Part shown: in pieces, positions 1 through 64,000 of the stretch
How the letters are laid out: every line of letters begins with the position of its first letter
Position numbering within the stretch: position 1 is the stretch's first letter
Assembly: GCA_963759165.1 (NCBI GenBank)
Contig: CAVWXK010000001.1
Coordinates: forward strand, 666,260 to 730,259
Origin: an uncultured Pseudomonadota bacterium
Lineage (GTDB): Bacteria; Desulfobacterota; Binatia; Binatales; Binataceae
DNA length: 64,000 nucleotides
Direction: 5' to 3'
The notes under the pieces: model-generated
Databases searched by the model: none
Seen by the model: only the letters and a program-made list of their open reading frames with translations
What the model was told of the DNA's origin: nothing
Made by a program: the position numbers and the translations under genes

Positions 1-2
1 CA

Positions 3-1331
3 TCGCCTGCTTCTGCAGCTTTGAAAATGGATCTCGGCGGCTACTTCGACGCTTACGGCGTATACGCTGACAACCACGATGCCGGCGGCGTCAATTCCCT
101 GCAGAAATACGCTTTCCGCCGCAACTCGGATGTCTACGTTAACGGCGAAACCACCCTCGACAACGGCCTGACGGTCGGCGCGCACACCGAACTCGCTGTT
201 GGCAACAACAACGCAGACGGCGCGGCTAACATGGGCAACAACGGCGTGAGCGTCAATGAAGTCTATGCTTACGGTTCCGGCGGCTGGGGCCGCGTCAACT
301 TCGGCACCGAAGACGGCGCTGCTTACCTGCTGCAGGTAGCCGCTCCTTCCGCCGACTCCAACATAGACGGTCTGCGCACGCAAATTCAGGCGCTGAACCC
401 GTCCGCGAATACGCAATCCGCCTTCCTCCAGACCGTCCTGGGCACCGCGGGCACTTCAGCCGGCGGCAACAACCCGCTCGGCAATTCCGGCACGGACGCT
501 TTCTCCGCGGTCAGAACCGGCAACATGGACTATCAAATGGCTGACTTCCGCCAGACCGACCGCCTGACCTACCTGACGCCGAAGTTCAACGGCTTCCAGG
601 GCGGCATTTCCTACGCGCCGCAGCCGGGCATGGTTTCTTCGACCGGCGGCATGAACCTGAATAACGTTGCTTCAGCCGGTGGTGATTTTAATGTCCCGGG
701 CACGGCAAGCTACAAGAACCTGTGGGAAGCGGCCGCCCGTTGGGACGGCGAATACCAGGGCTTCGCCGGCAGCATCGGCGGCGGCTACAGCGACTCCAGC
801 CTGGCTGGCTCTGCTCTTACGGCAGCACAGCTCGTTGCTACCAATGCCCTCGACGCAACTCTTACCAAGGGGATCAAGAGCTGGAACGGCGGCGCTAGCG
901 TTTCCAACTCCGGCTTCAGCCTCGGCGGTGCTTACAAGAGAACCTCCACGGCTGCCATGGGCTACACGCTGGTCGGCGGCGACGCTACCGACATCGGTAG
1001 CGGCGACATCGTCAGCAACACCTATGTCGGCGGTCTTGGCTATGACAACGGCCCGTACCATGTCGGCGCAAGCTACATGCATGACCGCACCAAGCAAGAC
1101 GCTATCAGCGGCGCCGACCACTACCTCGTCGGCGAGAACTACACCGATACCCGCTACACGCTCGGCGGCGGTTACACCTTCGCTCCCGGCATGACCTTCC
1201 GCGGTTCCGTGGCCTGGGGCAAATTCGATGATTCGTCCATCGCAGGCGTCGGCGCCCTTCAAGGCCCCGCCGCTACAAACGGCAGCAACCGTTACGACCA
1301 GGTTGCCATTGGAGCTGACATCCAGTTCTAA
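3..1331 (+). CDS. Outer-membrane porin (beta-barrel), 5' end probably outside the window
   Basis: The frame of ORF 21..1331 stays open back to base 3 and no signal peptide is visible. The sequence is Gly/Asn/Tyr-rich with an alternating strand pattern and ends ...GADIQF; a terminal Phe is typical of OM barrels. A hairpin plus T-run follows. Confidence 0.7.
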   Translation, partial: SPASAALKMDLGGYFDAYGVYADNHDAGGVNSLQKYAFRRNSDVYVNGETTLDNGLTVGAHTELAVGNNNADGAANMGNNGVSVNEVYAYGSGGWGRVNFGTEDGAAYLLQVAAPSADSNIDGLRTQIQALNPSANTQSAFLQTVLGTAGTSAGGNNPLGNSGTDAFSAVRTGNMDYQMADFRQTDRLTYLTPKFNGFQGGISYAPQPGMVSSTGGMNLNNVASAGGDFNVPGTASYKNLWEAAARWDGEYQGFAGSIGGGYSDSSLAGSALTAAQLVATNALDATLTKGIKSWNGGASVSNSGFSLGGAYKRTSTAAMGYTLVGGDATDIGSGDIVSNTYVGGLGYDNGPYHVGASYMHDRTKQDAISGADHYLVGENYTDTRYTLGGGYTFAPGMTFRGSVAWGKFDDSSIAGVGALQGPAATNGSNRYDQVAIGADIQF

Positions 1332-1353
1332 TCGACTGACTTGATACGAATAA

Positions 1354-1391
1354 AGAGAGAGAGGCGCTCGCAAGGTGCCTCTCTTTTTTTT
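1354..1391 (+). terminator. Rho-independent terminator after the porin gene
   Basis: GAGAGGCGC-tcgcaag-GTGCCTCTC stem followed by a run of 9 T. Confidence 0.8.
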
Positions 1392-1476
1392 CGCCGCCGC
1401 GCCTTATGCAGAAAAGCGATGGCGCGGCCACAGCTTTCTTGACACCGACGGACCAGCCATTGGTATGATCAATTAA

Positions 1477-1553
1477 GTGCCCGTAGCTCAGCCGGATAGA
1501 GCAGGTGCCTTCTAAGCATCAGGTCGGGGATTCGAATCTCTCCGGGCACACCA
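1477..1553 (+). tRNA. tRNA-Arg (anticodon TCT), CCA encoded
   Basis: Hand fold gives acceptor GTGCCCG/CGGGCAC, D arm GCTC-AGCCGGATA-GAGC, anticodon stem GGTGC/GCATC with loop CTTCTAA, and T loop TTCGAAT. The T stem pairs weakly by eye. Confidence 0.85.
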
Positions 1554-1569
1554 TTTTGAAAGCCTTGTT

Positions 1570-2655
1570 ATGAAGATCACACTTGCCGATATGCAGCACC
1601 TCGCAAGGGATAGAGGCGGCCAATGCTTGTCGCAGAAATATATCGGCACTAATTCCAAGCTAATTTGGCAGTGCAAGGAAGGTCACCAATGGGAAGCTGT
1701 CCCCCACAATATCAAGCGGGGACGATGGTGTCCTGCCTGCGCGCGTATGAAGTACGGTACGCTCGAAGAGATGCAGCGGATAGCCACGCAACGCGGAGGT
1801 CAGTGCTTATCAACAGAATATACGAATAGCCAGACCCGGCTAACCTGGCAATGTAGAGAAGGGCATCAATGGCGGTCCATTCCTGAATCGGTTAAGCAGG
1901 GGAGTTGGTGCCCTGTCTGTCGAGGTACGCAGGTCGGCTCGATCGAGGAAATGCAGAGGATCGCGACAAACAGAGGCGGCCTCTGTTTGTTGAGCGAATA
2001 CACCAATCGGCGAACGAAGCTAACATGGCAATGTGCCGACGGCCATCAGTGGCAGGCCGTTCCCGGCAATATCAAATCGGGCAAATGGTGTCCCGTTTGT
2101 GCCGGTGGACAAACAGGCACGATTAAGGAGATGCGCGGAATCGCAAGAACACGCGGAGGTAAGTGCCTATCACGGAAATATATAAACAACCGCGCCAAGC
2201 TCACGTGGCAGTGCGAAGAGGGGCATCAGTGGGAGGCTTCCGCTAGTAATATCAAACAGGGAACCTGGTGCCCATTCTGTGCCGGCATGAACAAAGGCAC
2301 AATTGAGGAAATGCGGAAGATAGCGATGAATAGAGGCGGTCAATGTTTATCAGAGGAATATATTAACAACGATTTCAAGCTGACGTTTCGATGCAAACAC
2401 GGCCATGAGTGGCAGGCCGCTCCGAGCGGCATCACACAGGGGCATTGGTGCTTCGTCTGTGCCTCCAACGCAAAGAAAGGCACGATTGAGGATATGCAGA
2501 GAATGGCCGACAGCAAGGGTGGCAAATGCTTGTCGACGGATTATATAAGCAACAACTCCACGTTAACCTGGCAGTGCGAGAATGGGCATCAGTGGGAGGT
2601 GTCTCCTAAGCGCGTTAAGCTGGGGCACTGGTGTCCTCTTTGTGTAAGAAAGAAG
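1570..2655 (+). repeat. Six in-frame coding repeats, period ~180 bp
   Basis: Repeat starts fall at about 1570, 1759, 1939, 2119, 2299 and 2482. The copies have diverged, so this is not a recent duplication. Confidence 0.85.
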
Positions 2656-2658
2656 TAG
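1570..2658 (+). CDS. Protein made of six tandem ~60-aa zinc-ribbon-like repeats
   Basis: The unit [TS]IEEMQRIAxxRGGxCLSxxYxNxxxKLTWQCxEGHQWxAxPxxIKxGxWCPxC occurs six times. Each unit has a C..H...C..C ligand set. Confidence 0.85.
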   Translation: MKITLADMQHLARDRGGQCLSQKYIGTNSKLIWQCKEGHQWEAVPHNIKRGRWCPACARMKYGTLEEMQRIATQRGGQCLSTEYTNSQTRLTWQCREGHQWRSIPESVKQGSWCPVCRGTQVGSIEEMQRIATNRGGLCLLSEYTNRRTKLTWQCADGHQWQAVPGNIKSGKWCPVCAGGQTGTIKEMRGIARTRGGKCLSRKYINNRAKLTWQCEEGHQWEASASNIKQGTWCPFCAGMNKGTIEEMRKIAMNRGGQCLSEEYINNDFKLTFRCKHGHEWQAAPSGITQGHWCFVCASNAKKGTIEDMQRMADSKGGKCLSTDYISNNSTLTWQCENGHQWEVSPKRVKLGHWCPLCVRKK

Positions 2659-2968
2659 CGATAGCGCCTATAGCGTGCCCGGTGTCATCGTGACACCCAA
2701 CAGATTAGCCAGAGGGGTGAGGTGCCACGCAGCATTGGGCAGGTGATACTGTCGCCTAGGAATTCTTCATTCCGTACATTACAATTGACCCAGAAGTGAA
2801 CGTCCCGGCTTTCGCCACGAATTGTATCGCGTTGGCGGTGGAGATTGCCGGTGCGGTCAGTGCCAAAGCGTGGTAGCTCCCCCTGTAGCGGTACTGGTGT
2901 AGACCGCCAGAGATGGTGGCCTGCATGTGTAAGAAAACAGTGATGACGCTTCCATAAGCGTCGTACCC

Positions 2969-5900
2969 CTATACATACCCTTGAATTTCACAACCGCCAG
3001 CACCGCCAGCGCCGGAAGTTCCTGTATAACTGCCGCCCCCGCCGCCGCCCGGAGATGCGCCCGTTGTGGCTGTTGTTGTTCCAATAGAGCCAGCACCGCC
3101 AGCACCGCCATATACGGACGTTCCACCAGCTGCTGCGGTGACAGAATCACCGGGGCCACCGCCACCGCCTCCCCATTGTGAATTGCCTCCAACAGAGGTG
3201 CCGCCACCGGGATCTCCGCTGCCACCGCCGCCGCCGTATAAGGCCCATCCGCCTGACGAACCATTCCCTCCACCCCCGCCGCCGCCATAAACAGCACCAC
3301 CAGTTCCTTGAGTCGATCCTGTATGCTGCTCCCAAGATGGTCCACCCGCCCCGCCAGCAGTGGTCACTGCATCTGCACCCAATCCGCTTGTCATGCTGGC
3401 CGCATGGTTAGAAAATCCACTACCTCCACCGCCACCGCCACCACTCGTCGCATTCGCAGTCCCACCCGCCCCCGCGCCACCACCATAAGCTGTAACAAAC
3501 GAGCCAAATGTCGACGAGTTACCATGATTTCCGGCAGTGGCAGCTGTAGTTTGCGCTATGCCGCCGGCACCAATTGTCACCGTCGTCGCTGTATTCACTG
3601 CACCTATTGTTGCGGATAAAATATCAAATGGAACGCAAGCACCACCGCCACCACCGCCGCCACCGCCACCGCCAGTGCTCGTGGCACCTTTTCCGCCTGA
3701 CCCACCAGCCCCCCAAAGAAATCCCGTGAATGACGTATAACCGGGCGGGTTATAGAATGTCATTGAGGATGTGACGCGGGTATTGAACCCTTTGTGGACA
3801 AGAGTATGGAAGTTCGTCCCATCAGACTGGAATAATCTTTCCTCGCCTGGGTACATGACGAAACCAGTTGCAGCCGCGATACCATCGAGCGTTCCGCTTG
3901 AAGATTTTATCGTCAGAGCCGCCTGTGATGTGCCGTTATTTTTAAAAATTGCCCACCAGCCGTTCCCAAGCGTTGCAGCAGAAACTATCGTCCACGTGGC
4001 CGCGCTTGCGCCCGTGAAGCTGATGTAGGAATTATTGTCTGTTGTCGTCGGAGCGTATGTGGTGCTTTGCGTGCTGTATGTCAGCGCGGAAGGACCCCCA
4101 CCCCCACTGACAGCGGCAGCAACGTACGCAGTAGTTGCGATCTTCGTTGAGTTATCTCCCGATGACTGCGTGGTTGTGGTCGGGCTGCCAGCGAGAGCGA
4201 CGCTGCTTTTTATTGTAGTCGCTAATGTCCCGCTCGTCGTGACATCTCCCGATAGGTCGCCATTTGTTACTGACGTCGAGCCAGAGAATTTCGAGAGGTT
4301 GCCAGAGGAAGGCGAGCCTGTTGTGGTAACAGTTCCACCCCCACTGGCAGCTACTGCAGCAGTAACGAACCCAGTTGTCGCCACTTTTGTCGAGTTATCT
4401 CCCGGAGATTGTGTCGTCGTTGTGGGAGATCCCGGGAGTGACGCACTGCTTCCAAGCGTAGTGAGCGAGGAAGTGACGACGTTGGACGCGAGCGTGGTTC
4501 CAGTCAATGTTCCCGCGGGGGCTACAACCACATTGGTCGATGCAGCCGTAAGCTGGCCTTGCGCATTGACCGTGAAACTGGGAATCGCCGTTGAAGAGCC
4601 ATATGACGATGCGCTGACGGTCGTGTTGGTGATTGCAAACGTGCTGCCAGAAAGCGTCAAGCCCGTCCCCGCAACGTATGTGCCGGTGCCTGCGACCTGA
4701 GTGAACACGATATTTGACGTTCCAACGGTGATCGTCCCCGTTGTGATTAGCTGGAACGTAGTCGCCGCATATACCGTCCCGCTTTGAATAAAACCGCTGT
4801 CGCCAGGCTGGATCGTCGCGGAGCTATTGAAATCGGTCGTGCGTGTCAGAACATATTGTGCGCCTGCTCCGCCTGCGTTCGTGACCGTATAGATTCCATT
4901 ATTTGCCTGAGTCGCCTCTTCCCATACCAAGATTCGTTGACCTGCAGAAACTGAGCTGCCATCAACCGTCAATGCGCCGTTCGAGTTCGCTGTCAGTGTC
5001 GCGCCGACGCCGGAACTGCCATTGTTATAAGTGTTCGCCGGAAGCGCGCCCGTGGTCGCGTAGTTGCACGCGGCTTTATTTGGGGCATTGGCAAGGGCCG
5101 TGTTCACTGCGGTCGTGACATAGGCGGTCGTTGCGACATTTGTTGAGTTATCCCCCGATGACTGCGTGGTCGTGGTCGGGCTGCCAGCCAGAGCGACACT
5201 GCTTTTGATGCTTGTCGCAAAGCTGCCGCTGCCGGACCCTGTGACATCGCCGGTCAATGTGATGGTCTGATCCCCCGTGTTCGTGCCGGAGAGGTTCGAT
5301 CCTGTCACAGTCCCTGTCGCTGCGACCGAGGTGGGCGTGATATTACCCAGACCAACCGTAATCGTTCCGCTCGATGTTATCGGCGAGCCGCTGATAGTGA
5401 CACCCTGCGACCCTGATGCCGCAACGCTTGTCACTGTGCCACTACTGCTCGCGGCGTCAACATAGGCTGTAGTGGCTAGCTTAGTGGAATTGTCGCCCGG
5501 CCCCTGTGTTGTGGCATGCCCGTGCAGCACGGACGTGCCATTACCAAAATAAACGTCGCCAACACTTGTGTTGCCGATTTGGACTGTATTGTCGGCAGTG
5601 CAGGTGGCACCGGAGCCTATGGCGGTTCTGTTTGTGGCGGCGGCTCCTCCGGCGCCGGCAGTTGAGGCAGCCTGATAACCAAGATAGGTATTATTACTAC
5701 CTGAAGCCAGACCGTTTCCCGCGAGATACCCCATAGCAGTATTGTAGGCACCGCTTATGTTACTACTCATTACCAAATAGCCAACGCCAGTGTTGTATCC
5801 GCCGGATGAGTTTACGGCTAAGGCGCCAGATCCCACGGCGGTTTGCCCCCCGTTCTGGTTAAGGGCGAGCGCTCCGTAGCCGATGGCGGTAACATCGCTG

Positions 5901-6574
5901 CCGGGGGAACTGACCCACACCGCACTCGCACCGACAACAGTGTTGCGTGAATCGGTTGTCATATCTGTTAATGCTTGGGTTCCAATAGCCACGTTATTCT
6001 GGCCGCTTGTAATGCTGCTTAATGCCTGAGTACCTACCGCTACATTCTCGCTGCCGGAGGTATTAGAGCGCATGGCCACATAGCCGATAGCTACATTATT
6101 CTCCCCCGTGTTATTAGCCGGTGTTGAGGACCCCTGAAGCGCTTCTGAGCCGATGGCAACATTTTGGCTACCGATAGTGTTGATCATGGAATGGTAGCCG
6201 ACGGCTACGTTATCTGTTGCTGTAGTGTTTGCGACTAGGCTGCCGATGCCAACGCCCGTATTGTTGGCACCTGAATTATTGGCCCCGGCTCCGCTCCCCA
6301 TGATAAGTATGGTTGACTCATCGCTGACGACATCGCTGAGGTTGCCCAAATCCAGTGAGATGTTCGCGGTCCCGTTAAAGGAAACGCCGGCGATTGTTCT
6401 TGCGGTCTCCAGTGCGGTTGCTGTAGCGGCGTTTCCGTCGATGGAGGCAACCCCGGTGAAGTTGCCTGAACCGTCCACGGTCACTGTGGAGTCCTGAATG
6501 ACCGTGCCTGAAGTGCCGTTCCATCTTGCAATGGCTGTATCCGTTGAAGAGCCTGGTCCTGTAACATTAGCCAT
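2969..6574 (-). CDS. Phage-tail-fibre-like / adhesin-like giant protein with a Gly-rich C-terminal domain
   Basis: The N-terminus has a GNAATATALETARTIAGVSFNGTANI fibre-repeat motif. A block of NxA[IV]GxxA[LM] repeats resembles Hep/Hag (YadA-head) repeats. The motif (S/P)GDNST(K/N)xATT(A/G)(Y/F)V occurs four times. The C-terminus has runs of up to 11 Gly. Confidence 0.75.
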   Translation of the reverse strand: MANVTGPGSSTDTAIARWNGTSGTVIQDSTVTVDGSGNFTGVASIDGNAATATALETARTIAGVSFNGTANISLDLGNLSDVVSDESTILIMGSGAGANNSGANNTGVGIGSLVANTTATDNVAVGYHSMINTIGSQNVAIGSEALQGSSTPANNTGENNVAIGYVAMRSNTSGSENVAVGTQALSSITSGQNNVAIGTQALTDMTTDSRNTVVGASAVWVSSPGSDVTAIGYGALALNQNGGQTAVGSGALAVNSSGGYNTGVGYLVMSSNISGAYNTAMGYLAGNGLASGSNNTYLGYQAASTAGAGGAAATNRTAIGSGATCTADNTVQIGNTSVGDVYFGNGTSVLHGHATTQGPGDNSTKLATTAYVDAASSSGTVTSVAASGSQGVTISGSPITSSGTITVGLGNITPTSVAATGTVTGSNLSGTNTGDQTITLTGDVTGSGSGSFATSIKSSVALAGSPTTTTQSSGDNSTNVATTAYVTTAVNTALANAPNKAACNYATTGALPANTYNNGSSGVGATLTANSNGALTVDGSSVSAGQRILVWEEATQANNGIYTVTNAGGAGAQYVLTRTTDFNSSATIQPGDSGFIQSGTVYAATTFQLITTGTITVGTSNIVFTQVAGTGTYVAGTGLTLSGSTFAITNTTVSASSYGSSTAIPSFTVNAQGQLTAASTNVVVAPAGTLTGTTLASNVVTSSLTTLGSSASLPGSPTTTTQSPGDNSTKVATTGFVTAAVAASGGGTVTTTGSPSSGNLSKFSGSTSVTNGDLSGDVTTSGTLATTIKSSVALAGSPTTTTQSSGDNSTKIATTAYVAAAVSGGGGPSALTYSTQSTTYAPTTTDNNSYISFTGASAATWTIVSAATLGNGWWAIFKNNGTSQAALTIKSSSGTLDGIAAATGFVMYPGEERLFQSDGTNFHTLVHKGFNTRVTSSMTFYNPPGYTSFTGFLWGAGGSGGKGATSTGGGGGGGGGGGACVPFDILSATIGAVNTATTVTIGAGGIAQTTAATAGNHGNSSTFGSFVTAYGGGAGAGGTANATSGGGGGGGSGFSNHAASMTSGLGADAVTTAGGAGGPSWEQHTGSTQGTGGAVYGGGGGGGNGSSGGWALYGGGGGSGDPGGGTSVGGNSQWGGGGGGPGDSVTAAAGGTSVYGGAGGAGSIGTTTATTGASPGGGGGGSYTGTSGAGGAGGCEIQGYV

Positions 6575-6838
6575 TGTAAATGTTCCTTTTGTGAGAGAAG
6601 AGGTTGCGGGGAAAGCGGTATGGTTGGGATGCTAGAGCAAAAGAATTAAGAAGTAGTGAAGGGGCGATAAAGCGCTGCGTGAGTGCGGTCGCGGATGACC
6701 GTGTCGCCGCGAAACAAGTAGATACGGCTAAAATGCCGCGTTCAGACTGTGAGATTACAAAGCGTGATTGCGAGGGCGAGGTGCTAACGGGACGGGCCGT
6801 CAGGCTTTCGCGGCCAGTCGCGGCGGAGTTGCCGGGGC

Positions 6839-7197
6839 GGAGTCGGCGGTTTTTTGGAGAACCGCGACGAGAAAAAATCCGGCAACGGCGACAGAAGCGC
6901 TGCGGCGCCGGTCAGGAACCGTGATATCGGTGTACGAACCTTCGCAAGCGGCTTGAGGAAGCGACTCAGCTCTGGTTTCAGGAAGCGAGACTGGCTCAGC
7001 GTGTCCGCGTCGATGGCGGCCTGAGTGGGGGGAGTCGGCGGTTTTGCTAAAAACCGCGATGCAGCGATGCCCGGCAATGGCGGGGAAAGAGCAGCGCCCG
7101 TTATGAACCGGGATATTGGCCGGCGAACCTTGGCAACCTGGTTGAAGAGGCGGCTCAGCTTGGGTTGCAAGAAGCGAGAGCCGCTCAGCGTGCGCGT
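6839..7197. repeat. Two tandem diverged ~170-bp units (offset 192 bp) downstream of the relaxase gene
   Basis: Unit A (6839-7008) and unit B (7031-7197) both begin GGAGTCGGCGGTTTT...AACCGCGA (internal hairpin) and end GAAGCGAG..GCTCAGCGTG.GCG. Identity is roughly 70% by eye. Confidence 0.7.
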
Positions 7198-8672
7198 TTG
7201 GGGCCGTCTCTGGCGCGTTGCTCCACGAGCTGTCTCTCACGTTCTTCATTTTCAGCCTGAAGCTCGCGGGCGAGTTCCTGCTCGCGAACGTAGCGGTCGC
7301 GTTCCTCCGCGTCCTTGACGGCAAGGTCATGGAGGCGCAGCGCGTGCAGTTCCTCGCGATTCTCGATTTCCAGTTTGTTCGTCCGCTGTAAAAACGCGGC
7401 GTAGTCGTCACGCTCCTGCTTCTGGCGCGCGGCGAATCTTTGTTGTTCGCGCTGGCGCTCGGCTTCGCGCTCTGCGGCGCGGGCCGGAGAAAAGAAGCTC
7501 CAGACGGAGTCGATGACGCCGTCGAAACTGGCGCGCGCCTGTTTCTGCCGGCGCCGGAGGTCTTCCGCTTCCCGCCGGTCGTTGGCGTCGCGCCGGTCGA
7601 GGTTTTCGCGGATATTGCGGTCGAGATCAGCGCGGAGTTGGTCCATTTCTGCTCTCTGGGATTCGACGAGCTTGCGGCCCTCCTCGGCCTGACGCTCGGC
7701 GAGAGCTTTTCCGAGGGCCTCGGTTTGGGCTTGCGCGGGGTCTGACGCCGGTTCGGGAGGTTTGTCCGCGGGTTTGTCTTCCTGTTGTTGGGGTTGCTCG
7801 TGAGGTTCCTGCTGCGCGGGCTGCTGCTCCGTGGTTTCCTGCTTCTGAGTTTCCTGCTGGCGTTGCCGTTGAAGCTCGGTCGCCTGTGCCGCGGTGGGGA
7901 GGGTCTCGCGGTCGATGCCTTTCATGAATTCACGCAATTCGGCGGCCTTGCTGTCGCGGATCTGGCGACCGAGGCTGTGAATGCTCCCGGTCTCGTCGAC
8001 GATCACGAAGTCGCGGCGGTCGCCTTTGGCGAGAATGTAGCCCTGCTCTTCGAGGGCCACCTTGAAGGCCTGGGCGTTGTCGGAGGCCTGTTTGAGGGCG
8101 GTGATCTGGTCCTTGCGGGTGGCGGGGTCGATGCCGGTGCGCTCTCCCTGCTGCCATTCGGCCTGATTGGCTTCGGCTCTGGGGAATTCGGGCTGCTTGT
8201 CGCGATCCCGCTTTGCGTGCTTGCCGGGCACCTGCTCATGTCCGAATTCAAGTTCCAGGAGCTGGCTGGCCCGCTCGTGAGCGAGATAATTCTGGCTGTC
8301 CGAGCGCAGGACCATGCGGTCGATGTCGGTGCGCGCCCAGACGACGTGGATGTGCTCGCGGCCGTGCTTCTCATGCATGACGACGGCGCGAGGCTGGCCC
8401 TCAAGGTGGAGTTCTTTTTCGAGGACATCGACGGCGCGCTGCCACTGGTCCCGCGTCATGGTGTAGTCCTTGGCGGGGTCGATATTGGCGTGGTAAAGGC
8501 CCTTGGTGCCGCGCGTCCCCTCGCTAATCGTCTGCCAGTCGCGGAAGGCCTCTGCAAGGTTGGAAGTCGGGAACTGGATTTCGAGGATTTCCACCTTCTC
8601 ATTGGTGTCAAGCCGCTGGAGGTGCCAAGCGAGCTGGCCCGGTGCCGCGCGGCTGCCACCCTTGATAATCAT
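7185..8672 (-). CDS. Relaxase / mobilisation nuclease (MobA/VirD2-type) with a long Glu/Arg/Gln-rich coiled C-terminus
   Basis: N-terminus reads MIIKGGSRAAPGQLAWHL...HANIDPAKDY...HEKHGREHIHVVWARTD (His triad). Its ATG overlaps the mobC stop (ATGA). Confidence 0.85.
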   Translation of the reverse strand: MIIKGGSRAAPGQLAWHLQRLDTNEKVEILEIQFPTSNLAEAFRDWQTISEGTRGTKGLYHANIDPAKDYTMTRDQWQRAVDVLEKELHLEGQPRAVVMHEKHGREHIHVVWARTDIDRMVLRSDSQNYLAHERASQLLELEFGHEQVPGKHAKRDRDKQPEFPRAEANQAEWQQGERTGIDPATRKDQITALKQASDNAQAFKVALEEQGYILAKGDRRDFVIVDETGSIHSLGRQIRDSKAAELREFMKGIDRETLPTAAQATELQRQRQQETQKQETTEQQPAQQEPHEQPQQQEDKPADKPPEPASDPAQAQTEALGKALAERQAEEGRKLVESQRAEMDQLRADLDRNIRENLDRRDANDRREAEDLRRRQKQARASFDGVIDSVWSFFSPARAAEREAERQREQQRFAARQKQERDDYAAFLQRTNKLEIENREELHALRLHDLAVKDAEERDRYVREQELARELQAENEERERQLVEQRARDGPKRAR

Positions 8673-9040
8673 GGGTCGGGACCGTGCTTTTTGCCGAGCG
8701 CGGCATTAATCCGGTTTAGTATATCGAGGCAAGCGCGAAGGACTTGCTGCAGCTCTGGAAGCTTGGCCTTTTCTCCGGAGTTAAGGGCACGCGCTATCTG
8801 GTTGATATTGTTGCCAAGCCGCCCGACCTGGCCCAGATACTGGCGGAGCGCCTTGTGGTCGACGGGCGGGCGGCGCTGGGCGCGGGGGCCGACGTCGCCG
8901 TCGAGGGCGGCGGCGCGCAGGAAGGCGGTAAAAGCGAGACCGGCCTTGTCGGCCTTGGCGGCGATTCGGTTGAATTCGTCGTCCATGAGGCGCATGGAAC
9001 ACCGTTTATTCCGTTGCCGTTTATCGCTGCCGCTGGCCAT
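8669..9040 (-). CDS. mobC: MobC-family relaxosome accessory protein
   Basis: RCSMRLMDDEFNRIAAKADKAGL...LGQVGRLGNNINQIARALN is the classic MobC signature. Confidence 0.85.
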   Translation of the reverse strand: MASGSDKRQRNKRCSMRLMDDEFNRIAAKADKAGLAFTAFLRAAALDGDVGPRAQRRPPVDHKALRQYLGQVGRLGNNINQIARALNSGEKAKLPELQQVLRACLDILNRINAALGKKHGPDP

Positions 9041-9058
9041 CGCTGCACCTAAACCCTG

Positions 9059-9229
9059 TCATGGCGGGCATCCCAGGAGCGTGCGGACATATTCTTCGAG
9101 CGTCAGGCCATATTGGGCGGCCTTGGCCGTCAGCATGGCCTCCTGCTCGTCGGTTAATTCGAGGTCAACAGCGTGGGTGCGCATCGTCCATTTGTCGATG
9201 ACCGGGTATCTGTCTGTCGTGGCGCTCAT
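9059..9229 (-). CDS. Small putative ribbon-helix-helix DNA-binding protein (relaxosome/regulatory)
   Basis: The ATG at 9229 is preceded by AAGGA. The C-terminus ...LTDEQEAMLTAKAAQYGLTLEEYVRTLL is RHH/CopG-like. It sits directly upstream of mobC. Confidence 0.5.
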   Translation of the reverse strand: MSATTDRYPVIDKWTMRTHAVDLELTDEQEAMLTAKAAQYGLTLEEYVRTLLGCPP

Positions 9230-9253
9230 GGTTGCCTGTCCTTTCGTTCCTGC

Positions 9254-9556
9254 CAAGGCCGTCCGTCACTGACGGCCTGCCCGGCTCTTCCTGACCCGCC
9301 GCGCATGGGTCCCAAGGGCGAAGCGCCTTGGTCTGGGTTCCACAGGGGCACGAAGGCCCCTTGGTGGGGTCCATGGGGCAAAGCCCATGGTGCGCGGCTC
9401 CCGCCGCACAGGGTCGCAGGGGCGAAGCTCCCGTCAGGGGTGCAGGGGCAGAAAACCCCTGCTCCTGGGGGATGCAACGGGGGACGAAGTAACCCCCCTT
9501 GCCAAGCCAGAGCGCCGGTTTCCGGCGCTCGGTGTGGGCGGCCTGCGGTCCGCCCG
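9254..9556. repeat. Array of about 8-9 consecutive GC-rich hairpins, many with CGAAG/GAAA-type loops
   Basis: Examples: AGGCCGTC/GACGGCCT (9256-9278), CCAAGG..CCTTGG (9312-9331), CCATGGGGC-AAA-GCCCATGG (9371-9390), GCAGGGG-CAGAAAA-CCCCTGC (9442-9462), GAGCGCCGG-TTT-CCGGCGCTC (9510-9530), GGGCGG..CCGCCC (9536-9555). Confidence 0.7.
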
Positions 9557-9576
9557 CGCATGGCTTGCCACGCACG

Positions 9577-9700
9577 ATAATGGGAATTTTCCCTATTATA
9601 TTTTCAGAATACCACCGAACCGTTGAGAAAGAATTAACGTCGGTGGCGTGGGTATGCTTATGGTGAATTATACTACGATTCGCGGGTAATATGTGAACAA
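9577..9700. promoter_or_regulatory. Candidate oriT / promoter region of the mob operon
   Basis: AT-rich stretch between the T4CP stop and the mob genes. It has imperfect inverted repeats ATAATGGGAA-TTTT-CCCTATTAT (9577-9599) and CCACCGAACCGTT...AACGTCGGTGG (9612-9646). The nick site was not identified. Confidence 0.3.
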
Positions 9701-9733
9701 TTATCGTCACCAACTCAAGAATTGCCGACGGAC

Positions 9734-12574
9734 CTATTCCCCGAGTAATAGCGCCTTCGCCGCATTCAGCTCTTTCGAGAAATAGCTGGAGCCGCCAAGG
9801 TCCGGGTGCACCTTTTGTATCAGCCTGCGATAGGCCGCCAGGATTTCTGTCCGGCTCGCATTGCGTTCAACTTCGAGGATATCTCGCGCCCGCTCCTCGG
9901 TCATAAAGGGCTCGGGCTTTGGTGGTGGCGGCTTGGGTCGCGCCTTTTCCTTTGCCCCTGACCCTCCATTCCCTCCACCCGGTGGCGGCGGTGGCGGTGG
10001 CGGTGGCGCAAAATACGGATTCTCGTCATAGGCGATCGGCGGCTGCCAATACAGGGCCGGGTGTGTTTGCTGCAACGCAACAAAAGCCTTCGTCAGGTTC
10101 CAGTAATCGACCGGCCTGAGGTAATGCGGGTGGCCGTTGGGCTGGATGGCGATGGCTACGTCCTTGCCTAAGTTGAGGACTTCGTCGGGGTTGAGCAGCG
10201 AGCGCCCCGTCTCGCTATGTGTGGTGCTCTGGCTGGAGCTGGAGCTTCCGCCATGCGCGGAGCTGCTGCTGCTGGAAGAACTGGAGGTGCTGGTGGTTTC
10301 GACGGTGGCCTTACCGAGGGTGTCGCTGAGGTATTTCGCGCTTTCGAGGTCATTGACGTTGCAAAACCACTGGTACGCGCAATTGGACAGGATCGTGGCT
10401 TTGGCCTCCGCGTAGTGGTCCTTCAACTGGTCGAGGCCCTGCACGATGAGGGCGAAATCGACCCCGAAGCCGCTCATGGTGGCGATGTCGCGGGGCAGGT
10501 CGTCGAGCCGCCCGAGCGCCGCAAACTCGTCGATGAGAAACAGGCAGCGATGGCCGTATGGCAGTTTCGTCTGCCGGTTTTTGAAGATGTGCATGGCGGC
10601 GGCGATGACCAGACGCAGCCATGTCTTTTGCGTATCCATCCGTTCCGTCGGGATGACGACATAGACGGTCGCTTTCTGCGTCGCGAGGTCCTCCATCGCG
10701 AAAGACGACTTCGCCGTCGCCGCCTTGATCTGGGGGTCGCTCAGGAACTTGGTGCTCTCGCTCAGGTTCGACATGACGCCGCTGTAGGTTTCATCGGCAA
10801 GGTCGATGAACGGCGCGGCCATTTCGCGGATCGCGCCTGAGAAAGCTTCGCTCGCCGCCATGGGGATCAGGTATTTCGCGGTGAAGTCCTTGCGGGTGAG
10901 GCTCACGATCTCCCGCGCGCGTCCCAGCGTCTTTTGCTCGCCCGGCTGGTCGGCGAGCCAGAGAAATACCGCCGTCAGCACGTTCGCCGCACTGCCCTGC
11001 CAGAACCGGTCCTTGGCGTTCGGCGGAGCCGGGCAGATGGCGCCGGCCAGCGTCTGCGCGATCGCCACGACACTCGGGTCGGTTCGAACAAGGATGTCGA
11101 GCGGGTTGTAGGTGGCTTGAATGAAGCCGCGCTTTTCGTAGGTCGCGGCGAGTTCTTTCCACGGGTTGAGGATGTGGATACTCTGCTTGAGCTGCTCCTT
11201 GCGGATGCCGGCGGTGATGGCGGCATTCTCGCCCTTGGGGTCGATCACAAGGGCGGAGCCGCGGTAGCGCAGCAAGGTCGGAATGATCACCCGCGTCCCT
11301 TTGCCGGTTCTGGTGCGGGCGACGATGAGGGTGTGATGTTCCGCGGTCGAGCAGACTGGCGCGCCCTGAGCGCCGAGCGTTGCCGCCGCCCACCCCGGTT
11401 GGCTGCTTTTGCCAAAGAAAAGTCCATTCGCGAGGCACGCGTCGTCCTTGATGTCGGTTTCCATCGCGGCGTAGTGCGCGGTGCCGTAGACGGTGGAGGT
11501 CTCACGGGCCGGCGGGCCACGGCGGCGGGAAAACCAGTAGAACAGAGGGAGCGCCACTATCGCGCTGAAAACGATCACGTCGGTTGCGCTCACCACGGTG
11601 CCTGCGGAAGGTTGTGAAAATTGGCCGGTGTTCGCCGCTGGCGCGGGTTGCCGGCGCGCGGCAGCAACGGCGACACCCCCTTGCCGGTAATCCCGCTCGA
11701 ATTCACTGCCCTTCCCCGCCGCCTGCCATTTCTGCCGCAGGCGCCCAAGGTCCGTGGTCAGGATCATGTCGGTTTCGCGCCAGGTGGGGGCGTCGATATC
11801 CTTTTTGATCGAGTAGCGATTGCTGACTTCAGTGATTTGGGCGAGAAGCTCCACGGCCAGACTAACGTCGCGCTGATAGTCGGCCGGGGACGTGCCGCCC
11901 TGGCCCTTTCCCTGCCCCGCCGGAACTCTGGACACCGGGATGGGCATCGCCGGGTTCGTGGCGATAGCCTGAGACATCTGTTCGAGCTGGTGGTCGAAGC
12001 TGTCGACGTAGCCCTGGCCTTCGGACGCGTACTTGCCGCGAAGCGCCATGATCTCGTCCATGGCCTTCTTGTCCTCGGTTGCGAATTGCTCCGCCGTGAT
12101 CTCGCCGCGGTCGCGGCGCTGCTGGAGCAACAGGCGCCGGCGTTGAGGCTCAAGCGCCGCCCGAACATCCGCCGTGAGGGCGTCGTTGACGGTGCGGTCG
12201 TGTTCAACCTGCTGCTGCCTGAATTGCGCGGCGCGGGCTTGCAGTTGTGGCACAAGGGTCGCGAGGCGGAGTTTAGTCAGGCCCTCGATCTGGCTCTTGG
12301 CCTGCTGCTGCTCGTCCGCAGGGAACTGCGCGAGCTGTCGGTAGAGGGTCTTGAGCTCGGGATCGATTGCCGTGCTGCGGAGATAAAATGTGTGAATGTC
12401 GATCTGCTGATTGTTCCGCAGGAAACGGTTTTCTTCGGTCTGGACGTTGAGTTCGACGATACGCTGGATCGTCGCATCAGGAACTTTGGCGAAGGCTGGC
12501 GCGGCCCACAGGCACAGCATCAGAAGCGGTGCGTACCGCCACAGGCTGGTCAGACTCGCTGGTCGTGTGCTCAT
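9734..12574 (-). CDS. TraG/VirD4-family type IV coupling protein with a long N-terminal exported coiled-coil region and a C-terminal J-domain
   Basis: Signal-like N-terminus, ~330-aa Gln/Arg-rich region, then a TM segment (VIVFSAIVALPLFYWF). T4CP motifs ARTRTGKGTRVIIPTLL, VIDPKGEN and FLIDEFAALGRL follow. After poly-Ser and poly-Pro linkers comes ILAAYRRLIQKVHPDLGG (HPD). Confidence 0.85.
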   Translation of the reverse strand: MSTRPASLTSLWRYAPLLMLCLWAAPAFAKVPDATIQRIVELNVQTEENRFLRNNQQIDIHTFYLRSTAIDPELKTLYRQLAQFPADEQQQAKSQIEGLTKLRLATLVPQLQARAAQFRQQQVEHDRTVNDALTADVRAALEPQRRRLLLQQRRDRGEITAEQFATEDKKAMDEIMALRGKYASEGQGYVDSFDHQLEQMSQAIATNPAMPIPVSRVPAGQGKGQGGTSPADYQRDVSLAVELLAQITEVSNRYSIKKDIDAPTWRETDMILTTDLGRLRQKWQAAGKGSEFERDYRQGGVAVAAARRQPAPAANTGQFSQPSAGTVVSATDVIVFSAIVALPLFYWFSRRRGPPARETSTVYGTAHYAAMETDIKDDACLANGLFFGKSSQPGWAAATLGAQGAPVCSTAEHHTLIVARTRTGKGTRVIIPTLLRYRGSALVIDPKGENAAITAGIRKEQLKQSIHILNPWKELAATYEKRGFIQATYNPLDILVRTDPSVVAIAQTLAGAICPAPPNAKDRFWQGSAANVLTAVFLWLADQPGEQKTLGRAREIVSLTRKDFTAKYLIPMAASEAFSGAIREMAAPFIDLADETYSGVMSNLSESTKFLSDPQIKAATAKSSFAMEDLATQKATVYVVIPTERMDTQKTWLRLVIAAAMHIFKNRQTKLPYGHRCLFLIDEFAALGRLDDLPRDIATMSGFGVDFALIVQGLDQLKDHYAEAKATILSNCAYQWFCNVNDLESAKYLSDTLGKATVETTSTSSSSSSSSSAHGGSSSSSQSTTHSETGRSLLNPDEVLNLGKDVAIAIQPNGHPHYLRPVDYWNLTKAFVALQQTHPALYWQPPIAYDENPYFAPPPPPPPPPGGGNGGSGAKEKARPKPPPPKPEPFMTEERARDILEVERNASRTEILAAYRRLIQKVHPDLGGSSYFSKELNAAKALLLGE

Positions 12575-12974
12575 TTTGGCGAAGGGTCAGCCGGCCCCCG
12601 GTAGCGATCACTGCAAGTCATTCGGGCCGTAGTTCTCGAAATATTATTCCGGTGCTTTCAATCCCAGACCGGGCCTTCTACGAAGTGCGCATAAGCTCCT
12701 TTTATATACAGGCAATGAACAACTTATGTCCATCCGGCGTGCGAATGCACAGTTCAATGCGCGGACGTTAGAACACGTTTTCTTCTTCTGCCGATTCCCC
12801 TCTCACAGGCCTTTCAAAGATCCCGGTTTAGCACGGCCGGCGTGTGAAGCCGCAAGCGCAAGGCTCCTCCTCTTCGTTGTGGTCCTGGCGGATGCGGCTC
12901 ACGCCGTAGCCGAGCTTTCCCTCAAGCAAGAAAGGCCTCGGTAGTCGGGGCCTCAGTTGCAGAGGAGAAAAAAG

Positions 12975-13181
12975 ATGAACTTGATAACACGCATCGAACT
13001 GACAGATCGCACCGACGCCGAACTGGCCGCGTTGTTCGCCCTGATCTCAAGGGAGCTTGCTCAAGCGAAGTATGGATCGCTGGAATGGCACGGTGGAATG
13101 ATATCGCTCGAAAACATCCGTCGCGAACAGGCGAAACGGCAAGTGGTCATACGCCCACGGCCGCGTGGTCCGGGTTTCTGA
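12975..13181 (+). CDS. Hypothetical small protein
   Basis: ATG preceded by GAGGAG. 68 aa with no recognisable motif. Confidence 0.4.
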   Translation: MNLITRIELTDRTDAELAALFALISRELAQAKYGSLEWHGGMISLENIRREQAKRQVVIRPRPRGPGF

Positions 13182-13229
13182 CGCCCGCCGACCACCGCAG
13201 GCGCGTCCTCGCCTGCGGTGGCTCGAGTC

Positions 13230-13541
13230 TCAGAGGAAGGAGAGTTGCCGCGCGGATTGCTCGCGCTCCCGCCAAGCTGGAGAGTCGCTCTCGACGGTGA
13301 GCCACACGTCGACGTAAGCGACGGGTCCGCCGGCGGCGGCGATCGCCGACGCCGCGATGAAGTGCGAGCGGTAGCCAGTTTCGGTGATCGGGAGCGGCGC
13401 GTCCGTTGGATGGATGCACCGCACCTCGATGTGCGCGAGGTCGTCGCCGAGGATGTGATGGGGCAGCCATTGGGGCTCATAAGCGACTTCGAGAAGAGTG
13501 CCGTTCCAGTCGAAGCGGTGGAGTTCGGTGCTGCGGGTCAC
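13230..13541 (-). CDS. Hypothetical protein (103 aa)
   Basis: Its start overlaps the upstream gene's stop by 4 nt. The composition looks like a real protein. Confidence 0.5.
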   Translation of the reverse strand: MTRSTELHRFDWNGTLLEVAYEPQWLPHHILGDDLAHIEVRCIHPTDAPLPITETGYRSHFIAASAIAAAGGPVAYVDVWLTVESDSPAWREREQSARQLSFL

Positions 13542-13777
13542 GACGCGCCTCCTTCCTCTGAAACTTCTTCTTCGTGGTGGCTTTTAGCCCGGTCGAGGCA
13601 GCGCGTGAAATCAATGCCCTGCCGCTGCGCGTAGTGCATCGCGTCCGTGAGAAAGTCGGAGAGGACAAGCTCTGCGTCGTCGTAGAACTCTTCGCCGCCT
13701 TCTTTGCCGATGGCATATTCGAGCAATCCGGTTTCTGCCCACATGGCGCGTTCAGCGTTGGTGATTGGTTTCGTCAT
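13538..13777 (-). CDS. Hypothetical protein (79 aa)
   Basis: 4-nt overlaps with both neighbouring genes point to an operon. Confidence 0.5.
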   Translation of the reverse strand: MTKPITNAERAMWAETGLLEYAIGKEGGEEFYDDAELVLSDFLTDAMHYAQRQGIDFTRCLDRAKSHHEEEVSEEGGAS

Positions 13778-13989
13778 GACGCACCTTCCATCGGCGCGAG
13801 TTCATCCAGAATGGCGCTTCGGATCACGCGGGCCTTTGCGAGGACTTCACACGTCGAGTCGAACATCTCCTCTGGTGGGAAGCAGCGAAGCTCCGGCACG
13901 GCGAGCAGTTCCCCGAGGACTTCGATCAGGTCGTCGATGTGGCGTTCGGCGAGAGTTTTCTTCGCCCGTGGCTGTAATTGGTAGTGCAT
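13774..13989 (-). CDS. Hypothetical protein (71 aa)
   Basis: First gene of the three overlapping small ORFs. Confidence 0.45.
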   Translation of the reverse strand: MHYQLQPRAKKTLAERHIDDLIEVLGELLAVPELRCFPPEEMFDSTCEVLAKARVIRSAILDELAPMEGAS

Positions 13990-14020
13990 GTTGAACCTCC
14001 TGTTGCAGGAAGAAGAGCGC

Positions 14021-14254
14021 TTACGCGCCCTCCCCCGTGGTTGCTGGTTGTGCCGGTTGACCTGCGGGCTTCGCCTTGGGCGGAAAAGCCGAGTAGCGCT
14101 TGCCGTTGATGATGACGTTGAAACCGTTGCCCTTGCTGTGGGCGAAGGCGGCGCCGACGCGTTTGTTTTCCTTCTTGCCGCCGCTCTCGACGGTGTCGAA
14201 GATGTAGAAGGCCGGTAACTGTTTCTCTTTGGTAGTTTCGGTTTGTGTTGTCAT
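14021..14254 (-). CDS. Hypothetical protein (77 aa)
   Basis: The ATG at 14254 is preceded by a perfect AAGGAG. The C-terminus is Pro/Ala-rich. Confidence 0.5.
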   Translation of the reverse strand: MTTQTETTKEKQLPAFYIFDTVESGGKKENKRVGAAFAHSKGNGFNVIINGKRYSAFPPKAKPAGQPAQPATTGEGA

Positions 14255-14577
14255 AGCTGTTTCTCCTTTTTCGTGTTTGAACAAATCCCCTTCGGGATGA
14301 GTCCCGTCGCTATGCGCCAGGGCGCGGCGTCAACAGGAAAATTGGGGGGAACCGCTCGCGGGGGAACCGATTCTTCCTGTTTACGCGGGAAGCACCCGCG
14401 CATGGCAGGGCTCAGACGATGCCCAAGGGGTTTGCAAATACGGCTTGAGGAGAAAGGCTGACAACACCGGAACAGCGACCATGAAACAGGCTGATGCGCT
14501 GAAGAACTCGACTTGTTGATCGACGGAAAGAAAGCGGATGTCGCCTGGCGGTGCGCCGCGCGGTAACTGTTTATCAA

Positions 14578-15900
14578 CTTTTGACGGCTATAGGCTGGTT
14601 AGCTTCGGGAGCTACGGACATAACGGACGCAAGTGAGGGATCGGACAGGGAGTCGTGAGTCTGGCGTGCACTCAGTCCGCTTCAGATACTGTAATGCGGT
14701 GCTTGTAAACACCGCTGCGTATAGACCGTGAGATGAGGCTGTAAAAGAAGCCGTTCCCAGTGTAGAAGCAGCCATCTACAACAACCCCAACGACGGAGAA
14801 CGGCTATGAAGTATTACTGCGGTTTAGATATATCCCTGAATAACACGGCCATATGTGTTGTCAATCAGGATGGTGATGTGATTCGGGAAAGTGAGGTGCC
14901 CACGGAGCCTGTAGCTATCAGTCAGTACCTGAAGGCGACAGGGCTTTCCATGGAACGTGTCGGCCTGGAAGCTGGCGGCCTGACACCCTGGCTATGTCAC
15001 GAATTGCTCGCGGCCGACTGGCCGGCGATCTGCATCGAAACCCGGCACGCGAAAGCAGCCATGCAGGCTCAGCAGGTGAAGACAGACCGCAATGATGCCC
15101 GCGGCCTGGCGCATATCATGCGCACCGGCTGGTTCAAGGAAGTTCATGTCAAGAGTCATGTGAGCCAAAAGCTCCGGGTGCTGCTCGGCAACCGGCGCTG
15201 CCTGCTCGACAAACGGCTGGATATTGACAGCCAGATCCGCGGGACCCTGAAAGTCTTCGGACTCAAAACCGGCAAGGTCACGCGCGGAAAGTACGAACAG
15301 CGCATTCGAGAACTGGTCCAGGACGATCCCGAGCTACAGGCCTACATCTTCCCGATGCTGGAGGTTCGCCACCATCTTGTCCAACAATGCAACGTCCTGG
15401 AGAAGATGATTCTGGATTGCGTAAAGAAAGACGAGATCTGCGGACTGTTCATGACGATACCTGGCGTAGGGCCGCTAACCGCCCTCGCGTTCAAGACGTT
15501 CGTTGACCGGCCAGAACGGTTCCGACATTCGAAGGCTGTCGGTGCCGCCGTGGGGCTGACGCCGCGCAAGTACGCTTCCGGCGAGGTCGACTACGACGGC
15601 CACATCACGAAGTGCGGCGACGTCTTCCTGCGATCACATCTCTTCGAGGCAGCAAAGGTGATGTTGGGCAGAGGAAAGCCAAACCCGCTGAAGGCCTGGG
15701 GCCTTCGCGTTGCCAAGCGCAGCTCGAAGAAGAAGGCCTGCGTCGCGGTCGCGCGCAGGCTGGCGGTCATCATGCACGCGATGTGGCGTGACGGCACGGT
15801 ATTCGAGATGAACGAAGAAGCCGCCGTCGCAACGGCGGTGTGACCTCAGATACAGAGCAAACAGGAACAAGGAGTCAGATATTCTTCGCCGCAAGGCGTG
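14578..15900 (+). mobile_element. IS110-family insertion sequence (ends not resolved)
   Basis: Contains the IS110-type transposase plus ~225 bp of 5' non-coding sequence. IS110 elements lack classical terminal IRs, so the limits are approximate. Confidence 0.5.
14806..15843 (+). CDS. IS110-family transposase/recombinase (DEDD N-domain + C-terminal transposase_20-like domain)
   Basis: MKYYCGLDISLNNTAICVV... (DEDD-type start), ...DRNDARGLAHIMR..., ...IPGVGPLTALAFKT... Confidence 0.9.
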   Translation: MKYYCGLDISLNNTAICVVNQDGDVIRESEVPTEPVAISQYLKATGLSMERVGLEAGGLTPWLCHELLAADWPAICIETRHAKAAMQAQQVKTDRNDARGLAHIMRTGWFKEVHVKSHVSQKLRVLLGNRRCLLDKRLDIDSQIRGTLKVFGLKTGKVTRGKYEQRIRELVQDDPELQAYIFPMLEVRHHLVQQCNVLEKMILDCVKKDEICGLFMTIPGVGPLTALAFKTFVDRPERFRHSKAVGAAVGLTPRKYASGEVDYDGHITKCGDVFLRSHLFEAAKVMLGRGKPNPLKAWGLRVAKRSSKKKACVAVARRLAVIMHAMWRDGTVFEMNEEAAVATAV

Positions 15901-16439
15901 GCCGTCCGGCAGGACGGGAAGAGATAGAGGTGAGAACGTGCACGCCGCCGTGGAAGATACTTCAGATTAAGTTTCTGACCACGCGCTTCAGATGGTTCCG
16001 CCCCGCTCTTCGAATGGACAGTCACTTGGGGCGTCGCCTGAAACAGGCACATTGTGCTGGCGCTGACCCCGGAAAGAAGCGTGATCCCTGCCCAAGGCCA
16101 CCTCAGAAGGATATCTTGAGACAGGAAGGAAGAAGCTATGATCTGACCATCTGCAATCATTTAAGGCTTTCGCGCCGGCAATGGTGCGAAAGGCGTCCAG
16201 GCAGGACGCACGAAAAGGCATGAGACCGCTGGAACGACAGCAGGACGACTCCCGATCGTCACTGCGCTTTATAGATAGGTCCATTGCTCCTAACTGCAAA
16301 TTGCCGAGGACAGAAAGGCCAGCAAAAAACCTTGACTGGTACCGCATTAAAGAAGCGGCGTGCGCTGCCGGGGATCTGCCGGCCGTAGGTGCCGCAGCGT
16401 CGAGCTCGACGCTTGAGCGGCAGGCCGGCAAGTCCGGTG

Positions 16440-17798
16440 TCACTTCTTCGTTGGAGGTTTCGCGGGTGTGGCTCCTGCTGCGCCAGCGTTCACGCTGTCG
16501 GCTGTTTCGCCTGAGCCATCCGCGATAGGCTGCCATCCCGGTATGCCCTGCAGAATGCGCTCGGCATTCTTTGCAGGCGTGATGTGGCCGTAGTAGTCCT
16601 CGATCATCTTGACCGATGTTCCCATTTGTTTCGCAAGGAAGTACACGTCCACGCCTTCCATCAGCCGGAAGGTCGCGTAGGTGTGACGGAGGCAATAGCC
16701 GCTGCGGCGCGTGCCGGATACGCCATAGAGCAGGCCGGATTTCGTCAGCAGATCGGCGATGAGCGTGTCATAAAGACTTTTGGCTGTCTTTCCTTCGGCA
16801 GTCGTGAATACAGGGTCGTCGGATTTTGTCGCTTTTGACATTGCCTTGATGCGGTCGAGATAAGTGGCGACGTTGTTGGCTGCAATCAACTCCCGGTACT
16901 TGCCCTTGCCCCTGACGTTCAGGGTCACAAACGGGCGGCCATCGCGGGTCGTTCGCACGTCGATGTCGCGCCATCTGAGGCTCCGGGCCTCTCCCGTCCG
17001 CATACCGGTATTGGCCATGATGAGCATGAAGTTGTAGGCCATGGTCCTGTACCAGATATTGATTTCTCTGTCGCCTTTTCCTATCCAGTCGCGGGCGAAG
17101 GTATGCAGCTGGCGGTATTCCTGCGGCGTGAATTCATCACGCCGATTCTTGTCCTCGGGCATGCGGCCCTTCGGCACCTGGCTCTCTTTTATATAATGCT
17201 TGCCCGCGGCGAAGTTCATGATGGCCCGGAAGGTCATCATTTCCTGGCGGATCGTGCCGCTCTTTGCGGGCCCGTTCTTCTTCTTTTGTTCGGCGTCCTC
17301 CTTCGCATCCGGCAAAGCGCCGGGCTTCGGCTTCTTGCGGAAGACGCGCTTCTGCGGCTTTCTTAGTGCGTTATTCTCTTTGCGCCAGAAGGGGTATTCC
17401 GTCCATTTGTCCTCGGTGATGGAAGTTATCTGCATATTGCCCATGTAGGGGATGAGGTGCAGGCGGATATGTCCGTCCACGGTCTTCCAGCGATGCAGGG
17501 TGACCTGGCCGATATCCGCGACACGTTTCTGGAAACATGAGTATTCCTTTGCTACGTCAGCAAAGGACTTGTCGAACACCGGAACCTGATGCCGTACCCG
17601 GAATCGGATATCTGAATCGTGGTCAAAAGCCTTTTCTTTAGCTTCGTTGATATCGGATGTCTTCAGGGAGATCGTTTTATACTGGCTGGTGCTTGGCACC
17701 TTGACGCGGCAGTACCAATTCTTGTGCCGCACATCGGCCCTGCGGAAGATGATGAGGCCTTTCTTGAGTTCCTGAACGTCGGTGAGGAAATGTTCCAA
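16440..17798 (-). CDS. Tyrosine recombinase / integrase (Int1)
   Basis: ANTGMRTGEARSLRWRDI (catalytic Arg box) and CLRHTYATFRLMEGVDVYFLAKQMGTSVKMIEDYYGH (H-x-x-R ... Y). TTG start. Confidence 0.9.
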   Translation of the reverse strand: MEHFLTDVQELKKGLIIFRRADVRHKNWYCRVKVPSTSQYKTISLKTSDINEAKEKAFDHDSDIRFRVRHQVPVFDKSFADVAKEYSCFQKRVADIGQVTLHRWKTVDGHIRLHLIPYMGNMQITSITEDKWTEYPFWRKENNALRKPQKRVFRKKPKPGALPDAKEDAEQKKKNGPAKSGTIRQEMMTFRAIMNFAAGKHYIKESQVPKGRMPEDKNRRDEFTPQEYRQLHTFARDWIGKGDREINIWYRTMAYNFMLIMANTGMRTGEARSLRWRDIDVRTTRDGRPFVTLNVRGKGKYRELIAANNVATYLDRIKAMSKATKSDDPVFTTAEGKTAKSLYDTLIADLLTKSGLLYGVSGTRRSGYCLRHTYATFRLMEGVDVYFLAKQMGTSVKMIEDYYGHITPAKNAERILQGIPGWQPIADGSGETADSVNAGAAGATPAKPPTKK

Positions 17799-18220
17799 TG
17801 AGTGGCTTTCTGTGCATGTTCCGTGTATAAAGAATTTGTAACCCCTTGATTCTACGTATACTGTGAAGGGGTTGTATATAGGAATGATATCATGATTGTT
17901 GTTAAATATCAGTTAAATAGAACAACTCCGTCATCCCGGCAAGAGACGGGAGCTATCATACGTACTTGATCTAGCTATTACATTCATGGCCATTTCTGCC
18001 TGTGTAGGTGTTGTGTAGAGAATAAGCGATCATTTTACAGAATAACTCTTTGGTCTGATCCCGAATCGTAACCTACACTTTCTCTGTAACGCTGTACAGG
18101 TCGTCCGAAAAAGAGGTGGCTATTCTGCTGCCGCTCCCGATTCCATGCAGACCTCGGCAACTGCCTCGCGGCTGCCGTCCGGTGCGCTCGTGTCAACGGT
18201 CGGAGCAGAAGACCGAGCGC

Positions 18221-18588
18221 CTAAGAAGCATCGCAATCCTTGAGCGGCGGGCCGGCGTTGTGGGTAGCTTCTGCGATGGACACCTCGTCCGTTGCGTCAT
18301 GGTCAATTACGCCTTCAAGAAACTCGCGGTGCCTCTCCTGGAGGAACGCGAGCGCTTGCCCTTCGTCAGCTCGGTGTTCGAGTTTCTCTTTGACAAACTG
18401 CAAGCGGGCGTCGTTTTCATCGAGAACTTCACCCCACGTCTTGATGCCAATGGAGATGTTGGGGCCGCGATTGATGAGCCGCAGCAGCGGATAAATACTT
18501 CGTCGCCGTAGTGGTTGATGACCTTGATGGCGATCTTGCCGGACGCGGGCTTGTCGAAGGGGCGGCTTTCCTTTTTATACAGCGCAAT
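18221..18588 (-). pseudogene. 3' remnant of an unidentified gene (possibly a DNA methyltransferase tail), frameshifted
   Basis: An in-frame TAA bounds the 5' side. The remnant reads ...PFDKPASGKIAIKVINHYGDEV, shifts frame near 18495, then continues ...INRGPNISIGIKTWGEVLDENDARLQFVKEKLEH... No start codon or N-terminal part is present. Confidence 0.35.
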
Positions 18589-18765
18589 TTAGCATAGGTC
18601 GCGCAAGGCGCGATGAGAAAGAGCGAACAGCGTCGGAAGTCATCGCGTTCTGCGTTTGCAAAGCAAATGTTGTTGGTGTGAGTCTCCATCCGGACGGCCG
18701 GCCAGCGCCAGGCGTGCTCGGTAGTTCCACAAGAGAAAGGCGATAGAACGTTCAAGAACCGGACG

Positions 18766-20892
18766 ATGGCCACGAGAAAAAAAGCAGTATCGACCCCGAA
18801 GTACGTGATGAAAATATCGCGTCTCACGGTCGATAAACTCGGCGTAAAGCTATATGACCGCGTTTCCGCCGTGATCGCAGAACTCGTTGCCAACAGCTAC
18901 GACGCGGACGCGGCGAAGGTCACGATCACCGCGCCGATGGGCGAATATCTGGCAACGCGCTCCCAGGGCGAAATCAAGGACCGGGGATACGAGGTTGTGG
19001 TGGCCGACAACGGCAGCGGGATGACCCCCGATGAGGTCAACCGCTTCTACCTGCGGGTAGGCGCGGAGCGGCGGAAGGACGAACGCGGCGACACGTCGAA
19101 AGAATTCGGCCGAAGGGTCATGGGCAACAAAGGCGTCGGCAAACTCGCGCCGTTCGGAATCTGTCACGAGATCGAAGTGTTGACGGCGGGCGGAAGTCTT
19201 ACGACGGGCAAAGACGAATCCGGGAAGCAGGTTAAGGGGTACCTGAGAGCCCACCTAGTCCTCGACCGCGACGGGATTCTGAGGGACGAGGAATTCGACT
19301 ACGAGCCTAGAATAGGCTCGTTGGACGAAACCATAGCCAAATCCGCCGGAACGACGGTGACCCTGCGGATCTTCGCTTATCGCCGGGTCCCCACCATCGA
19401 GGATTTTTCGAGACAGTTGGCGCAGCGGTTCGGAGTGAAATCCGGCAACTGGAAAATCGAGCTGTTCGACGCCGTCAAGACCCCGAGCGATCCGAAATAC
19501 AAAACCGAAGTCGGCGTGTTCGCCATCAACACGATGGAGAATACCGAAATCTCGTTCAAGCCAGGCAAGAACGGCGAGATCGAAGGAAGAGCTTTCGACT
19601 CCGACGACCAGCCCATTGAAAACGTCAATGCCGGTTTCGCCTACGAAGGCAAGAATTATCCCGTCCGCGGCTGGGTCGCATACGCGAAGGAGCCTTACAA
19701 GGACGACCTCATGGCCGGCATTCGCATCTATTGCCGGGGAAAAATCGCCGCGCAGACCAACGTATTCAACCGAAAGGCCGGATTCACGGGAGAGCACGAT
19801 GTCCGTTCGTATCTCGTCGGGGAATTGCACGCCGATTGGTTGGACGAGAATGAAGACCTGATACAGACCGACCGTCGCGACATCCTCTGGTCGCACGAAC
19901 TCGGACAGGAGTTCGAGAACTGGGGCCAGGCGGTCGTCAGGAAAATCGGCACGCGCTCCCGCGACCCGATGAAGAAGAAGACATGGGAGCGCTTTAAGGA
20001 AATCGCGAATCTCGACGTTCGTGTTCGCGAGGCGTTTCCCCGCGCCGACCAAGAGACCCTGCGCGACCAAGCCGTGACGGTGGCAAAAATGATCGGCCAG
20101 ACAATCCGCGCCGACGAGGTCGAAGACACCGACCGAGTCGAGAGTTTCGTTCAACTGAGCCTCATGCTGGCGCCGGTGATCACTCTTGACGAGAAACTAC
20201 GCGCGGCGGCGGATTCGGCGGATTCGCCGCTGGAAGTCGTTACCGACATCCTGAAAACCGCGCGCATCGCCGAGCTAGCCTCCTTCGGTCGGATTGCGGA
20301 AGACCGCATTCGCGTTATCGAACGGGTTGAGGCCCTGAAGGACGACCCCAATACTTTGGAGTCCGCGTTCCAGACCCTGATCCAAACATCGCCGTGGCTC
20401 GTCAATCCGCAATGGTCGCCGATTACGGCCAATCAGGCTTTCTCGACGCTGCGCAAGGAGTTCGTCAAGTTTTATAAGGAGCAGACTGGCGAAACGCTCA
20501 ATCTCGATGATTTCAGCGACCCGAAGAAGCGCGCAGATTTTGTCATGACCAATCAGGACGCGGCCGTTCAGATCGTCGAGATCAAGAAGCCGCACCACAA
20601 AATCACCGACGCGGAATTGGATCGGATTGTAAAGTACCGCGACCTGATGGAAGAGTTCCTAAACATGAAGGGCCACGAGGCTTTTAAGAGGCTTTTCCCT
20701 GAGTTTGAAATCACCCTCGTCTGCGATGGCGTGAGTTTGGACGGCACGCGCCGCGCGGCATTCGAGGGAATGAAGAAAGCGGGGCAGCTCACGCATATCA
20801 CCTGGAAAGCGTTTCTGCTCAAGACCAGACAAATGCACAAGTCGTTTCTCGACGAGGCAGAAAGACTCAAAAAGGAAACCCGTGCGGACTAG
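18766..20892 (+). CDS. GHKL (HATPase_c_3/MORC-like) ATPase fused to a C-terminal PD-(D/E)xK, Shedu/DUF4263-like nuclease domain
   Basis: Bergerat motifs ELVANSYDA, DNGSGM and GNKGVGKL. The C-terminus reads SPWLVNPQW...RADFVMTNQDAAVQIVEIKKP (D...ExK). Confidence 0.8.
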   Translation: MATRKKAVSTPKYVMKISRLTVDKLGVKLYDRVSAVIAELVANSYDADAAKVTITAPMGEYLATRSQGEIKDRGYEVVVADNGSGMTPDEVNRFYLRVGAERRKDERGDTSKEFGRRVMGNKGVGKLAPFGICHEIEVLTAGGSLTTGKDESGKQVKGYLRAHLVLDRDGILRDEEFDYEPRIGSLDETIAKSAGTTVTLRIFAYRRVPTIEDFSRQLAQRFGVKSGNWKIELFDAVKTPSDPKYKTEVGVFAINTMENTEISFKPGKNGEIEGRAFDSDDQPIENVNAGFAYEGKNYPVRGWVAYAKEPYKDDLMAGIRIYCRGKIAAQTNVFNRKAGFTGEHDVRSYLVGELHADWLDENEDLIQTDRRDILWSHELGQEFENWGQAVVRKIGTRSRDPMKKKTWERFKEIANLDVRVREAFPRADQETLRDQAVTVAKMIGQTIRADEVEDTDRVESFVQLSLMLAPVITLDEKLRAAADSADSPLEVVTDILKTARIAELASFGRIAEDRIRVIERVEALKDDPNTLESAFQTLIQTSPWLVNPQWSPITANQAFSTLRKEFVKFYKEQTGETLNLDDFSDPKKRADFVMTNQDAAVQIVEIKKPHHKITDAELDRIVKYRDLMEEFLNMKGHEAFKRLFPEFEITLVCDGVSLDGTRRAAFEGMKKAGQLTHITWKAFLLKTRQMHKSFLDEAERLKKETRAD

Positions 20893-21970
20893 CGCTGAAT
20901 CGAAACCGCCGGTCGCGGTAGACCTTTTCTCCGGCGCGGGAGGGTTGACGCTGGGTCTCAAGCGCGCCGGATTTCGCGTCGCGGTGGCGGTCGAGATCGA
21001 GGACCACGCGTTCGCGACTTATAAGACCAACCACCCGGAAGTTCGCGCGATCAAGCAGGACATTCGCACCGTCAAGGGCCGCCACTTGCGTGCTATGGCT
21101 GGCGGAGAAGTCGATTTGCTAGCGGGATGTCCGCCGTGCCAAGGGTTTTCTAGCCTCACCAACACTTCCTCGAAGCGCGACCCGCGAAATGACCTCGTTC
21201 TAGAGATGGGGCGATTGGTGAAGGAAATACGACCCAGAGTGGTGATGATGGAAAACGTCCCTGGCCTGGCGGGGCGCGGAAAGCGGCTCTTCAACCGGTT
21301 TTTGAAAACCCTTGACGAATTAAACTACCGATACACTTGGGATGTCCTTCAAGTCGCCGACTATGGTGTTCCCCAAAATAGGCGGCGCCTCGTCCTCTTT
21401 GCGGGCCGGGGATTCGAGTTGGCCCTTCCGAAACCGACTCATCATCGAATGGGAGATAGGGGCCTTCCGTCATGGAAGACGCTCCGGGATGTGATCTCGA
21501 ACATGGAACCCCCGACGCTACTCGAGAAGTCGTCGAAGGCACGCGGTCCGCTACCACTTAGCTGGCATTATGTCAGGCGTCTCTCGCCGATGAACATTGC
21601 CAGATTGCGCAAGACTCGACCGGGCGCGAGTCGCTCCAAGCTTCCCAAATCGCTACGCCCCGACTGCCACAAAGCGGCGGACGAAGGTTACAGCAATGTC
21701 TACGGGCGCATGAGTTGGGATCAGTTGCCCGTTACGATTACCGCTGGCTGCACCACGTTGAGCAAGGGCCGGTTCGGACACCCGTCGGAACTGAGAACCA
21801 TCTCGGTCCGAGAGGCCGCCCGGATTCAAACGTTCCCGGACGACTATGTCTTCGACACTCCATACATGGAATACGCTTGCGAGATGGTCGGAAACGCCCT
21901 GCCATGCGATTTCGCGGAAACGCTAGCCGCTTCGGTCGCCCTGCAACTCCCCGCAAGAAAACAGCCCTAA
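20882..21970 (+). CDS. dcm: DNA (cytosine-5)-methyltransferase (Dcm1)
   Basis: Motifs VDLFSGAGGLTLG (I), GCPPCQGFS (IV), ENVPGL (VI), QNRRR (VIII) and GNALP (X). The GTG start overlaps the upstream stop by 11 nt. Confidence 0.9.
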   Translation: MRTSAESKPPVAVDLFSGAGGLTLGLKRAGFRVAVAVEIEDHAFATYKTNHPEVRAIKQDIRTVKGRHLRAMAGGEVDLLAGCPPCQGFSSLTNTSSKRDPRNDLVLEMGRLVKEIRPRVVMMENVPGLAGRGKRLFNRFLKTLDELNYRYTWDVLQVADYGVPQNRRRLVLFAGRGFELALPKPTHHRMGDRGLPSWKTLRDVISNMEPPTLLEKSSKARGPLPLSWHYVRRLSPMNIARLRKTRPGASRSKLPKSLRPDCHKAADEGYSNVYGRMSWDQLPVTITAGCTTLSKGRFGHPSELRTISVREAARIQTFPDDYVFDTPYMEYACEMVGNALPCDFAETLAASVALQLPARKQP

Positions 21971-22005
21971 GGTGTTCGCGCTATCTCAGCGCCGTCCGTG
22001 AAACC

Positions 22006-22491
22006 ATGGATACCGTCCGCAAGGAAGTTCGGTCCAAGATCATGGCTGCGGTGCGCTCTCGTGGAAACCGAACGACCGAAATCGTCCTCGGAGATTTGCT
22101 CTGGACGGCGGGTCTTCGGGGCTACCGAAAGCATTGGCCCATTCCGGGAAAGCCGGACTTCGCATGGCCGGGGCGCAAAATTGCCGTATTCGTGGACGGT
22201 TGCTTCTGGCACGGTTGTACCTGCAGGTCTCTGCCGTCATCGAACGTAAAGTTCTGGAAGAACAAGATCGAGACCAATCGCAGTCGAGACAGACGCGTGA
22301 CTCGCCTGCTGCGCAGCCAAGGTTGGAAAGTTGTTCGGATTTGGGAATGTCGCGTAAAGAGGACCTCTTCGCTACGACGAGTCGAGAAGCTCGTCGAATC
22401 GTCGCAGATTTCAGCGCGAGGGAACAATCGACGGCGGTCGGCGAAAAGCATTAGGTACGCTGCGAATATGATTTCAGATCTTCGGAGCTAA
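22006..22491 (+). CDS. vsr: Very-short-patch repair endonuclease (Vsr1)
   Basis: RSKIMAAVRSRGNRTTE...PGKPDFAWPGRKIAVFVDGCFWHG...KFWKNKIETNRSRD. The ATG at 22006 lies inside the longer ORF 21715..22491. Confidence 0.85.
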   Translation: MDTVRKEVRSKIMAAVRSRGNRTTEIVLGDLLWTAGLRGYRKHWPIPGKPDFAWPGRKIAVFVDGCFWHGCTCRSLPSSNVKFWKNKIETNRSRDRRVTRLLRSQGWKVVRIWECRVKRTSSLRRVEKLVESSQISARGNNRRRSAKSIRYAANMISDLRS

Positions 22492-23254
22492 TTTCGTCTG
22501 CAGGCACGAGCCGGTAATGGCGTTCCTCGACGACTTTCACTTGGTCGTCGTCGAGCGTCAATTCGAACATCGCGATTGAATCGTCCGGCATGAACTGCGC
22601 GGAGATCGACCGGCACGTCAGGTTCGGGAACTTCTCCTTACAGCAGCGCATATCCTGCTTAGTCTGCACCACGGAAAGCTGATCGTTGCCGCCCTTCGCC
22701 TGGACGGGAAAGACGTATTGCCGACCCTGCCGATCAACGCCGATATAGATTTCGTCGATCTCGATCTGACCTATGCCCTTGACCGTCGTGCGAAGATGGT
22801 TCTGGAGAGAGTAGGCGGCGATTCCGAGGAAAATATCGATCAAACGGTTGTAGCGAACCCTCGCGAGCAACGCCTGTTCGTCGGAAAGCGCGTAGGCGCC
22901 GATTATTTCAGGTGTGGCGTCAGGGATTTTGACCTTCACCAGCGCGGCGTTCGGGACAATGCGGTTGACGCGAACGAGCTTGAACGCATAGAGCGCACGG
23001 CCCGCACCTTCGACGATCCACTCCATGCCCTTCGGCTGGGTCGCCAGAACTTCTTCCGGCATAGGCGTTCGATAGCGGATAGAATATATGACATCGCCGA
23101 GATTCTTCGGCAGGACGATATCCAACTTTTCCGCCGACGACTCCAAATCCTTCCGCTCGAAAGCGACCTCGGTCGCCCCCTTCTTGTAGCGGTCGAAGAA
23201 AATCTTCTTCACCAGGGCTTTGTATCTGTTCTCGCTGATCTCAGGTTTAGTCAT
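22451..23254 (-). CDS. Putative type II restriction endonuclease partner of Dcm2 (assigned by position)
   Basis: Its ATG lies 8 nt inside the 3' end of dcm2. A possible nuclease core is IEIDEIYIGVD...FPVQAKGG. I could not recognise a family. Confidence 0.45.
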   Translation of the reverse strand: MTKPEISENRYKALVKKIFFDRYKKGATEVAFERKDLESSAEKLDIVLPKNLGDVIYSIRYRTPMPEEVLATQPKGMEWIVEGAGRALYAFKLVRVNRIVPNAALVKVKIPDATPEIIGAYALSDEQALLARVRYNRLIDIFLGIAAYSLQNHLRTTVKGIGQIEIDEIYIGVDRQGRQYVFPVQAKGGNDQLSVVQTKQDMRCCKEKFPNLTCRSISAQFMPDDSIAMFELTLDDDQVKVVEERHYRLVPADEISSEDLKSYSQRT

Positions 23255-24573
23255 AAGCCGTCTCGTCGAGCGGACCTATCCCGATATCCTCTTGCTTGCG
23301 CTTTCGCGCCCCGCTCTTGCGGTCCCGTTTTTTGATCGGAACGACGATGCCCCAATAGCGGGCCGCTTGTGACATATCCATTCGCAACAGCGCGGGAGCG
23401 CCCAACGCGACGGTCTCTTTCGGCCGTTCCGGCTCGACGCCCAGCGCCTCGACGAAGCGAGCGGCGATTGCACGAGCCATCGGCGGCGCAACAGCGTTTC
23501 CGATCTGCCGCGCACCGTGCCACTTCGTCTCGTGAAACCTGAACCAGTCGGGGAAACCGTGCAGGCGCGCCATTTCCCGAACCGTGATGCAGCGCGGTTT
23601 TGCGTAGTGGATGGGGCGTGGACTGGTGAAAGCCCCACGCGCCGAATCCGTCCCTGCGCGCAGCGTGTTCGAAACGCCATCACGGGGCAGCCGAAAAAAG
23701 CGAGAGATCGGCTCGACGCTTCCCGGCGCCGTCTTCGAGAAGCGCTGCTTGGAAATGTCCGTGTGATCGGTTCTCATGCTGCAAGTTAGCCGCTTGGGGT
23801 TCCATTTGCGCTTGTAGCCGAAGCCCCAAGCGTCCCGGTCGAGACAACGCATCTTCCGTGCGTAGGTGCTGGGCTCACCCCAATCGTTCGTCTCGACTTC
23901 GTCGCCGACGAGCAACTCGCGGAAATTTTCCGCGTCCGGCAGATCGTGCAGTGCGTCGTGGCACGAGGGGCTGGGAGGCAGGTTGCCGTTTACGCTGCCG
24001 GCAGCATGCGTTGTGGGGTCGGGATAAGAGGCGGGCCGCTTGCCCTTTTTAGCACCCAAGAGAATGAGGCGCTGGCGGTCTTGCGGCACTCCATAATTGG
24101 CCGCGTTCAGCACCCTCCACGGGAGCACCACCTTGTACCCGATATCATCGAAAGCCTCGATCACCTCTTCGAGAAATCGACGCTGCTTTCCGACTGTGAG
24201 CCCCTTCACATTCTCGAAGACGAAGTAGCTCGCTTCCAGCTCGGAGACGATGCGAACGAATTCCCTCACCAAAGCGTTGCGGGGATCGTCGATTGCCCTC
24301 TGACCCATGAGCGAAAATCCCTGACAGGGTGCGCCGCCGAACACGACATCGACACGACGGCGGCCGATTTTGGCCGCCTTTCGGATTGCGTCCCCCGTCA
24401 GCCCGACGACCGATTTCGGGATCGTCGCGCAATGGGGGAAGTTGAACTTGTGGACAGGCCGGATGAATAGGATCGATCTCCACTGCAGCAACTACATCGA
24501 AACCTGCTTGTTCGAAGCCCAGGCTCAAGCCTCCGGCTCCGGCGAAGAGGTCTATTCCGACTGGTCGCTTCAC
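23247..24573 (-). CDS. dcm: DNA (cytosine-5)-methyltransferase (Dcm2), frameshifted in this assembly near 24456
   Basis: Motif I (IDLFAGAGGLSLG...AAVEIDPIH) is in one frame. HKFNFP, GGAPCQGFS, ENVKGL, QDRQR and GNAVAPP are in the +1 frame. Removing one T (CAT CCG GCC t GTC CAC) restores a single ORF. Confidence 0.8.
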
Positions 24574-24983
24574 ATTTTGTCTTCTAGAAAATCTACGGCC
24601 CTGGCGATTGCGGCTTGGGTGTCCTTCAACTCGCATTGCCAGACGACCAAACTCCGCCATCCGACCTTTGCCAACTCTTTGAGCGTCTTTCTGTCGCGGG
24701 CCTTGTTGGCCGCGATCTTCGGCTTCCAATAATCGAGCTTGCTCTTGGGAAGCCTTCCCCATCGGCAAGCATGTCCGTGCCAGAAGCAGCCATGGACGAA
24801 GATCGCCTTGCGGCGCTTCGAGAAGGACAAATCGGGCGAACCCGGAAGCCGTCGGTCATGCAGCGTGTAGCGATAGCCCTTTGCGTGCAGCGCACGCCTG
24901 ACGACCATCTCCGGGCCTGTGTTCCGGCTTCCAACTTTCGCCATGATCGCGCTTCGGCGCTCGGGTGACACTCTGTCCGCCAT
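24570..24983 (-). CDS. vsr: Very-short-patch repair endonuclease (Vsr2)
   Basis: RRSAIMAKVGSRNTGPE...PGSPDLSFSKRRKAIFVHGCFWHGH...YWKPKIAANKARD. Its TGA overlaps the dcm2 GTG (ATGTGA). Confidence 0.85.
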   Translation of the reverse strand: MADRVSPERRSAIMAKVGSRNTGPEMVVRRALHAKGYRYTLHDRRLPGSPDLSFSKRRKAIFVHGCFWHGHACRWGRLPKSKLDYWKPKIAANKARDRKTLKELAKVGWRSLVVWQCELKDTQAAIARAVDFLEDKM

Positions 24984-25162
24984 GTTCCTGTCGCATCGCG
25001 TTCGTGTCCGTTTGAAGCCGCGCGCAAATTGTCGAACGAAAAAATTAGACGCTGACTTCGCGCATGCACCGCCCCTGGATACCTCCACCTGATGCTTCTA
25101 TAGCAGAATCAGAAGGTTCGCCGAAAAGGGGGGAGAGCACGGCTGTGGATAAGCTTCGAACG

Positions 25163-25205
25163 CAAAAAGGCGCGGCCTCTCGAAAAGAGGCCGCGCCGAT
25201 TTTTC
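25163..25205 (-). terminator. Hairpin terminator (T-runs on both sides) ending the ssb-ardC transcript
   Basis: GGCGCGGCCTCT-cgaaa-AGAGGCCGCGCC flanked by A5 and T5. Confidence 0.75.
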
Positions 25206-25218
25206 GGTTGCCGAGCAA

Positions 25219-25434
25219 CTACCGCGACGCGCGCGTGTTGCCGCAATCCTGACAAATACGGTCCGCAGCGAAATTGTGTTTGCCACCGCCAACGAAGCAA
25301 GGCTTGTGCTGCAACTCGACGCGGTGCGGCCATTCGGAAGCTCCGCATTTGCAACGCCCGTTTTGCTGTACAGTATGGCCGATGAAATCGTTGTAACCGT
25401 TCTCTTGCAGCATCTCGCGTTGTTCGTTGTTCAT
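25219..25434 (-). CDS. Small Cys-rich (zinc-finger-like) protein, 71 aa
   Basis: ATG preceded by GGGGAGA. Cys pattern is ...RCKCGASEWPH...KPCFVGG...RICQDCGN. Confidence 0.5.
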   Translation of the reverse strand: MNNEQREMLQENGYNDFIGHTVQQNGRCKCGASEWPHRVELQHKPCFVGGGKHNFAADRICQDCGNTRASR

Positions 25435-25542
25435 CGAAGTCTCCCCTGAATGTTGCATAAATCGTATGTTTGAGGGAGGGCCGCGCCCTCCCTGTTTTTC
25501 GAGTCCTAGAACAGAAGGAATTCGTTGCTTGGTACTCGCGGC

Positions 25543-26457
25543 TCATGCAGCCGCTTCCTGGCTGACGGTTTCGCCGCGGCCGTGGATGAAATCGGCGGCG
25601 CGCTGTGCGTGCGCGGCGGCGGTGAAAACGGCGTGGCTGTCGTTGGCCAGCACTTCAAGCCAGTTTGCGATATAGGCGGCGTGGTCTTCGCGGGCTTCAA
25701 GCGCGAGTCCGAGATCGGCGCAGAGGAAAGCCGCTCCGAGTTCGGCCACGAGTTCTTCCATCGCATAGCCCTGAGAACCGTAGCGTTTGCTGCCGAAGTC
25801 GCGGGCAAGGCGTGATTTGTTGCCGGTCCAGTGCGTCAATTCATGGGCGAGAGTCGCGTAGTAGCTGTCGGCGTCGCGGAAGCTTTCGAAGGGCGGAAGC
25901 TGGACGGCGTCGGTTGCGTGGCTGTAGAAGGCGCGGTTCCCGCCGTGGTTGACGGTCGCGCCGGCGGCGGCGAAAAACTTCTCGGCGCGTTCGACACGGG
26001 CGACGGGATCAAGCTGCGGTTCGGTCTTCGCGTAGAAGTGCGCGGGCAGGCCTTCGATCTGCTCGACGTTGAAAACCGTGTAGCCCTTGAGAAAGGGAAT
26101 TTCGCGCTCGGTCTCGTCGCCGGTGGCCTCGTCGGTTTCGGTGCGCGTGATCGTGTTGGCGTAGACCACAAGCGAGCCTTTCTCGCCCTTGCGGACATGC
26201 GCGCCAAGTTCGACGGCTTGCCGGAACGTCATCCAGATTGGCGCGGCGAAGTTCTGCGCCAGTGCGGAGGTCCACAGGGAAAGCACGTTGATACCGGCGT
26301 AGGGCTGGCCATTGTGGCGCAGGGGCCGCGTGATGCGTCCGGCGGCCTGGTCCGCGTTCCACGGCTTCACCCAAGGCCTGACGCCCTTTGCGAGGGAAGC
26401 CATAATCTGTGCGGTGATCCGGCTGTAAATGTCCTGTCGTTCGTCGTTCTGTTTCAT
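25543..26457 (-). CDS. ardC: ArdC-like antirestriction protein (ssDNA-binding N-domain + zincin metalloprotease)
   Basis: MKQNDERQDIYSRITAQIMASLAKGVRPWVKPW... and the HELTHWTG metal-binding motif. Confidence 0.85.
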   Translation of the reverse strand: MKQNDERQDIYSRITAQIMASLAKGVRPWVKPWNADQAAGRITRPLRHNGQPYAGINVLSLWTSALAQNFAAPIWMTFRQAVELGAHVRKGEKGSLVVYANTITRTETDEATGDETEREIPFLKGYTVFNVEQIEGLPAHFYAKTEPQLDPVARVERAEKFFAAAGATVNHGGNRAFYSHATDAVQLPPFESFRDADSYYATLAHELTHWTGNKSRLARDFGSKRYGSQGYAMEELVAELGAAFLCADLGLALEAREDHAAYIANWLEVLANDSHAVFTAAAHAQRAADFIHGRGETVSQEAAA

Positions 26458-26649
26458 TGTCGAGTCCTCCTTTTTGCGTTTGGTTTTTTCTCAAGACCGG
26501 GCCTGAAAAACCGGCCGGAAATGCCGCCGGGTCACCGCAGGGAAACGGCCACACGGTCTCTTGGTGCGGGCCTGCCGTTGACGCGGCGGCACGGACGGTT
26601 TAGGCATCGGAACATCTTGAGAAAACCCGGCAAAAGGTTGTGAGAGACA

Positions 26650-27021
26650 TCAGAAGGGCAAGGGCGCCTCGGCAGATTTAGCAGCGGCGGGGCGGCGATC
26701 GAGAAACCGGATTTGGCGCGCAATGATTTCGGTGCGGTAGCGTTTGCCGCTGCCGTCCTTCGCCTCGTACGCGCGGGTGGTCAGCCGTCCTTCGACGTAG
26801 ACCCTGCGGCCTTTGCTGAGATACTGCCCGCAGGTTTCCGCCAGCCGTCCGAAAGCGACTATCCGGTGCCATTCGGTGCGCTGCTGCGGGTCGCCGTTGC
26901 GGTCCGTGAAACGCTCGTTGGTCGCCAGCGACAGGTTGGCCACGTTCTGCCCTGACGGCAGAGCATGAACCTGCGGGTCAGCGCCCAGATTGCCGATTAC
27001 GATTGCCTTGTTGATTGCCAT
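26650..27021 (-). CDS. ssb: Single-stranded DNA-binding protein
   Basis: MAINKAIVIGNLGADPQ...TEWHRIVAFGRLAE...VYVEGRLTTR OB-fold signature with a C-terminal ...PLPF tip. RBS is GGAGGA. Confidence 0.9.
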   Translation of the reverse strand: MAINKAIVIGNLGADPQVHALPSGQNVANLSLATNERFTDRNGDPQQRTEWHRIVAFGRLAETCGQYLSKGRRVYVEGRLTTRAYEAKDGSGKRYRTEIIARQIRFLDRRPAAAKSAEAPLPF

Positions 27022-27697
27022 TGTTCTGTCCTCCGCTCTTTGTTGCGCCCGCTTCCCGTTCATCGGGCAGGGCGTGCCGCCTTGCTTTCATCACCGCGCA
27101 ACTTTTTTCCGCGCGGCCCTCTCACAAAAACTGGAGGGCCGTGCGCAGATTCCTGGATGTGCGAGCGGAGCGGGCGGCAGGCCGTGCCAGAGCGCAGCGG
27201 CCCGAAGGGATGGCGCGGCGTGCTAGCGCAGCGAACGCCACCAAATAGGGGTTAGGGCTTCGACTTAAAGGGAAAGGCTGACGGGCGAGTTTGGAGGTTC
27301 AGCAGGGCAATTGCGGAGGCAACTCGCAACCGGTCCTGAGGCCGGACGCGCATCGAACCGCCAAAATGTCGTTTTTATGGTGACAAATTATGGGCCAAAA
27401 GTGTTGAGGAATGGTTAAGCCATTGAACGAATGGCCCTATTGGCCCATTTTTGGCGAAGACCAAAGGCACGCAGTTATGCACGCGGCTACAACTTGGGCC
27501 CCCCTGGAAAGCCCTTGGACTCAACTCCGGGCTCGAACGTCGCGTTTGCAAACCACGTGGTCTTGGTGCGAGCCTGAACCGGAAGTCAAGATGGTAATCC
27601 CGAGAACATCGTCATGTGCGGAACCGCAGTTGCACCCGAAACCTCACGGGCGCGTCTCAACGTCCGTCCGCTCGCCGCACGACTAAAGGACGATAAA

Positions 27698-29524
27698 ATG
27701 GTTTCAAAGTCTGAATGTCTCGACGCAGTAAAGAGTCTGCGAGCTAACCAGGCCGTGGAGGCCTCTGATGAGAACATCATCGCGGCTATTCACTTAAACA
27801 ACACTCATGGTCTTGGTATTGACGCAGCGCTCGACCAGAGTTCGCGTAGTGGGAATGATCACGGTGTGGATGCTTGGTATTACGATGACACCAAGAAGAC
27901 GCTGATCGTTTATCAAAGTAAACTCAGTGAGAGCAAAGCCGCGGCCTTGGCTGGATTGGCCGACCTCAATAGGGCGCGTGCGTGGCTGGAGGAAGTGATA
28001 ATCGCTGGAACAGTAGCAACCATCCCAAATGACAATCACTGCTTATTTAATCTCTACACGAAACTTTCGGAAGTACGGAACACTCTTCAACGTGTCGAGT
28101 TTGAATTGGTATCCTGTTTCAGCAAGAACGACTTGGAAGATGCGCCAGAATACAGCGAGTTCGAAAGTGGCCTCGCCAAATCTAAACTGAATGCGTTCGT
28201 TAAGGGCCAGTTAAGCGGTTCATTGGCAGTAGACCTTGCAGAGTACAACCTCTTACCTACCGTCTGCATACCTAAGACGTATCCGTTAATCAGACTTCCG
28301 CATTCCCGAATCGATTTGAGGCACAACGCCCATCTGGATTTAGCGTACATTCCGCTGCACAGCCTCGTCGAACTTTACCGAGTCAGAGGTAATGTACTAT
28401 TCGATAAGAACGTGCGGCTTTCGTTGTTAGAAAAAAAGGATGCGAGCGAGCGATTGATTCATCCGATAGAAGATACCCTGAAGAGAATCACCTCTGGCAC
28501 TCTAAGTCCGAACATTTTCCCCTTTTACCACATTGGCGTAACCATTGCAGCCAGGGTTTCCACCGCCCAAAACAAGGATATGCTGACTTTAGAGGCTCCT
28601 AGTATTATCAATGGCTGTCAGACAATCACCATCGCCTATGCGTACTTCAAGGAGCTTGAAAAGGCAAACAGGCCAGAGGCAATTGAGCGCTTCAAGCAGA
28701 TCAAGGTGATTGCCAAAATTGTCGTGGGCACAACCAGCGAAGAGCTCAAGGAGATTACCAATGCCAATAATCGGCAGTACCCTATCGAAGATTGGCAGCT
28801 ATTTTCAAATGAACCAATACACATTGAGATCGAACAAACACTGAAGGATATCGGGGTGTTCTATGAGCGACAGGAAGGCAAGTTCGATGCTGTGATGAAG
28901 AGTGCGGACAGCGCGAAGTATTACATCAACACCAACGGTACTTACATTAAGGTTGTCGATCTCGGCCAAGTAATTGCGTTGGCGCGGAGGGATCTGCGCT
29001 GGGCGGCGAAGCCTTCGGAGATTTTCTGGAACAAACAAAATCACGACAGAGTATTCGACAAAGCCATCCCAAGGTGCCCGAGAGATATCGTCTTCTGCTT
29101 GAACCTCCAGAAGGCGATCAGACGCGGCTTGAACGTGTACTTGGAACAACCCACTCTCGCCAACAGTAGTGCCCCCAAAATCTTTCAGAAGCCGTTAGTT
29201 AGAGCCTACTTATCACGTACCGCTCTGCTATACTTTTACCAGAATCCGAAGAATGAATGGATTCGCAAGGACTTTTCTAAGAAATTATCGAAGAAAGCTA
29301 GCCCGACGCTTGTGGAGGAGATGCAGACGTTTTACCTGAAGGTCATAAGCAAAACCAAGAATTGGTACACGGGCGAATCGCAAGGATTGAAGGTTGAGGT
29401 CTCTAAGAAGAATATGGACTCGTTCTTCGGCGGATTAGAGATTGAATTGGGGGTAGTCGGGACTGAGGGTTCAATTCCATTTTCGGGCACAAGCATTGAC
29501 TGGACGAAACATGACGAGGATTGA
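27698..29524 (+). CDS. AIPR-family (abortive infection phage resistance) protein
   Basis: 608 aa from the ATG at 27698 (RBS AAAGGA). It has the ...IINGCQTITIAY... motif typical of AIPR and is visibly more AT-rich than its flanks. Confidence 0.65.
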   Translation: MVSKSECLDAVKSLRANQAVEASDENIIAAIHLNNTHGLGIDAALDQSSRSGNDHGVDAWYYDDTKKTLIVYQSKLSESKAAALAGLADLNRARAWLEEVIIAGTVATIPNDNHCLFNLYTKLSEVRNTLQRVEFELVSCFSKNDLEDAPEYSEFESGLAKSKLNAFVKGQLSGSLAVDLAEYNLLPTVCIPKTYPLIRLPHSRIDLRHNAHLDLAYIPLHSLVELYRVRGNVLFDKNVRLSLLEKKDASERLIHPIEDTLKRITSGTLSPNIFPFYHIGVTIAARVSTAQNKDMLTLEAPSIINGCQTITIAYAYFKELEKANRPEAIERFKQIKVIAKIVVGTTSEELKEITNANNRQYPIEDWQLFSNEPIHIEIEQTLKDIGVFYERQEGKFDAVMKSADSAKYYINTNGTYIKVVDLGQVIALARRDLRWAAKPSEIFWNKQNHDRVFDKAIPRCPRDIVFCLNLQKAIRRGLNVYLEQPTLANSSAPKIFQKPLVRAYLSRTALLYFYQNPKNEWIRKDFSKKLSKKASPTLVEEMQTFYLKVISKTKNWYTGESQGLKVEVSKKNMDSFFGGLEIELGVVGTEGSIPFSGTSIDWTKHDED

Positions 29525-29573
29525 TCTCGCGAGGCCTCTCGGGGAGGAGCGTGCTAATGGCCTGAGGAGTCGG

Positions 29574-29924
29574 TCAGTCTTCGCCCTTGAATTGAATACT
29601 GATGTTGCGAATTTCGTTCTGAAAATTATCGTGGAGGCGTTGAATGATGCTGCTGAGGAAGAAAACTTCCTTGCCCCCTTTTTTGACGGCCCGTATTACC
29701 GCGCGGGTAGCCCCGTGCTTTGTTGGTTCCCATTCAAGCTGACACCCGGCAGCGTTCCTGTCGCCTGTCGGGTGAATTATATTTTTCCCTTTGGTTTGGA
29801 GGTTTCGAATCTCGCGCGGCGGTTGTTTTGACTTCGGAAGCTTCTTGAAGTTCTGCGTTAAGCGATCAAGAAATTCTTGTCGCAGATCGAAATCGCCGCG
29901 CGTAGATATCTGGAGCCAGATCAT
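29574..29924 (-). CDS. Hypothetical protein (116 aa)
   Basis: Lys-rich ORF in the AT-richer segment. A competing + strand ORF (29496..29831) looks less protein-like. No motif recognised. Confidence 0.35.
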   Translation of the reverse strand: MIWLQISTRGDFDLRQEFLDRLTQNFKKLPKSKQPPREIRNLQTKGKNIIHPTGDRNAAGCQLEWEPTKHGATRAVIRAVKKGGKEVFFLSSIIQRLHDNFQNEIRNISIQFKGED

Positions 29925-30233
29925 CTTTTTATCTTGCCTCGGTTACTCGCCCATTTGCGGTTACGGACCGCCGATGCAATGGGCAAAAAACATAGCGGCT
30001 GACGCTCACAAGTGCAAACGTGGGAACGCCTCAATTCTGCTAGTCGGGCGCCTCGATGACGTTGACCGCCTCCTTCAATCCTGTTTTTAGCGCTGCGACA
30101 TATTGGGCCGCGTTCCCGGCTGTGCCGCCCGTAACATGTGTTCACATGTCAGATTGGAGGATGGTGCCATCCTCGGTGCCGGGGCGGGAGCATGGTGTCC
30201 CGCTTTCTCCCGGCTCAAGGAACAGGGAAAGAA

Positions 30234-30564
30234 TGGTGCGGGAGGAGGGACTTGAACCCTCATGAGCGTGGGCTCGGTGGATTTTCTTACCACTACGGCT
30301 TTCGCCGTCCTCGCTGGAAGCGTCAGGTGGCGCTCCGTTGAGGTTTGGGGTCTGGACTATCCCTTCACCGTACCTCGAACATGGTTCGAGGGTTAGGTGC
30401 TGCCCGTCTAGTCTCTACACCTTCCCGGAGGGTCGCTCCGGGCTTGGCTCGGGATTGCCATTTGACAGGTTTCCCCGAATTTGAGCAGTTCTGCATCGTC
30501 GGTTTCCCGGCGAGCACTCAAGTTTGGTCTGAGTCCACTGCGTCTGCCGTTCCGCCACTCCCGC
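30234..30564 (-). tRNA. tRNA-Leu (anticodon CAA) interrupted by a group I intron
   Basis: Exon 1 is 30564-30531 and exon 2 is 30285-30234. Joined, they give an 86-nt class II tRNA with acceptor GCGGGAG/CTCCCGC, anticodon arm GTGGA-CTCAAAA-TCCAC, variable arm GAGC-CCAC-GCTC, T arm GAGGG-TTCAAGT-CCCTC, and CCA. Confidence 0.85.
30286..30530 (-). ncRNA. Group I (IC3-like) self-splicing intron, 245 nt
   Basis: Contains TCAAATTCGGGGAAACC, GGCAATCCCGAGCCAAGCC and GAAGGTGTAGAGACTAGACGGGCAGCACCTAA. From memory these are nearly identical to core strings of the Azoarcus tRNA-Ile and Anabaena tRNA-Leu introns. It ends in G before AAAATCC. Confidence 0.85.
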
Positions 30565-30614
30565 GCGGCTGGTTGCCGAAAATTTTCTATCACACCGTGC
30601 GGCGGAATGTAACG

Positions 30615-31916
30615 TCAGGTTGGCGGTGATTTTTCGCGCGGCTTTTTTGGCTTGGGCCGCATGATGTTGATGGCGGCGGCGTCAAGCTGCGTCTTGATAT
30701 GGGCGGCGTAGTACTTCTCGATCATCTCGACGCTGGTGCGGCAGTTTTTGGCAATCTGGTAGATGTCGGCGCCTTCCATCAGGCGCAGACATATATATGT
30801 GTGCCGGAGGCTGTAGGCCGTTCGGGGCCGGCCCTCGCGGTCGAACCTGAGATTCTCTTCATCGAGGATGGTCTTGAAAAGCTCGCGCTGCCATTTCGGA
30901 AAAATCAGGTCTGTGGGTTCCGGCAGGCGTAATTCTGCGGAGCCGTTCGCAGCGGCGTTTGCGCCGTTGTTCTGATTGGCGGCGTTGCCGGCGCGCGCGG
31001 GGCGCGGTCTGGCCTTCAGTCTTTCAAAGGGGCGCACGGCGCCGCTCATGCTCTTGCAGTAACCGACACCGCGTTTTCCGCGGACCTCGATTTCAAGGAT
31101 GGTTTGACGGCTCGCCTCGTCTTCGACGATCGTCACGTCGCGGAATTGCAGCCGCCATGCTTCATCGGGCCGCAGGCCCGTGTTGGCTGCGAACAGGACG
31201 TAATCATGAAGCTGCTCCGATTCCCATTTGTAGCGCGCATTCTTCGGCTCATGTGCGCGCTTCCGTGTGGCTTCGTAGAGCTTTTTGTATTCCTCGGGCG
31301 AGAACCAGGCGCGGTGCGAGATTTTTGGCGACGCCCGGTAGGGTTCGGAGAGGTCAGGCAGCCGGTCGAGCCATCCGTTGCGGACGGCGGCTTTCAACGT
31401 CTGCCGCAGGGTGACGATTTCCTGATGGGTGGTGTTGCGGGCCGGTGGCTTGCCGCGCTTCTTCATCGCTTCTTCAAGGCGATGGATGCGGTACTCCTGA
31501 ACCTTGCCGGCAGTGATTTCCGAAAGGCCCAAGGGGCCGAAGAATGGCACAAGGTGCACCCGCGACCGCCAGTGCTGGCCGTTCACGTAAACCTTGCTGC
31601 GTTGGCCCTGCGTGATGAGGTCGTATTCGCGCAGGAACTGTTCCGAGGCTTCGGCGAAGGTCTTCTCCGTTTTGATTTCGCCGTTGCGGAGCTTGCCGCG
31701 AAGCTGGAGATACCAGTCTTCCGCGATCTCCTTGGCGCGAGAGAGGCTTTCTTCCTTGGTGGTGGTGCGGCGGTTTTTGCCGCCGAGGTAGGTGGCGCAT
31801 TGCCAGCGGGGACTGTTCGGCCGTTTGTAAACGTGAACCTTGCCGCCCAGGATTGTGTGGTGTTCGCTCACTGAAAAATGCCGTCCGAACACCCCGAAAC
31901 GTAGCAGAATGTGCAA
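30615..31916 (-). CDS. Tyrosine recombinase / integrase (Int2)
   Basis: ANTGLRPDEAWRLQFRDV and SLRHTYICLRLMEGADIYQIAKNCRTSVEMIEKYY. TTG start at 31916, or GTG at 31871. Confidence 0.9.
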   Translation of the reverse strand: MHILLRFGVFGRHFSVSEHHTILGGKVHVYKRPNSPRWQCATYLGGKNRRTTTKEESLSRAKEIAEDWYLQLRGKLRNGEIKTEKTFAEASEQFLREYDLITQGQRSKVYVNGQHWRSRVHLVPFFGPLGLSEITAGKVQEYRIHRLEEAMKKRGKPPARNTTHQEIVTLRQTLKAAVRNGWLDRLPDLSEPYRASPKISHRAWFSPEEYKKLYEATRKRAHEPKNARYKWESEQLHDYVLFAANTGLRPDEAWRLQFRDVTIVEDEASRQTILEIEVRGKRGVGYCKSMSGAVRPFERLKARPRPARAGNAANQNNGANAAANGSAELRLPEPTDLIFPKWQRELFKTILDEENLRFDREGRPRTAYSLRHTYICLRLMEGADIYQIAKNCRTSVEMIEKYYAAHIKTQLDAAAINIMRPKPKKPREKSPPT

Positions 31917-31961
31917 GCATTGTGCAAGTCATGCGAGCGGAGTTTACGGTGCACAAATCTT

Positions 31962-32354
31962 TTATTCTAGGGGATTATTTCTGATTTTGAATTTTGATTT
32001 TAGGATTTTGAGTCCGGTGGCACGTGCGATCTTTTGCAGCGCCATCGGGTCGCGTCCCATCCCCGGCAGGTCGCAGTTGATGAGCGTGTGGCCGCCGGCG
32101 ATCTTGTACTGATCGGCCTCGCGAATCGTCTGGTCGAGGTCGTCCTGAACGAGGTTATCCTTGAAGAGCATCGCATTGCGCCGCACCATCCCCAGGTTCC
32201 GCAGGTTGAGCTTCTGTTCGCTCAAGCCGCGGAGCACGCCCGAATCCGGCGGATGGAACCAGCACATGACGTCGATCGTCAGGTGCACGTGGGACATGGT
32301 CTCGCCAAGCTGATTGGCGTCGATCGGTCCGAGGACAGTGTTGACGGTAGCCAT
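31962..32354 (-). pseudogene. Phosphotriesterase-family (PTER/Php-like amidohydrolase) gene, 3'-truncated
   Basis: The N-terminus MATVNTVLGPIDANQLGETMSHVHL (HxH metal motif) continues to ...QKIARATGL. It then runs into AT-rich foreign sequence (KILKSKFKIRNNPLE*). About 115 of an expected ~300 aa remain. Confidence 0.65.
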
Positions 32355-32489
32355 TGTGATTCCTCCCTCGGCGGCGTTAGCTCGCCGGTCGCGGCGGCGG
32401 GGATTACGCTGGGTTGTCAGATCATAAAAGCGACATACTGCACACCCCGCCGATTTTGCAAACCGTCATCGAGGGGGCGGAGAACCGGA

Positions 32490-33212
32490 TCACTTGCAGG
32501 CGAGGACTTCGGCGAGGTGGCGCGTTTCGATTCCGAATTGCTTGCGATGAAGCCCGCCGCCGATCTGCATCAGGCATCCGGAATCGGCGGAGACCACGAC
32601 TTCGGCGCCGCTCGCCCTTATGCTTCCGAGCTTGTCCTCGAGCATCGCGCCCGAGATGTCCGGGAACTTGACCGAGAACAAGCCGCCGAATCCGCAGCAC
32701 TCACTGGCGTTCTTCAACTCACAGAGCCTGATTCCGCGCACGGCGCCGAGCAGAAGTTCGGGCTCGCGCCTCAGATTCAGCTCGCGCATCAGATGGCACG
32801 ACGGATGGTAAACGACGGGCCGCTCGAAGCGCGCGCCCACATCCGTGACTTTGAGCACATTGACCAGGAACTCCGAGAACTCGAAGATCCACGGGCGAAG
32901 CGCGGCGTGCTTTTCAAGCAATCGCGGCTCGCGCGCGAGCAGGTCCGGATAGAAAACCCGCAGCATGCTCGTACACGAGCCCGAAGGCACGACGATCGGA
33001 GTGCCCGGCTCGCACGCGTTGAGGAAGATTCGCGCCAGACCGAGGGCTTCATCGCGCAGTCCCTCGTTGAATGCGACCTGGCCGCAGCAGAAGCTCCGGC
33101 GCATCCGGCGCACGTCGAGTCGCAAACGTCCGAGTACGGTCTCCACCGCGGCCGGCGCCTCGGGAAAAAACTCTTCGCCGAGGCAGGTCGGAAAAAGCGT
33201 GACCGTTGTCAT
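32490..33212 (-). CDS. lutA: Lactate utilisation protein A / (Fe-S)-binding CCG-domain oxidoreductase
   Basis: MTTVTLFPTCLGEEFFPE...CCGQ...SGSCTSM...CCGFGG. Confidence 0.8.
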   Translation of the reverse strand: MTTVTLFPTCLGEEFFPEAPAAVETVLGRLRLDVRRMRRSFCCGQVAFNEGLRDEALGLARIFLNACEPGTPIVVPSGSCTSMLRVFYPDLLAREPRLLEKHAALRPWIFEFSEFLVNVLKVTDVGARFERPVVYHPSCHLMRELNLRREPELLLGAVRGIRLCELKNASECCGFGGLFSVKFPDISGAMLEDKLGSIRASGAEVVVSADSGCLMQIGGGLHRKQFGIETRHLAEVLACK

Positions 33213-33269
33213 CGTTCGGCGCTCCGCCGCAGCCCGCGCGCTTCGCCGTTCGAGAAAAGTCGCGCGGCG

Positions 33270-33965
33270 TTATTCATGCTTGGGCCAGATGAGCACGACG
33301 TAAAGCTCTTTCGGACCGTGGACGCCCAGCACGATTCGCTTCTCGATGTCGGCGGTTCGGCTCGGCCCGGTGATGAGCACCATCGGGTTGTTGCTCACGA
33401 CCTCGGGACCAACGGTACGCATCAGGGCGGCGAGGTCGGGCAGGATTCGATCGATGTGCAGGATAATTATGCTGATGGGCGGCAGCAGGGAGACCGATCG
33501 CGGCCGCATCGCGTTCGCGATCAGGGCAATCGTGCCGCTGGCCGCGATCGCGTAATCGGCTTCGATAATTCCCAAATCGCAGCGAGCCGTCTGCCGGCGC
33601 ATCCGGGTAAGTTCATCCTTGGCGACCGGTCCGGTACGGATGACCTCGAGGCCACGTCGTTCGAGTTCGGCGTCCAGCCAGGCGAGGTCGGCGGTGAGGG
33701 CCTCGGCGCTCAGCGCCGATTTCGCCTTGAGCTCGAGTGCGAGCGCGGCGATCTTTTCGATCGCCTCGCCGGCCGAGGCGACTTCCAGCACTCGTCCATT
33801 TACGGCTTCGAGTTCGCGCACGAATCTGGAACCGAGTTCCGCACGGCGCGCCGCGAGCGTGACCGGAACGGCTGCGGCGGCTTCGTGCGCGGAAGCACGC
33901 TCCTCTCCGCTGCCCTGTTCGAGAGCGGTTTTGACCTCGGTCAGAAGTTTTTGAAATTGGCTCAT
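33270..33965 (-). CDS. lutC: Lactate utilisation protein C (LUD domain)
   Basis: The ATG at 33965 overlaps the lutB TGA (ATGA). ...IIEADYAIAASGTIAL...PPISIIILHIDRI...ITGPSRTADIE. Confidence 0.75.
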   Translation of the reverse strand: MSQFQKLLTEVKTALEQGSGEERASAHEAAAAVPVTLAARRAELGSRFVRELEAVNGRVLEVASAGEAIEKIAALALELKAKSALSAEALTADLAWLDAELERRGLEVIRTGPVAKDELTRMRRQTARCDLGIIEADYAIAASGTIALIANAMRPRSVSLLPPISIIILHIDRILPDLAALMRTVGPEVVSNNPMVLITGPSRTADIEKRIVLGVHGPKELYVVLIWPKHE

Positions 33966-35389
33966 GTGGTCGGCGGCGTCGGCTCGCTTGTCGATTTGAC
34001 CCTGGAACGGGGCAGCGGAAAATCGCGATGTTTCGTCCAGGCGTTGAACGGAGGCGGCATCCGGCGGATATAGCCGTCGCGTGCAAACGGCCGCAGAAGA
34101 AGCGCAACGGCCCGGCCGAGAATTCGCGCCGCCCACGGATAGCGCGCGATGCGCGCGAAGCGTCGCGCTCCCTTGCGTGCGGCCTCGGCCGCCCACGGCC
34201 ATGCAAGCGACGGGGTTTCCGCGCTCGCCTTGGCGCGAAGATGAAGCAGGATTCGCGGAATATCGATCTTCACCGGGCAGATATCCTTGCACGCGCCGCA
34301 CAGGGTCGAGGCAAACGGCAGATGGTAGGTGGATTTGCCGAACAGCGACGGGCTCACGATGGAACCAATCGGTCCGGGATAAGTCGAGCCGTAAGCATGG
34401 CCTCCGATCCGCGCATAGACCGGGCATACGTTCAGGCACGCGCCGCATCGCAGGCAGTAAAGCGCCTCGCGCAGCACCGGATCGGCAAGCATCGCGCTGC
34501 GCCCGTTATCCAGGATTACCACGTGCATCTCGCGCGGGCCGTCGAGTTCGCCGGGGCGGCGCGGCCCGTTGATGAAGCTGGTGTAGGTAGTGAGTTTCTG
34601 ACCGGTGGCCGTGCGCGCAAGGATCTCGAGGAAGTGGGGCAGGTCATCGAGTTTCGGGATGACCTTCTCCAGCCCCATCAGCGCGATGAACGTGTCGGGC
34701 ATCGTGCTGGTCATGCGGCCGTTGCCCTCGTTCTCGACCAGCACCAGGGTGCCGGTCTCAGCGATCGCGAAATTCACTCCGGTGATTCCGAGGTCGGCGC
34801 CGAGAAAACTTTCCCGCAATCGCTCGCGCGCCATCGCCGTCAGTTCCGCCGGCTCCGCGGTGTAGGGCACGTGCAGCTTGCTCTGGAACAGCTCGCCGAT
34901 GTCTTCCTTGGAGAGGTGGATGGCGGGCGTGATGATGTGCGAGGGCTTCTCGCCGCGAAGCTGAACGATGTACTCGCCGAGGTCGGTCTCCAGCACCTCG
35001 ATCCCCGCGTCCTTGAACGCCGGATTCAGCTCGATCTCCTCGGTGGTCATCGATTTACCCTTGACCACCAACCGGGCGGCGATGTGACCGGCCACCTTCA
35101 GGATGTAATCGCGTGCTTCGGCGGCGTCGGCGGCAAAGAAAACCTTGACGTCCCTGGCCTGAAGCTTTCGCCTGAGTTCGAGCAATAGCTGGTCGAGGCG
35201 GGCGATGGCGTCCTGCTTGATCGCGCGCGCGGCGTCCTTTTCCCGATCGTAGGATGGAAACGCGGCGACGGCGGCGACAACGGAATCGCCGTGACGTCCG
35301 GTGGCGTTCTCGATCTTTCCGCGCAACGCGAGATCCGCCACCGCTTCGCGGCTCGCCTTGACGAACTCTTGTATCGAATCCGATTCCAT
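33962..35389 (-). CDS. lutB: Lactate utilisation protein B (LUD domain + 4Fe-4S ferredoxin)
   Basis: CLRCGACLNVCPVY and CGACKDICPVKIDIP cluster motifs. 475 aa. Confidence 0.85.
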   Translation of the reverse strand: MESDSIQEFVKASREAVADLALRGKIENATGRHGDSVVAAVAAFPSYDREKDAARAIKQDAIARLDQLLLELRRKLQARDVKVFFAADAAEARDYILKVAGHIAARLVVKGKSMTTEEIELNPAFKDAGIEVLETDLGEYIVQLRGEKPSHIITPAIHLSKEDIGELFQSKLHVPYTAEPAELTAMARERLRESFLGADLGITGVNFAIAETGTLVLVENEGNGRMTSTMPDTFIALMGLEKVIPKLDDLPHFLEILARTATGQKLTTYTSFINGPRRPGELDGPREMHVVILDNGRSAMLADPVLREALYCLRCGACLNVCPVYARIGGHAYGSTYPGPIGSIVSPSLFGKSTYHLPFASTLCGACKDICPVKIDIPRILLHLRAKASAETPSLAWPWAAEAARKGARRFARIARYPWAARILGRAVALLLRPFARDGYIRRMPPPFNAWTKHRDFPLPRSRVKSTSEPTPPTT

Positions 35390-35391
35390 TA

Positions 35392-36217
35392 TCAGTGGAT
35401 AAGCGCCACTTGGCGCATCATTCGCATCAGACCTTCACGCGCCGCGTCGGCCGCCGGATGCTCGGGCGCGAGCGAGAGGAAGCTCTGCAGGTCGTCGAGC
35501 GCCGCCTGGAAACATTCGAGCTTCTCGTACAGGCCGGCGCGCTCCAGAATCTCGTTGGGCGAACGCGGTTCGATCAGCAGGATACGATCGAGCGCCGCCA
35601 GCGCCCGCATCCAGTCGGCGGCGCCGGTGTAAATGTTCTTGAGGTTGCGCAACATGCGGCTCAGGATTTGGCGCGTGTCGGCGGTCTTGAGCATCTCCGG
35701 CTGCACCTCGACCGGCTCTCCGTAAATCTGGCGAAGGCGGTCGCGGATGTCATCGAGGTCCAGGATTTGGCCTTTATTGAAAGGATCGATTATCAGCTCG
35801 CCGCGCTGGTCTACCGCCTTGACCAGGAAATGGCTCGGAAACGAAACTCCGTGCAGGTTGAGGCCCAGCCGCCGGCCCACCTCCATGTAAATCACCGAGA
35901 GCGAAATCGGGATGCCGAGGCGACGCTCGATCACGTCGTTCAGGAACGAATTGCGCGGGTCGTTGAATTCCTCGATGTTTCCCGCGAAGCCTTTTTCCTC
36001 GAAAAGGAAATGCGACAAATGCTGGATACGCTCGACCGTGTTCGCGCCGGCGCGCACCAGCGGCTCGGCCTGTCGCGCCAGATCGCGCCAGCGCGTCAAG
36101 ATACTTCCTGACGTCGAGCGTCGGGTATTCTTCCTTCGCGATCAGCAGGGCGCCATGTGCGAGCGGTACGGGTTCGCGCGCCACGAGCCTCGCAAATTCG
36201 CGCCTGGCGTCGTTCAT
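35392..36217 (-). CDS. SirB1-like / transglutaminase-like + TPR protein, frameshifted near 36100
   Basis: MNDARREFARLVAREPVPLAHGALLIAKEEYPTLDVRKYLD is in one frame. ...RWRDLARQ...DPRNSFLNDVIERRLGIPISLSVIY continues in another. Confidence 0.65.
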
Positions 36218-36270
36218 GATTGGATTCCGCCTGGATGAGTCTGCATTCGTACCGTCTGCTTGGCAAGCGC

Positions 36271-37384
36271 TCACGCGGAAGCGATGCCGAGCGCGGCGGA
36301 AATTTCACCCGTTACATCGGAGTCGCGCTCGCGCTTGTTTTGTTTTTCCAACGCGCTACGCGCGGCCGCTCCGCCGAGTTGGCCGAGCGCCCACGCCGCG
36401 TGAGCGCGCACAATCGCCTCAGGCTCCGACTCGAGCGCGCGGACGAGCACGCCTACCGCTTCGCGATTGCCGCTGTTGCCGAGCGCGACCGCGACGTTGC
36501 GCAGCAGGCCCCGGCGTTTGGCGCGTTTGATAGCACTCGCGCGAAAGCGCCGCCGGAATCCTTCTTCATCGAGGGCCATCAGTTCCGGCAGGTACGGAGC
36601 AAGCTCGTCGTTCGCCGGCCCGGCCCCTTCGTCGTTCCACGGACAGACTTCCTGACAGATGTCGCAGCCGAAAATCCAGTTGCCGAGTTTCGGACGCAGT
36701 TCGATCGGGATCGGCTCCGCGCAGCTCGATCGTCAGATACGAAATGCACAGCCGCGCATCCATCAGATAGCCGTCGGCGAGCGCCCGCGTTGGGCACAAA
36801 TCGAGACATCGACGGCATGTGCCGCAATAGTCTCCGTACGGCCGCTCGGGTCCGTCCAGCTCGATATCGGTAAAAATCTCGCTCAGAAACAGGTAGGAGC
36901 CGCTTTCGCGATTGAGGATATTGGTGTTCTTCCCGAACCATCCGATACCCGCGGCATCCGCCCAGTCGCGCTCGAAAACCGGCCCGGTGTCCACATAAAC
37001 GCGCGTCAGGGAGCCGGGTTGCGACGCGGCAAGCGCGCTCGCCACCGCGCGAGCCTTGTCCAAAACGTAGCGATGATAGTCTTCGCCCAAGGCGTAAGAC
37101 GCGATTCGGCCGCGCAGTTCGCGCCGCCAGTCGATTTGCGGAACTCGCGGGGCGTCGTAGGGATAGCCGAGGCTCACGACCGAACGCAGCCGCGGATCGA
37201 GCAGCCGCGGATCGAAGCGGCGTTCGGGCTCTCGCGCCAGGTAATCCATCTCGCCCGCGCGGCCCTCGGCGAGCCAGTCGCGATAGAACGCTTCGCGAGG
37301 AAGCTTCCCGAGTCGCGCGAACCCGACCAGGACAAAGCCCTGCGCGCGCGCCGCTTCAATAATCCTGTCGTTGAGAGCACTCAC
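36271..37384 (-). CDS. queG: Epoxyqueuosine reductase, frameshifted near 36720
   Basis: CGTCRRCLDLCPT...ISYLTIELRG is followed, after a 1-nt shift, by PIPIELRPKLGNWIFGCDICQEVCPWN and HEAT-like C-terminal repeats. Confidence 0.8.
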
Positions 37385-37517
37385 CCCGACCGGTAGAATA
37401 ATACGTATAAAGCGCGACGCGTTAGTCGCCGGGATTTGGCGGCTTGACCGGTCTTTACAACCGCGGCTAGGTTGGAGGTCCGGTCAATTCAATGCCGACC
37501 ATCCTGAGGAGGGCCTG

Positions 37518-37889
37518 ATGGAACAGATTGAGAAAGAATCGAAATCGATTGATCCCGGTACGCCGGGGCTGCTTCTGACCCCGAAAGCGGTCGAGATGGT
37601 CAAGCAGATGCGCGATAAGGAAGGCCTCGGTCATGAGTTGGGGCTCAGGGTTTCCGTGGTCGGCGGCGGATGCTCCGGCTTCCAGTACTCGCTTGCCTTC
37701 GACGAGCGCAAGGAAGGCGATAGCGTGACCACGCTCGACGGATTCAATGTCCTCGTGGATGAGATTTCGCTGCCCTATCTTGCCGGGACCACGTTGGACT
37801 ACGTCGAGGGCTTGCACGGCGCCGGTTTCAAGTTCAACAACCCGCAGGCGGGGCGGACGTGCGGATGCGGCTCGTCGTTTAGCTCCTAG
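37518..37889 (+). CDS. IscA/ErpA/HesB-family iron-sulfur cluster insertion protein
   Basis: RBS GAGGAG. ...GLRVSVVGGGCSGFQY... with C-terminal ...CGCGSSF. Confidence 0.85.
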   Translation: MEQIEKESKSIDPGTPGLLLTPKAVEMVKQMRDKEGLGHELGLRVSVVGGGCSGFQYSLAFDERKEGDSVTTLDGFNVLVDEISLPYLAGTTLDYVEGLHGAGFKFNNPQAGRTCGCGSSFSS

Positions 37890-38043
37890 TCAGATCGGCC
37901 GAAAGCTTCTCGCGCGGAGAGCGGCAAGAACTGCCGCCCTCTCCGCGCCCGCGTCGATTTTCACGGCTTCCGTGTCTGAGCCGGCCGCTTCCGCGGCCGA
38001 CTAATTTCTTGTCCAGCCGGCTTTTGTATAAGATTCTGCCGCT

Positions 38044-38613
38044 GTGGCTCTATCCGGTATCTGGTTCTGGCTGTCGCCCGCCCGCCGTCGCTTCATGCGC
38101 CGGTTGGCCGGGCCCGGAATGCGCAAGCTCAAGGGCAGGCTCCGCGAAATCGGCTCGCGGCCGGCGGTCGGCGTCCTGACGACGCTGCTCGACGCCAATG
38201 CCGAGTTCATGGCCTACGCGCTGTCGAAATCGGGGCCGCTGGGCGCCTACGCCGCTCTCGCCACCGCGAACTCGGTTGAGAGTTGCTTCGGCGCATTGCT
38301 GATTTACTCGGTGAATCTTTTTGCCCGCGACGATTTCGCCCAAAACGACAGCGAACTGGTTACGCTCCTGGCCTCGATTCTCGGATTGAGCCGCGAGCAG
38401 GTGATGCTCAGGCGCGACGCCTTGCGCAAGACTCCGCGCAGCGAAGAGTGGATGCTCTACGCGTGGCTGCTGAAAGATCTCGGTGCGCCGGCGCCGGCGT
38501 TCGACCCGAGAACGGAGGCAAGCTTCGGCTACCAGTATGTGGGATACATGAATCAATACCGCGGCCTCATCGAAGAGCGGCTCAGCGCGGAAAGCCCGCC
38601 GGCACATGTATAA
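38044..38613 (+). CDS. Hypothetical protein (start uncertain)
   Basis: Long ORF with protein-like composition from about MAYALSKSGP... onward. No motif recognised. Confidence 0.35.
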   Translation: MALSGIWFWLSPARRRFMRRLAGPGMRKLKGRLREIGSRPAVGVLTTLLDANAEFMAYALSKSGPLGAYAALATANSVESCFGALLIYSVNLFARDDFAQNDSELVTLLASILGLSREQVMLRRDALRKTPRSEEWMLYAWLLKDLGAPAPAFDPRTEASFGYQYVGYMNQYRGLIEERLSAESPPAHV

Positions 38614-38661
38614 TCCGATGCCGAAAGCGAGCCCTGGTCGCGGTGCGCACAGGAGAAGCGA

Positions 38662-39406
38662 GTGAAAGATTTGGAGAGTAGGGGATTTATCGTAACCGGC
38701 GCCAGTCGCGGAATCGGGCGCGCGATCGCGCTCGAACTCGCGCGTCGCGGCGGCAACATCGCTTTCAATTACATGAAGAGCGAGGAGCCGGCGCGTCAGC
38801 TCGAGAGCGAGCTGCAGGCGCTCGGCGCCAAAACCATCGCAACCCGGTCGACGTTGGCGATTTCAAGGGCGTGCGCGAGATGGTGAACGGACCAAGGCCG
38901 AATTCGGCCACATCGAGGTCTCGTCAACAACGCCGGAGTGACGCGCGACAAGCTGATGATGATGATGAGCGAGGACGATTGGTCTGAGGTGATCCGGACC
39001 AATCTGACCGGCGCCTTCAACTTCGCGCGGGCGGCGGTCTTCATGATGATGAAGGCCAAGCGCGGCTCGATAGTGAACGTCACCTCGGTAAGCGGCGTGG
39101 TCTGGCTCCGCGGGACAGGTGAACTATTCGGCGGCGAAGGCCGGCCTGATCGGGATGACCAAGGCGATGGCCAAGGAGGTCGGCAGGCACAGCGTGCGCG
39201 TCAATGCGCTGGCCCTTGGTTTTATCGAAACCGACATGACCGCGGTACTGCCCGAGGAAAACCGCACGATGGCGCTCAACCTGATTCCATTGGGGCGCTT
39301 CGGAAAAGTGGACGATGTCGCGCCGGTGGCCGCGTTTCTGCTCTCCGACGCCGCATGCTATATCACCGGCGCCGTGATTCAGGTCGATGGCGGCCTCGCG
39401 ATGTGA
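38662..39406 (+). CDS. fabG: 3-oxoacyl-ACP reductase, four frameshifts in this assembly
   Basis: TGASRGIGRAIA, NNAGVTRD and NYSAAKAG...IQVDGGLAM are spread over three frames. Inferred single-base indels lie at about 38846, 38886, 38921 and 39103. Confidence 0.8.
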
Positions 39407-39454
39407 AGCGGGTGCGGCTGGTGCGCGGAAAAACGGGATCAGCGGCGAGCTTGA

Positions 39455-40001
39455 ATGGCCGGCGAAGGTCGAACCATAATCCGAACTATGAACGAAGGCC
39501 ACAAGTCGTTGTTTGACGAGGCCGAAGTACCGCAGGCGTCGCGCGAATTGGCGGAACTGCGCCAGTCCGGGGACTACGTCGCGCCCTTCGAGATCATCCG
39601 TCGTCGCGTAATCGACGATTATTACGAAGGGAAGATGACGATCGATGCGACCGTCGTCATTCAGATCGGGCATACGCGAGGAAACCGAGGCGGCGCGCGG
39701 GGTTGGCGTGGTCAACGCCCTGGACCTCGCCTTGCGCAAAGCCCTGCTCAAGTACTTTCCCTTTCTCGAAGCGGTCCGCGTGACCGAGACCTATACCCAC
39801 GCCAGCGGCGAATCGACCGAAGCCGAAGTCGTATCGATTAAGAAATTCACCGACGGGCATAACGCCTGGACCACCTTGGCCAAGTCGGTCAACACCGTCG
39901 AGGCCGGATGGAAGTCGCTGCTTGACGGCTACGAGTGGCGCATCCACAACCAGAAGGTCAAGATGATGCGGCCCAACCGTCCGCGGGTCTCGCAGCGCTG
40001 A
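39455..40001 (+). CDS. Stand-alone LeuA/CimA C-terminal regulatory (LeuA_dimer-like) domain protein, frameshifted near 39670
   Basis: ...ATVVIQIG then ...EAARGVGVVNALDLALRKALLKYFPFLEAVRV...AWTTLAKSVNTVEAGWKSLLDGYEW. Confidence 0.55.
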
Positions 40002-40495
40002 AGCCGGATGCCGCGATTCGTCAGCGCCGCGCGCCACGCCGGACCGGCGATTCGACCGTCGTGCGGAGAAGCGCGAAGTTGAATCAGGCGGCGCGACGCT
40101 GGAACTCTCCCGATGAGACCGGCAAGGCCTCGTCCGGCAAAATCGCGGTCTTGTTCGACGGCGCATGCCCGATGTGCCGCGCGGCCGCCGAGAGCATGCG
40201 CAAGTTCGACAATGCGGACTCGCTCGAACTCCTCGATTTGCATCGTCCGGATGTCTGTTCGCGGTTTCCGGAGCTCGGGCTTGATCGTCTGCTCGAGGAG
40301 CTTCATGTTGTCGACGACGCCGGGCGCATCTATCGCGGCGCGCGGGCGATCAACGAAATTTTGCGTCATCAGTCCGGCATGAAGCGCTACCTTGCCTACC
40401 TCTGGTACCTGCCGGGCTTTGCCTGGTTGGCGGATTGGCAGTACCGCCGGCTCGCTGCTTCGCGCTACGGCTGCGCCTCAAAGGCCGGTGTTTAG
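39935..40495 (+). CDS. DCC-family thiol-disulfide oxidoreductase (DUF393); start uncertain (possibly GTG at 40061)
   Basis: KIAVLFDGACPMCRAAAESMRKFD...LHVVDDAGRIYRGARA. Confidence 0.65.
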   Translation: MAHPQPEGQDDAAQPSAGLAALKPDAAIRQRRAPRRTGDSTVVRRSAKLNQAARRWNSPDETGKASSGKIAVLFDGACPMCRAAAESMRKFDNADSLELLDLHRPDVCSRFPELGLDRLLEELHVVDDAGRIYRGARAINEILRHQSGMKRYLAYLWYLPGFAWLADWQYRRLAASRYGCASKAGV

Positions 40496-40531
40496 CCGGC
40501 TGCTTGGCGTTGCGACGAGCACGCGGTAACC

Positions 40532-41986
40532 TTGGATGATCGCCCGGTGAAACCGTTCCATATCTACAACACGCTCAGTCGCACGGTTGAGGAATTCAAA
40601 CCCCTGAAGCCCGGAGTGGTGACGTACTACTCCTGCGGCCCAACCGTTTATCTGCGCCAGCATCTCGGCAACATGCGATGCTATCTTTTTGCCGATACGC
40701 TCAAGCGCGCGCTCAGATTCAACGGCTACACCGTCCGCCACGTCATGAATATTACCGACGTCGGGCACATGACCTCCGATGAGGACCTCGGCGAAGACAA
40801 GATCGAGAAAACCGCGCGTGCCGAAGGCCGCAGTCCGCGGGAGGTGGCCGATCGATACACCCGGCTGTTCGAGGACGACCTCGCGCTCCTGAATATCGAG
40901 CCGCCCACGGTGCCTCCCGGCAGATTCTCCCGCGCGACCGAACACATTCCCGACATGCTGGCGCTGATTCAGCGCATCCTCGATCGCGGCTACGCCTACG
41001 TTACGCCGAGCGGGGTCTATTTCGACGTCGAGAAATACCGGGGACCGAACCGGATGGGGCGTCTTTCGCGCCAAAGCCTCGACGAGCAGCACGCGGGGCA
41101 GCGGCTCGAGCATTCGCCCGACAAAAAGAGTCCGCACGATTTTGCTTTATGGGTGCTGAATCAGCCCGAGCACATGATGCAGTGGGATAGCCCGTGGGGG
41201 CGCGGTTATCCGGGATGGCATATCGAGTGCTCCGCGATGGCTATGAAGTATCTGGGCGAAACCATCGACATCCACTCCGGCGGCCTCGACCACGTTCCGA
41301 TACATCATGAGAACGAGATCGCCCAATCCGAGAGCGCGACCGGCAAGCCGTTCGTTCGCTACTTCGTCCACAATGCGTTCCTGGTCGGGATGGAGGGCGC
41401 GAAGATCAGCAAGAGCGCGGGCAAGTTCCCGATCCTCAGCGATCTGACCGACGCTGGCATCCCGGCGCTCGCCTTCCGGCTGTTCTGCCTGGGCGCCAAG
41501 TATCGCTCGGAACTCGCTTTCAGCCCGGAAGCGGTGCGCGGCGCGCGGCGCAACCTCGATTACTTTTCCGAGTTTGCGCGAAACCTGCGCGATGAGATCG
41601 CGAACGGCGATGCCGCGGACGCCGATTGGGCGGGCGTATTCAAAGAGCGATTTCACGAAGCGATCAACAACGATCTCAACACGCCGCAGGCGCTTGCGGT
41701 CGCGCTCGACCTTGTGGCCGAAGCTTATCGGCGCAACGACCATCGAATCTGGAACACGCTGAAGGCTTTCGACATCGTGATGGGGCTTGGCCTGGAGACG
41801 ATGAGATCGGAAACCCGGGAGGCCGAACTCCCTCCCGAAATTTCCCGGCTGATCGCGGAGCGCGACCGGGCGCGAAAGGAAAAAAATTTCGCCCGCTCCG
41901 ACGAGCTTCGCAAGGAGTTGACCGCGCGCGGCTACGAGGTCAAGGACACCGCGGAAGGCTCGACCTACATTCCCAGGGCGGGTTGA
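40532..41986 (+). CDS. cysS: Cysteine--tRNA ligase
   Basis: CGPTVY..HLGNMR (HIGH region) and KISKS (KMSKS). 484 aa. Confidence 0.9.
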   Translation: MDDRPVKPFHIYNTLSRTVEEFKPLKPGVVTYYSCGPTVYLRQHLGNMRCYLFADTLKRALRFNGYTVRHVMNITDVGHMTSDEDLGEDKIEKTARAEGRSPREVADRYTRLFEDDLALLNIEPPTVPPGRFSRATEHIPDMLALIQRILDRGYAYVTPSGVYFDVEKYRGPNRMGRLSRQSLDEQHAGQRLEHSPDKKSPHDFALWVLNQPEHMMQWDSPWGRGYPGWHIECSAMAMKYLGETIDIHSGGLDHVPIHHENEIAQSESATGKPFVRYFVHNAFLVGMEGAKISKSAGKFPILSDLTDAGIPALAFRLFCLGAKYRSELAFSPEAVRGARRNLDYFSEFARNLRDEIANGDAADADWAGVFKERFHEAINNDLNTPQALAVALDLVAEAYRRNDHRIWNTLKAFDIVMGLGLETMRSETREAELPPEISRLIAERDRARKEKNFARSDELRKELTARGYEVKDTAEGSTYIPRAG

Positions 41987-42073
41987 AGGGTGCCGGCTTC
42001 GCCGAAAGAGCGGCTTGAACCGCGGACCGATGCTCTCTTACAATCGATACAGGAGTTCCCAAACAGGTAACCC

Positions 42074-42940
42074 ATGGCGCTTGATCTGAAGAAATTCGAC
42101 ACCAGAATGCAGGGGCAGGCGCCTGAAGTGCGCCGATTGAACCCAGCGGCCGATCCCTACTATTTGCCGATTGGCGACGAAGTGGAAATCTTCACCGCCG
42201 CCTACAGGGCAAGACTGCCGGTCCTGCTCAAGGGTCCGACGGGATGCGGCAAGACGCGATTCGTCGAGCACATGGCGCACGTGCTCGCCGCCACCGCCGA
42301 CGGTCCCAACGAACTGATCACTGTCGCCTGCCATGAGGACCTGACCGGCAGCGATCTGGTCGGCCGCTTCCTCATCCAGTCCGACGAGACGGTGTGGGTC
42401 GACGGCCCGCTCACTCAGGCAGTGCGCCGGGGCGCCATTTGCTATCTCGACGAGGTGGTCGAGGCGCGCAAGGACACCACCGTGCTCATCCACCCGCTTT
42501 CGGACCATCGCCGGATCCTGCCGATCGAGAAGCGCGGTGAAATCCTCGAGGCTCATCCGGGATTTCTTCTGGTGATTTCCTACAATCCCGGCTACCAGAG
42601 CATCCAGAAGAACCTGAAGCATTCGACCCGGCAGCGTTTCGTCACCATCGAGTTCAACTACCCGCCGGCGGCCAAGGAAGCCGAGATCATCGCCCACGAG
42701 GCCAAGGTCGACAGCGATACGGCGATGCAGTTGGCGATGCTCGGTGAGAAGGTGCGCAATCTCAAGGCGTCCGGTCTCGAAGAGGGCGTCTCGACCCGTC
42801 TTCTAATCTATGCCGGGGAGCTGATCGGACAGGGCATCGCGCCGCGCCGCGCCGCTACCGTAGCCGTCACCTGGTCGATCACCGATGAGGCCGACGGCAA
42901 GCGCGCGATCGACGAAGTCGTCAAGGCGATCTTTCCCTGA
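42074..42940 (+). CDS. CbbQ/NirQ/NorQ/GpvN-family AAA+ (MoxR-like) ATPase
   Basis: [18 protein letters not shown] (Walker A) and [10 protein letters not shown] (Walker B). Confidence 0.8.
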
Positions 42941-43115
42941 GCGTGGCTGGACGGCTCAGAATGACTCGTAGGAGGGCGCTTATTTTTGTCATTCTGAGCG
43001 AAGGCTGCCGGAGCGAAGAATCTCGTTCCCCACATGCGCGCGAAAGCACGTCGCCGCGATAAGTGTAGCGGTGGCAGCGCGCCTTCGAATCAATCTTGCG
43101 ACGCGGTAGCCAATC

Positions 43116-44162
43116 GTGATCGATCTTCGCAGCGATACCGTCAGCCTGCCCTCGCCCGCGATGCGCGAGGCGATCGCCCGCGCCGATTTGGGTGACAACG
43201 TTTACGGCGAAGATCCCACCGTCAACCGGCTCGAAGAGATGGCGGCGGCGATTGTCGGCAAGGAATCGGCGCTGCTGGTTCCCAGCGGCACGATGGCCAA
43301 CCTTATCGCCCTGCTGGTCCATTGCCCGCGCGGAACCAAGGCGATAATCGGCGCGCAGGCCCATACCTACCTCTACGAAGCCGGCGGCGCCTCGGCGCTG
43401 GGCGGCGTTGTGCTGACTCCAATTCATAACACCGAAGACGGCGCGCTCGATTTGGATGAGCTGGCGCAGGAGCTTGAGACAGCCCCCGATCCTCATTTCG
43501 CGCCGCCGGCTCTGGTCGCGCTCGAAAACACGCATAACCGATGTGGCGGCGTGCCGGTGACGCTTTCCGTGATGGAAGAGGTTCGACGCCTGGCCGCGCG
43601 CCGTTCGTTGCCGGTGCATCTGGATGGCGCGCGGATCTTCAACGCGGCGTTGGCGCTGGAGACGACCGCGTCGAAAATCGCTTCGCACGCCGACACGGTT
43701 TCCTTCTGCCTGTCCAAGGGGCTTGCCTGCCCCGTCGGCTCGCTGCTCTGCGGAAGCCGCGAATTTATTGACCAGGCGCGGCGGATGCGCAAAATGCTGG
43801 GCGGCGGGATGCGTCAGGCCGGTATTATCGCCGCCGCCGGAATCGTGGCGCTGGAGACGATGATCGAGCGGCTGGCCGAGGACCATTCCAACGCGCGCGC
43901 GCTCGCGCAGGGGCTGGCCCTGATCGCCGGACTCGGCGTGAAGCCGGAGCCAAGGCGCACCAACATGGTCCTGTTTGACGTGGAGGATGGGGTGGAAGCG
44001 GCGCGCAAGTTGGCGGCGGCGCTAAAAGATCGCGGCGTGCTGGTCTCGTCGCGCGGCGGAGCGAGTTTTCGCGCCGTGACGCACTATGGAATTACACGCG
44101 ACGATATCGATCGGGCGGTAGGGATCGCCGCCGAAGCCATCGCCGAGGTCACGGGAAGCTAA
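43116..44162 (+). CDS. ltaE: Low-specificity L-threonine aldolase
   Basis: MIDLRSDTVSLPSPAMREAIARADLGDNVYGEDPTVN... and SFCLSKGL (PLP lysine region). Confidence 0.8.
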   Translation: MIDLRSDTVSLPSPAMREAIARADLGDNVYGEDPTVNRLEEMAAAIVGKESALLVPSGTMANLIALLVHCPRGTKAIIGAQAHTYLYEAGGASALGGVVLTPIHNTEDGALDLDELAQELETAPDPHFAPPALVALENTHNRCGGVPVTLSVMEEVRRLAARRSLPVHLDGARIFNAALALETTASKIASHADTVSFCLSKGLACPVGSLLCGSREFIDQARRMRKMLGGGMRQAGIIAAAGIVALETMIERLAEDHSNARALAQGLALIAGLGVKPEPRRTNMVLFDVEDGVEAARKLAAALKDRGVLVSSRGGASFRAVTHYGITRDDIDRAVGIAAEAIAEVTGS

Positions 44163-44178
44163 TTGGAGTGACTGAAGC

Positions 44179-44958
44179 ATGAACTCTCTTGAATCCTTGT
44201 TCTCCTTGCGCGGCCACGTTGGCCTGGTGACGGGCGCGTCCTCGGGCCTCGGCGTCGAATGCGCCCGGGCGCTCGCAATCGGTGGCGCCGATGTGGTGCT
44301 GGTCGCGCGCCGCGCCGAGCGGCTCGAAGAAGTCGCCGATGAGATGCGCAAGCTCGGGGTGAGGGCGCTGCCGATCGCGGCCGATGTGAGCGTCGATGCG
44401 GAACTCGATCGCATCGTCGCGACCGCGGCCGCCGAGTTCGGAGAAGTCGATATCCTGGTCAATAACGCCGGCATCTCTCCCACCGGTCGTGCCGAAAGAA
44501 TAACGCGCGAAGCGTGGGACAGCACGATTGCGATAAATCTGACCGCTCCGATGATGTTGTCGCAGAGGGTCGGCCTCCGATTGATCGAGGCCAAAAAGCC
44601 CGGACGCATCATCAACATGGGCTCGATTTACTCGCTCATCGGAAGCGCGGTTTATCGGCTGGTGGCATATGCTGCCGCCAAGGCCGCGCTCGCCAATGTG
44701 ACTCGCCAGCTTGCGATCGAATGGGCCGGCTACGGAATCAACGTCAACGCGTTGGCTCCGGGATGGATTCCCACCGAAGCGACCGAGCTGGGATTGACCA
44801 AGCCCGGCAATCGCGAGCGGATGGAGGAGTTCACGCCGATGGGGCGGCTGGGTCGGCCCGAGGAAATTCGCGGCGCGATCATATTCCTGGCGAGCCCGGC
44901 CGCGAGTTACATCACCGGCACCGTCCTGAGCGTGGATGGCGGCTACACCGCCTGGTAG
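44179..44958 (+). CDS. SDR-family oxidoreductase
   Basis: TGASSGLG, NNAG and YAAAKAA motifs. Confidence 0.8.
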   Translation: MNSLESLFSLRGHVGLVTGASSGLGVECARALAIGGADVVLVARRAERLEEVADEMRKLGVRALPIAADVSVDAELDRIVATAAAEFGEVDILVNNAGISPTGRAERITREAWDSTIAINLTAPMMLSQRVGLRLIEAKKPGRIINMGSIYSLIGSAVYRLVAYAAAKAALANVTRQLAIEWAGYGINVNALAPGWIPTEATELGLTKPGNRERMEEFTPMGRLGRPEEIRGAIIFLASPAASYITGTVLSVDGGYTAW

Positions 44959-45101
44959 TCGTTGCCGTAACCGCGCGTTGACAGCCTCGGCGCCTGACGG
45001 CTCCACGACATAGGTCCTCTTCCCTGCGCCTCCAGTGATTGACCGGTAGTGCCACAAGTGTTGAACTCGCCGGAATCATTCGGCGGCGCGAAAGGTAATT
45101 G

Positions 45102-46565
45102 ATGGCGAACAATCAGGGTGCGGGGGTCGGGGGGCGGACGTTACGAGAGCAGATGTTCCGGCGCAAGTCGGCGGCGATGCTGCTGGCGGATTCCAACAAT
45201 GCCACGGGCGGGCTAAAGCGCGTGCTCGGCGCGCTCGACCTGACGGCGCTTGGAATCGGCGCGATCATCGGAGCCGGGATCTTCGTCCTCTCGGGAGTTG
45301 GCGCCAAGTACGCCGGTCCGGCGCTGGTCATTTCCTTCGGAGTCGCCGGTTTTGCCTGTGCGATGGCGGGGCTCTGCTACGCCGAGTTTGCGGCGATGAT
45401 TCCGATCGCCGGCAGCGCCTACTCGTACTCTTACGCCACCATGGGCGAACTGGTGGCGTGGATTATCGGCTGGGACCTGGTGCTGGAGTACGCGGTGGGC
45501 GCGTCCGCGGTCGCCTCCGGATGGTCGGGCTATTTCAGAGTCATTCTTGAAGGACTCGGGATTCATCTGCCGGTCGCGCTGACTCACGCACCTGGGTCCG
45601 TCCCCGGCGCGATTATAAATCTGCCCGCCCTGATCATCGTCCTGCTGATCTCCGCCGTGCTCTACGTCGGGATTTCCGAGAGTGCGCGGCTCAATGCGAT
45701 TATCGTCGCGATCAAACTGGGCGTGGTGGCGGCGGTGATCGTCATCGGCGCGTTCTTCGTCAAGCCTTCGAACTGGTCGCCGTTCGCTCCCTTCGGCTGG
45801 CCCGGGGTCATGAAGGGTGCGGCGCGCATCTTCTTTGCCTATATAGGGTTTGACGCGGTATCGACGGCGGCGGAAGAAGTAGTAAACCCCAAGCGCGATT
45901 TGCCACTCGGCATCCTCGGCTCGCTCTTCATATGTACGGCGCTCTACATCATGGTCGCGTTGGTGCTGACCGGGATGATTCCCTACCGCCTGATCGACGA
46001 TGCGGCGCCGCTGGCCTCGGCCTTCGGCCAGCGCGGACTCAACGCCATCTCCGGCTTAATTTCGCTGGGGGCGGTGGCGGGCCTGACCTCGGTGCTGCTG
46101 GTTCTGCTGCTCGGGCAATCGCGGATTTTCTTCGCGATCTCGCGCGACGGCCTGCTGCCGAAGGCGTTCTCGCGCATCCATCCGCGCTTCAGGACGCCGT
46201 ACATCCCGACCGTTCTGACCGGAATCGTGGTCGGGGCCGCCGCGGCGCTGCTGCCGATCGAGGAGATCGCGGAGCTGGCGAATATCGGCACGCTGTTCGC
46301 CTTCGTCCTGGTATGTTTCGGGGTCTGGATCTTACGTGCGGTCGAACCCGACATGCTGCGGCCCTTCGCGACGCCGCTGGTGCCGTTGGTGCCGATTCTC
46401 GGCGTGTTGAGCTGCGCCTACTTGATGTTGCGATTGCCGCAGCTTACGTGGATCCGCTTTGTCGCCTGGCTGATCGTTGGACTAGTTATCTATTTCAGTT
46501 ACGGGCGCTATCACAGCCGCGTGACCGCCGAAGCGGAGAGTGCGGTCGAGCTGGCTGCGCCGTAA
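45102..46565 (+). CDS. APC-family amino acid permease
   Basis: About 12 hydrophobic segments. N-terminus reads LKRVLGALDLTALGIGAIIGAGIFV. Confidence 0.8.
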   Translation: MANNQGAGVGGRTLREQMFRRKSAAMLLADSNNATGGLKRVLGALDLTALGIGAIIGAGIFVLSGVGAKYAGPALVISFGVAGFACAMAGLCYAEFAAMIPIAGSAYSYSYATMGELVAWIIGWDLVLEYAVGASAVASGWSGYFRVILEGLGIHLPVALTHAPGSVPGAIINLPALIIVLLISAVLYVGISESARLNAIIVAIKLGVVAAVIVIGAFFVKPSNWSPFAPFGWPGVMKGAARIFFAYIGFDAVSTAAEEVVNPKRDLPLGILGSLFICTALYIMVALVLTGMIPYRLIDDAAPLASAFGQRGLNAISGLISLGAVAGLTSVLLVLLLGQSRIFFAISRDGLLPKAFSRIHPRFRTPYIPTVLTGIVVGAAAALLPIEEIAELANIGTLFAFVLVCFGVWILRAVEPDMLRPFATPLVPLVPILGVLSCAYLMLRLPQLTWIRFVAWLIVGLVIYFSYGRYHSRVTAEAESAVELAAP

Positions 46566-46592
46566 GACAGAAAAGCCGCGGCACGCGCTCGG

Positions 46593-47237
46593 CTAATGCT
46601 GCGTCGCGGCGGGAGTTCCGGTCGCGGCGGGCGGCTGAGGTGTCTTTTTCGGCGTAGGCTGGCCGGCCATTTTTTTCCGCCGCGCCTGTTCTTTGGCGCG
46701 TTCGCGCTCCTGTATGGCCCGCTCTTGCGCCGCCTTGTATTTCTCCGCGCGCACCGCCGCTTCGGTCATCTTCTTCGCGGCTTGTGGACCAAGCGCCTGG
46801 GATTCCCATCGTGGCTTGTTGAGCTCGACCCATTTGCCCTTAACCAGCGAATAAGTGAACACGAGATATTTGATTTTGCCGGTCGCGGTGCCTTTGCCGA
46901 CCCCGCTCTTGGGAGGCAGGTACTCGGCGCCGCCCAGTTTCGCGCTGACTACCAGCCGGCCTTCCGGGCCGTAGTTGGGCAGGTATTCAAACTGTGGCTG
47001 GAGATCCACGTAGGCTTCGTGCGCGCTTTTCTTCTCGTCCTCGGCGTTCAGGAACGACTGGGCCTCGTCGGAAAGAGTCTCGGTGAGCTCGGTGCGCAAA
47101 GCAGGAGTCAGGTCGCGCTGTTGGCGGGGATGCGCCAGATCGACCGCCCAGACCGCCGGCGTCAACGTAAGACTCAAGCAGGCGGCGACAGCGCCCGCGG
47201 TGAGCATCGCTGCGTTGACAATACGTCGGGCCGTCAT
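46593..47237 (-). CDS. Hypothetical exported protein
   Basis: Signal-peptide-like N-terminus ...AVAACLSLTLTPAVWA. The C-terminus is Lys/Ala/Pro-rich. Confidence 0.5.
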   Translation of the reverse strand: MTARRIVNAAMLTAGAVAACLSLTLTPAVWAVDLAHPRQQRDLTPALRTELTETLSDEAQSFLNAEDEKKSAHEAYVDLQPQFEYLPNYGPEGRLVVSAKLGGAEYLPPKSGVGKGTATGKIKYLVFTYSLVKGKWVELNKPRWESQALGPQAAKKMTEAAVRAEKYKAAQERAIQERERAKEQARRKKMAGQPTPKKTPQPPAATGTPAATQH

Positions 47238-47283
47238 GGTTCAAATTCCCACGCCGGAAACCTCCAGCCGGCGCATCGGATGG

Positions 47284-48483
47284 TTATTTGTTGATGCCAC
47301 GGGCGAAGGCCGAGACCTGCTGCTGCCATTGCTCGCCGAATGCCAGGATCAGCACCTGCTGGTTGATATGGACGTCCTTGCTCAGGCTCCGCATCGCGCC
47401 GCCGCCGACCGTGGACATTACCTTAAAGGCTTGCCGCGTCTGCTGATAAAAGGCCGGCAGGGGCGAGATCGAAGGCGGCTCTTCGTGATGGATCTTGAAG
47501 TAAAGCTCGCGCTCGAAGCGCTCGTGCTCCTCGGCGGTAACGTCGACCGTATTGAAGGTGCCGTTGTTGGCGCGATACTGACGGATCATATCGATCGCCG
47601 GCTGGAAGTCCTGCTTTTCCGGCGGTGAATCGCCGACCAAAACGATCACCTTCTTGGCGTATGGCTTGTAATCCATCCCGTTTATCGCCGTCTGTATGCC
47701 GCCGATGCAGTTTTCTTCCCAGGTGCCGCCGCCGGCCGCCTTGATGTTGCCGAGAAAGGATTGGAGCTTCTCGGCCGACATCGTGAAAGGCTGAATTTCG
47801 AGCGGCTCGCCTTTGCCGCCGTAGACAACCACGCCGATCCGCGCGATCGGCACCAGGCGATGGATCGCCCGCACCAACTGTGTCATCCGGGCCTTAACGT
47901 CATCGATGATCAGTTTCATCGAGCCGGTGCCGTCGATTACCAGCACCACGTCGAGACCCTTGCGGCGAAGCTCGCCGATAAATCCGCCGAAGCCCTGGCC
48001 GATACCGCGACCGTAACCCGAACCGATACCGCCGCCACGACCGATGCCGATTCCGCCGCCGCCGGCAGCGCGCACGTAATTTTCGGCCAGGCCGACCGCT
48101 TGCAACGTCTCCGCGGTTATCGGCCGTTCCGCCATCTGGCTCGGCGCGGTCTCGGGCAGCGGGACCTCCGGCATATCGAGGGTTTGCATTTCCTCGCCAC
48201 CGCCGCCGCCGCCACCTCCGGCCTCAAGATTCACCATTATCAGTTCCCGCCCGCGTTGCTGATGCACGGTCAGAATCAGCAGCAGCAGGATAACGACGTG
48301 GATCGCCACCGAGAGCGGAAACGGTCCCAGCATGAAGTGCAGGGCGCTCTTAATGGCGGAAGGCTCGACGACGACTTCTCCCGCCTCGGCGGTGACTGGG
48401 GCCTTCCTGCCGAAGAAGCGGTAGAGCAGGAAGGCGACGCCCAGGATTGAGATCAGGAGAACAATGGCGATCAATACGGTCAT
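47284..48483 (-). CDS. Membrane-anchored von Willebrand factor A (VWA) domain protein
   Basis: Two N-terminal TM segments, Gly-rich linkers, and LDVVLVIDGTGSM (MIDAS-like). Confidence 0.7.
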   Translation of the reverse strand: MTVLIAIVLLISILGVAFLLYRFFGRKAPVTAEAGEVVVEPSAIKSALHFMLGPFPLSVAIHVVILLLLILTVHQQRGRELIMVNLEAGGGGGGGGEEMQTLDMPEVPLPETAPSQMAERPITAETLQAVGLAENYVRAAGGGGIGIGRGGGIGSGYGRGIGQGFGGFIGELRRKGLDVVLVIDGTGSMKLIIDDVKARMTQLVRAIHRLVPIARIGVVVYGGKGEPLEIQPFTMSAEKLQSFLGNIKAAGGGTWEENCIGGIQTAINGMDYKPYAKKVIVLVGDSPPEKQDFQPAIDMIRQYRANNGTFNTVDVTAEEHERFERELYFKIHHEEPPSISPLPAFYQQTRQAFKVMSTVGGGAMRSLSKDVHINQQVLILAFGEQWQQQVSAFARGINK

Positions 48484-48643
48484 AAGCTGTTTACTTGCTT
48501 GCCGGTCATTGCGCTTGCAGGGCCGCTACCATTTAGACGTTGCCGCCGCTCAAGCCAATCAGAGCGCTACGGACCCTCCACGATGCAGGTTTTTTGTTCA
48601 CTGATGTGGCCGACGCCTCCGTGCCGACGCTTAAGCCAGTCCT

Positions 48644-49096
48644 CTACGGTACGCTTGCGGGCGTTTCGGCGGCGGGGCCCCCGGAGACGCTCTTCTGAGC
48701 GGCGATAGCGATCTGCTCCGCCCCCGCCCGTTTGGCGATATCGAGGATTCTGACCATATCTCCGAGGATTACTTTCTGCTCGCCCTGGAAGACGACAATC
48801 TTGTCCGGGGTCTTGCCAAGAACATCGCGCAACGTCGGTTCGAGTTCGCGCTGCGTCACGCTTTTCCCGTTGACGAAAATCTGATGCTCGGCGGTATAGG
48901 CGACGACCACCCCTTTGGGCTTCTCGCTCGGCGCCGGCGCTTCGGCCTTCGGCAGATCGACGTGCGCGGCCGATTCGATCGTAACCGAGGTCGTCACCAT
49001 AAAAATGATCAGCAGCACCAGAAATATGTCGGTCAGCGGGGTGATGTTGATATCGGCGAAGACCCCGCCGTTCGGACCGCCGCCGCTAATCGCCAT
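48644..49096 (-). CDS. exbD: ExbD/TolR-family biopolymer transport protein
   Basis: FADINITPLTDIFLVLLIIFMV. Confidence 0.8.
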   Translation of the reverse strand: MAISGGGPNGGVFADINITPLTDIFLVLLIIFMVTTSVTIESAAHVDLPKAEAPAPSEKPKGVVVAYTAEHQIFVNGKSVTQRELEPTLRDVLGKTPDKIVVFQGEQKVILGDMVRILDIAKRAGAEQIAIAAQKSVSGGPAAETPASVP

Positions 49097-49149
49097 CGAC
49101 GAGTCTCCCTCGCAAGACCGTAGCCGTATTGGTCGGATGAATCATCCGG

Positions 49150-49587
49150 TTAGTTGCCGGGGCCACCGGCCTCTCCACCCGAAACCCTCTGCGCCGCAAT
49201 CGCAATCTGTGCCGCTCCCGCGCGTTTCGCGATATCGAGAATCCGCACCATATCGCCCAACATAACCTTCTGGTCACCCTGGAAGACGACGATTTTGTCT
49301 TCGACCTTGCCCAACGCCTCGCGCAGCGTGGGTTCGAGCTCCCGTTCGGGAACGTCTTTCGAGTTGACGAAGATTTCGTGCTGGGTGGTGTAGGTCACGA
49401 TTACGCCCTTGGTCTCGGGCGCGGTGCTCTCGGCCTTGGGCAAATCAATGTGGGCGGCGGATTCGATGGTCACCGAGGTGGTGACCATGAAGATGATCAG
49501 CAGCACCAGGAAGATATCGGTCAGCGGCGTGATGTTGATATCGGCGAACAATCCGCCGCCGGCGCCGCCGGAACTGCTAATTGCCAT
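49150..49587 (-). CDS. exbD: ExbD/TolR-family biopolymer transport protein (second copy)
   Basis: Same motif as the first copy. Start taken at MAISSSGG (49587). Confidence 0.8.
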   Translation of the reverse strand: MAISSSGGAGGGLFADINITPLTDIFLVLLIIFMVTTSVTIESAAHIDLPKAESTAPETKGVIVTYTTQHEIFVNSKDVPERELEPTLREALGKVEDKIVVFQGDQKVMLGDMVRILDIAKRAGAAQIAIAAQRVSGGEAGGPGN

Positions 49588-50219
49588 GCGGCTGGCGCCC
49601 CTGGAGCGCGGCGTCAATCAGCCGGCCCGAATTGATCCGAATGATGGCGTTGACGTTTTCGATCTTGACGCTGAAATAGTTGTAGAAAATGACCGCGACG
49701 ATAGCGACCGCCAGACCAAGCGCCGTGGAAATCAGAGCCGCGGAGATGCCTGCCGCGACCACCGAGAAGCCTCCAGTGCCCATGATCGCCATCGACTGAA
49801 ACGAGTCGAGAATGCCGACGACCGTTCCGAACAGACCGATGAAGGGGGCCGAGGCGCCGGCCGTTCCCAGCACCCAGATATAGCGCCTGAATTCGAGCGT
49901 CTCCTGGAAGCGGCGCTCTTCTTCGAGTTCCAGCAGCTTGTCGCGATTAAACGATTGGGCGGCTGAGATCAGCGGGTAAAAGACCCGTTCGGCCGGATTT
50001 CTGCGCGCCTGGGTCTGCTGCAACGCCTCGTCGAATTTGCCTTGGCGTAACGGCGCGACCAATGCGTCAGCCAGCTTGGCCGCCCTGCGTGGCGACTCCA
50101 GCCAAAGCCCATACGCGCTCGAAAATTACGGCCATACTCGCGACCGAGATGAGGAGCAGGGGATAAGTCGCGTAATACCCCTGCTGAATCATTGCGAAAA
50201 TCCCGAAGTTCTGTGGCAT
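49577..50219 (-). CDS. exbB: MotA/TolQ/ExbB proton-channel protein, frameshifted near 50100
   Basis: MPQNFGIFAMIQQGYYATYPLLLISVASMAVIFERVWAL is in one frame. ...LADALVAPLRQGKF...APFIGLFGTVVGI continues in another. Confidence 0.75.
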
Positions 50220-50619
50220 CTCCTACCCTCTCATCTGATGATCTAAAGTCGGCGCCCGAACGGTAATTTCCTGTTTAAGCGGACGGTTAATCTGAATATG
50301 ATCGCATTTTAGTGCCCCACCGTAAATCCCTTGCATGTCCGAAGGGCGCGCGGTTTAACCCCGAGTCCCTCGCCGGAAACAAATCCGGTCGGACGCAAGC
50401 GGTGCGACCAACCGGTCACGAAACTTTCGGCGTTAACCAAACGCATTCCACCGGAGCGACTACCCTAACGATTCATTCCAAGTCAAGCGACGCTTATGCC
50501 GTGCTGGTATCGGGCTTATGGTTTGCGGTCCGGCGTCGATGGCCCGCGGAGGATCCCCGATTCGCGAGCCTGAGTCACCGCCTTGACTTGTTGTTTCCTC
50601 ATCGTCTAATCCAGAAGTC

Positions 50620-50656
50620 AGGCGTGCGGGCGCCGCGGTTTTCCGCACGCCTTTTG
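50620..50656 (+). terminator. Hairpin + T-run in the intergenic region upstream of the SDR gene
   Basis: AGGCGTGCGG-13 nt-CCGCACGCCT followed by TTTTG. What it terminates is unknown. Confidence 0.5.
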
Positions 50657-50751
50657 CAACACGCGTTTGTATCCCGCGCCGGTCATAGCTGGATGCCCGG
50701 CGCGTATTTGCCCAGGCAGCCGAAACAAATCGAAGAGAGGAACCCGGAATC

Positions 50752-51668
50752 ATGGCACTACTCGAAGGCAAAGTGGCGGTGATAACCGGCGCCGGCCGCG
50801 GTATCGGCCGCGAAGAAGCATTGCTGATGGCGAAGCACGGGGCCGAAGATCGTGGTCAACGACCTCGGCGGCCATTTCGACGGCACCGGGCAGTCGCGCT
50901 CCCCCGCCGAGGAAGTGGTCCGTGAAATTCGCGCCGCCGGCGGCGAGGCGGTCGCCAACTTCGAAAGCGTCAGCGATTTCAAATCCTCCAAGCGCATCAT
51001 CGATTGCGCGATCGACAACTTCCGCAAGCTCAACATCGTGGTCAACAACGCCGGCATCCTGCGCGACCGCATGATCTTCAACATGAACGAGGATGATTGG
51101 GACGCGGTCGTCGCGGTCCATCTCAAGGGCACCTTCAACCTCGCGCGCCACGCCTGCATCCTATTGGCGCGAGCAGCACAAGGCCGGCAACATGCTCAAC
51201 GGCCGCCTGATCAACACCAGCTCGGATTCGGGTTTGCTGGGCAACGCGGGCCAATCCAACTACGGCGCGGCCAAGGCCGCGGTCGCGGCGATGGCGATGA
51301 TTATCGACCGCGAGATGTCGAGATACGGAGTGACCGCCAATGCGATCGCGCCGGTCGCGCGAACCCGCCTGACCATCGAAGCGACTCCGCAGACCGCCGC
51401 CACGATGCCGGTGCCCAAGGCGGGAGAGTTCGATCGTTTCAGCCCCGCCCACGTCGCGCCGCTGGTGGCGTGGCTCGCCAGCGACGACGCCAAGGACGTT
51501 CACGGCGAGGTATTCCGCGTCGGTATGGGCACGGTGTGGCTGATGAAGGGATGGCATTCGGTCGCCAGGGTCTCCAAGCATGCGATCTGGGAGCCCGCCG
51601 AACTCGGCGCGCGTCTAAGGAAGAACTCGCCAAGGGCGTCACCAAGAAGGAAAGCATGGGCCAAGTGA
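50752..51668 (+). CDS. SDR-family oxidoreductase, two frameshifts (about 50845 and 51153)
   Basis: MALLEGKVAVITGAGRGIGR, NNAGILRD and NYGAAKAAV are spread across three frames. Confidence 0.75.
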
Positions 51669-51695
51669 TGGCGAGCGCGCGTGGCCGTCCTAGAG

Positions 51696-52212
51696 ATGTC
51701 GGAGAAGTCGCTCGGAAGGTCTGACCATTTGAGTTCTCGCAGCGTCCTGTTCATCTGCGCGGCCAACACCGCGCGCAGCGTGATGGCCGAACATTTGCTG
51801 CGGCGCGAACTCGAGCGCCGCGGCATCAACAGCCTCGTGCTGGTGCGCTCGGCGGGTATTGCCGCCTACGCCCGCGACGGAGCGCTGGTGTCGCTGGATA
51901 CCCGTTTGGTGCTGCGCGACGTCGGCATCGATATCGGCGACGAGGCCACCTCAACCGACCTGAAGCGCCATCCGGAATGGCTGGAGAGCGCGGACTTCGT
52001 CATCGCGATGACCCAGCAGCAGGCGCACGAACTACGGCTCAAGTTTCCCGAAGCCGCCGGCCGCGACGTTCATACCCTGTGCGGCTTCGCCGGAGAAGGC
52101 GGGCGATATCGAGGATCCCTTCGAGAAGGGCGATGAAGTTTTTGCGGTTTGCCGCGATCGGATCACGCTGCTGATTCCGCGCGTCGCCGACCGCGTCCTT
52201 GCCCCGCGCTGA
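51696..52212 (+). CDS. Low-molecular-weight protein tyrosine/arginine phosphatase, frameshifted near 52102
   Basis: VLFICAANTARS (CX5R-S P-loop). The C-terminal ...DIEDPFEKGDEVF is in the +1 frame. Confidence 0.75.
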
Positions 52213-52324
52213 AGCGCCATCGTCATGCTTGACGCCTATTCGGCAGGCATGACGGTGGCTACGGTCCGCTGGCCGGCGGTAGAATAGTAACGCCGGTTGG
52301 GACCTTCAGCGGCGGTGAGCATCT

Positions 52325-52874
52325 ATGAATTCCCGGAAGTGGAAAACGATCGAGAGTCGTCGGCTCCATGCGACTCCGATCTTCGACCTGATCCAGCATC
52401 ACCGCCAGCATCCCAGCCGCGGCGGGCATGATTTCTACGTGCTCTCGGCTCCGAACTGGATCAACATCATCCCGCTCACTCCCGAAGGGGAGGTGGTGAT
52501 GGTGCGCCAGTACCGCCACGGAATCGAAGACCTCACCTTGGAGGTGCCGGGCGGGATGGTCGATCCCGGCGAAGATCCGATTACCGCGGCGCGTCGCGAG
52601 ATGCTCGAAGAGAGCGGCTACGATGCGAACCAGATCGTCGAGATCGGCAAGGTCCATCCAAATCCCGCGATCCAGGCGAATTACTGCTTCTCGTTCCTTG
52701 CCCGTGATGTTCGCGAGCTGACCAAGCCCGAGCAGAACGGCGCGGAGGAAACCGAAGTCGTTACGGTTCCGCTGGTTCGAGATCAAAGACATGATCGCCG
52801 GCGGCGAGATCACTCACGCGCTGACGATCACGGCGTTCTCATTCTTTCAGTTTTACAATTCCGGCCGTTTCTGA
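52325..52874 (+). CDS. NUDIX hydrolase (ADP-ribose pyrophosphatase-like), frameshifted near 52775
   Basis: GGMVDPGEDPITAARREMLEESG Nudix box. The tail FEIKDMIAGGEITHALTI is in another frame. Confidence 0.75.
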
Positions 52875-54290
52875 GAGCGAGGCCATTTCGTCGGTGATTG
52901 CCGAAGGGCCGCCCCATCGTCGGCGGCATAGCCAGTAGGCCGGATACACCGTCAGTGCCAGACCGATCGCCATCAGAAAATCGACGTGGCCGCTTGACTG
53001 GGCGAGCGCCAGACCGATGGTAGCCATCCAGGTCAGCAACGGAGCGAGCGCGGTCAGGTATAGGGTCCATTTGCCGCCGCCGATGGTGAACAATCCATCG
53101 CGCCCGGGCCGCAATCGCCGGAGCCTGACCAGCGCCGCCATCTCCAACGCCAGGGCGGTCATGTAGAAAAAGACATCGAGCACGATCAATTCCGTGAAGC
53201 CCAGCGGGATCAGCAGGGTAAAGACGATGCAACATACCAGGATCGCCTTCCATGGTGCGTCGCTGCGCTCCCATAGATCGGCCAGCGGCCGCGGCAGGAA
53301 ACGCTCGCGTGCCAGTACGAATGGAAGTCGCGATACCCAGAGCATCGCGGCTTCGAAGATCGCGAAGGAACTGACCATCCCCCCAAGGGCCAGAGCTTCG
53401 CCAAGATGAACGCCGCCGATTCTCCGGCCCGTTTCCGAGAACCATCCGGTGGTCCATTTCGCGGTGTCGGCCGCGCCCGAGACCGATACCGCCAGCGGCA
53501 GCACATAGCCGAGAACAACCAGCGGCAGCACGATCGAGATCGCGCGGAGATAGTTGCGCCGGGCATCCTTGATTTCCCGCGCGACGACGCTCAGGTTTTC
53601 CCATCCGCTGAAGTTCCAGATGACGACCAGCAGAGCCTCCGGACAGCGCGGCCCACGAAATCGCCGCCGCCGACCGGAGCCGGCGGAATCTGCCAGTGGA
53701 CAAGCCGCGGAAGGCCGAATCGTCACCAGGGCGGCGAACGGGCAGCAGGACCACAATCGTCAGGACGATCGACGTGATTTCCGACCGGCCGGATGCCGAG
53801 AACGTTGAGCAGGCCCGATATCCACACCATCGCGATTCCCAGCAGAATCCGTGCGTGTCAGCGTCAATGGGAACACGAAACGAGAGATAGGCGGAGAACA
53901 TCACCGGATAGATCGCCATGTCGACGCCGTGTAGAGAATCGTCAGATAGGCTTCGGCGAATCCCGCGAACGGGCCGAACGCTTCCTTGACCCAGAAGTAA
54001 AAGCCGCCTTCGACCGGCATCAGCGCCGTCAACTCGGCCGCCATCAATGCGGTCGGCAGGCTCAGCGAGAGCGGCACCAGTAGACAAAGGAGCAAGGCCA
54101 GGCTTGGGACCGGCCGCGCCCACGGCGTCTTCCAGGCCGTACGCTCCGCCGCTGACGGTGAGATACATCACCGCGACTAACGCGATGAGACCGAGCTGGC
54201 GGCTGCCCAGACTGGCGTGGTGCGGATGCGAGCTGGAATCGGCGACAGTGTCCGGGCTCTCGCGCGTCGGTATTTTTCAATTCGGCTTTC
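52839..54290 (-). CDS. APC-family permease, multiple frameshifts; start not determined
   Basis: Permease-like hydrophobic segments lie in at least three frames, for example ...GLIALVAVMYLTVSGGAYGLEDAV and LTALMPVEGGFYFWVKEAFGPFAGF, plus ORF 52839..53756. Confidence 0.6.
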
Positions 54291-54478
54291 GGAGACGATG
54301 GAGTCAAGATTATGGAAGCCTCGGCCTTGAGGCTGTAACCGAGCGGAGCCGATGAGGCAAGCGGTCACGAATCGCGATTGTCTCGCCGATCGGTTTTGCG
54401 TTTTTGGCCTTACGTTGACCCACTGGAAGGGCTATGTTTAACTATTAACAAGTTGGATCCTTTGTCTTCTTTTTCCCA

Positions 54479-56251
54479 ATGAAATTGCGCGTTAAACGCA
54501 CGCTTTTTGGTGTTAATCGGGGCCTGTTGTGGCTGCCCGCATGCGCTTGGCGGCAACCCAGTGCAGGCCAAAGCGAACCCGACGCTGTCGCGCAACCCCG
54601 GCCATTTGGCGGAGTGGCGCCGGTGCCCATCCCAACCGAAGCCCGCGCGATGGCGGACTTCCTCAAGGCGCAGATGGCGGTCAGTCGATCAACGATCGTA
54701 CCGAAGCGCTTGCGCGATTACGAGGCTACGGTCACCGCCGATCCGCACAACGCCTGGCTCAGGGTCAAGCTCGCCACGCTGTATGTTCGTCAGAGCCGGC
54801 TCAAGGAGGCTTGGAGCAGGTCAAGCAGGCGATTGCGCTTGACCCGAAACTCGACCGAAGCGCGCTTGCTCGAAGCGGGAATAAGCTCCGCGATGGGCGA
54901 CGATGCCTTGGCCGAGCGTCAGTACGAAGAGGTCCTCAGGCTCGATCCGAAGAACCAGGAGGCCTATCTGTATCTGGGAACGCTCTACGCCAAGAGCGGC
55001 AGATACGACGAGGCGCTCAAGACCTTTCAGCGCCTGGCCGCGCTCGATCCCCAGTCCTTCCTTGGCTACTACTACGCCGGACGCGTCATGGCGACGGCCA
55101 AAAAATACAAGGAGGCCGAGCGCTACTACGGGCAGGCGCTCAAGCTCAATCCGCAGTCGGAACTGGTTTTGCTCGATCTCGCGGTATTGCGTGAAGTCCA
55201 GGGCGATCGCAAGGGAGCAATCTCCTATTACCAGAAGATACTCAAGGAGAATCCCGACAACGACCTCGTGCGCAAGCGACTGGCCGAACTCTACGTCGGC
55301 GAAAAGAACTTCGACCAGGCGCTGACCGAGTTCAAACGGATCGAGCAGATCGAGACCAACCCCGTGGATACCCGGATCAAAATCGGTTTGTTGTACTTCG
55401 AGCGCGGCGATTTCGATCGCGCGGCGACCGAATTCAATCTGGTGCTTGGTGCCGAGCCGAATAATAATCGCGTCCACTATTACTTGGGCGCCGTTTACCT
55501 CGAGCTCAACGAGAGCCGATAAGGCGGAGGCTGAGTTGCTGAAAGTTCCCGACACCGCGGAACATTACGTGGAGTCCAGGGTCCAGCTCGCCTATCTCTA
55601 CGACAAGCAAAAGAAGTACGACCAGGCGGAGAGCACGCTCAAGCAGGCGCTGGCAAAGAAGCCCAAGGACGCCGAGCTGATGAGTTTTCTGGCCGGCGTC
55701 TATCGCGAAAAAAAGGATCTGCCCGCGGCGATCGCTCTGCTGAACGATATGATCGTGCTCGGATCCGAAAAACGACAAGTATCATTTTACGCTCGGCGCG
55801 CTTTACGACGAGGCCAAGCGCAAGCAGGAGAGTATCGGCGAGATGCGCCGGGCGATCGAGCTTAACCCGAGCAACGCCCAGGCGCTGAACTATCTGGGCT
55901 ACAGTTACGCCGAGATGGGCACCCGTCTCGACGAGGCGGAAAAACTGATTCGCCGCGCGATCGATATCGAACCCGAGGACGGCGCCTATATCGACAGCCT
56001 CGGGCTGGGTCTATTACCAGAAAGGCCAGTACAAGAAGGCCGTCGAAGAGCTGGAACGCGCGGCCGATCTGGTCGGTGACGATCCCACCGTCACCGAACA
56101 TCTCGCCGACGCCTATAAAAAAATCGGCAAGATTAAACAGGCTCATCAGCTCTATCAGGACGCGCTCAGCAAGGCCAAGGAGGCCGATCAGGTCGAGAGG
56201 CTCAAGGACAAGCTTCAGGTCTTGCGTGATGACGGGCGCGCGGCCCAGTAA
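54479..56251 (+). CDS. Tetratricopeptide-repeat protein, about five frameshifts
   Basis: Repeated A..Y...L.L.P.N TPR units continue through frames at 54479-55522, 55446-55865, 55843-56079 and on to 56251. Confidence 0.7.
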
Positions 56252-57183
56252 GCGGCGCCGACCAAAGGGGCTTGCACACGGCTGGAAGCTTCCGGCGGCG
56301 GCTCTGATGGCCGCCTTCTCTCTGATGGCCGGATGCTCGCTCCTGATTCCTCCATCAACTCCGGCGTTTCCTGAGGCTCCCGTAATCGCCGAAATGTCGC
56401 ATGCGCGCGAATTGGCGAAAGCGCTGGTCGAGCGTGACCGCGAACTGACCTCGATGCAGACCGCCGCCGTGATGGAGTATCGCGGGAGCGGACCGGCACG
56501 CGAAGGCGCGCGAACAGATCATGGTCCGCCGTCCCGGAAGCCTGCGGGTGGAGGCGATATCGCCGTTCGGATTGGCCATGGTGGTGGCGGCCAATGATTC
56601 GCATCTCGAGATCTTCGAGCCTTCCACCGACACGCTCTACAAGGGTGAGGCGAGCGCTCAGAGCCTGAGCCGCTTCGCGCAAATTCCGCTGGCGCCCAAG
56701 CCGGCGGTGAACCTGCTGATGGGTTTGGCGCCGGACGGCGACGCGCTCCTGCGCGCCCCCGACTCAGTCAGAGCCGAGGGCGGCCTTCTCATCGCCGCCT
56801 ACAAAAGCGCGGATGGCTCGGTCACCGAAATCGGTTTTCGAGGGCCGCAACTCGCGCTGGTTCGCGAGCGGAGCGAAGCCGGCGTCGAGTGCGAGGTGCG
56901 TTACAGCGATTACCGCGACATCGGCGGATTTCAATTCGCCCATCGGATCGAGGCGGACTTCCCTCGCGCCCGCACGCACGTGAACTTCACCTACCGGGGG
57001 CCGATCATCAACGGTATCCTCGCCGACTCGCTGTTCGCGCTGACCCCCGGACCCGCGACCAAACAGGTCGATCTCAATCGGACCGGAGTCTCGTCCGCCG
57101 CCGCCGAGTCTAAATGGTTAGGCTCGGAAAAAAAACCGCTCGAGCCGCTGTCGCCAGCGTCTCGGTCGCGATCGTTTTCTTGA
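56229..57183 (+). CDS. Lipoprotein (LolB/DUF4292-like fold suspected), frameshifted near 56510
   Basis: Lipobox LMAGCS. The later part GSLRVEAISPFGLAMVVAANDSHLEIFEP is in another frame. Confidence 0.5.
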
Positions 57184-58826
57184 TGGGCTGTCACATACGC
57201 CGGCCCGCGAACGATCACGCGCGTCAGCAGATGCTCTATTCGGCGACCATCAGCGACCCCAAGACCTTCAATCCGGTGCTGGTTACCGACAGCGGTTCCG
57301 GCCAGGTCACCGGCAATCTCTTCGAGGGCCTCGTGAGGCTGAACCCTTTGACCACGCTGCCCGAGCCGGGCCTGGCCGAAAGCTGGGAGATTGGCGACGG
57401 CGGCCGTTCGATAACCTTCCATCTGCGCCGGGGGGTGAAATGGCAGGACGGCGAACCCTTCACTTCCCGCGACGTGGTGTTCACGCTGCGCGCGATTTAC
57501 GATCCGCGGGTTCCCAACAGCGAGCGTCCGATCCTGACCATCGACGGCAAGCCGATCGGGATCGAAGCCCTCGATGATCATACCGTGAGGATGAAGCTCC
57601 CGCGTCCGTTTGCGCCGCTGCTTTACTCGATCGGCTTTGAGATCCTGCCCGCGCACATCCTGGAGAAGGCTCTCGACGCCGGCAATTTCAACCGTAGCTG
57701 GGGTATCGATACGCCGCCCGACAAAATCGTTGGGCTGGGGCCGTATCGTCTGACGCGCTACGTGCCGGCGCAATTCATCGAGTTTAAGCGCAACCCCGAC
57801 TACTGGATGAAGGATGAACATGGCGCGCCGCTGCCCAGGCTCAACGGCCAGGTGCTGTTGATCGTCCAGGATCAGAACGCGTCATATCTGCGCTTCCTGT
57901 CCGGCCAGACCGATGTGCACACCCCGCGGCCGGAAGAGGTGCTCGACTTGCGCGCGAGGAAGGACGCGCTGGGGATCTCTCTCAAGGACGTTGGTCTCGA
58001 TACCGGGTCGCTGTTCTTCACCTTCAATCGCAATCCGCGTCATTACGTTCGCGACGGCGCCGCCGACCCGAGGCTGAGCTGGTTTACCGATCTGAAGTTC
58101 CTGCGCGCGATCGCCCACCTGATCGACAAGCAGGCGATGGTCAACCTGTGCTTTCACGGCCTCGGCGGTCCCGCGGTCAGCGGCATCTCGCCGGAAAACA
58201 GGATTTTTCATAATCCGAACCTCAAGGATTACGAGTACGATCCCAAACTCGCCGAGCAATTGCTGGAATCGGGCGGCTATCATCTGATCGCTCCCGGCGT
58301 GCGGGCCGACGCGCACGGCAATCGGCTCGAGTTCAATCTGACGACCAACGCGGGCGCCAAGGAGCGCGAGCAGATGTGCGCGATCTTCAAGCAGGATCTC
58401 GCCAACGTCGGCATCCGCGTGAACTACCGGCCGCTGGAGTTCACGACGCTGGTCGAGAAGCTCGACTCGACGCTGGACTGGGATTGCGTATTGATCGGTT
58501 TTACCGGCGGCATCGAGCCCAACAACGGCGCGAATTTTTATCGATCGTCGGGCAACCTCCATCTCTGGAACCCATCGCAGCCCAAACCCGCGACGCCGTG
58601 GGAGGCCGAGATCGATCGTTTGCTGGAGGAAGGCTCGGCGGAAATGGACGTCACGAAGAGGGCGCCCTACTATTGGCGCATCCAGCAGATTCTCCACGAC
58701 CAACTGGCGATCATCGAAACCGTGCGCCAGTTGCGTTTCGACGCCTACAGGAATTCGCTGGTTGATTACAATCCGACGGTTTGGGGATTGTACAAACCGG
58801 AGTGGATGCACTTCGCGAGTAACTGA
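57114..58826 (+). CDS. ABC transporter substrate-binding lipoprotein (peptide/nickel, family 5)
   Basis: Lipobox FLMGCH. 570 aa with ...RGVKWQDGEPFTSRDVVFT..., which is typical of SBP_bac_5. Confidence 0.8.
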   Translation: MVRLGKKTARAAVASVSVAIVFLMGCHIRRPANDHARQQMLYSATISDPKTFNPVLVTDSGSGQVTGNLFEGLVRLNPLTTLPEPGLAESWEIGDGGRSITFHLRRGVKWQDGEPFTSRDVVFTLRAIYDPRVPNSERPILTIDGKPIGIEALDDHTVRMKLPRPFAPLLYSIGFEILPAHILEKALDAGNFNRSWGIDTPPDKIVGLGPYRLTRYVPAQFIEFKRNPDYWMKDEHGAPLPRLNGQVLLIVQDQNASYLRFLSGQTDVHTPRPEEVLDLRARKDALGISLKDVGLDTGSLFFTFNRNPRHYVRDGAADPRLSWFTDLKFLRAIAHLIDKQAMVNLCFHGLGGPAVSGISPENRIFHNPNLKDYEYDPKLAEQLLESGGYHLIAPGVRADAHGNRLEFNLTTNAGAKEREQMCAIFKQDLANVGIRVNYRPLEFTTLVEKLDSTLDWDCVLIGFTGGIEPNNGANFYRSSGNLHLWNPSQPKPATPWEAEIDRLLEEGSAEMDVTKRAPYYWRIQQILHDQLAIIETVRQLRFDAYRNSLVDYNPTVWGLYKPEWMHFASN

Positions 58827-58871
58827 GAACGAGAGTGCCGCACCAGACCAGACGCGACCCGGACTAAAATC

Positions 58872-59852
58872 GTGGCCCGTTTTCTCCTACGACGCTTTCT
58901 CAACATGATTCCGCTGATCCTCGGCGTCACTTTTCTTTCGTTTCTGGTGATGTCGCTGGTGCCGGGCGATTACATGTCGAGTCTCAAGCTCAATCCGTCG
59001 ATTTCGCCGCAGATCATCCATCAGATGGAGGCGGAATTCGGCCTTGATCGGCCGCTGATCGTCCGCTATCTCAAATGGCTCTGGGCGGCGCTGCATCTGG
59101 ATTTGGGAATCTCGCTCGCCTATCGCGTGAGCGTCGTGCATCTGATTGGCTCGCGCGCGCTCAACACCGTCATCCTCGCCGCCAGCAGCATGCTCTTTTC
59201 ATGGATCTTCGCGATTCCGATCGGCATCGCGGTCGCGGTCAACCAGGATTCGATCTGGGATCGCGTGCTTTCGTTTCTGGCCTTCCTCGGGATGTCGCTG
59301 CCGAACTTCTTTTTCGCCTTCCTGATGATGTACATGGCGTTGCGGACCGGATGGTTTCCGGTCGGCGGCTCGTTCTCGATCGATTACGCGAGCCTCGATC
59401 CGTGGAGCAAGGTGCTGGACCGCGCCTATCATCTGATCCTTCCGGTGATCGTGCTGGGCAGCGCCGGGATGGCCTCGCTGATGCGCCTGATGCGCTCGCA
59501 GATTCTCGAAATCAAGCGCGCGGAATTCGTGCGCACGGCCAGGGCCAAGGGGCTCTCCGAGCGCGTCGTCATCTACAAGCACGTCCTGCGCAACGCGCTT
59601 AATCCGTTCGTCACGCTTGCCGGCTACGGCCTCGCCGATCTGCTCGGCGGCGCGGCGCTGGTCGAGGCGGTGATGAACTTGCAGGGGCTCGGCCTGTTGC
59701 TGCTCGAGGCCGTGCGCTCGCTCGACATTTATCTGGTGATGGGCTCGGTGCTGACCGGCACCGTGTTGCTGCTGCTCGGCAATCTGCTGGCGGATATCGC
59801 GCTGGTGGCGGTCGATCCGCGGGTGGACTTCAGTTCTTCGGGTTCGCCATGA
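58872..59852 (+). CDS. ABC transporter permease (OppB/DppB-like)
   Basis: 6-TM pattern and FVRTARAKGLSERVVIYKHVLRNAL. Confidence 0.8.
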   Translation: MARFLLRRFLNMIPLILGVTFLSFLVMSLVPGDYMSSLKLNPSISPQIIHQMEAEFGLDRPLIVRYLKWLWAALHLDLGISLAYRVSVVHLIGSRALNTVILAASSMLFSWIFAIPIGIAVAVNQDSIWDRVLSFLAFLGMSLPNFFFAFLMMYMALRTGWFPVGGSFSIDYASLDPWSKVLDRAYHLILPVIVLGSAGMASLMRLMRSQILEIKRAEFVRTARAKGLSERVVIYKHVLRNALNPFVTLAGYGLADLLGGAALVEAVMNLQGLGLLLLEAVRSLDIYLVMGSVLTGTVLLLLGNLLADIALVAVDPRVDFSSSGSP

Positions 59853-60955
59853 GTACCGCCGACGCTGCTCGATTCCTCGATCGCGCATCTTCAGGAGGCG
59901 CACGGCGTTCCTTTGTGAAAACCCTGATGCGCGAGTGGCGGCTCGCCTCCTGGCCGGTGCGCCTGTCGGTCTCCTGCCTCGCGCTCTTCTACTTCTTCGC
60001 GATCGCGTCGCCGTTCGTCGCGCCCTACGATCCGACCTTTCAATCCCGCCAGTTGCCCGATTGCCCGCCGATGATGCCGCATCTGAGTCCGCCGTCGGAG
60101 TGGTCGAAGGGATTTTTCTATAGCTATCCGATGCGGATGGCGGACCCGGTCGAGCGCAAGTTCGCAGCCGACCGCGGACAGAAGATTTACATTCATCTGT
60201 TCCGTGGCGGCCATCTCTTCACCACTGATCCGGGCACCGCGTGGTTCATTCTCGGCAGCGACGGGCTCGGCCGCGATCTCTTCTCGCGTATCGTCTACGG
60301 CGCGCGGGTCAGCATGAGTATCGGGCTGATTGGCGTGCTGATCAGCTTCTCGCTCGGCATCTCGGTCGGCGCGCTCTCGGGTTACGTCGGCGGAACGCTC
60401 GATAACCTGATCATGCGATGGTCGGAAATCGAAATGTCGCTGCCGTCGTTCTACTTCCTGCTCGCGCTGGCCGCCGTCATCCCGCCGGGACTGGGCTCGG
60501 TGCAGACCTTTCTGATGATCGTTGCGATCATGAGCTTCATCAGTTGGGCCGGATTCGCCCGGATTATCCGCGGCATGGTCGCCTCGGTGCGCTCGCGTCC
60601 ATACGTCGAGGCGGCGCGTGCGCTCGGCGCTCCGATGCATCGCATACTGCTGCGTCACGTCATCCCCTCGGTGTTGGGCTACGCGATAGTCGCCGCGACC
60701 CTTTCGGTGCCCGGCTTCATCCTCGGCGAGAGCGCGCTCTCGCTGCTGGGCTTGGGGATTCAGGAGCCGGCGGCCAGTTGGGGCAATCTGCTGGCGCAGG
60801 CCGAAGACGTGCAGAACCTGATGCGCTATCCGTGGATTTTGATTCCCGGTGTGTTTATCTTCCTCGCCGTGATGTCGTTTAACTTCCTGGGCGATTATCT
60901 TCGCGATCGCCTCGATCCGTCACATTCGATGCAGGCGGGTCGCGTAAAATGCTAG
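59849..60955 (+). CDS. ABC transporter permease (OppC/DppC-like)
   Basis: 4-nt overlap with the upstream permease. ...YVEAARALGAPMHRILLRHVIPS. Confidence 0.8.
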   Translation: MSTADAARFLDRASSGGARRSFVKTLMREWRLASWPVRLSVSCLALFYFFAIASPFVAPYDPTFQSRQLPDCPPMMPHLSPPSEWSKGFFYSYPMRMADPVERKFAADRGQKIYIHLFRGGHLFTTDPGTAWFILGSDGLGRDLFSRIVYGARVSMSIGLIGVLISFSLGISVGALSGYVGGTLDNLIMRWSEIEMSLPSFYFLLALAAVIPPGLGSVQTFLMIVAIMSFISWAGFARIIRGMVASVRSRPYVEAARALGAPMHRILLRHVIPSVLGYAIVAATLSVPGFILGESALSLLGLGIQEPAASWGNLLAQAEDVQNLMRYPWILIPGVFIFLAVMSFNFLGDYLRDRLDPSHSMQAGRVKC

Positions 60956-61037
60956 CGGGATCGGCGGAGCGCCGACCATCGATGCGTCTGGTCGTCCCCG
61001 GCGACGGTTCGGACGAAGTCCCCGACGCGGCGCCGCG

Positions 61038-61643
61038 TCAGGGTCTGCGCGCCATCAGAGCGAAGTGGTAGCGGAACAGGCGTTCGCGTTCGACCGCGAG
61101 GCCGAACGTCTCGACGCGCTTGCGCCCGCCCGCGGCGTCGTAGACATGATCCTTAGGCGGGCCGGCGGGCCGTTCGACGTCGGCGCGCCAATCGATGAAC
61201 AGCGCCAAGCCGCCTGGTTTCAAAAGCCCCACTAGGCCGCGCATCGCCTCGTCGCCGACTTCGTGCAGCACGTTGATGGCGAGGATGCGGTCGGCCTTTG
61301 CTTGCAGTTCCGACAGCGCGTCGGTGAGAACCGGCCGCAGATTCCTGAGCGCCGCGGCGGCGGGCTTGGCGCGCAGCAGCTCCAGCATCTCGGGCTGCTC
61401 ATCGAGCGCGATAACCTCGAGGTCCGGGCGGCGCCTCGCCAACTCGATCGCGTAAGTGCCGGTGCCGGTGCCGAAATCGATAACGCACGCCCCTTGCGGC
61501 GCATCGAGGAGTTCCACGACTTCGGCGGGCGGGAGGTATTCGAAGCGCGCCGGATCGTCGAGCTTGGCCGCGCGCGCCGGGTCGAAGCGCTCGGGTTGCT
61601 TCGCGCCGTGGCGACCCTGATCGTGTTTGCCATGTTCGCTCAT
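61038..61643 (-). CDS. Class I SAM-dependent methyltransferase
   Basis: VIDFGTGTGTYAIELA (motif I). Confidence 0.75.
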   Translation of the reverse strand: MSEHGKHDQGRHGAKQPERFDPARAAKLDDPARFEYLPPAEVVELLDAPQGACVIDFGTGTGTYAIELARRRPDLEVIALDEQPEMLELLRAKPAAAALRNLRPVLTDALSELQAKADRILAINVLHEVGDEAMRGLVGLLKPGGLALFIDWRADVERPAGPPKDHVYDAAGGRKRVETFGLAVERERLFRYHFALMARRP

Positions 61644-61701
61644 GCCGTCATCTTACTACATCGCCGCGGAAATGGGGCGGGGTTTGTTAAAGGCTGTCCG
61701 C

Positions 61702-62737
<1,036 letters not shown>

Positions 62738-62745
<8 letters not shown>

Positions 62746-63754
62746 CCCCGAGTCCCAGGCGTCCGGCCCGGAAAGCGCGGCGGGCGTGCTGGTCCGAACC
62801 GAGCAGCTCTGCAAGGAGTTCCCGGTCGGCACCACGGGCCTGTTCGCCCGCAAACGGCTGACGGTCAAGGCGGTCGAGGGCGTGAGTGTGGAAGTTCTTG
62901 CGGGCGAGACCCTCGGGCTGGTGGGCGAATCGGGCTCGGGCAAATCGACTTTGGGCCGGCTGATTCTGAGGCTCATCGAGCCGACTTCGGGCAAGGTTTT
63001 TTTCGACGGTCAGGATCTGTCGGCAATTGGCCGCGCGGAGCTGCGACAGTTGCGCCGGCAGATGCAGGTCGTCTTCCAGGACCCTTACGCCTCGCTCGAT
63101 CCGCGGATGAAGGTGGCGTCTATCGTCGGCGAAGGCCTCGAGATTCACAGGCTCGCGCGGGGCAGGGAAAAGCAGGAACGAATCGCCGAATTGCTCCATC
63201 TGGTCGGACTCGACCCCGACGCGATGGCGCGCTATCCGCACGAGTTTTCCGGCGGTCAGCGCCAGCGGATCGGCATCGCGCGGGCGCTGGCGGTAAATCC
63301 GCGCTTCCTGGTGCTGGACGAGCCGGTTTCGGCGCTCGACGTTTCGATCCAGGCGCAAATTATAAATCTGCTCCAGGACTTGCAGCAGCAGCTCAATCTG
63401 ACCTACCTGTTTATCGCCCACGACCTGCGGGTGGTCGAGCATATCAGCCGGCGGGTCGCGATCATGTACCTGGGCAAGATCGTCGAGACCGCTGGCGCGG
63501 AAGAACTCTATCGCAACCCATGCCATCCCTATACTCGCGCGCTGCTGTCCGCGATTCCGGCGATCGACGCCGAGAGCAGGCCCGAGCGTATCCGGCTGCC
63601 GGGCGAAGTCCCGAGCCCCGTGAATCCGCCCTCGGGCTGCGGCTTCCATCCGCGCTGTCCTTATGCGAAAGATGTTTGTCGAGCCACAGAGCCGCGTCTG
63701 GAGGTCGGACGTGAAGGACATGCTGTGGCCTGCCACGTTTTTCCCGCGCCCTGA
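62738..63754 (+). CDS. ABC transporter ATP-binding protein (OppF/DppF-like)
   Basis: The GTG overlaps the upstream stop. [25 protein letters not shown]. Confidence 0.85.
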
Positions 63755-63769
63755 CATCCGGCGGCAGAG

Positions 63770-64000
63770 ATGGAAACAAAGAATCAAAACCAGATGCGCA
63801 ATCGCGGACGGCAAGACGAGGAGTTGGCGTCGGGCCTCGAGATGCCGGCGCCTTCGGCCGGAATTCCCCGCGCTCCCGGACAAGCCTGGGTGGAAGAGCG
63901 CACACGGGTCGCGGTAGGCCGCAACGTCACAGTTTCAGGGCGGCTGGTATTTCAGGAGCCGGTGCGAATCGAAGGATGCTTTCGCGGCGAGGTGACTTCG
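63770..64000 (+). CDS. Bactofilin-family protein, 3' end outside the window
   Basis: After a disordered N-terminus comes ...NVTVSGRLVFQEPVRIEGCFRGEVTS, which resembles the start of a bactofilin beta-helix. Confidence 0.5.
   Translation, partial: METKNQNQMRNRGRQDEELASGLEMPAPSAGIPRAPGQAWVEERTRVAVGRNVTVSGRLVFQEPVRIEGCFRGEVTS

Follow-up and report, generated by a model that had tools for sequence, protein, structure and literature searches.

A VirD4/TraG-type coupling protein with a presumably periplasmic helical domain and a C-terminal Tim14-type J-domain in a mobilisation locus lacking T4SS genes

Conjugation spreads genes among bacteria, and type IV coupling proteins (T4CPs) select the substrates for the type IV secretion system (T4SS). 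J-domains recruit Hsp70/DnaK and stimulate its ATPase, and one of them, Tim14, belongs to the presequence-translocase motor of mitochondria. An Hsp70 that works at the cis face of a pore is unable to draw the substrate across, and its action is limited to unfolding or holding it. Some mobilisable plasmids carry a T4CP of their own, such as MobB of CloDF13; to our knowledge, none of the described mobilisable elements with an own T4CP has been reported with a J-domain or a large periplasmic domain. That mobilisable elements can encode their own T4CP is also a general statement of the literature (PMC7434980). Canonical T4CPs have two transmembrane (TM) helices and a short periplasmic loop, such loops contact VirB10, and unstructured, acidic extensions form the C-terminus (PMC7434980). 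Passage through a T4SS requires the relaxase to be unfolded (PMC5826034; PMC7434980), and "which enzyme/unfoldase is responsible ... remains unclear" (PMC5826034).

The gene described here (9734..12574(-), stop codon included) comes from an uncultured Binatia bacterium and lies in a 64-kb window, which is the whole stretch of DNA analysed. The open reading frame starts with ATG and encodes 946 aa, uninterrupted by stops. The gene caller placed the start at M19, giving 928 aa, and this start is disfavoured because homologues conserve the n-region MSTRP...RYAPL of the longer form. The product is confirmed as an intact VirD4/TraG-type coupling protein. T4SS-DNA_transf (PF02534) matches residues 403-829 with 263.9 bits (E 3.6e-78; curated Pfam cut-off 20.1 bits), and TraG-D_C (PF12696, 1.1e-30) and TrwB_AAD_bind (PF10412, 3.5e-26) also pass. 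All NCBIfam equivalog and subfamily models remain under cut-off for the whole protein, which thus belongs to none of the named subfamilies. The NTPase core with its all-alpha domain (residues 360-855; 10010..11497(-)) is delimited by Pfam and Foldseek; its fold matches Cagβ (8dol, 2.6e-20, TMt 0.67) and TrwB (1e9s, ~1e-12, TMt ~0.7), and also resembles DotL (6sz9, 1e-6). Walker A TRTGKGT (residues 421-427; 11294..11314(-)) and Walker B LFLIDEF (residues 678-684; 10523..10543(-)) are at least 90% conserved in an alignment of 120 sequences. The motifs quoted in the sequence-only reading, TRTGKG (421-426), DPKGEN (445-450) and LIDEFAALGRL (680-690), are all present, and the T4CP identity proposed there is borne out by Pfam and Foldseek as well. 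The core also contains a Ser-rich beta-hairpin tip (residues 763-786; 10217..10288(-)) with a Ser tract at 764-772, which is flanked by AlphaFold2 (AF2) strands 755-766 and 781-792 and is itself of low confidence. Ser/Thr richness at this tip also occurs in the clade consensus and in distant VirD4 relatives; the Ser tract is rejected as a linker, since the hairpin tip is a family feature of the core.

The protein shares the NTPase core, the all-alpha domain and TraG-D_C with canonical T4CPs such as TrwB of R388, VirD4 of A. tumefaciens and Cagβ of H. pylori, and is further similar in its N-terminal membrane anchoring and in adjoining relaxase and relaxosome genes. As a trait of the T4CP family, a hexameric DNA-dependent ATPase that recruits the relaxosome is predicted. 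It departs from the canonical proteins in its N-terminus, which resembles a signal peptide, in a folded and presumably periplasmic domain of ~280 aa, in its single TM helix, in the folded J-domain and in the absence of a cognate T4SS. The Sec-type signal-peptide-like N-terminus MSTRPASLTSLWRYAPLLMLCLWAAPAFA (residues 1-29; 12488..12574(-)) combines a basic n-region with a hydrophobic core of 16 residues and a predicted AFA↓KV site, and the pattern A-x-A↓(Q/E/K)VP is seen in most of the 120 aligned sequences. It is followed by a novel all-alpha, presumably periplasmic domain (residues 30-308; 11651..12487(-)) with eight helices, of which the one at 86-155 is 70 residues long. AF2 confidence for this domain is high (pLDDT 92.4 alone; 91-98 within the full-length model), and a compact eight-helix fold (residues 30-307) is predicted in place of the Gln/Arg-rich coiled-coil-like segment that had been suggested earlier. 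Neither Pfam nor the PDB yields a sequence match to the domain, Foldseek finds no related fold (lowest E 1.8, TM ≤0.22), sequence and fold searches detected no relationship to any T4SS component, and its occurrence is restricted to the T4CP clade studied. In the closest relatives it is replaced by a different ectodomain, and such a swap fits adaptation to partners without proving it.

A disordered linker (residues 309-329; 11588..11650(-); pLDDT <50) leads to the single TM helix (residues 330-349; 11528..11587(-)), which has a hydropathy peak of 2.17 and is modelled as a helix at 335-349. The stretch RRRGPPAR that follows marks the cytoplasmic side and obeys the positive-inside rule. The signal-like N-terminus and the one TM helix of the sequence-only reading agree with sequence, hydropathy and the homologue alignment. 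The predicted topology is an exported helical domain of ~280 aa and one TM anchor, with the NTPase, tether and J-domain in the cytoplasm. In place of the canonical two-TM anchor with a short periplasmic loop, 300 residues separate the hydrophobic segments. If the first segment were uncleaved, the topology would be N-in, TM, giant loop, TM, an atypical variant that would still belong to the T4CP family.

The C-terminal part begins with a Pro/Gly/Lys-rich disordered tether (residues 856-889; 9908..10009(-); pLDDT <50 at 867-888) containing a P9 tract (residues 857-865), and homologues have comparable low-complexity tethers before the tail. Residues 890-946 (9737..9907(-)) form a class-C J-domain of the membrane-tethered Tim14/Pam18 type, recognised by Pfam, PDB profile and AF2. 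The AF2 model (pLDDT 88) has a three-helix tail with a pLDDT of ~96 there, comprising helix I (893-900), helix II (908-922) and helix III (930-943). The HPD tripeptide (residues 923-925; 9800..9808(-)) lies between helices II and III within the stretch ILAAYRRLIQKVHPDLGG, and helix II is basic (R916, R917, K921). DnaJ (PF00226; curated cut-off 27.8 bits) reaches 30.4 bits when the complete sequence is scored and 34.6 bits (E 2e-8) when the tail is scored alone. A profile of 25 homologous tails against the PDB gives 63 matches, exclusively J-domains, with Tim14 (2guz_A, 3.9e-15) as the best and E. coli DnaJ at ~1e-10. The C-terminal J-domain with HPD that had been read from the letters is thus well founded, and all the domain profiles proposed for confirmation (TraG-D_C, T4SS-DNA_transf and DnaJ) exceed their Pfam cut-offs. 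Helix IV of the J-domain is absent, as would be expected from the tail's alignment to residues 9-64 of 71 in Tim14, a chain of three helices. The protein has no Gly/Phe region, zinc finger or client-binding domain; the DnaJ-family matches in Pfam and NCBIfam cover the J-domain alone, which places it in class C. The NCBIfam match, to DjlA, is weak. The host genome contains three Hsp70-family genes, including a canonical DnaK at 918 bits, and the J-domain is predicted to stimulate the Hsp70 ATPase.

Minimal class-C J-domains tethered at a membrane translocase are likewise found in Pam18/Tim14, which works with the J-like Pam16/Tim16, and in Sec63. Tim14 and the T4CP tail share the signature HPDxGGS...(I/L)NxAKdxL, and HPD-less J-like variants occur in both systems. 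In contrast, the trans side is where Tim14 and Sec63 operate, and Hsp70 there ratchets or pulls the chain, whereas the J-domain of the T4CP lies on the cis (entry) side, where unfolding or holding alone would be expected. Moreover, the T4CP J-domain is covalently part of the motor ATPase, unlike Tim14 and Sec63. The tail profile also scores 91-108 bits on small bacterial membrane-anchored J-proteins, and the same subtype forms the end of small bacterial proteins, numbering in the thousands, whose N-terminal part contains TM helices. These DjlA-like or Tim14-like proteins are mostly uncharacterised; they have the J-domain at the extreme C-terminus behind TM helices, are 90-260 aa long and have neither an NTPase nor a known conjugation link. 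EccA of type VII systems and the T3SS ATPase are separate proteins and systems, whereas in the T4CP the handling would be outsourced to Hsp70 via a 57-residue adaptor. In three listed homologues and at the genome locus L028, a CbbX/EccA1-type AAA+ module occupies the C-terminal slot. This module at the J-domain position suggests an equivalent task, namely the preparation of a folded protein for export.

A non-coding gap of 477 bp (9257..9733) lies between the T4CP gene and the relaxosome genes, and is likely the promoter and oriT region. The gap measures ~0.4-0.55 kb in 4 of 6 homologous loci (L002, L003, L008 and L005, in the last of which it follows an inserted ArdC gene), exceeds this size in L006 and is occupied by an ORF in L007. 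Beyond it are genes for a 65-aa NikA-like protein of the ribbon-helix-helix type (9059..9256(-); Pfam NikA-like E 3.7e-5, under cut-off), a 123-aa NikA/MobC relaxosome accessory protein (8669..9040(-); NikA-like 1.2e-16, MobC 8.2e-9) and a 495-aa MobA/VirD2-type relaxase (7185..8672(-); Pfam Relaxase 2e-12) with a long charged C-terminal region. NikA/MobC and relaxase genes stand directly downstream of the T4CP gene in the window, in the six homologous loci and on one plasmid, and the module order is always T4CP, putative oriT gap, NikA/MobC, MOBP relaxase. The plasmid, pcai42B, is 19 kb long, carries the module and is typed as mobilizable and MOBP by MOB-suite, the latter for its homologue of the relaxase. 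A gene for a very large secreted-type protein recurs beside the relaxase in homologous loci. Tyrosine recombinase genes (16440-17798 and 30615-31916) and a tRNA-Arg gene (1477-1553) are also present, and the 3' end of tRNA-Arg is not repeated within the 64-kb window.

VirB4, AAA_10 and TrbI/VirB10 are absent from the element and from the whole host assembly, which is rated 83% complete, and T4SS markers are likewise missing from the six homologous contexts and the 19-kb plasmid, as expected from the sequence-only reading that the element encodes no T4SS. Among 18 other host genomes, VirB4 is found in 8, never adjacent to the module, and is absent from 10. The lack of VirB4 in these 10 and in the host assembly implies a helper that is acquired transiently or is of an unrecognised type. 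Mobilisable plasmids and integrative mobilisable elements with an own T4CP likewise encode a relaxase, accessory proteins and the T4CP, have no mating-pore genes and need a helper T4SS. We therefore regard the protein as the T4CP of a mobilisable module that has no T4SS of its own and would be served by a helper T4SS.

The fusion is real and under selection. Of the 119 homologues that were analysed, 67 end in a J tail, some of them with as little as ~45% identity, and the HPD tripeptide is kept in 67 of 67. Carriers belong to Acidobacteriota, Binatia and many Alphaproteobacteria, which answers the earlier question of how far the architecture spreads, and they occur on either side of the deepest split of the clade. 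Sphingobium, Sphingomonas, Albimonas and Elioraea are among the hosts in culture. HPD, the following GG and key helix residues are invariant in 25 tails of 37-72% identity, and the invariance of HPD-x-GG at this divergence is a signature of selection for Hsp70 stimulation. On the other hand, the tail has been lost, decayed by deletion of HPD or replaced at least 11 times in the clade, which implies that it is dispensable in some settings; some relatives end in only a short tail. T4CP genes are 91-96% identical in DNA across Caulobacterales, Sphingomonadales and Micavibrio, which indicates a mobile module with recent horizontal spread. The literature search found no paper describing a characterised T4CP-J fusion, in line with the earlier statement that none was known, and a T4CP with both a J-domain and a periplasmic domain thus appears to be an undescribed architecture within the known T4CP kind.

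The reading that we favour, and to which we give an even chance, is that the T4CP of a mobilisable element recruits host DnaK, which unfolds or remodels the relaxase or the relaxosome, and that it docks on the T4SS of a helper. With HPD intact, helix II basic and a client-binding domain missing, the J-domain would be a fixed local activator of the host Hsp70. Recruitment of DnaK by the tail is likely: the J-domain would bring DnaK in its ATP-bound form to the hexamer, on the cytoplasmic side, and trigger ATP hydrolysis. DnaK would then clamp a client held by the T4CP, and the best candidates for it are the relaxase with its covalently attached T-DNA and the relaxosome accessory proteins. The relaxase might be unfolded or kept translocation-competent in this way, or the relaxosome stripped, before hand-over to the helper channel. 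The N-domain is proposed to touch this channel much as canonical T4CPs do with their short periplasmic loops, and it may thereby serve docking on a helper T4SS. Since the chaperone is universal in hosts, the element would be independent of a particular helper T4SS or host, which suits an element that moves between orders. The case for DnaK unfolding the relaxase or remodelling the relaxosome is circumstantial only; the translocon-tethered Tim14/Pam18 subtype and the AAA+ remodeller in the same slot of some relatives favour it, whereas the repeated loss or decay of the tail speaks against its necessity. The favoured reading as a whole also gains from the Hsp70 genes of the host and from the consistent mobilisation context, and it is weakened by the N-domain's lack of kinship with T4SS components, by the hosts without VirB4, by the 83% completeness of the host assembly and by the inability of a cis-side Hsp70 to pull.

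DnaK could also be brought in for the T4CP itself, for hexamer assembly or disassembly, for membrane-protein quality control, or with the motor held inactive until a helper T4SS is at hand, in which case transfer would be tied to the heat-shock (DnaK-titration) state. The complex to which a class-C J-protein is tethered is often also its target, no exported client is obvious for the small membrane-anchored J-proteins that share the subtype, and the frequent loss of the tail fits a modulatory, non-essential role. However, the replacement by CbbX/EccA-type AAA+ modules points to a client polypeptide and the long flexible tether suits reaching a bound substrate. The computed evidence is compatible with this reading and with the favoured one alike, and we consider action on the T4CP unlikely. 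It is quite improbable that the tail is an Hsp70-independent protein-protein module of the Pam16/Tim16 kind, which would bind a relaxosome protein or another T4CP subunit, with HPD in many members no more than a relic. In at least ten proteins of the clade the domain is clearly homologous (hhalign probability 99%, E 7.5e-18) and conserves helices I-III and the C-terminal VLLGE but has lost the HPD loop, and one homologue, P0020, has two such copies in tandem; HPD-less versions cannot stimulate Hsp70. The invariant HPD-x-GG of the J-class members and their persistently basic helix II speak against such a role.

The protein might instead serve another envelope machine or export route, or a non-transfer function of an island, and use no classical helper T4SS. 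The missing T4SS markers in the host genome and in 10 of the 18 others, the novelty of the N-domain and the recurrence of the very large secreted-type gene would be in line with this. Strict linkage to a MOBP relaxase and NikA/MobC and the mobilizable plasmid typing correspond, on the contrary, to classic mobilisation with the aid of a helper; incomplete MAGs make up many of the host assemblies, a helper plasmid is often present only transiently, and VirB4 is present elsewhere in 8 of the 18 hosts, which leaves this alternative very unlikely. That the fusion arose artificially, in assembly or annotation, from a T4CP gene and a distinct gene for a small J-protein has almost no chance of being correct. 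The J-domain of pcai42B is annotated as a separate protein, and the full-length Pfam score is barely above cut-off, but the pcai42B gene is split into three overlapping pieces, consistent with frameshifts, and the ORF is continuous in dozens of independent assemblies from several phyla, with strong profile E-values. The earlier concern about a missing stop or an indel is likewise settled by the 67 homologues with an intact HPD, which come from independent assemblies.

Beyond the favoured DnaK reading, a wider view is decidedly speculative and probably wrong: the clade would be a self-sufficient adaptor translocase, in which the six periplasmic domains of the hexamer form a structure that plugs into envelope machines different from, or far more varied than, classical VirB-type T4SSs, and in which the J-domain, or in some members the AAA+ module, supplies relaxase unfolding by conscripting host Hsp70. 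If this wider view held, Hsp70 would be a general, overlooked energy source for the preparation of conjugation substrates and a cis-side counterpart of the Tim14-mtHsp70 motor. The clade offers a natural experiment on relaxase unfolding, with a J-domain hard-wired at the substrate-entry face of the T4CP and an AAA+ remodeller there in some relatives, and the J-domain and the AAA+ slot together point to where and how substrate preparation may occur. The locus represents a class of mobilisable elements without a T4SS that is widespread among bacteria of soil and water and is still actively spreading, and the new periplasmic domain may explain how the T4CP of a mobilisable element engages foreign secretion channels.

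The open reading frame at window positions 9734-12574 on the minus strand comprises 946 uninterrupted codons, and all the motifs quoted in the sequence-only reading are present in its translation. The Walker A motif TRTGKGT lies at residues 421-427, DPKGEN at residues 445-450, the Walker B motif LFLIDEF at residues 678-684, a Ser tract within residues 763-786, a P9 tract at residues 857-865, and HPD at residues 923-925. Pfam confirms the coupling protein (T4CP) core, with T4SS-DNA_transf at residues 403-829 (E 3.6e-78) together with TraG-D_C and TrwB_AAD_bind. Among the NCBIfam models, the core falls within the VirD4/TraG group and under all subfamily cut-offs, and Foldseek matches it to Cagβ (2.6e-20), TrwB (about 1e-12), and DotL. 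By every sequence and fold criterion the protein belongs to the T4CP family, and it departs from the family in its membrane topology, ectodomain, and C-terminal module. The Ser-rich tract was considered as an inter-domain linker, and this is ruled out; it forms the tip of a β-hairpin within the core, and related VirD4 proteins share it.

The C-terminal module is recognized by the Pfam DnaJ model at residues 898-927, with 30.4 bits for the full-length protein (cut-off 27.8) and 34.6 bits for the isolated tail. The homology search returned 394 relatives, of which the best 120 were aligned and 119 tails were analysed, each taken from behind the conserved ...YDxNPY that closes the core (reference residue 854). 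The shared architecture is borne out by precomputed Pfam strings, in which most of the best 120 relatives have PF00226 and three T4CP domains. A J-domain with HPD ends 67 of the 119 tails, and its consensus is M-T-x-x-e-A-R-e-I-L-g-V...A-Y-x-x-L-m-x-K-V-H-P-D-x-G-G-S-x-y-f-A-k-e-L-N-a-A-K-x-v-L-L-G-e. The remaining tails are short (<45 aa; 30/119), carry a homologous domain that lacks HPD (10/119), carry an AAA+ module of about 300 aa (3/119), or belong to other types (9/119). In an alignment of 25 tails with 37-72% identity to the window protein, no variation is seen in the H, P, and D, in the two glycines, or at three helix positions. The profile from these 25 sequences has 63 matches in the PDB, J-domains without exception. 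The best is yeast Tim14/Pam18, the J-protein of the mitochondrial translocon (2guz_A, E 3.9e-15), which shares the signature HPDxGGS...(I/L)NxAKdxL with the T4CP tail, and E. coli DnaJ follows at about 1e-10. AlphaFold2 with the 120-sequence alignment gives a mean pLDDT of 88.3 for the whole T4CP and predicts three helices at residues 893-943 with HPD in the II-III loop (pLDDT about 96), preceded by a disordered stretch at residues 867-888. The possibility that the fusion is an artefact is ruled out by its conservation among homologues, along with the J-domain matches of the profile in the PDB and the predicted three-helix fold.

The T4CP plus J-domain architecture is already visible in automated annotation, both in Pfam strings and as the PGAP name "J domain-containing protein". 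No paper was found that describes or tests such an architecture, in agreement with the sequence-only reading. Term searches linking T4CP or VirD4 to the J-domain or DnaJ gave nothing relevant in the literature or in two T4CP/T4SS reviews, and a 2025 T4SS review mentions neither Hsp70 nor J-proteins.

Other tails occupy the same position in related proteins. In P0075, P0082, and P0086 (~1158 aa) and in a Proteobacteria MAG locus (L028), a CbbX/EccA1-type AAA+ module replaces the J-domain and follows the same Pro-rich linker. P0082 has AAA at residues 935-1066 plus AAA_lid_6, and the AAA+ tails match CbbX (3zuh, 4e-61) and the type VII secretion ATPase EccA1 (9lur, 1e-49). The HPD-less tails are homologous to the J tail (hhalign probability 99%, E 7.5e-18); they have a three-residue deletion precisely at the HPD loop and retain the helices, thus recalling the J-like Pam16/Tim16. 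Their carriers include P0084, P0088, P0092, P0095, P0096, P0100, P0117, and the locus L049, and P0020 has two HPD-less copies in tandem.

The J subtype itself extends beyond the T4CPs. An exhaustive profile search (E up to 1e-10) finds it at the end of 4977 cluster representatives, including thousands of small proteins, and those inspected have N-terminal TM helices. P0133, P0137, P0138, P0141, P0146, and thousands more are about 90-260 aa long, with N-terminal TM helices and a Tim14-like C-terminal J-domain; apparently, they constitute a large, uncharacterised family. As the subtype ends small TM-helix proteins, the J-domain of the T4CP is of the membrane-tethered, class-C kind. A word-indexed search with the 61-residue tail returned only 12 proteins, as the query offers too few words, and is not usable as a census.

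The T4CP begins with MSTRPASLTSLWRYAPLLMLCLWAAPAFA followed by KVPD, in which a basic n-region is followed by a hydrophobic stretch of 16 residues and an AxA site. The A-x-A followed by (Q/E/K)-V-P is seen again in most of the T4CP family. One gene caller begins the protein at M19 (window position 12520; 928 aa) instead of 12574, which would strip the basic n-region off the signal peptide; comparison with homologous sequences supports the upstream ATG at 12574 as the probable start. The sole strong TM segment is at residues 330-349, with a neutral disordered linker before it and RRRGPPAR after it. The positive-inside rule makes the NTPase and J-domain cytoplasmic and puts residues 30-329 on the opposite side of the membrane. 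Canonical T4CPs have two TM helices, and their short periplasmic loops touch VirB10 (PMC7434980). In contrast, the window protein has one strong TM segment and, instead of short loops, a domain at residues 30-307 that is predicted with very high confidence to have eight helices, one of them 70 residues long (AlphaFold2 pLDDT 92.4 for the domain modelled by itself).

This N-domain is novel. Pfam up to E 1 gives only sub-threshold SHOCT and GvpG noise, its profile has a single PDB sequence match at E 0.11 and no homologue there, and Foldseek finds no fold neighbour in the PDB (best E 1.8, TM at most 0.22). Beyond T4CPs, the only matches from a profile search of size-matched proteins are four gene fragments, which come from very short contigs. 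The nearest relatives P0008 and P0013 are up to 91% identical to the window protein in the core and keep the signal peptide, behind which the ectodomain differs and additional TM segments are present. The alternative ectodomain of this group has the motif ...IADIRGSD.LDTAARQVAALN... and three additional hydrophobic segments. Signal peptide and J tail are likewise kept with a differing ectodomain in P0015, P0018, P0025, P0029, P0127, and P0130, as in P0008 and P0013. Since even the closest relatives carry a different ectodomain, the N-terminal module is exchangeable. As the loops of TrwB that contact VirB10 suggest by analogy, the N-domain may plausibly dock onto a helper channel.

Downstream of the T4CP gene on the same strand follow a 477-bp gap, a small NikA-like ORF (65 aa; 9059-9256, minus strand; Pfam score under the cut-off), a NikA/MobC gene (8669-9040, minus strand), and a MobA/VirD2-type relaxase gene; the two consecutive NikA-like genes are both of the ribbon-helix-helix type. 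The surroundings contain a tRNA-Arg, an IS110 transposase, two tyrosine recombinases, a GHKL-nuclease with Dcm methyltransferases, ArdC, and AIPR. No T4SS gene was found around the module in the window. The claim that the element has no T4SS of its own extends to the host assembly (3.85 Mb, 2 contigs, rated 83% complete), which has no matches to VirB4 (PF03135), AAA_10, or TrbI/VirB10 and in which this is the only T4CP. Six homologous loci, drawn from the J, AAA+, and short-tail classes, share the order T4CP, NikA/MobC, relaxase, with ParB_N, KlcB, ArdC, SSB, or integrase genes close by and no T4SS genes within 10 kb. VirB4 occurs somewhere in 8 of 18 other host genomes and is adjacent to the module in none. 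A second copy of the tRNA-Arg 3' end was not found in the window (28-mer with <=3 mismatches; 18-mer with <=2), nor did a general direct-repeat search for element ends reveal one.

Directly after the tRNA-Arg, at the island edge, is a gene for a 362-aa CapR-homology protein with four DUF4379 treble-clef zinc-finger repeats (1570-2658, plus strand). The AIPR-family (abortive-infection-like) gene at 27614-29524 (plus strand) lies in a low-GC patch at 28-30 kb (48% vs about 60% around it). Near the relaxase, these modules repeatedly carry a gene for a very large protein of secreted or surface type: in the window a Gly-rich protein of 1201 aa without a Pfam match (2969-6574, minus strand), and elsewhere at L003 16856-22799, L007 13919-16759, L005 16166-19108, L006 19401-20900, and L008 3973-6522. 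The types elsewhere are RTX (HemolysinCabind; 946 or 2981 aa), a 980-aa autotransporter, LTD, and Laminin_G_3. This protein could serve as an adhesin in mating, or it could be exchangeable cargo.

In PLSDB a close member is found on one plasmid only, pcai42B of Frigidibacter mobilis (19.3 kb; MOBP, typed as mobilizable). The T4CP-J gene of pcai42B (NZ_CP012663.1, L087, 989-1983) is annotated as three overlapping CDSs, one of them 'J domain-containing protein', and the split probably reflects frameshifts or a pseudogene. Downstream of the pcai42B relaxase is a prepilin-type protein gene. Among species-representative genomes, the J-fusion occurs in, for example, Candidatus Binatia (the closest, at 77% identity), Candidatus Acidoferrum, Halodurantibacterium, Ruixingdingia, Sphingobium jiangsuense, S. 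fluviale, Sphingomonas laterariae, Sphingopyxis, Phenylobacterium, Micavibrio, Albimonas pacifica, Elioraea tepidiphila, and Brevundimonas. The T4CP genes are 91-96% DNA-identical among Caulobacterales, Sphingomonadales, and Micavibrio (L012-L018, L029, and L041, from Phenylobacterium, Sphingobium, Sphingomonas, Sphingopyxis, Micavibrio, and one Sphingosinicellaceae genome), and therefore the module has moved between orders recently. The core sequences give a maximum-likelihood tree whose deepest split has J-bearing proteins on either side and whose well-supported branches require at least 11 tail-state changes. This is most simply explained by a J tail that is ancestral and was repeatedly lost, degraded, or replaced.

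Relaxases have to unfold for passage through the T4SS, and the responsible unfoldase is unknown (PMC5826034). The host genome has three Hsp70-family genes. A J-domain with HPD binds Hsp70 in its ATP-bound form and stimulates hydrolysis; Hsp70 is thereby locked onto a polypeptide close by. The action of class-C J-proteins is set by their position. The recruitment of DnaK proposed in the sequence-only reading is opposed by the frequent loss of the tail and by the existence of HPD-less variants. Rival readings are that DnaK targets or regulates the T4CP itself, that the J tail is an Hsp70-independent interaction module, or that the T4CP-J protein serves a non-T4SS route. The action of DnaK on the relaxase or relaxosome draws its strongest circumstantial support from the AAA+ tails, because a polypeptide-threading type takes the same slot. 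A J-domain tethered in this way would gather DnaK at the T4CP entry face, and there the chaperone would unfold or hold the relaxase, or take the relaxosome apart.

Follow-up and report, generated by a model that had tools for sequence, protein, structure and literature searches.

A probable restriction-modification-repair operon

In the window (the whole 64,000-nucleotide stretch of DNA that was analysed), three closely spaced genes follow one another on the + strand, with R preceding M:

18766..20892, + strand: restriction endonuclease (REase) gene, 708 aa; homologue of the BbrUII/HgiDII family over its full length, with paraMORC3 / type I-D Shedu architecture
20882..21970, + strand: C5 cytosine DNA methyltransferase (Dcm), 362 aa, GTG start; Pfam DNA_methylase, TIGR00675, PADLOC
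22006..22491, + strand: Vsr very-short-patch-repair endonuclease, 161 aa; Pfam Vsr, TIGR00632

The Dcm ORF opens with its GTG at 20882, ahead of the TAG stop of the REase gene (20890-20892), and the two genes overlap by 11 nt. The ATG of Vsr (22006) comes 35 nt after the end of the Dcm stop codon (21970). No controller protein is seen within the window. The R-M-V genes belong to an integrative conjugative or mobilisable element. Further defence genes surround the REase locus, namely those of a second R-M system and a gene of the AIPR/AbiU kind.

Dcm matches Pfam DNA_methylase (PF00145) over profile positions 4-321 of 324 (E = 8.9e-66; 223 bits against a cutoff of 22) and TIGR00675 (dcm) with 182 bits (cutoff 100.65); the matching PADLOC model is MTase_II/DruM, and motifs I (DLFSGAGG), IV (GCPPCQGFS), VI (MMENV), VIII (QNRRR) and X (GNALP) are visible in the translation. 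Vsr is recognized by Pfam Vsr (PF03852; E = 2e-21, 76.1 bits against a cutoff of 27) and by TIGR00632 (vsr; 114.4 bits against 97.85), and its translation carries FVDGCFWHGC, taken as an instance of the core sought for membership, FxxGCFWHxH. A sequence-only reading of this DNA had described the 708-aa ORF, the overlapping C5-methyltransferase and Vsr, and had quoted their motifs; translations and profile matches confirm all of these, and in PADLOC the three gene products are classed REase_II, MTase_II and Vsr.

Domain architecture of the REase

The AF2 model of the REase (pLDDT 90.3) is made up of four parts:

18766..19455, + strand: GHKL (Bergerat-fold) ATPase domain, aa 1-230; HATPase_c_3, conservation, Foldseek
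19456..19896, + strand: S5-like transducer (middle) domain, aa 231-377; Foldseek alignments, conservation
19897..20355, + strand: long helical linker, aa 378-530; DSSP helices of the AF2 model
20356..20892, + strand: PD-(D/E)xK nuclease domain, aa 531-708; AF2 model, Foldseek, conservation, Pfam SduA_C

The N-terminus matches Pfam HATPase_c_3 (E = 7.6e-17) and has what defines the GHKL ATPase superfamily: an N box with Glu and Asn, a G1 box of the form DxGxG and a G2 box. These are found in ELVANSYDA (aa 39-47), DNGSGM (aa 81-86) and GNKGVGKL (aa 120-127), with E39 as the putative catalytic residue, N43 as the Mg-binding residue, and the G1 and G2 boxes at D81-G85 and G120-K126. Among 62 diverse REase homologues D81, G83, G85, G123 and G125 are invariant, together with D591 and E605 of the nuclease domain, while E39, N43, K326 and K607 are kept in at least 90%. 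Foldseek matches the GHKL region to Hsp90, TRAP1, MORC2 and SMCHD1 (E about 1e-11); the alignments to Hsp90 and MORC2, 440-515 columns long, reach past the ATPase domain into the middle domain. Profile, conserved motifs and structural matches thus all uphold the N-terminal GHKL ATPase of the sequence-only reading.

The transducer contains the near-invariant K326, which by analogy with MutL and GyrB may be the gamma-phosphate sensor, and a DWLDExEDLIxTDR motif (D360, D364, R370, W375); it also includes the least conserved stretch of the REase (aa 241-300). The linker, with helices at aa 378-414, 427-446, 455-483 and 488-526 (DSSP on the AF2 model), is of low sequence conservation and is possibly, as modelled, a coiled coil or dimerisation arm.

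The C-terminal domain, modelled with a pLDDT of 92.7, has the nuclease signature SPWLVNPQW...RADFVMTNQDAAVQIVEIKKP at aa 542-609 and the motif residues E532, D591, E605-x-K607 and R620...Y624. Four of these (D591, E605, K607 and Y624) do not vary across a set of 37 sequences; E532 is conserved too in the homologue alignments. The top Foldseek matches are NucS (2vld, E = 1e-4) and EndoMS (5gke, 4e-4), with BstEII and FokI also found; E. coli SduA (8ps5_A; E = 0.021, probability 0.93, TMq 0.46) ranks below NucS/EndoMS. According to Gu et al. (2023 preprint, published 2025), the Shedu nuclease itself has EndoMS as its closest homologue. The Pfam SduA_C profile (PF14082 / DUF4263) is matched by 26 of the 62 homologues at E<=0.01 (best 4.6e-7), and by the window REase over profile positions 3-59 of 159 with 19.6 bits (E = 1.1e-3); the gathering threshold being 27 bits, DUF4263 membership of the window REase by that standard is ruled out. 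Of the "Shedu-like" nuclease that had been proposed from the sequence, the PD-(D/E)xK fold, of the NucS/EndoMS/Shedu kind, stands, but the Shedu label does so less well, since the domain is below the Pfam threshold and NucS/EndoMS rank above SduA in the structural search. No DNA-recognition element was identified in the REase, and no modification-reading domain (SRA, EVE/PUA, DUF3427 or similar) was found in it by Pfam or Foldseek.

A relative of HgiDII and BbrUII

The REase aligns with the NCBIfam model NF050001, "BbrUII/HgiDII family restriction enzyme", as a single collinear stretch (aa 13-703 against positions 1-650 of the 659 in the profile; E = 2.9e-73, 247.5 bits), and matches the PADLOC REase_II model PDLC03419 with E = 2.7e-28. 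All 62 diverse homologues also match NF050001 (best 3e-122) and none of them reaches its equivalog cutoff of 550 bits, the best of ten that were scanned singly scoring 392.5 bits. The window REase, falling short of the same cutoff, is therefore a relative of HgiDII and BbrUII rather than a functional equivalent, belonging to a different clade that probably has another recognition site. In the window, no six-base palindrome among the 64 is more depleted than CTCGAG (z = -3.8) and GTCGAC (z = -3.3), a weak hint at recognition of GTCGAC.

A 2008 paper, which lists HgiDII as Type IIP, reported a GHKL N-terminus for R.HgiDII and left the C-terminal domain "unassigned to any fold" (PMC2441816). M.HgiDII has been characterised by experiment as an m5C MTase that acts on GTCGAC (PMC5867850). 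The window REase, about 50 aa longer, shares with HgiDII/BbrUII the GHKL N-terminus followed by a C-terminal domain, the C5-MTase alongside, location in mobile or variable genome regions and collinear homology; its counterpart of the formerly unassigned domain is modelled as a PD-(D/E)xK fold. To judge from these alignments it is a homologue within an already catalogued family and adds one more member to a kind of system already known. The view of the locus as an uncharacterised candidate system consequently gives way to the full-length NF050001 homology and the PADLOC Type II REase match.

The architecture is not new either. Iyer, Abhiman and Aravind named paraMORC3 in 2008 for GHKL + S5 + RE-fold proteins in Dcm/Vsr neighbourhoods (PMC2292703). 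The window REase, as judged by AF2/Foldseek and conserved residues, is built in that way, with GHKL and S5 domains and, at the C-terminal end, an RE-fold nuclease that carries E-D-ExK motifs, and it too has a cytosine methylase and Vsr for neighbours. Many nuclease-bearing paraMORC3 genes stand alone, however (PMC2292703), whereas the present clade, as sampled, is MTase-linked in nearly every case. The term type I-D Shedu has since been applied to GHKL-Shedu fusions (Gu et al., 2023 preprint, published 2025); VcSduA, a stand-alone fusion of this type, was tested experimentally in 2025. The locus is thus no new kind of system.

Linkage to the methyltransferase

A C5-MTase gene adjoins the REase gene in 50 of 53 non-redundant homologous loci (duplicates removed, each flank 1.1 kb or longer); of the three exceptions, two have a methyltransferase gene elsewhere in the vicinity. 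Before removal of duplicates the count is 54 of 57, the MTase being directly downstream in 38 loci, directly upstream on the same strand in 14 and on the opposite strand in two. The two reading frames usually overlap or nearly abut, in bacteria and in archaea alike, and the identities of REase and MTase co-vary (Spearman 0.57, p = 2e-7, n = 70). On plasmids of Pantoea, Streptococcus and the archaeon Haloplanus, each annotated homologue lies directly beside a DNA cytosine methyltransferase gene. Of 32 loci, 21 have a Vsr gene no more than 2.6 kb away. Comparison of these frequencies shows R and M to be the conserved unit and Vsr a frequent accessory. Linkage to dcm and vsr in homologues, which the sequence-only reading had set as one point on which its proposal could fail, is thus upheld. 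A nuclease gene and a cognate MTase gene, kept as a pair, are what is expected of a Type II system; the single-gene action without an MTase that is expected of Shedu is not what this locus and its relatives present.

A probable Type II-like system and its alternatives

We take the three genes, with a probability of about 0.8, to be a Type II-like 5-methylcytosine R-M operon (R-M-V) on an integrative conjugative or mobilisable element. What the analysis shows is the identity of the domains, the conservation of catalytic residues, kinship with a curated family of restriction enzymes and a near-obligate linkage of R and M. The C5-methyltransferase would put its methyl mark on a short specific site in the resident DNA, and the 708-aa enzyme would cleave unmarked DNA by means of the D591/E605/K607 PD-(D/E)xK site of its C-terminal domain; that this cleavage is sequence-specific and methylation-sensitive, that ATP gates it, and what its recognition site may be, we infer. 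Vsr would nick beside T:G mismatches that arise from deamination of the 5mC made by the MTase, limiting the mutational cost of carrying the system. This division of roles (nuclease as restriction arm, Dcm as self mark, Vsr as deamination repair) had been assigned from the sequence and is judged sound. The placement of the REase in a clade apart from HgiDII and BbrUII weighs against the restriction reading, and function at the window locus is a predicted one. The search of the REase that turned up no DNA-recognition element counts against it too and so, with regard to safe establishment in a new host, does the order of R before M with no controller protein seen in the window.

The REase is probably an ATP-gated nuclease. 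Binding of ATP most likely causes its GHKL ATPase and S5-like transducer to dimerise, as in MutL, Hsp90 and MORC, and this ATP-driven dimerisation would clamp DNA and license the two nuclease domains to make a double-strand break. We know of no experiment showing a need for ATP in any HgiDII-family enzyme, which counts against ATP gating; Type II enzymes are, in the classical assays, normally used without ATP. The conserved ATPase motifs suggest that the "no ATP" criterion of Type II may fail for the window REase.

An alternative that we consider improbable makes the REase a stand-alone type I-D Shedu nuclease like VcSduA, triggered by a cue of infection (free DNA ends or a phage factor) and not by missing methylation, with Dcm and Vsr as independent defence-island neighbours. 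VcSduA, a GHKL-DUF4263 protein, confers single-gene defence with the same domain architecture, and its E27A (ATPase) and K557A (nuclease) mutations each abolish phage defence (Adams et al. 2025, PMC12137116). By its published description it shares with the window REase the GHKL ATPase, a clamp-like middle domain, a DUF4263-type PD-(D/E)xK nuclease with equivalent catalytic Glu and Lys, and the expected mode of action, direct, non-abortive restriction. The weak SduA_C matches, the SduA match in Foldseek and the situation of the locus among the other defence genes named above also point this way. VcSduA, however, is a single gene without a cognate methyltransferase, its precedent for that reason giving no ground for methylation sensitivity, whereas the window REase is translationally coupled to Dcm and lies under the SduA_C threshold. 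MTase adjacency on the scale found here, in bacteria and archaea, far exceeds defence-island co-location; the co-varying identities, the 11-nt overlap and homology to a curated restriction-enzyme family argue in the same sense. The PD-(D/E)xK core and the E...D...ExK...Q/R..Y motifs are common to the window REase, canonical SduA (B. cereus, E. coli) and NucS/EndoMS, but the N-terminal sensor domains differ, and the window REase gives no sign of the Shedu tetramer or of DNA-end sensing.

Less probable by half is a MutL-NucS-like repair factor, in which the GHKL domain and a NucS/EndoMS-like nuclease would aid Vsr on T:G or other Dcm-derived mismatches, with no restriction of foreign DNA. The closest structural matches of the nuclease are indeed mismatch endonucleases, weak matches to the MutL model occur in 21 of the 62 homologues, E. 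coli MutL stimulates Vsr (as cited in PMC2292703), and linkage to Dcm would be expected under repair as well. The NucS match, however, is to the generic catalytic domain only, the mismatch-sensing, mismatch-binding N-terminal domain of NucS being absent from the window REase; Vsr is missing from about one-third of the loci and Dcm is almost always present; relatives in the family are catalogued as restriction enzymes; and the family occurs patchily on mobile elements, as R-M systems typically do. Most doubtful of all is a modification-dependent (Type IV-like) nuclease directed at foreign methylation or modified DNA, next to a Dcm of different, compatible specificity: GHKL/MORC-type proteins occur in varied R-M contexts (PMC2292703) and the VcSduA island has a modification-dependent neighbour system (PMC12137116), but the REase has no modification-reading domain, its tight translational coupling to an MTase is a hallmark of classical R-M, and HgiDII is listed as Type IIP.

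Significance

As a gene find the locus is routine: a further m5C R-M system, accompanied by Vsr and borne on a mobile element. Its value, a modest one, is in joining three literatures on the same architecture: REBASE's HgiDII family, Aravind's paraMORC3 and type I-D Shedu. In the library that was searched, HgiDII or BbrUII is mentioned in ten papers, and no Shedu paper is among them. An HgiDII-related C-terminal domain that had no assigned fold in 2008 now has a confident model of the NucS/Shedu PD-(D/E)xK type, and the almost constant pairing of this clade with an MTase argues for plain restriction and against the sensing of misfolded proteins that has been suggested for GHKL-Shedu proteins. 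The locus would make a usable, not uniquely good, model for the role of a GHKL ATPase in a "Type II" enzyme. Somewhat short of even odds, we think, is the broader proposal that the HgiDII/BbrUII enzymes and stand-alone type I-D Shedu (VcSduA) form one lineage of ATP-gated GHKL-clamp nucleases, whose MTase-linked branch, including the window locus, tells self by 5mC. If it is true, the window REase would be an ATP-dependent restriction enzyme outside the classical Types I-IV.

A probable three-gene restriction-modification operon

The gene for the 708-aa GHKL ATPase-nuclease heads an operon in which a C5-methyltransferase (Dcm1) and a Vsr homologue (Vsr1) follow on the same strand:

18766-20892, + strand: 708-aa protein (ORF list)
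20882-21970, + strand: Dcm1, 362 aa, GTG start (ORF list; DNA_methylase, E=8.9e-66)
from 22006, + strand: Vsr-like ORF with its ATG at 22006 (translation; Vsr, E=2e-21)

The GTG start of Dcm1 lies within the last codons of the 708-aa ORF, an overlap of 11 nt (sequence 20882-20892), and 35 nt separate Dcm1 from Vsr1. In profile searches the 708-aa protein matches HATPase_c_3 at E=7.6e-17, and Dcm1 and Vsr1 exceed the curated cutoffs of the dcm and vsr TIGRFAM models; the HATPase_c_3, DNA_methylase and Vsr matches are far past chance. The motifs quoted in a sequence-only reading of this DNA are all found in the protein (aa 39-47, 81-86, 120-127 and 542-609), and its description of the three genes is confirmed. 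Promoter and terminator scans gave background level only, and no controller protein stood out; megablast found no plasmid matches to 18766-22491, and an exact-sequence look-up found no identical 708-aa protein on record.

Several relatives have an ORF of 69-76 aa directly upstream of the nuclease gene (5789-5998 in homologous locus L004, ~3750-3980 in L013 and L014), preceded by the inverted repeat TAGATTGGTAACAATCTA. This ORF and repeat could be a controller protein with its operator. The ORF is missing from the window and from L012, the relative closest to it; these two have ~130 nt of upstream DNA in common (window 18600-18765), which includes the palindrome TTTGCAAAGCAAA.

Family identity

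PADLOC classes the 708-aa protein as a Type II restriction enzyme (model PDLC03419, E=2.7e-28, aa 12-632), with PDLC03485 as a second matching model. The NCBIfam profile NF050001 ('BbrUII/HgiDII family restriction enzyme') gives a single collinear match of aa 13-703 to profile positions 1-650 of 659 (E=2.9e-73), at a score of 247.5 bits, which falls short of the equivalog cutoff (550). When 1.84 billion cluster representatives were searched exhaustively with HMMER, 2571 relatives had E<=1e-3, and 245 of them E<=1e-30. The alignment took in 62 diverse relatives, all full-length and 23-77% identical to the window protein. Since NF050001 is matched by all 62 (best 3e-122) and its cutoff is reached by none, the window protein belongs to a broad family that has the named HgiDII/BbrUII group as one of its branches. 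Ten homologues scanned singly against the profile scored 172 to 392 bits, and a search seeded with the homologue closest to NF050001 recovered no protein named BbrUII or HgiDII. Among relatives with a named source organism, the closest are from assemblies of Terriglobales, Bryobacterales, Planctomycetota and cyanobacteria.

Structure and catalytic residues

A full-length AlphaFold2 model built on the 62-sequence alignment (mean pLDDT 90.3, pTM 0.74) divides the protein as follows:

aa 1-230: alpha/beta ATPase domain
aa 231-377: beta-rich middle domain
aa 378-526: four long helices
aa 531-708: alpha/beta C-terminal domain

Foldseek comparison of the whole model with the PDB returns Hsp90/TRAP1, MORC2, MORC4 and SMCHD1 at E ~1e-11, in alignments that are 440-515 columns long and therefore cover both the GHKL domain and the S5-like transducer. 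Because the GHKL part dominated that search, a separate model of the C-terminal domain was built and used as the query (last 189 residues, trimmed 37-sequence alignment, pLDDT 92.7).

PDB matches of the C-terminal model (Foldseek)
NucS, 2vld: E=1e-4
EndoMS, 5gke: E=4e-4
BstEII: E=5.5e-3
FokI: E=6.7e-3
DNA-bound E. coli SduA, 8ps5: E=0.021, prob 0.93

At the level of sequence, phmmer comparison of the whole protein with PDB sequences gave only noise, and in a profile search of the PDB, EndoMS and NucS matched weakly (E ~0.1), with the D...ExK...Y core aligned. The window protein scores 19.6 bits against Pfam SduA_C, below the 27-bit threshold; among the 62 homologues, 26 match SduA_C with E-values of 0.01 or lower, 4.6e-7 at best, and NucS_C is hit by four. 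The nuclease fold called from sequence is thus borne out by the NucS, EndoMS and SduA matches of the C-terminal model. As for its 'Shedu-like' label, the fold stands, but 'NucS/EndoMS-like' is the slightly better description; Gu et al. (2023 preprint) gave EndoMS as the structure nearest to the Shedu nuclease.

All 37 sequences of the C-terminal alignment have D591, E605, K607 and Y624, and E39, N43, D81, G83, G85, G123, G125 and K326 are invariant or at least 90% conserved among the 62 full-length sequences. Because these proposed catalytic residues are conserved, the ATPase and nuclease modules both look intact.

Linkage to methyltransferases and Vsr

Neighbourhoods were sampled at 91 loci containing relatives of 24-92% identity, each searched by tblastn with the window's Dcm and Vsr proteins. 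(A single-protein scan of genome contigs found 3 loci only; the statistics come from the alignment-based metagenome scan.) Of the 57 loci with 1.1 kb or more of sequence on each flank, 54 have a C5-methyltransferase within 800 nt: 38 of these genes lie downstream and 14 upstream in the same orientation, and 2 are on the opposite strand. The median gap is 56 nt. The sequence-only reading had staked its proposal on homologues being linked to dcm and vsr, and that linkage holds: C5-methyltransferase adjacency is 50/53 once four duplicate loci are removed, and Vsr is found within 2.6 kb in 21/32. Identities of the nuclease protein and of its adjacent methyltransferase co-vary (Spearman 0.57, p=2e-7, n=70). 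On these counts the conserved unit is nuclease plus C5-methyltransferase, with Vsr a frequent accessory, and this is how m5C restriction-modification (R-M) systems are organised. Plasmids of Pantoea, Streptococcus agalactiae and the archaeon Haloplanus carry distant homologues (24-26% identity), annotated 'ATP-binding protein', each of which adjoins a 'DNA cytosine methyltransferase'.

Three loci are exceptions. L032 (3980-8242) carries a tandem pair of GHKL paralogues ahead of a convergent C5-methyltransferase; in L049 a GHKL-nuclease homologue (2831-4756) stands behind HsdM and HsdS, in the place that a Type I HsdR would normally take; and in the third the C5-methyltransferase is present, further downstream. 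The arrangements in L049 and L032 suggest that the nuclease module may have been recruited by other methyltransferase types as well.

By its domain content alone, the 708-aa protein could be a Shedu-type sensor nuclease that acts by itself, a repair factor of MutL-NucS kind that cooperates with Vsr, or a modification-dependent nuclease. Several findings speak against all three: the pairing with a C5-methyltransferase is near-obligate and often overlapping, the linkage to Vsr is weaker, Pfam and Foldseek showed no modification-reading domain, and the protein is homologous to a curated family of restriction enzymes.

Proposed mechanism and recognition site

To the observed domains, conserved catalytic residues and R-M linkage, knowledge of the families would add the following scheme for a restriction enzyme. 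Dcm1 would methylate a short site, unmethylated copies of which the nuclease would cut by means of D591/E605/K607. ATP binding would dimerise the GHKL N-termini, as in MutL, Hsp90, MORC and the dimer model of the Vibrio cholerae protein VcSduA, and the resulting clamp would position two nuclease domains. Vsr would repair T:G mismatches arising by deamination of 5mC.

Residues 241-300, in the middle domain, are the least conserved stretch of the enzyme and for that reason a candidate recognition element. CTCGAG (20 observed, 45 expected, z=-3.8) and GTCGAC (14 observed, 33 expected, z=-3.3; maximal-order Markov model for both) are the two most under-represented of the 64 six-base palindromes tested in the window. 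GTCGAC is also the HgiDII site, M.HgiDII being an experimentally characterised m5C methyltransferase (PMC5867850). As a pointer to the Dcm1 site this depletion is only a hint; PDB relatives of Dcm1 gave no recognition site, aligning over the catalytic motifs only.

A putative mobile element and a second operon

Positions 1-30000 of the window resemble an integrative conjugative or mobilisable element, on which the R-M genes lie:

1477-1553: tRNA-Arg
1570-2658: CapR/DUF4379 zinc-finger protein
2969-6574, - strand: 1201-aa ORF adjoining the CapR/DUF4379 protein, near the element's tRNA-Arg end; no Pfam match
7185-8672, - strand: relaxase
9734-12574, - strand: type IV coupling protein, C-terminal DnaJ motif
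14806-15843: IS110-family transposase
16440-17798, - strand: tyrosine integrase
22451-23254, - strand: REase2, Type II, 267 aa (PADLOC PDLC03404, E=1.6e-132)
23247-24573, - strand: Dcm2, GTG start overlapping the Vsr2 stop in ATGTGA
24570-25088, - strand: Vsr2
25543-26457, - strand: ArdC, anti-restriction
26650-27063, - strand: candidate SSB ORF (read by eye from translation)
27614-29524, + strand: AIPR/AbiU protein, 636 aa (Pfam AIPR, E=2e-24; PADLOC AbiU, E=1e-22)

No att direct repeat of the tRNA-Arg 3' end of at least 14 nt was found. The AIPR gene lies in a low-GC stretch (0.47-0.49, against ~0.6 elsewhere) and is probably a further, separately acquired defence gene. Housekeeping genes, such as those for CysS and a LUD-domain protein, occupy the DNA from ~34 kb.

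A second m5C R-M and Vsr operon (22451-25088, - strand) converges on the first, the 3' ends of Vsr1 and REase2 overlapping by 41 nt. Dcm2 has 29% identity to Dcm1, with divergent TRDs. A 1-nt frameshift near 24455-24460, outside any homopolymer, breaks its reading frame and leaves motif I in one frame and motifs IV-X in another. REase2 appears intact; together with a broken Dcm2 it would be lethal, unless the frameshift is an assembly error or REase2 is silent. Between ArdC and this operon, a perfect GC-rich hairpin of 12-13 bp with T-runs on both strands (25169-25197) looks like a bidirectional terminator. Close relatives at 86% identity reside in the same kind of element, with relaxase, coupling protein and integrase adjoining, and there too a second m5C R-M system comes next in convergent orientation; L008-L010 share the layout, but with another such system (DUF4928 and Dcm).

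Precedents

GHKL proteins of this kind have been met under several names. Iyer, Abhiman and Aravind (2008; PMC2292703) described paraMORC3 as GHKL and S5 modules joined to an RE-fold nuclease at the C-terminus, which bears E-D-ExK motifs; its neighbourhoods include cytosine methylases and Vsr. PMC2441816 gives four further REBASE subfamilies with GHKL N-termini besides R.HgiDII, one of which, R.VeiORF1182P, has a PD-(D/E)xK C-terminus. M.BbrUII is disputed as to type: PMC5867850 aligns it as a C5-methyltransferase homologous to M.HgiDII, and PMC5829577 ascribes N6-adenine methylation to it. Gu et al. (2023 preprint) assigned GHKL-bearing DUF4263 proteins with an Hsp90/MORC-like middle domain to type 1D Shedu and suggested them as possible misfolded-protein sensors. 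VcSduA (GHKL-DUF4263), a single gene, protects against T1-like phages and vibriophage X29; protection is non-abortive and is abolished by E27A (ATPase) and by K557A (nuclease) (Adams et al., 2025; PMC12137116).

The earlier functional reading was largely right, but not its claim of novelty: the statement that no GHKL-Shedu unit had been characterised is out of date, VcSduA having been tested, and catalogues of restriction enzymes already list the methyltransferase-linked form as a family. What remains of interest is the role that the ATPase may have in this HgiDII-related restriction-enzyme family, and that the locus links the HgiDII family, paraMORC3 and type I-D Shedu.

Follow-up and report, generated by a model that had tools for sequence, protein, structure and literature searches.

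The window, the whole stretch of 64,000 nucleotides analysed here, comes from an uncultured Pseudomonadota bacterium, and on its minus strand, from 30564 to 30234, lies an 86-nt gene for tRNA-Leu(CAA) that is split between C34 and A35 by an insert of 245 nucleotides. The anatomy of the gene can be read directly: exon, insert and exon follow one another exactly as the original prediction had described them, and the three core strings quoted there as nearly verbatim pieces of known tRNA introns are all present in the insert. ARAGORN in its intron mode reports a tRNA-Leu(caa) with an intron of length 245 at position 35 and joins the exons into the 86-nt class II tRNA-Leu(CAA) that had been foreseen; the proposed insertion between positions 34 and 35 agrees both with this call, i(35,245), and with an alignment to 70 UAA-type genes. 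The integrase that had been placed next to the tRNA is there as well, upstream of it on the same strand, with its stop codon 50 nt before the tRNA gene, and the trailer that follows the tRNA is the end of a conserved int–tRNA module (Table 1).

Table 1. Coordinates of the split tRNA gene, its intron, the integrase, the left junction and the accessory region in the window
Feature	Position	Strand	Remarks
5' exon, tRNA-Leu(CAA)	30531..30564	-	34 nt; last base C34 (30531), pairs with guide-sequence G46 (30519)
IC3 group I intron	30286..30530	-	245 nt; Rfam 45.8 bits, E 2.4e-10; covariation
3' exon, tRNA-Leu(CAA)	30234..30285	-	52 nt including encoded CCA
Intron P1	30534-30529/30521-30516	-	helix defined on window sequence
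Intron P3	30488-30483/30405-30400	-	helix defined on window sequence
Intron P7	30413-30409/30359-30355	-	helix defined on window sequence
Intron P9 GAAA hairpin	30308-30295	-	helix defined on window sequence
Intron terminal G	30286	-	3' splice site
Hairpin-rich conserved trailer after tRNA	30157..30233	-	similarity to related elements ends 30157-30160
Tyrosine integrase	30615..31916	-	phrog_1 E 2e-29; Pfam Phage_int_SAM_5 weak; start codon uncertain
Putative promoter-like site, TTCAAA-16-TAGAAT	31964..31991	-	AT-rich stretch between core and int; from a consensus scan
Attachment core GGACTCAAAATCC, left junction	32003..32015	-	equals spliced anticodon stem-loop of tRNA-Leu(CAA)
PTE-family gene, N-terminal third, cut at junction	32016..32354	-	Pfam PTE profile positions 1-82 of 298
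Accessory region downstream of tRNA	1554..30156	.	Pfam; all or part may belong to this element
AIPR	27614-29524		Pfam
SSB	26650-27063		Pfam
ArdC-like anti-restriction + metallopeptidase gene	25543..26457	-	Pfam ArdcN + MPTase-PolyVal
Second integrase	16440-17798		Pfam
IS110	14806-15843		Pfam
Coupling protein	9734-12574		Pfam
Relaxase	7185-8672		Pfam

ARAGORN in its default mode and Rfam at its gathering threshold make no call for this gene or its intron. The Rfam check that had been proposed came out in two ways: in a permissive scan the Intron_gpI model (RF00028) matches 30541-30333 over its full length with an E value of 2.4e-10, but the score of 45.8 bits stays below the gathering score of 50. 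Because eight clear relatives of the intron score between 33 and 52 bits, the shortfall characterizes the clade as a whole and does not point to decay, and the threshold under-calls the clade. This annotation gap has a practical side, in that standard tRNA finders and the Rfam threshold miss such genes and introns, and carriers will appear to be without a tRNA-Leu. A weak match to another Rfam family, LOOT, covers P8-P9 (26 bits against a gathering score of 46.4).

The P1-P9.0 structure, including the P3/P7 pseudoknot, was set on the window sequence (63 pairs scored), and besides the helices of Table 1 it comprises P2 with a GAAA loop, P4-P6, P8 and P9.0. When it is applied to alignment A1, 71 sequences made up of the window gene and 70 UAA-type genes, 95.0% of the cells are paired (28-43% in slid controls), both partners have changed in 37 pairs, and none of 500 shuffles reaches the observed values. 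The core helices P3-P8 with the P3/P7 pseudoknot, together with P1 formed with the 5' exon, are present in the window intron, all the invariant catalytic-core columns of A1 are intact in it, and P7 is invariant or covarying both in the 71 sequences and in the CAA-type set alone. The Intron_gpI match and the covariation across P1-P9.0 bear out the earlier assignment to the group I introns of the Azoarcus/Anabaena IC3 type. The last intron base is G in the window copy and in every one of the 71 Leu(UAA) and 71 Leu(CAA) relatives, and the 71 Leu(UAA) genes all carry U at -1. The window copy has its own deviations, namely, a C.A mismatch in P2 (found also in locus L122), a weaker, shortened P1 extension and a C.U in P9.0.

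Where else do such introns occur? Scanning a genome collection with the core pattern GAGCCAAG...GGTGTAGAGACTAGACGG returned at least 120 loci, and among the 120 listed, whose sources include Alphaproteobacteria, Acidobacteriota and Burkholderiales, the host tRNA according to ARAGORN is Leu(UAA) in 71, Met/Ile(CAU) in 8 and Arg(CCU) in 8, with fewer of each of the others. The original prediction had taken Leu(UAA) introns to be classically cyanobacterial or plastid; introns of this type are not limited to cyanobacteria, for the 71 Leu(UAA) hosts among these first 120 matches fall in groups such as those just named. The sole “Leu(caa)” call among the genome loci listed, L103, was discarded as an ARAGORN mis-call of a 73-nt Met-like gene. 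Over exons plus intron, the window gene is 80-82% identical to Leu(UAA) genes of Binatia and Acidobacteriaceae assemblies, from which it differs by C34 in place of U34 and by compensatory double changes at acceptor pair 6:67 and anticodon-stem pair 28:42.

A point beyond the original prediction is that C34 gives the window intron a C-G pair at the 5' splice site instead of the near-universal U.G wobble of group I introns. The pair is U.G in 70 of the 70 UAA-type genes of A1 and C-G only in the window; C34-G46 is, on the other hand, what we find in 49 of 49 CAA-type genes when these are aligned by themselves (alignment A2). They come from a metagenome scan with a C34-specific pattern, which gave 88 loci, in 71 of which a tRNA-Leu(CAA) interrupted after C34 was called, 53 of these 71 being distinct in sequence; the introns are 170 to 333 nt long, the anticodon stem is of several types, P2 is variable, and the nearest relative is 94.6% identical to the window gene. 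Across A2, pairing in the intron structure stands at 96.0% (24-41% in controls), and 26 intron pairs change on both sides, including a switch in P7 from A-U to G-C. The cloverleaf of the same 49 genes is 97.8% paired, with both sides changing in 17 of its 24 pairs. Since 49 diverse copies keep ribozyme and cloverleaf structure through compensatory changes, the CAA form is, judging from these sequences, a diverse and maintained lineage whose ribozyme evidently tolerates C-G.

With the wobble column masked, a neighbour-joining tree, which is a crude one, intersperses the CAA types with the UAA types in about six groups, of which three are large (23, 10 and 16 members), and gives an estimate, equally crude, of about six U-to-C retargeting events. 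Only the second and third intron bases track C34. The second is G, making a G.U pair, in 80% of CAA types and 13% of UAA types (in a biased sampling), and it could be a compensating loosening of P1. Published work shows that in model ribozymes a C at -1 does harm without being lethal (PMC1891724, PMC2241849): C-G at the splice site makes P1 undock about 80-fold faster in the Tetrahymena ribozyme (PMC1891724), and in the Azoarcus ribozyme CAC is the best-tolerated mutant of CAU, yet inferior to CAU (PMC2241849). The CAA clade is, in effect, a natural experiment on a wobble that has been regarded as essential.

The integrase beside the tRNA belongs to a very large family, with more than 7,000 homologues, the best of them 91% identical and the best named one, from Ca. 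Binatus sp., 90%. The best 120 of these homologues are all at least 80% identical, with named sources that include Ca. Binatus sp., Binataceae, Terriglobia and Acidobacteriia; the second integrase of the window is 26% identical. Many loci have a homologue immediately before an intron-bearing tRNA-Leu gene and facing the same way, with the element tRNA 50-130 nt downstream of int. The module made up of integrase and intron-bearing tRNA recurs at 67-86% nucleotide identity before flanks that are unrelated, and the window resembles its CAA-type relatives in nucleotide sequence between 32015 and about 30157, and not beyond.

A second point beyond the original prediction is that the integrase has for its attachment core the very anticodon stem-loop into which the intron is inserted. 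This core, 12-13 bp with the sequence GGACTYAAAATC(C), is identical to the tRNA-Leu anticodon stem-loop. An exact GGACTCAAAATC marks the left edge, upstream of int, in 16 of 16 related CAA loci, and just before it stands the 5' half of an intronless host tRNA-Leu(CAA), as in GCCGAGGTGGCGAAACGGCAGACGCAGA|GGACTCAAAATC. This half is complete in 14 of the 16; in L196 it is truncated, and in L179, at the edge of the locus, only its last bases are seen. It is of a different sequence type from the element tRNA, and the core is followed by AT-rich element DNA and then int, with no tRNA 3' half. The arrangement recurs in UAA-type loci, where the core is GGACTTAAAATC. In all 43 loci compared, where the core follows a host 5' half, core and intron-bearing element tRNA share their wobble base (C/C in 22, T/T in 21, none discordant). 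The acceptor stem formed by the element tRNA's own exons is complete in 27 of 27 loci, with 7 of 7 pairs, against a mean of 4.8 of 7 when the host remnant is set with the element's 3' exon. We had also considered a mini-element, in which int, 5' exon and intron are mobile and the 3' exon is the host's; it was rejected on these acceptor-stem counts, on homology that continues 77 nt past the tRNA and on the junctions of L221, which lie elsewhere.

L221, the only element with both junctions, is a complete element of 8,653 bp bounded by the 12-bp direct repeat GGACTTAAAATC, and it carries int, an intron-bearing tRNA-Leu(UAA), ArdC-N, PIN and AbiEii/AbiEi. Joining its outer flanks gives a perfect 87-nt intronless tRNA-Leu(UAA), and at attR there is a tRNA 3' half without a 5' half. 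The element's own tRNA is interrupted exactly between GGACTT and AAAATC, a split of the 12-bp repeat into 6+6. Neither junction of L221 contains a rebuilt host tRNA, nor do the related loci, where the core leads into element DNA. Carriage on a mobile element, which had been raised as a possibility, is borne out by the recurrence of the module beside unrelated flanks and by this relative with both ends defined. Most of our loci were gathered with patterns based on the intron; six contexts were reached through the integrase alone (all integrases at least 80% identical to that of the window), and in 6 of 6 the host 5' half and core lie upstream and a matching intron-bearing tRNA-Leu lies downstream.

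The junction in the window itself is of another kind. The core GGACTCAAAATCC has a single exact copy in the window, at the point where similarity to related elements starts, and what precedes it is the beginning of a gene of the phosphotriesterase (PTE) family, with no host tRNA half upstream of the core in the window. PTE homologues continue ...ARATGLNIVASTGWY where the window reads ...ARATGLKILKSKF*, and the listed ORF 31962-32354 runs on from PTE into element DNA. Because the conserved TGLNI codons of this gene imply GGACTCAAYATH, which is close to the core, we read the window element as having integrated at a secondary, look-alike site in the PTE-family gene. It follows that the window tRNA is presumably an extra copy, and with the host 5' half absent, a complementation role is not arguable for this genome. 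Within the window we saw no right-end core, no tRNA-Leu 3' half and no remainder of the PTE gene, so that the right end lies beyond position 1 or has been lost; nor does the window contain repeats of either tRNA's 3' end or partial int–tRNA copies. Downstream of the tRNA, the accessory region also holds two C5 methylases (Pfam). Its ArdC-like gene has 79-82% nucleotide identity to L138, L145 and L208, where it comes about 1 kb after the tRNA, and ArdC-N is present in the complete element L221. Beyond the other side of the element are housekeeping genes, namely, lactate-utilisation-like genes, queG and cysS.

How might all of this work? We consider it likely that the complete tRNA-Leu(CAA), with its IC3 intron between C34 and A35, is the spare tRNA of an integrative and probably mobilizable element. 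The tyrosine integrase would exchange strands within the anticodon loop, at the 12-13-bp core, and integration would split an intronless host tRNA-Leu gene without rebuilding it, leaving the host gene inactive. With the host tRNA lost in this way, the element would supply a tRNA-Leu of its own with the same anticodon, functional only after the intron has spliced itself out, and the spliced product would complement the loss; splicing, complementation and the activity of the integrase are each something that we infer from the conserved structures and junctions. The CAA-type elements probably derive from the commoner UAA type by one-base retargeting, in which U to C in the core would shift the target from Leu(UAA) to Leu(CAA) and select the same change in the spare tRNA. 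That change at the wobble position would force a C-G pair on the 5' splice site, which would be why the C-G pair exists at all. What weakens this whole reading is that C-G impairs model ribozymes and that the window copy has mismatches in P2, the P1 extension and P9.0.

Is the intron, then, a working part of the integration module? Our tentative suggestion, which we find attractive without quite expecting it to hold, is that by splitting the core 6+6 in the spare tRNA the intron allows the element to carry a tRNA with the very stem-loop that its integrase attacks, and bars a second attachment site: an intact site there would allow int to be deleted or the tRNA to be re-targeted by related elements, and self-splicing would give the tRNA back. 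What speaks for it is the split at exactly the middle of the repeat, the presence of the intron in 6 of 6 integrase-sampled elements and an independent case, L119, in which an integrase of a different family (Pfam Phage_integrase, E 1.4e-18) lies beside a core and 3' half remnant of tRNA-Thr(GGU), with an intron-bearing tRNA-Thr(GGU) 3.7 kb away. The same facts count against a plainer account, in which the intron is a neutral passenger with no role in integration or protection, and the element simply captured a tRNA-Leu(UAA) gene that already had its old intron. This account is quite conceivable, if somewhat short of what we would wager on, and it has real points in its favor, which weaken the idea of a barrier: intron-bearing tRNA-Leu(UAA) is widespread, with no integrase within reach in most of the 71 genome loci listed, and the phages that practise tRNA-dependent lysogeny manage with intronless spare tRNAs (PMC10865867). 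Against a mere passenger it also counts that a copy with no intron, lying in direct orientation 1.5 kb from the core of its own element, would invite the deletion of int.

Other accounts seem to us far less probable. It is very unlikely that the window gene is a decaying pseudogene in which U34 to C destroyed the U.G wobble and with it splicing, leaving the island copy as a relic; although it is the only C-G case among the 71 genome-derived homologues listed, has the extra mismatches in P2, P1 and P9.0 and sits at a secondary site where nothing forces its tRNA to work, there are 53 distinct C34 genes in at least three large clades, C34 always goes with a C-type core, these genes have retained 96% of their intron pairs and 98% of their cloverleaf pairs, many of them with both partners changed, and the catalytic-core columns of the window copy are intact. 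An ordinary chromosomal tRNA-Leu serving as the attachment site of a canonical island, which would restore the gene from its own 3' segment, could account for the accessory genes 3' of the tRNA and for a second copy of the tRNA 3' end and trailer that L179 carries 5.7 kb downstream. We regard it as highly improbable, given an integrase that lies 5' of the tRNA, a tRNA 3' end that is not repeated in the window, a contiguous core with the host 5' half upstream of int, element exons that fit each other and not the host remnant, and the junctions of L221, which contradict such a layout. No more credible is the idea that the intron travelled alone and entered a native tRNA-Leu(CAA) from tRNA-Leu(UAA), whether by homing or by reverse splicing. 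In both isoacceptors the intron occupies one and the same position, as such a move would have it, but the exons share the 80-82% identity to UAA-type genes, the native tRNA-Leu(CAA) halves at the junctions are of a different sequence type, and 245 nt is too small for a homing endonuclease ORF.

Introns in tRNA-Ile(CAU) of Azoarcus and in alphaproteobacterial tRNA-Arg(CCU) were reportedly described by Reinhold-Hurek and Shub in 1992 and by Paquin in 1999. Like the window intron, they are small IC3 ribozymes with common core strings, and a single pattern retrieved both hosts in our scan; unlike it, they occupy other host tRNAs, are inserted after position 36/37 and all have U at -1. (BbgpI is cited for this intron group [PMC7717549].) Beside the Arg and Met intron loci examined we saw neither remnant cores nor integrases. 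The bacterial and plastid tRNA-Leu(UAA) introns have the same subgroup architecture, insertion between 34 and 35, no endonuclease ORF, an anticodon stem that holds the exons together and, in the non-cyanobacterial members, the 80-82% identity given above. The window gene differs from them in its anticodon CAA, its splice pair of C-G and not U.G, and its place on an integrative element beside an integrase. Apart from the anticodon of its host and the pair at the splice site, the ribozyme belongs with the IC3 introns of tRNA genes.

The sporadic scatter of endonuclease-free tRNA introns has been a question since the 1990s, and a ride in a spare tRNA is a testable route by which it could have come about. 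If the intron is indeed a working part of the integration module, the dispersal of endonuclease-free tRNA group I introns over bacterial phyla would be due to integrase-driven elements and not to reverse splicing or homing, the decay of an element would leave an intron-bearing tRNA as the only functional copy of its host, and a self-splicing intron would have a new functional role. In the literature that we covered, which is incomplete, no paper connects group I introns with attachment sites or with tRNA-dependent lysogeny, an absence that is weak evidence.

The element as a whole works like the tRNA-dependent lysogeny of phages, its nearest known counterpart, from which it differs in having a carrier that is not a phage and a spare tRNA split by an intron. 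In the actinobacteriophages studied by Guerrero-Bustamante and Hatfull (2024), the element encodes an intronless tRNA of the same isotype, the common core in the host tRNA gene is 8-10 bp and the tRNA is not rebuilt; phage Gaia has a tRNA-Leu-CAA downstream of int, and phages with a defective tRNA integrate at secondary sites inside protein genes (PMC10865867). The elements described here share the tyrosine integrase, a short core (12 bp here) and a spare tRNA of the same isotype, but in them the intron cuts the spare tRNA exactly inside the core. The carriers are not phages: they showed no virion genes, their cargo consists of ArdC, SSB, relaxase, coupling protein, AbiE, PIN, toxin-antitoxin and restriction-modification or other defence genes, and their hosts appear to be Binatota, Acidobacteriota and Proteobacteria. 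Integration that destroys a tRNA and brings its replacement, as described for actinobacteriophages in 2024, would extend to a very large non-phage family in bacteria of soil and peat. The tRNA-targeting genomic islands (Islander) and integrative and conjugative elements also combine a tyrosine integrase with a tRNA target, and among their known sublocation classes is one that crosses over in the anticodon loop; canonical islands, however, carry a tRNA 3' segment and restore the gene at the junction, which these elements do not (PMC4383910). A scan of viral contigs yielded one relative, L209, with an integrase 57% identical and the 3' half of a tRNA-Lys upstream of int, in the canonical style.

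How would an intron-bearing tRNA gene of this kind fare in routine annotation? Most members of its intron clade, in which scores run from 33 to 52 bits, are missed at the Rfam gathering score of 50 bits; split tRNA genes, for their part, escape default tRNA finders, and carrier genomes will appear to have no tRNA-Leu(UAA) or tRNA-Leu(CAA). In the window, there is also a weak Rfam match to LOOT RNA (RF03000) at 30276-30399 (26.2 bits vs. a gathering score of 46.4), in a stretch that takes in P8 of the intron as well as its P9 GAAA hairpin.

The two isoacceptor types differ at the very start of the intron, where we compared the second and third bases (window 30529-30528) in an alignment of 71 homologues (70 of the UAA type plus the window) and in 49 CAA-type sequences. 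CAA-type introns mostly begin with AGA, so that the P1 extension has a G.U pair followed by a mismatch, and most UAA-type introns begin with AAG or AAA. The second base is G in 80% of the CAA types vs. 13% of the UAA types in this biased sampling, and the G may, with the same bias in mind, compensate for a stiffer C-G pair.

Directly after the tRNA (window 30157-30233) comes a trailer of 77 nt, rich in hairpins and kept across elements. In the relative L179, the final ~14 nt of the tRNA and the trailer are repeated 5.7 kb downstream, a possible sign that another island is nested where the tRNA ends 3′. Another relative, L210 from a Ca. Binatus sp., has an integrase 90% identical to that of the window and an intron that is cut short past the 5′ strand of P3, where the sequence passes into the gene for ribosomal protein S15; either the assembly is chimeric at this point or the DNA has been rearranged.

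The theme of the window's element family recurs with a different tRNA and a different integrase family at the locus L119. There, a 684-aa ORF and an integrase ORF come after a complete tRNA-Thr(GGU) gene with an intron, and beyond them lies a remnant of an intronless tRNA-Thr(GGU) that keeps a contiguous anticodon-stem-loop core and the 3′ half and has no 5′ half. At the locus L019, a tRNA-Thr(GGU) 5′ half with contiguous core, identical in sequence to the 5′ exon of the intron-bearing tRNA-Thr, lies 164 nt upstream of that gene, with no integrase between them. The layout of L116 is unlike that of the window's family: an intronless tRNA-Leu(UAA), of which the core and 3′ half remain, lies 165 nt from an intron-bearing tRNA-Leu(UAA), on the opposite strand.

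Coordinates of the features discussed
Feature	Position	Strand	Remarks
tRNA-Arg(UCU) and CapR/DUF4379 gene	window 1477-2658		
1,201-aa ORF	window 2969-6574	minus	internal 125-nt repeats and Gly-rich repeats
IS110-family transposase	window 14806-15843		adjoins second integrase
Second tyrosine integrase	window 16440-17798		26% identical to first integrase; YxLRH motif common to both
L019 tRNA-Thr(GGU) 5′ half	about 2975-3200	reverse	
L116 remnant and intron-tRNA	1050-1590		Burkholderiales-type locus
L119 intron-tRNA, integrase, and remnant	2585-6650		
L119 integrase ORF	5171-6394	minus	Pfam Phage_integrase
L210 broken intron	11254-11630		

Midway through the window's accessory region, the second integrase has an IS110-family transposase as its neighbour, an arrangement suggesting that more than one element has contributed to the region. 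The 1,201-aa ORF is without a match in Pfam or NCBIfam. A search of the window found no repeat copy of the 3′ end of tRNA-Arg(UCU), a possible island boundary, which is oriented toward the accessory region and is followed after 17 nt by the CapR/DUF4379 zinc-finger gene.
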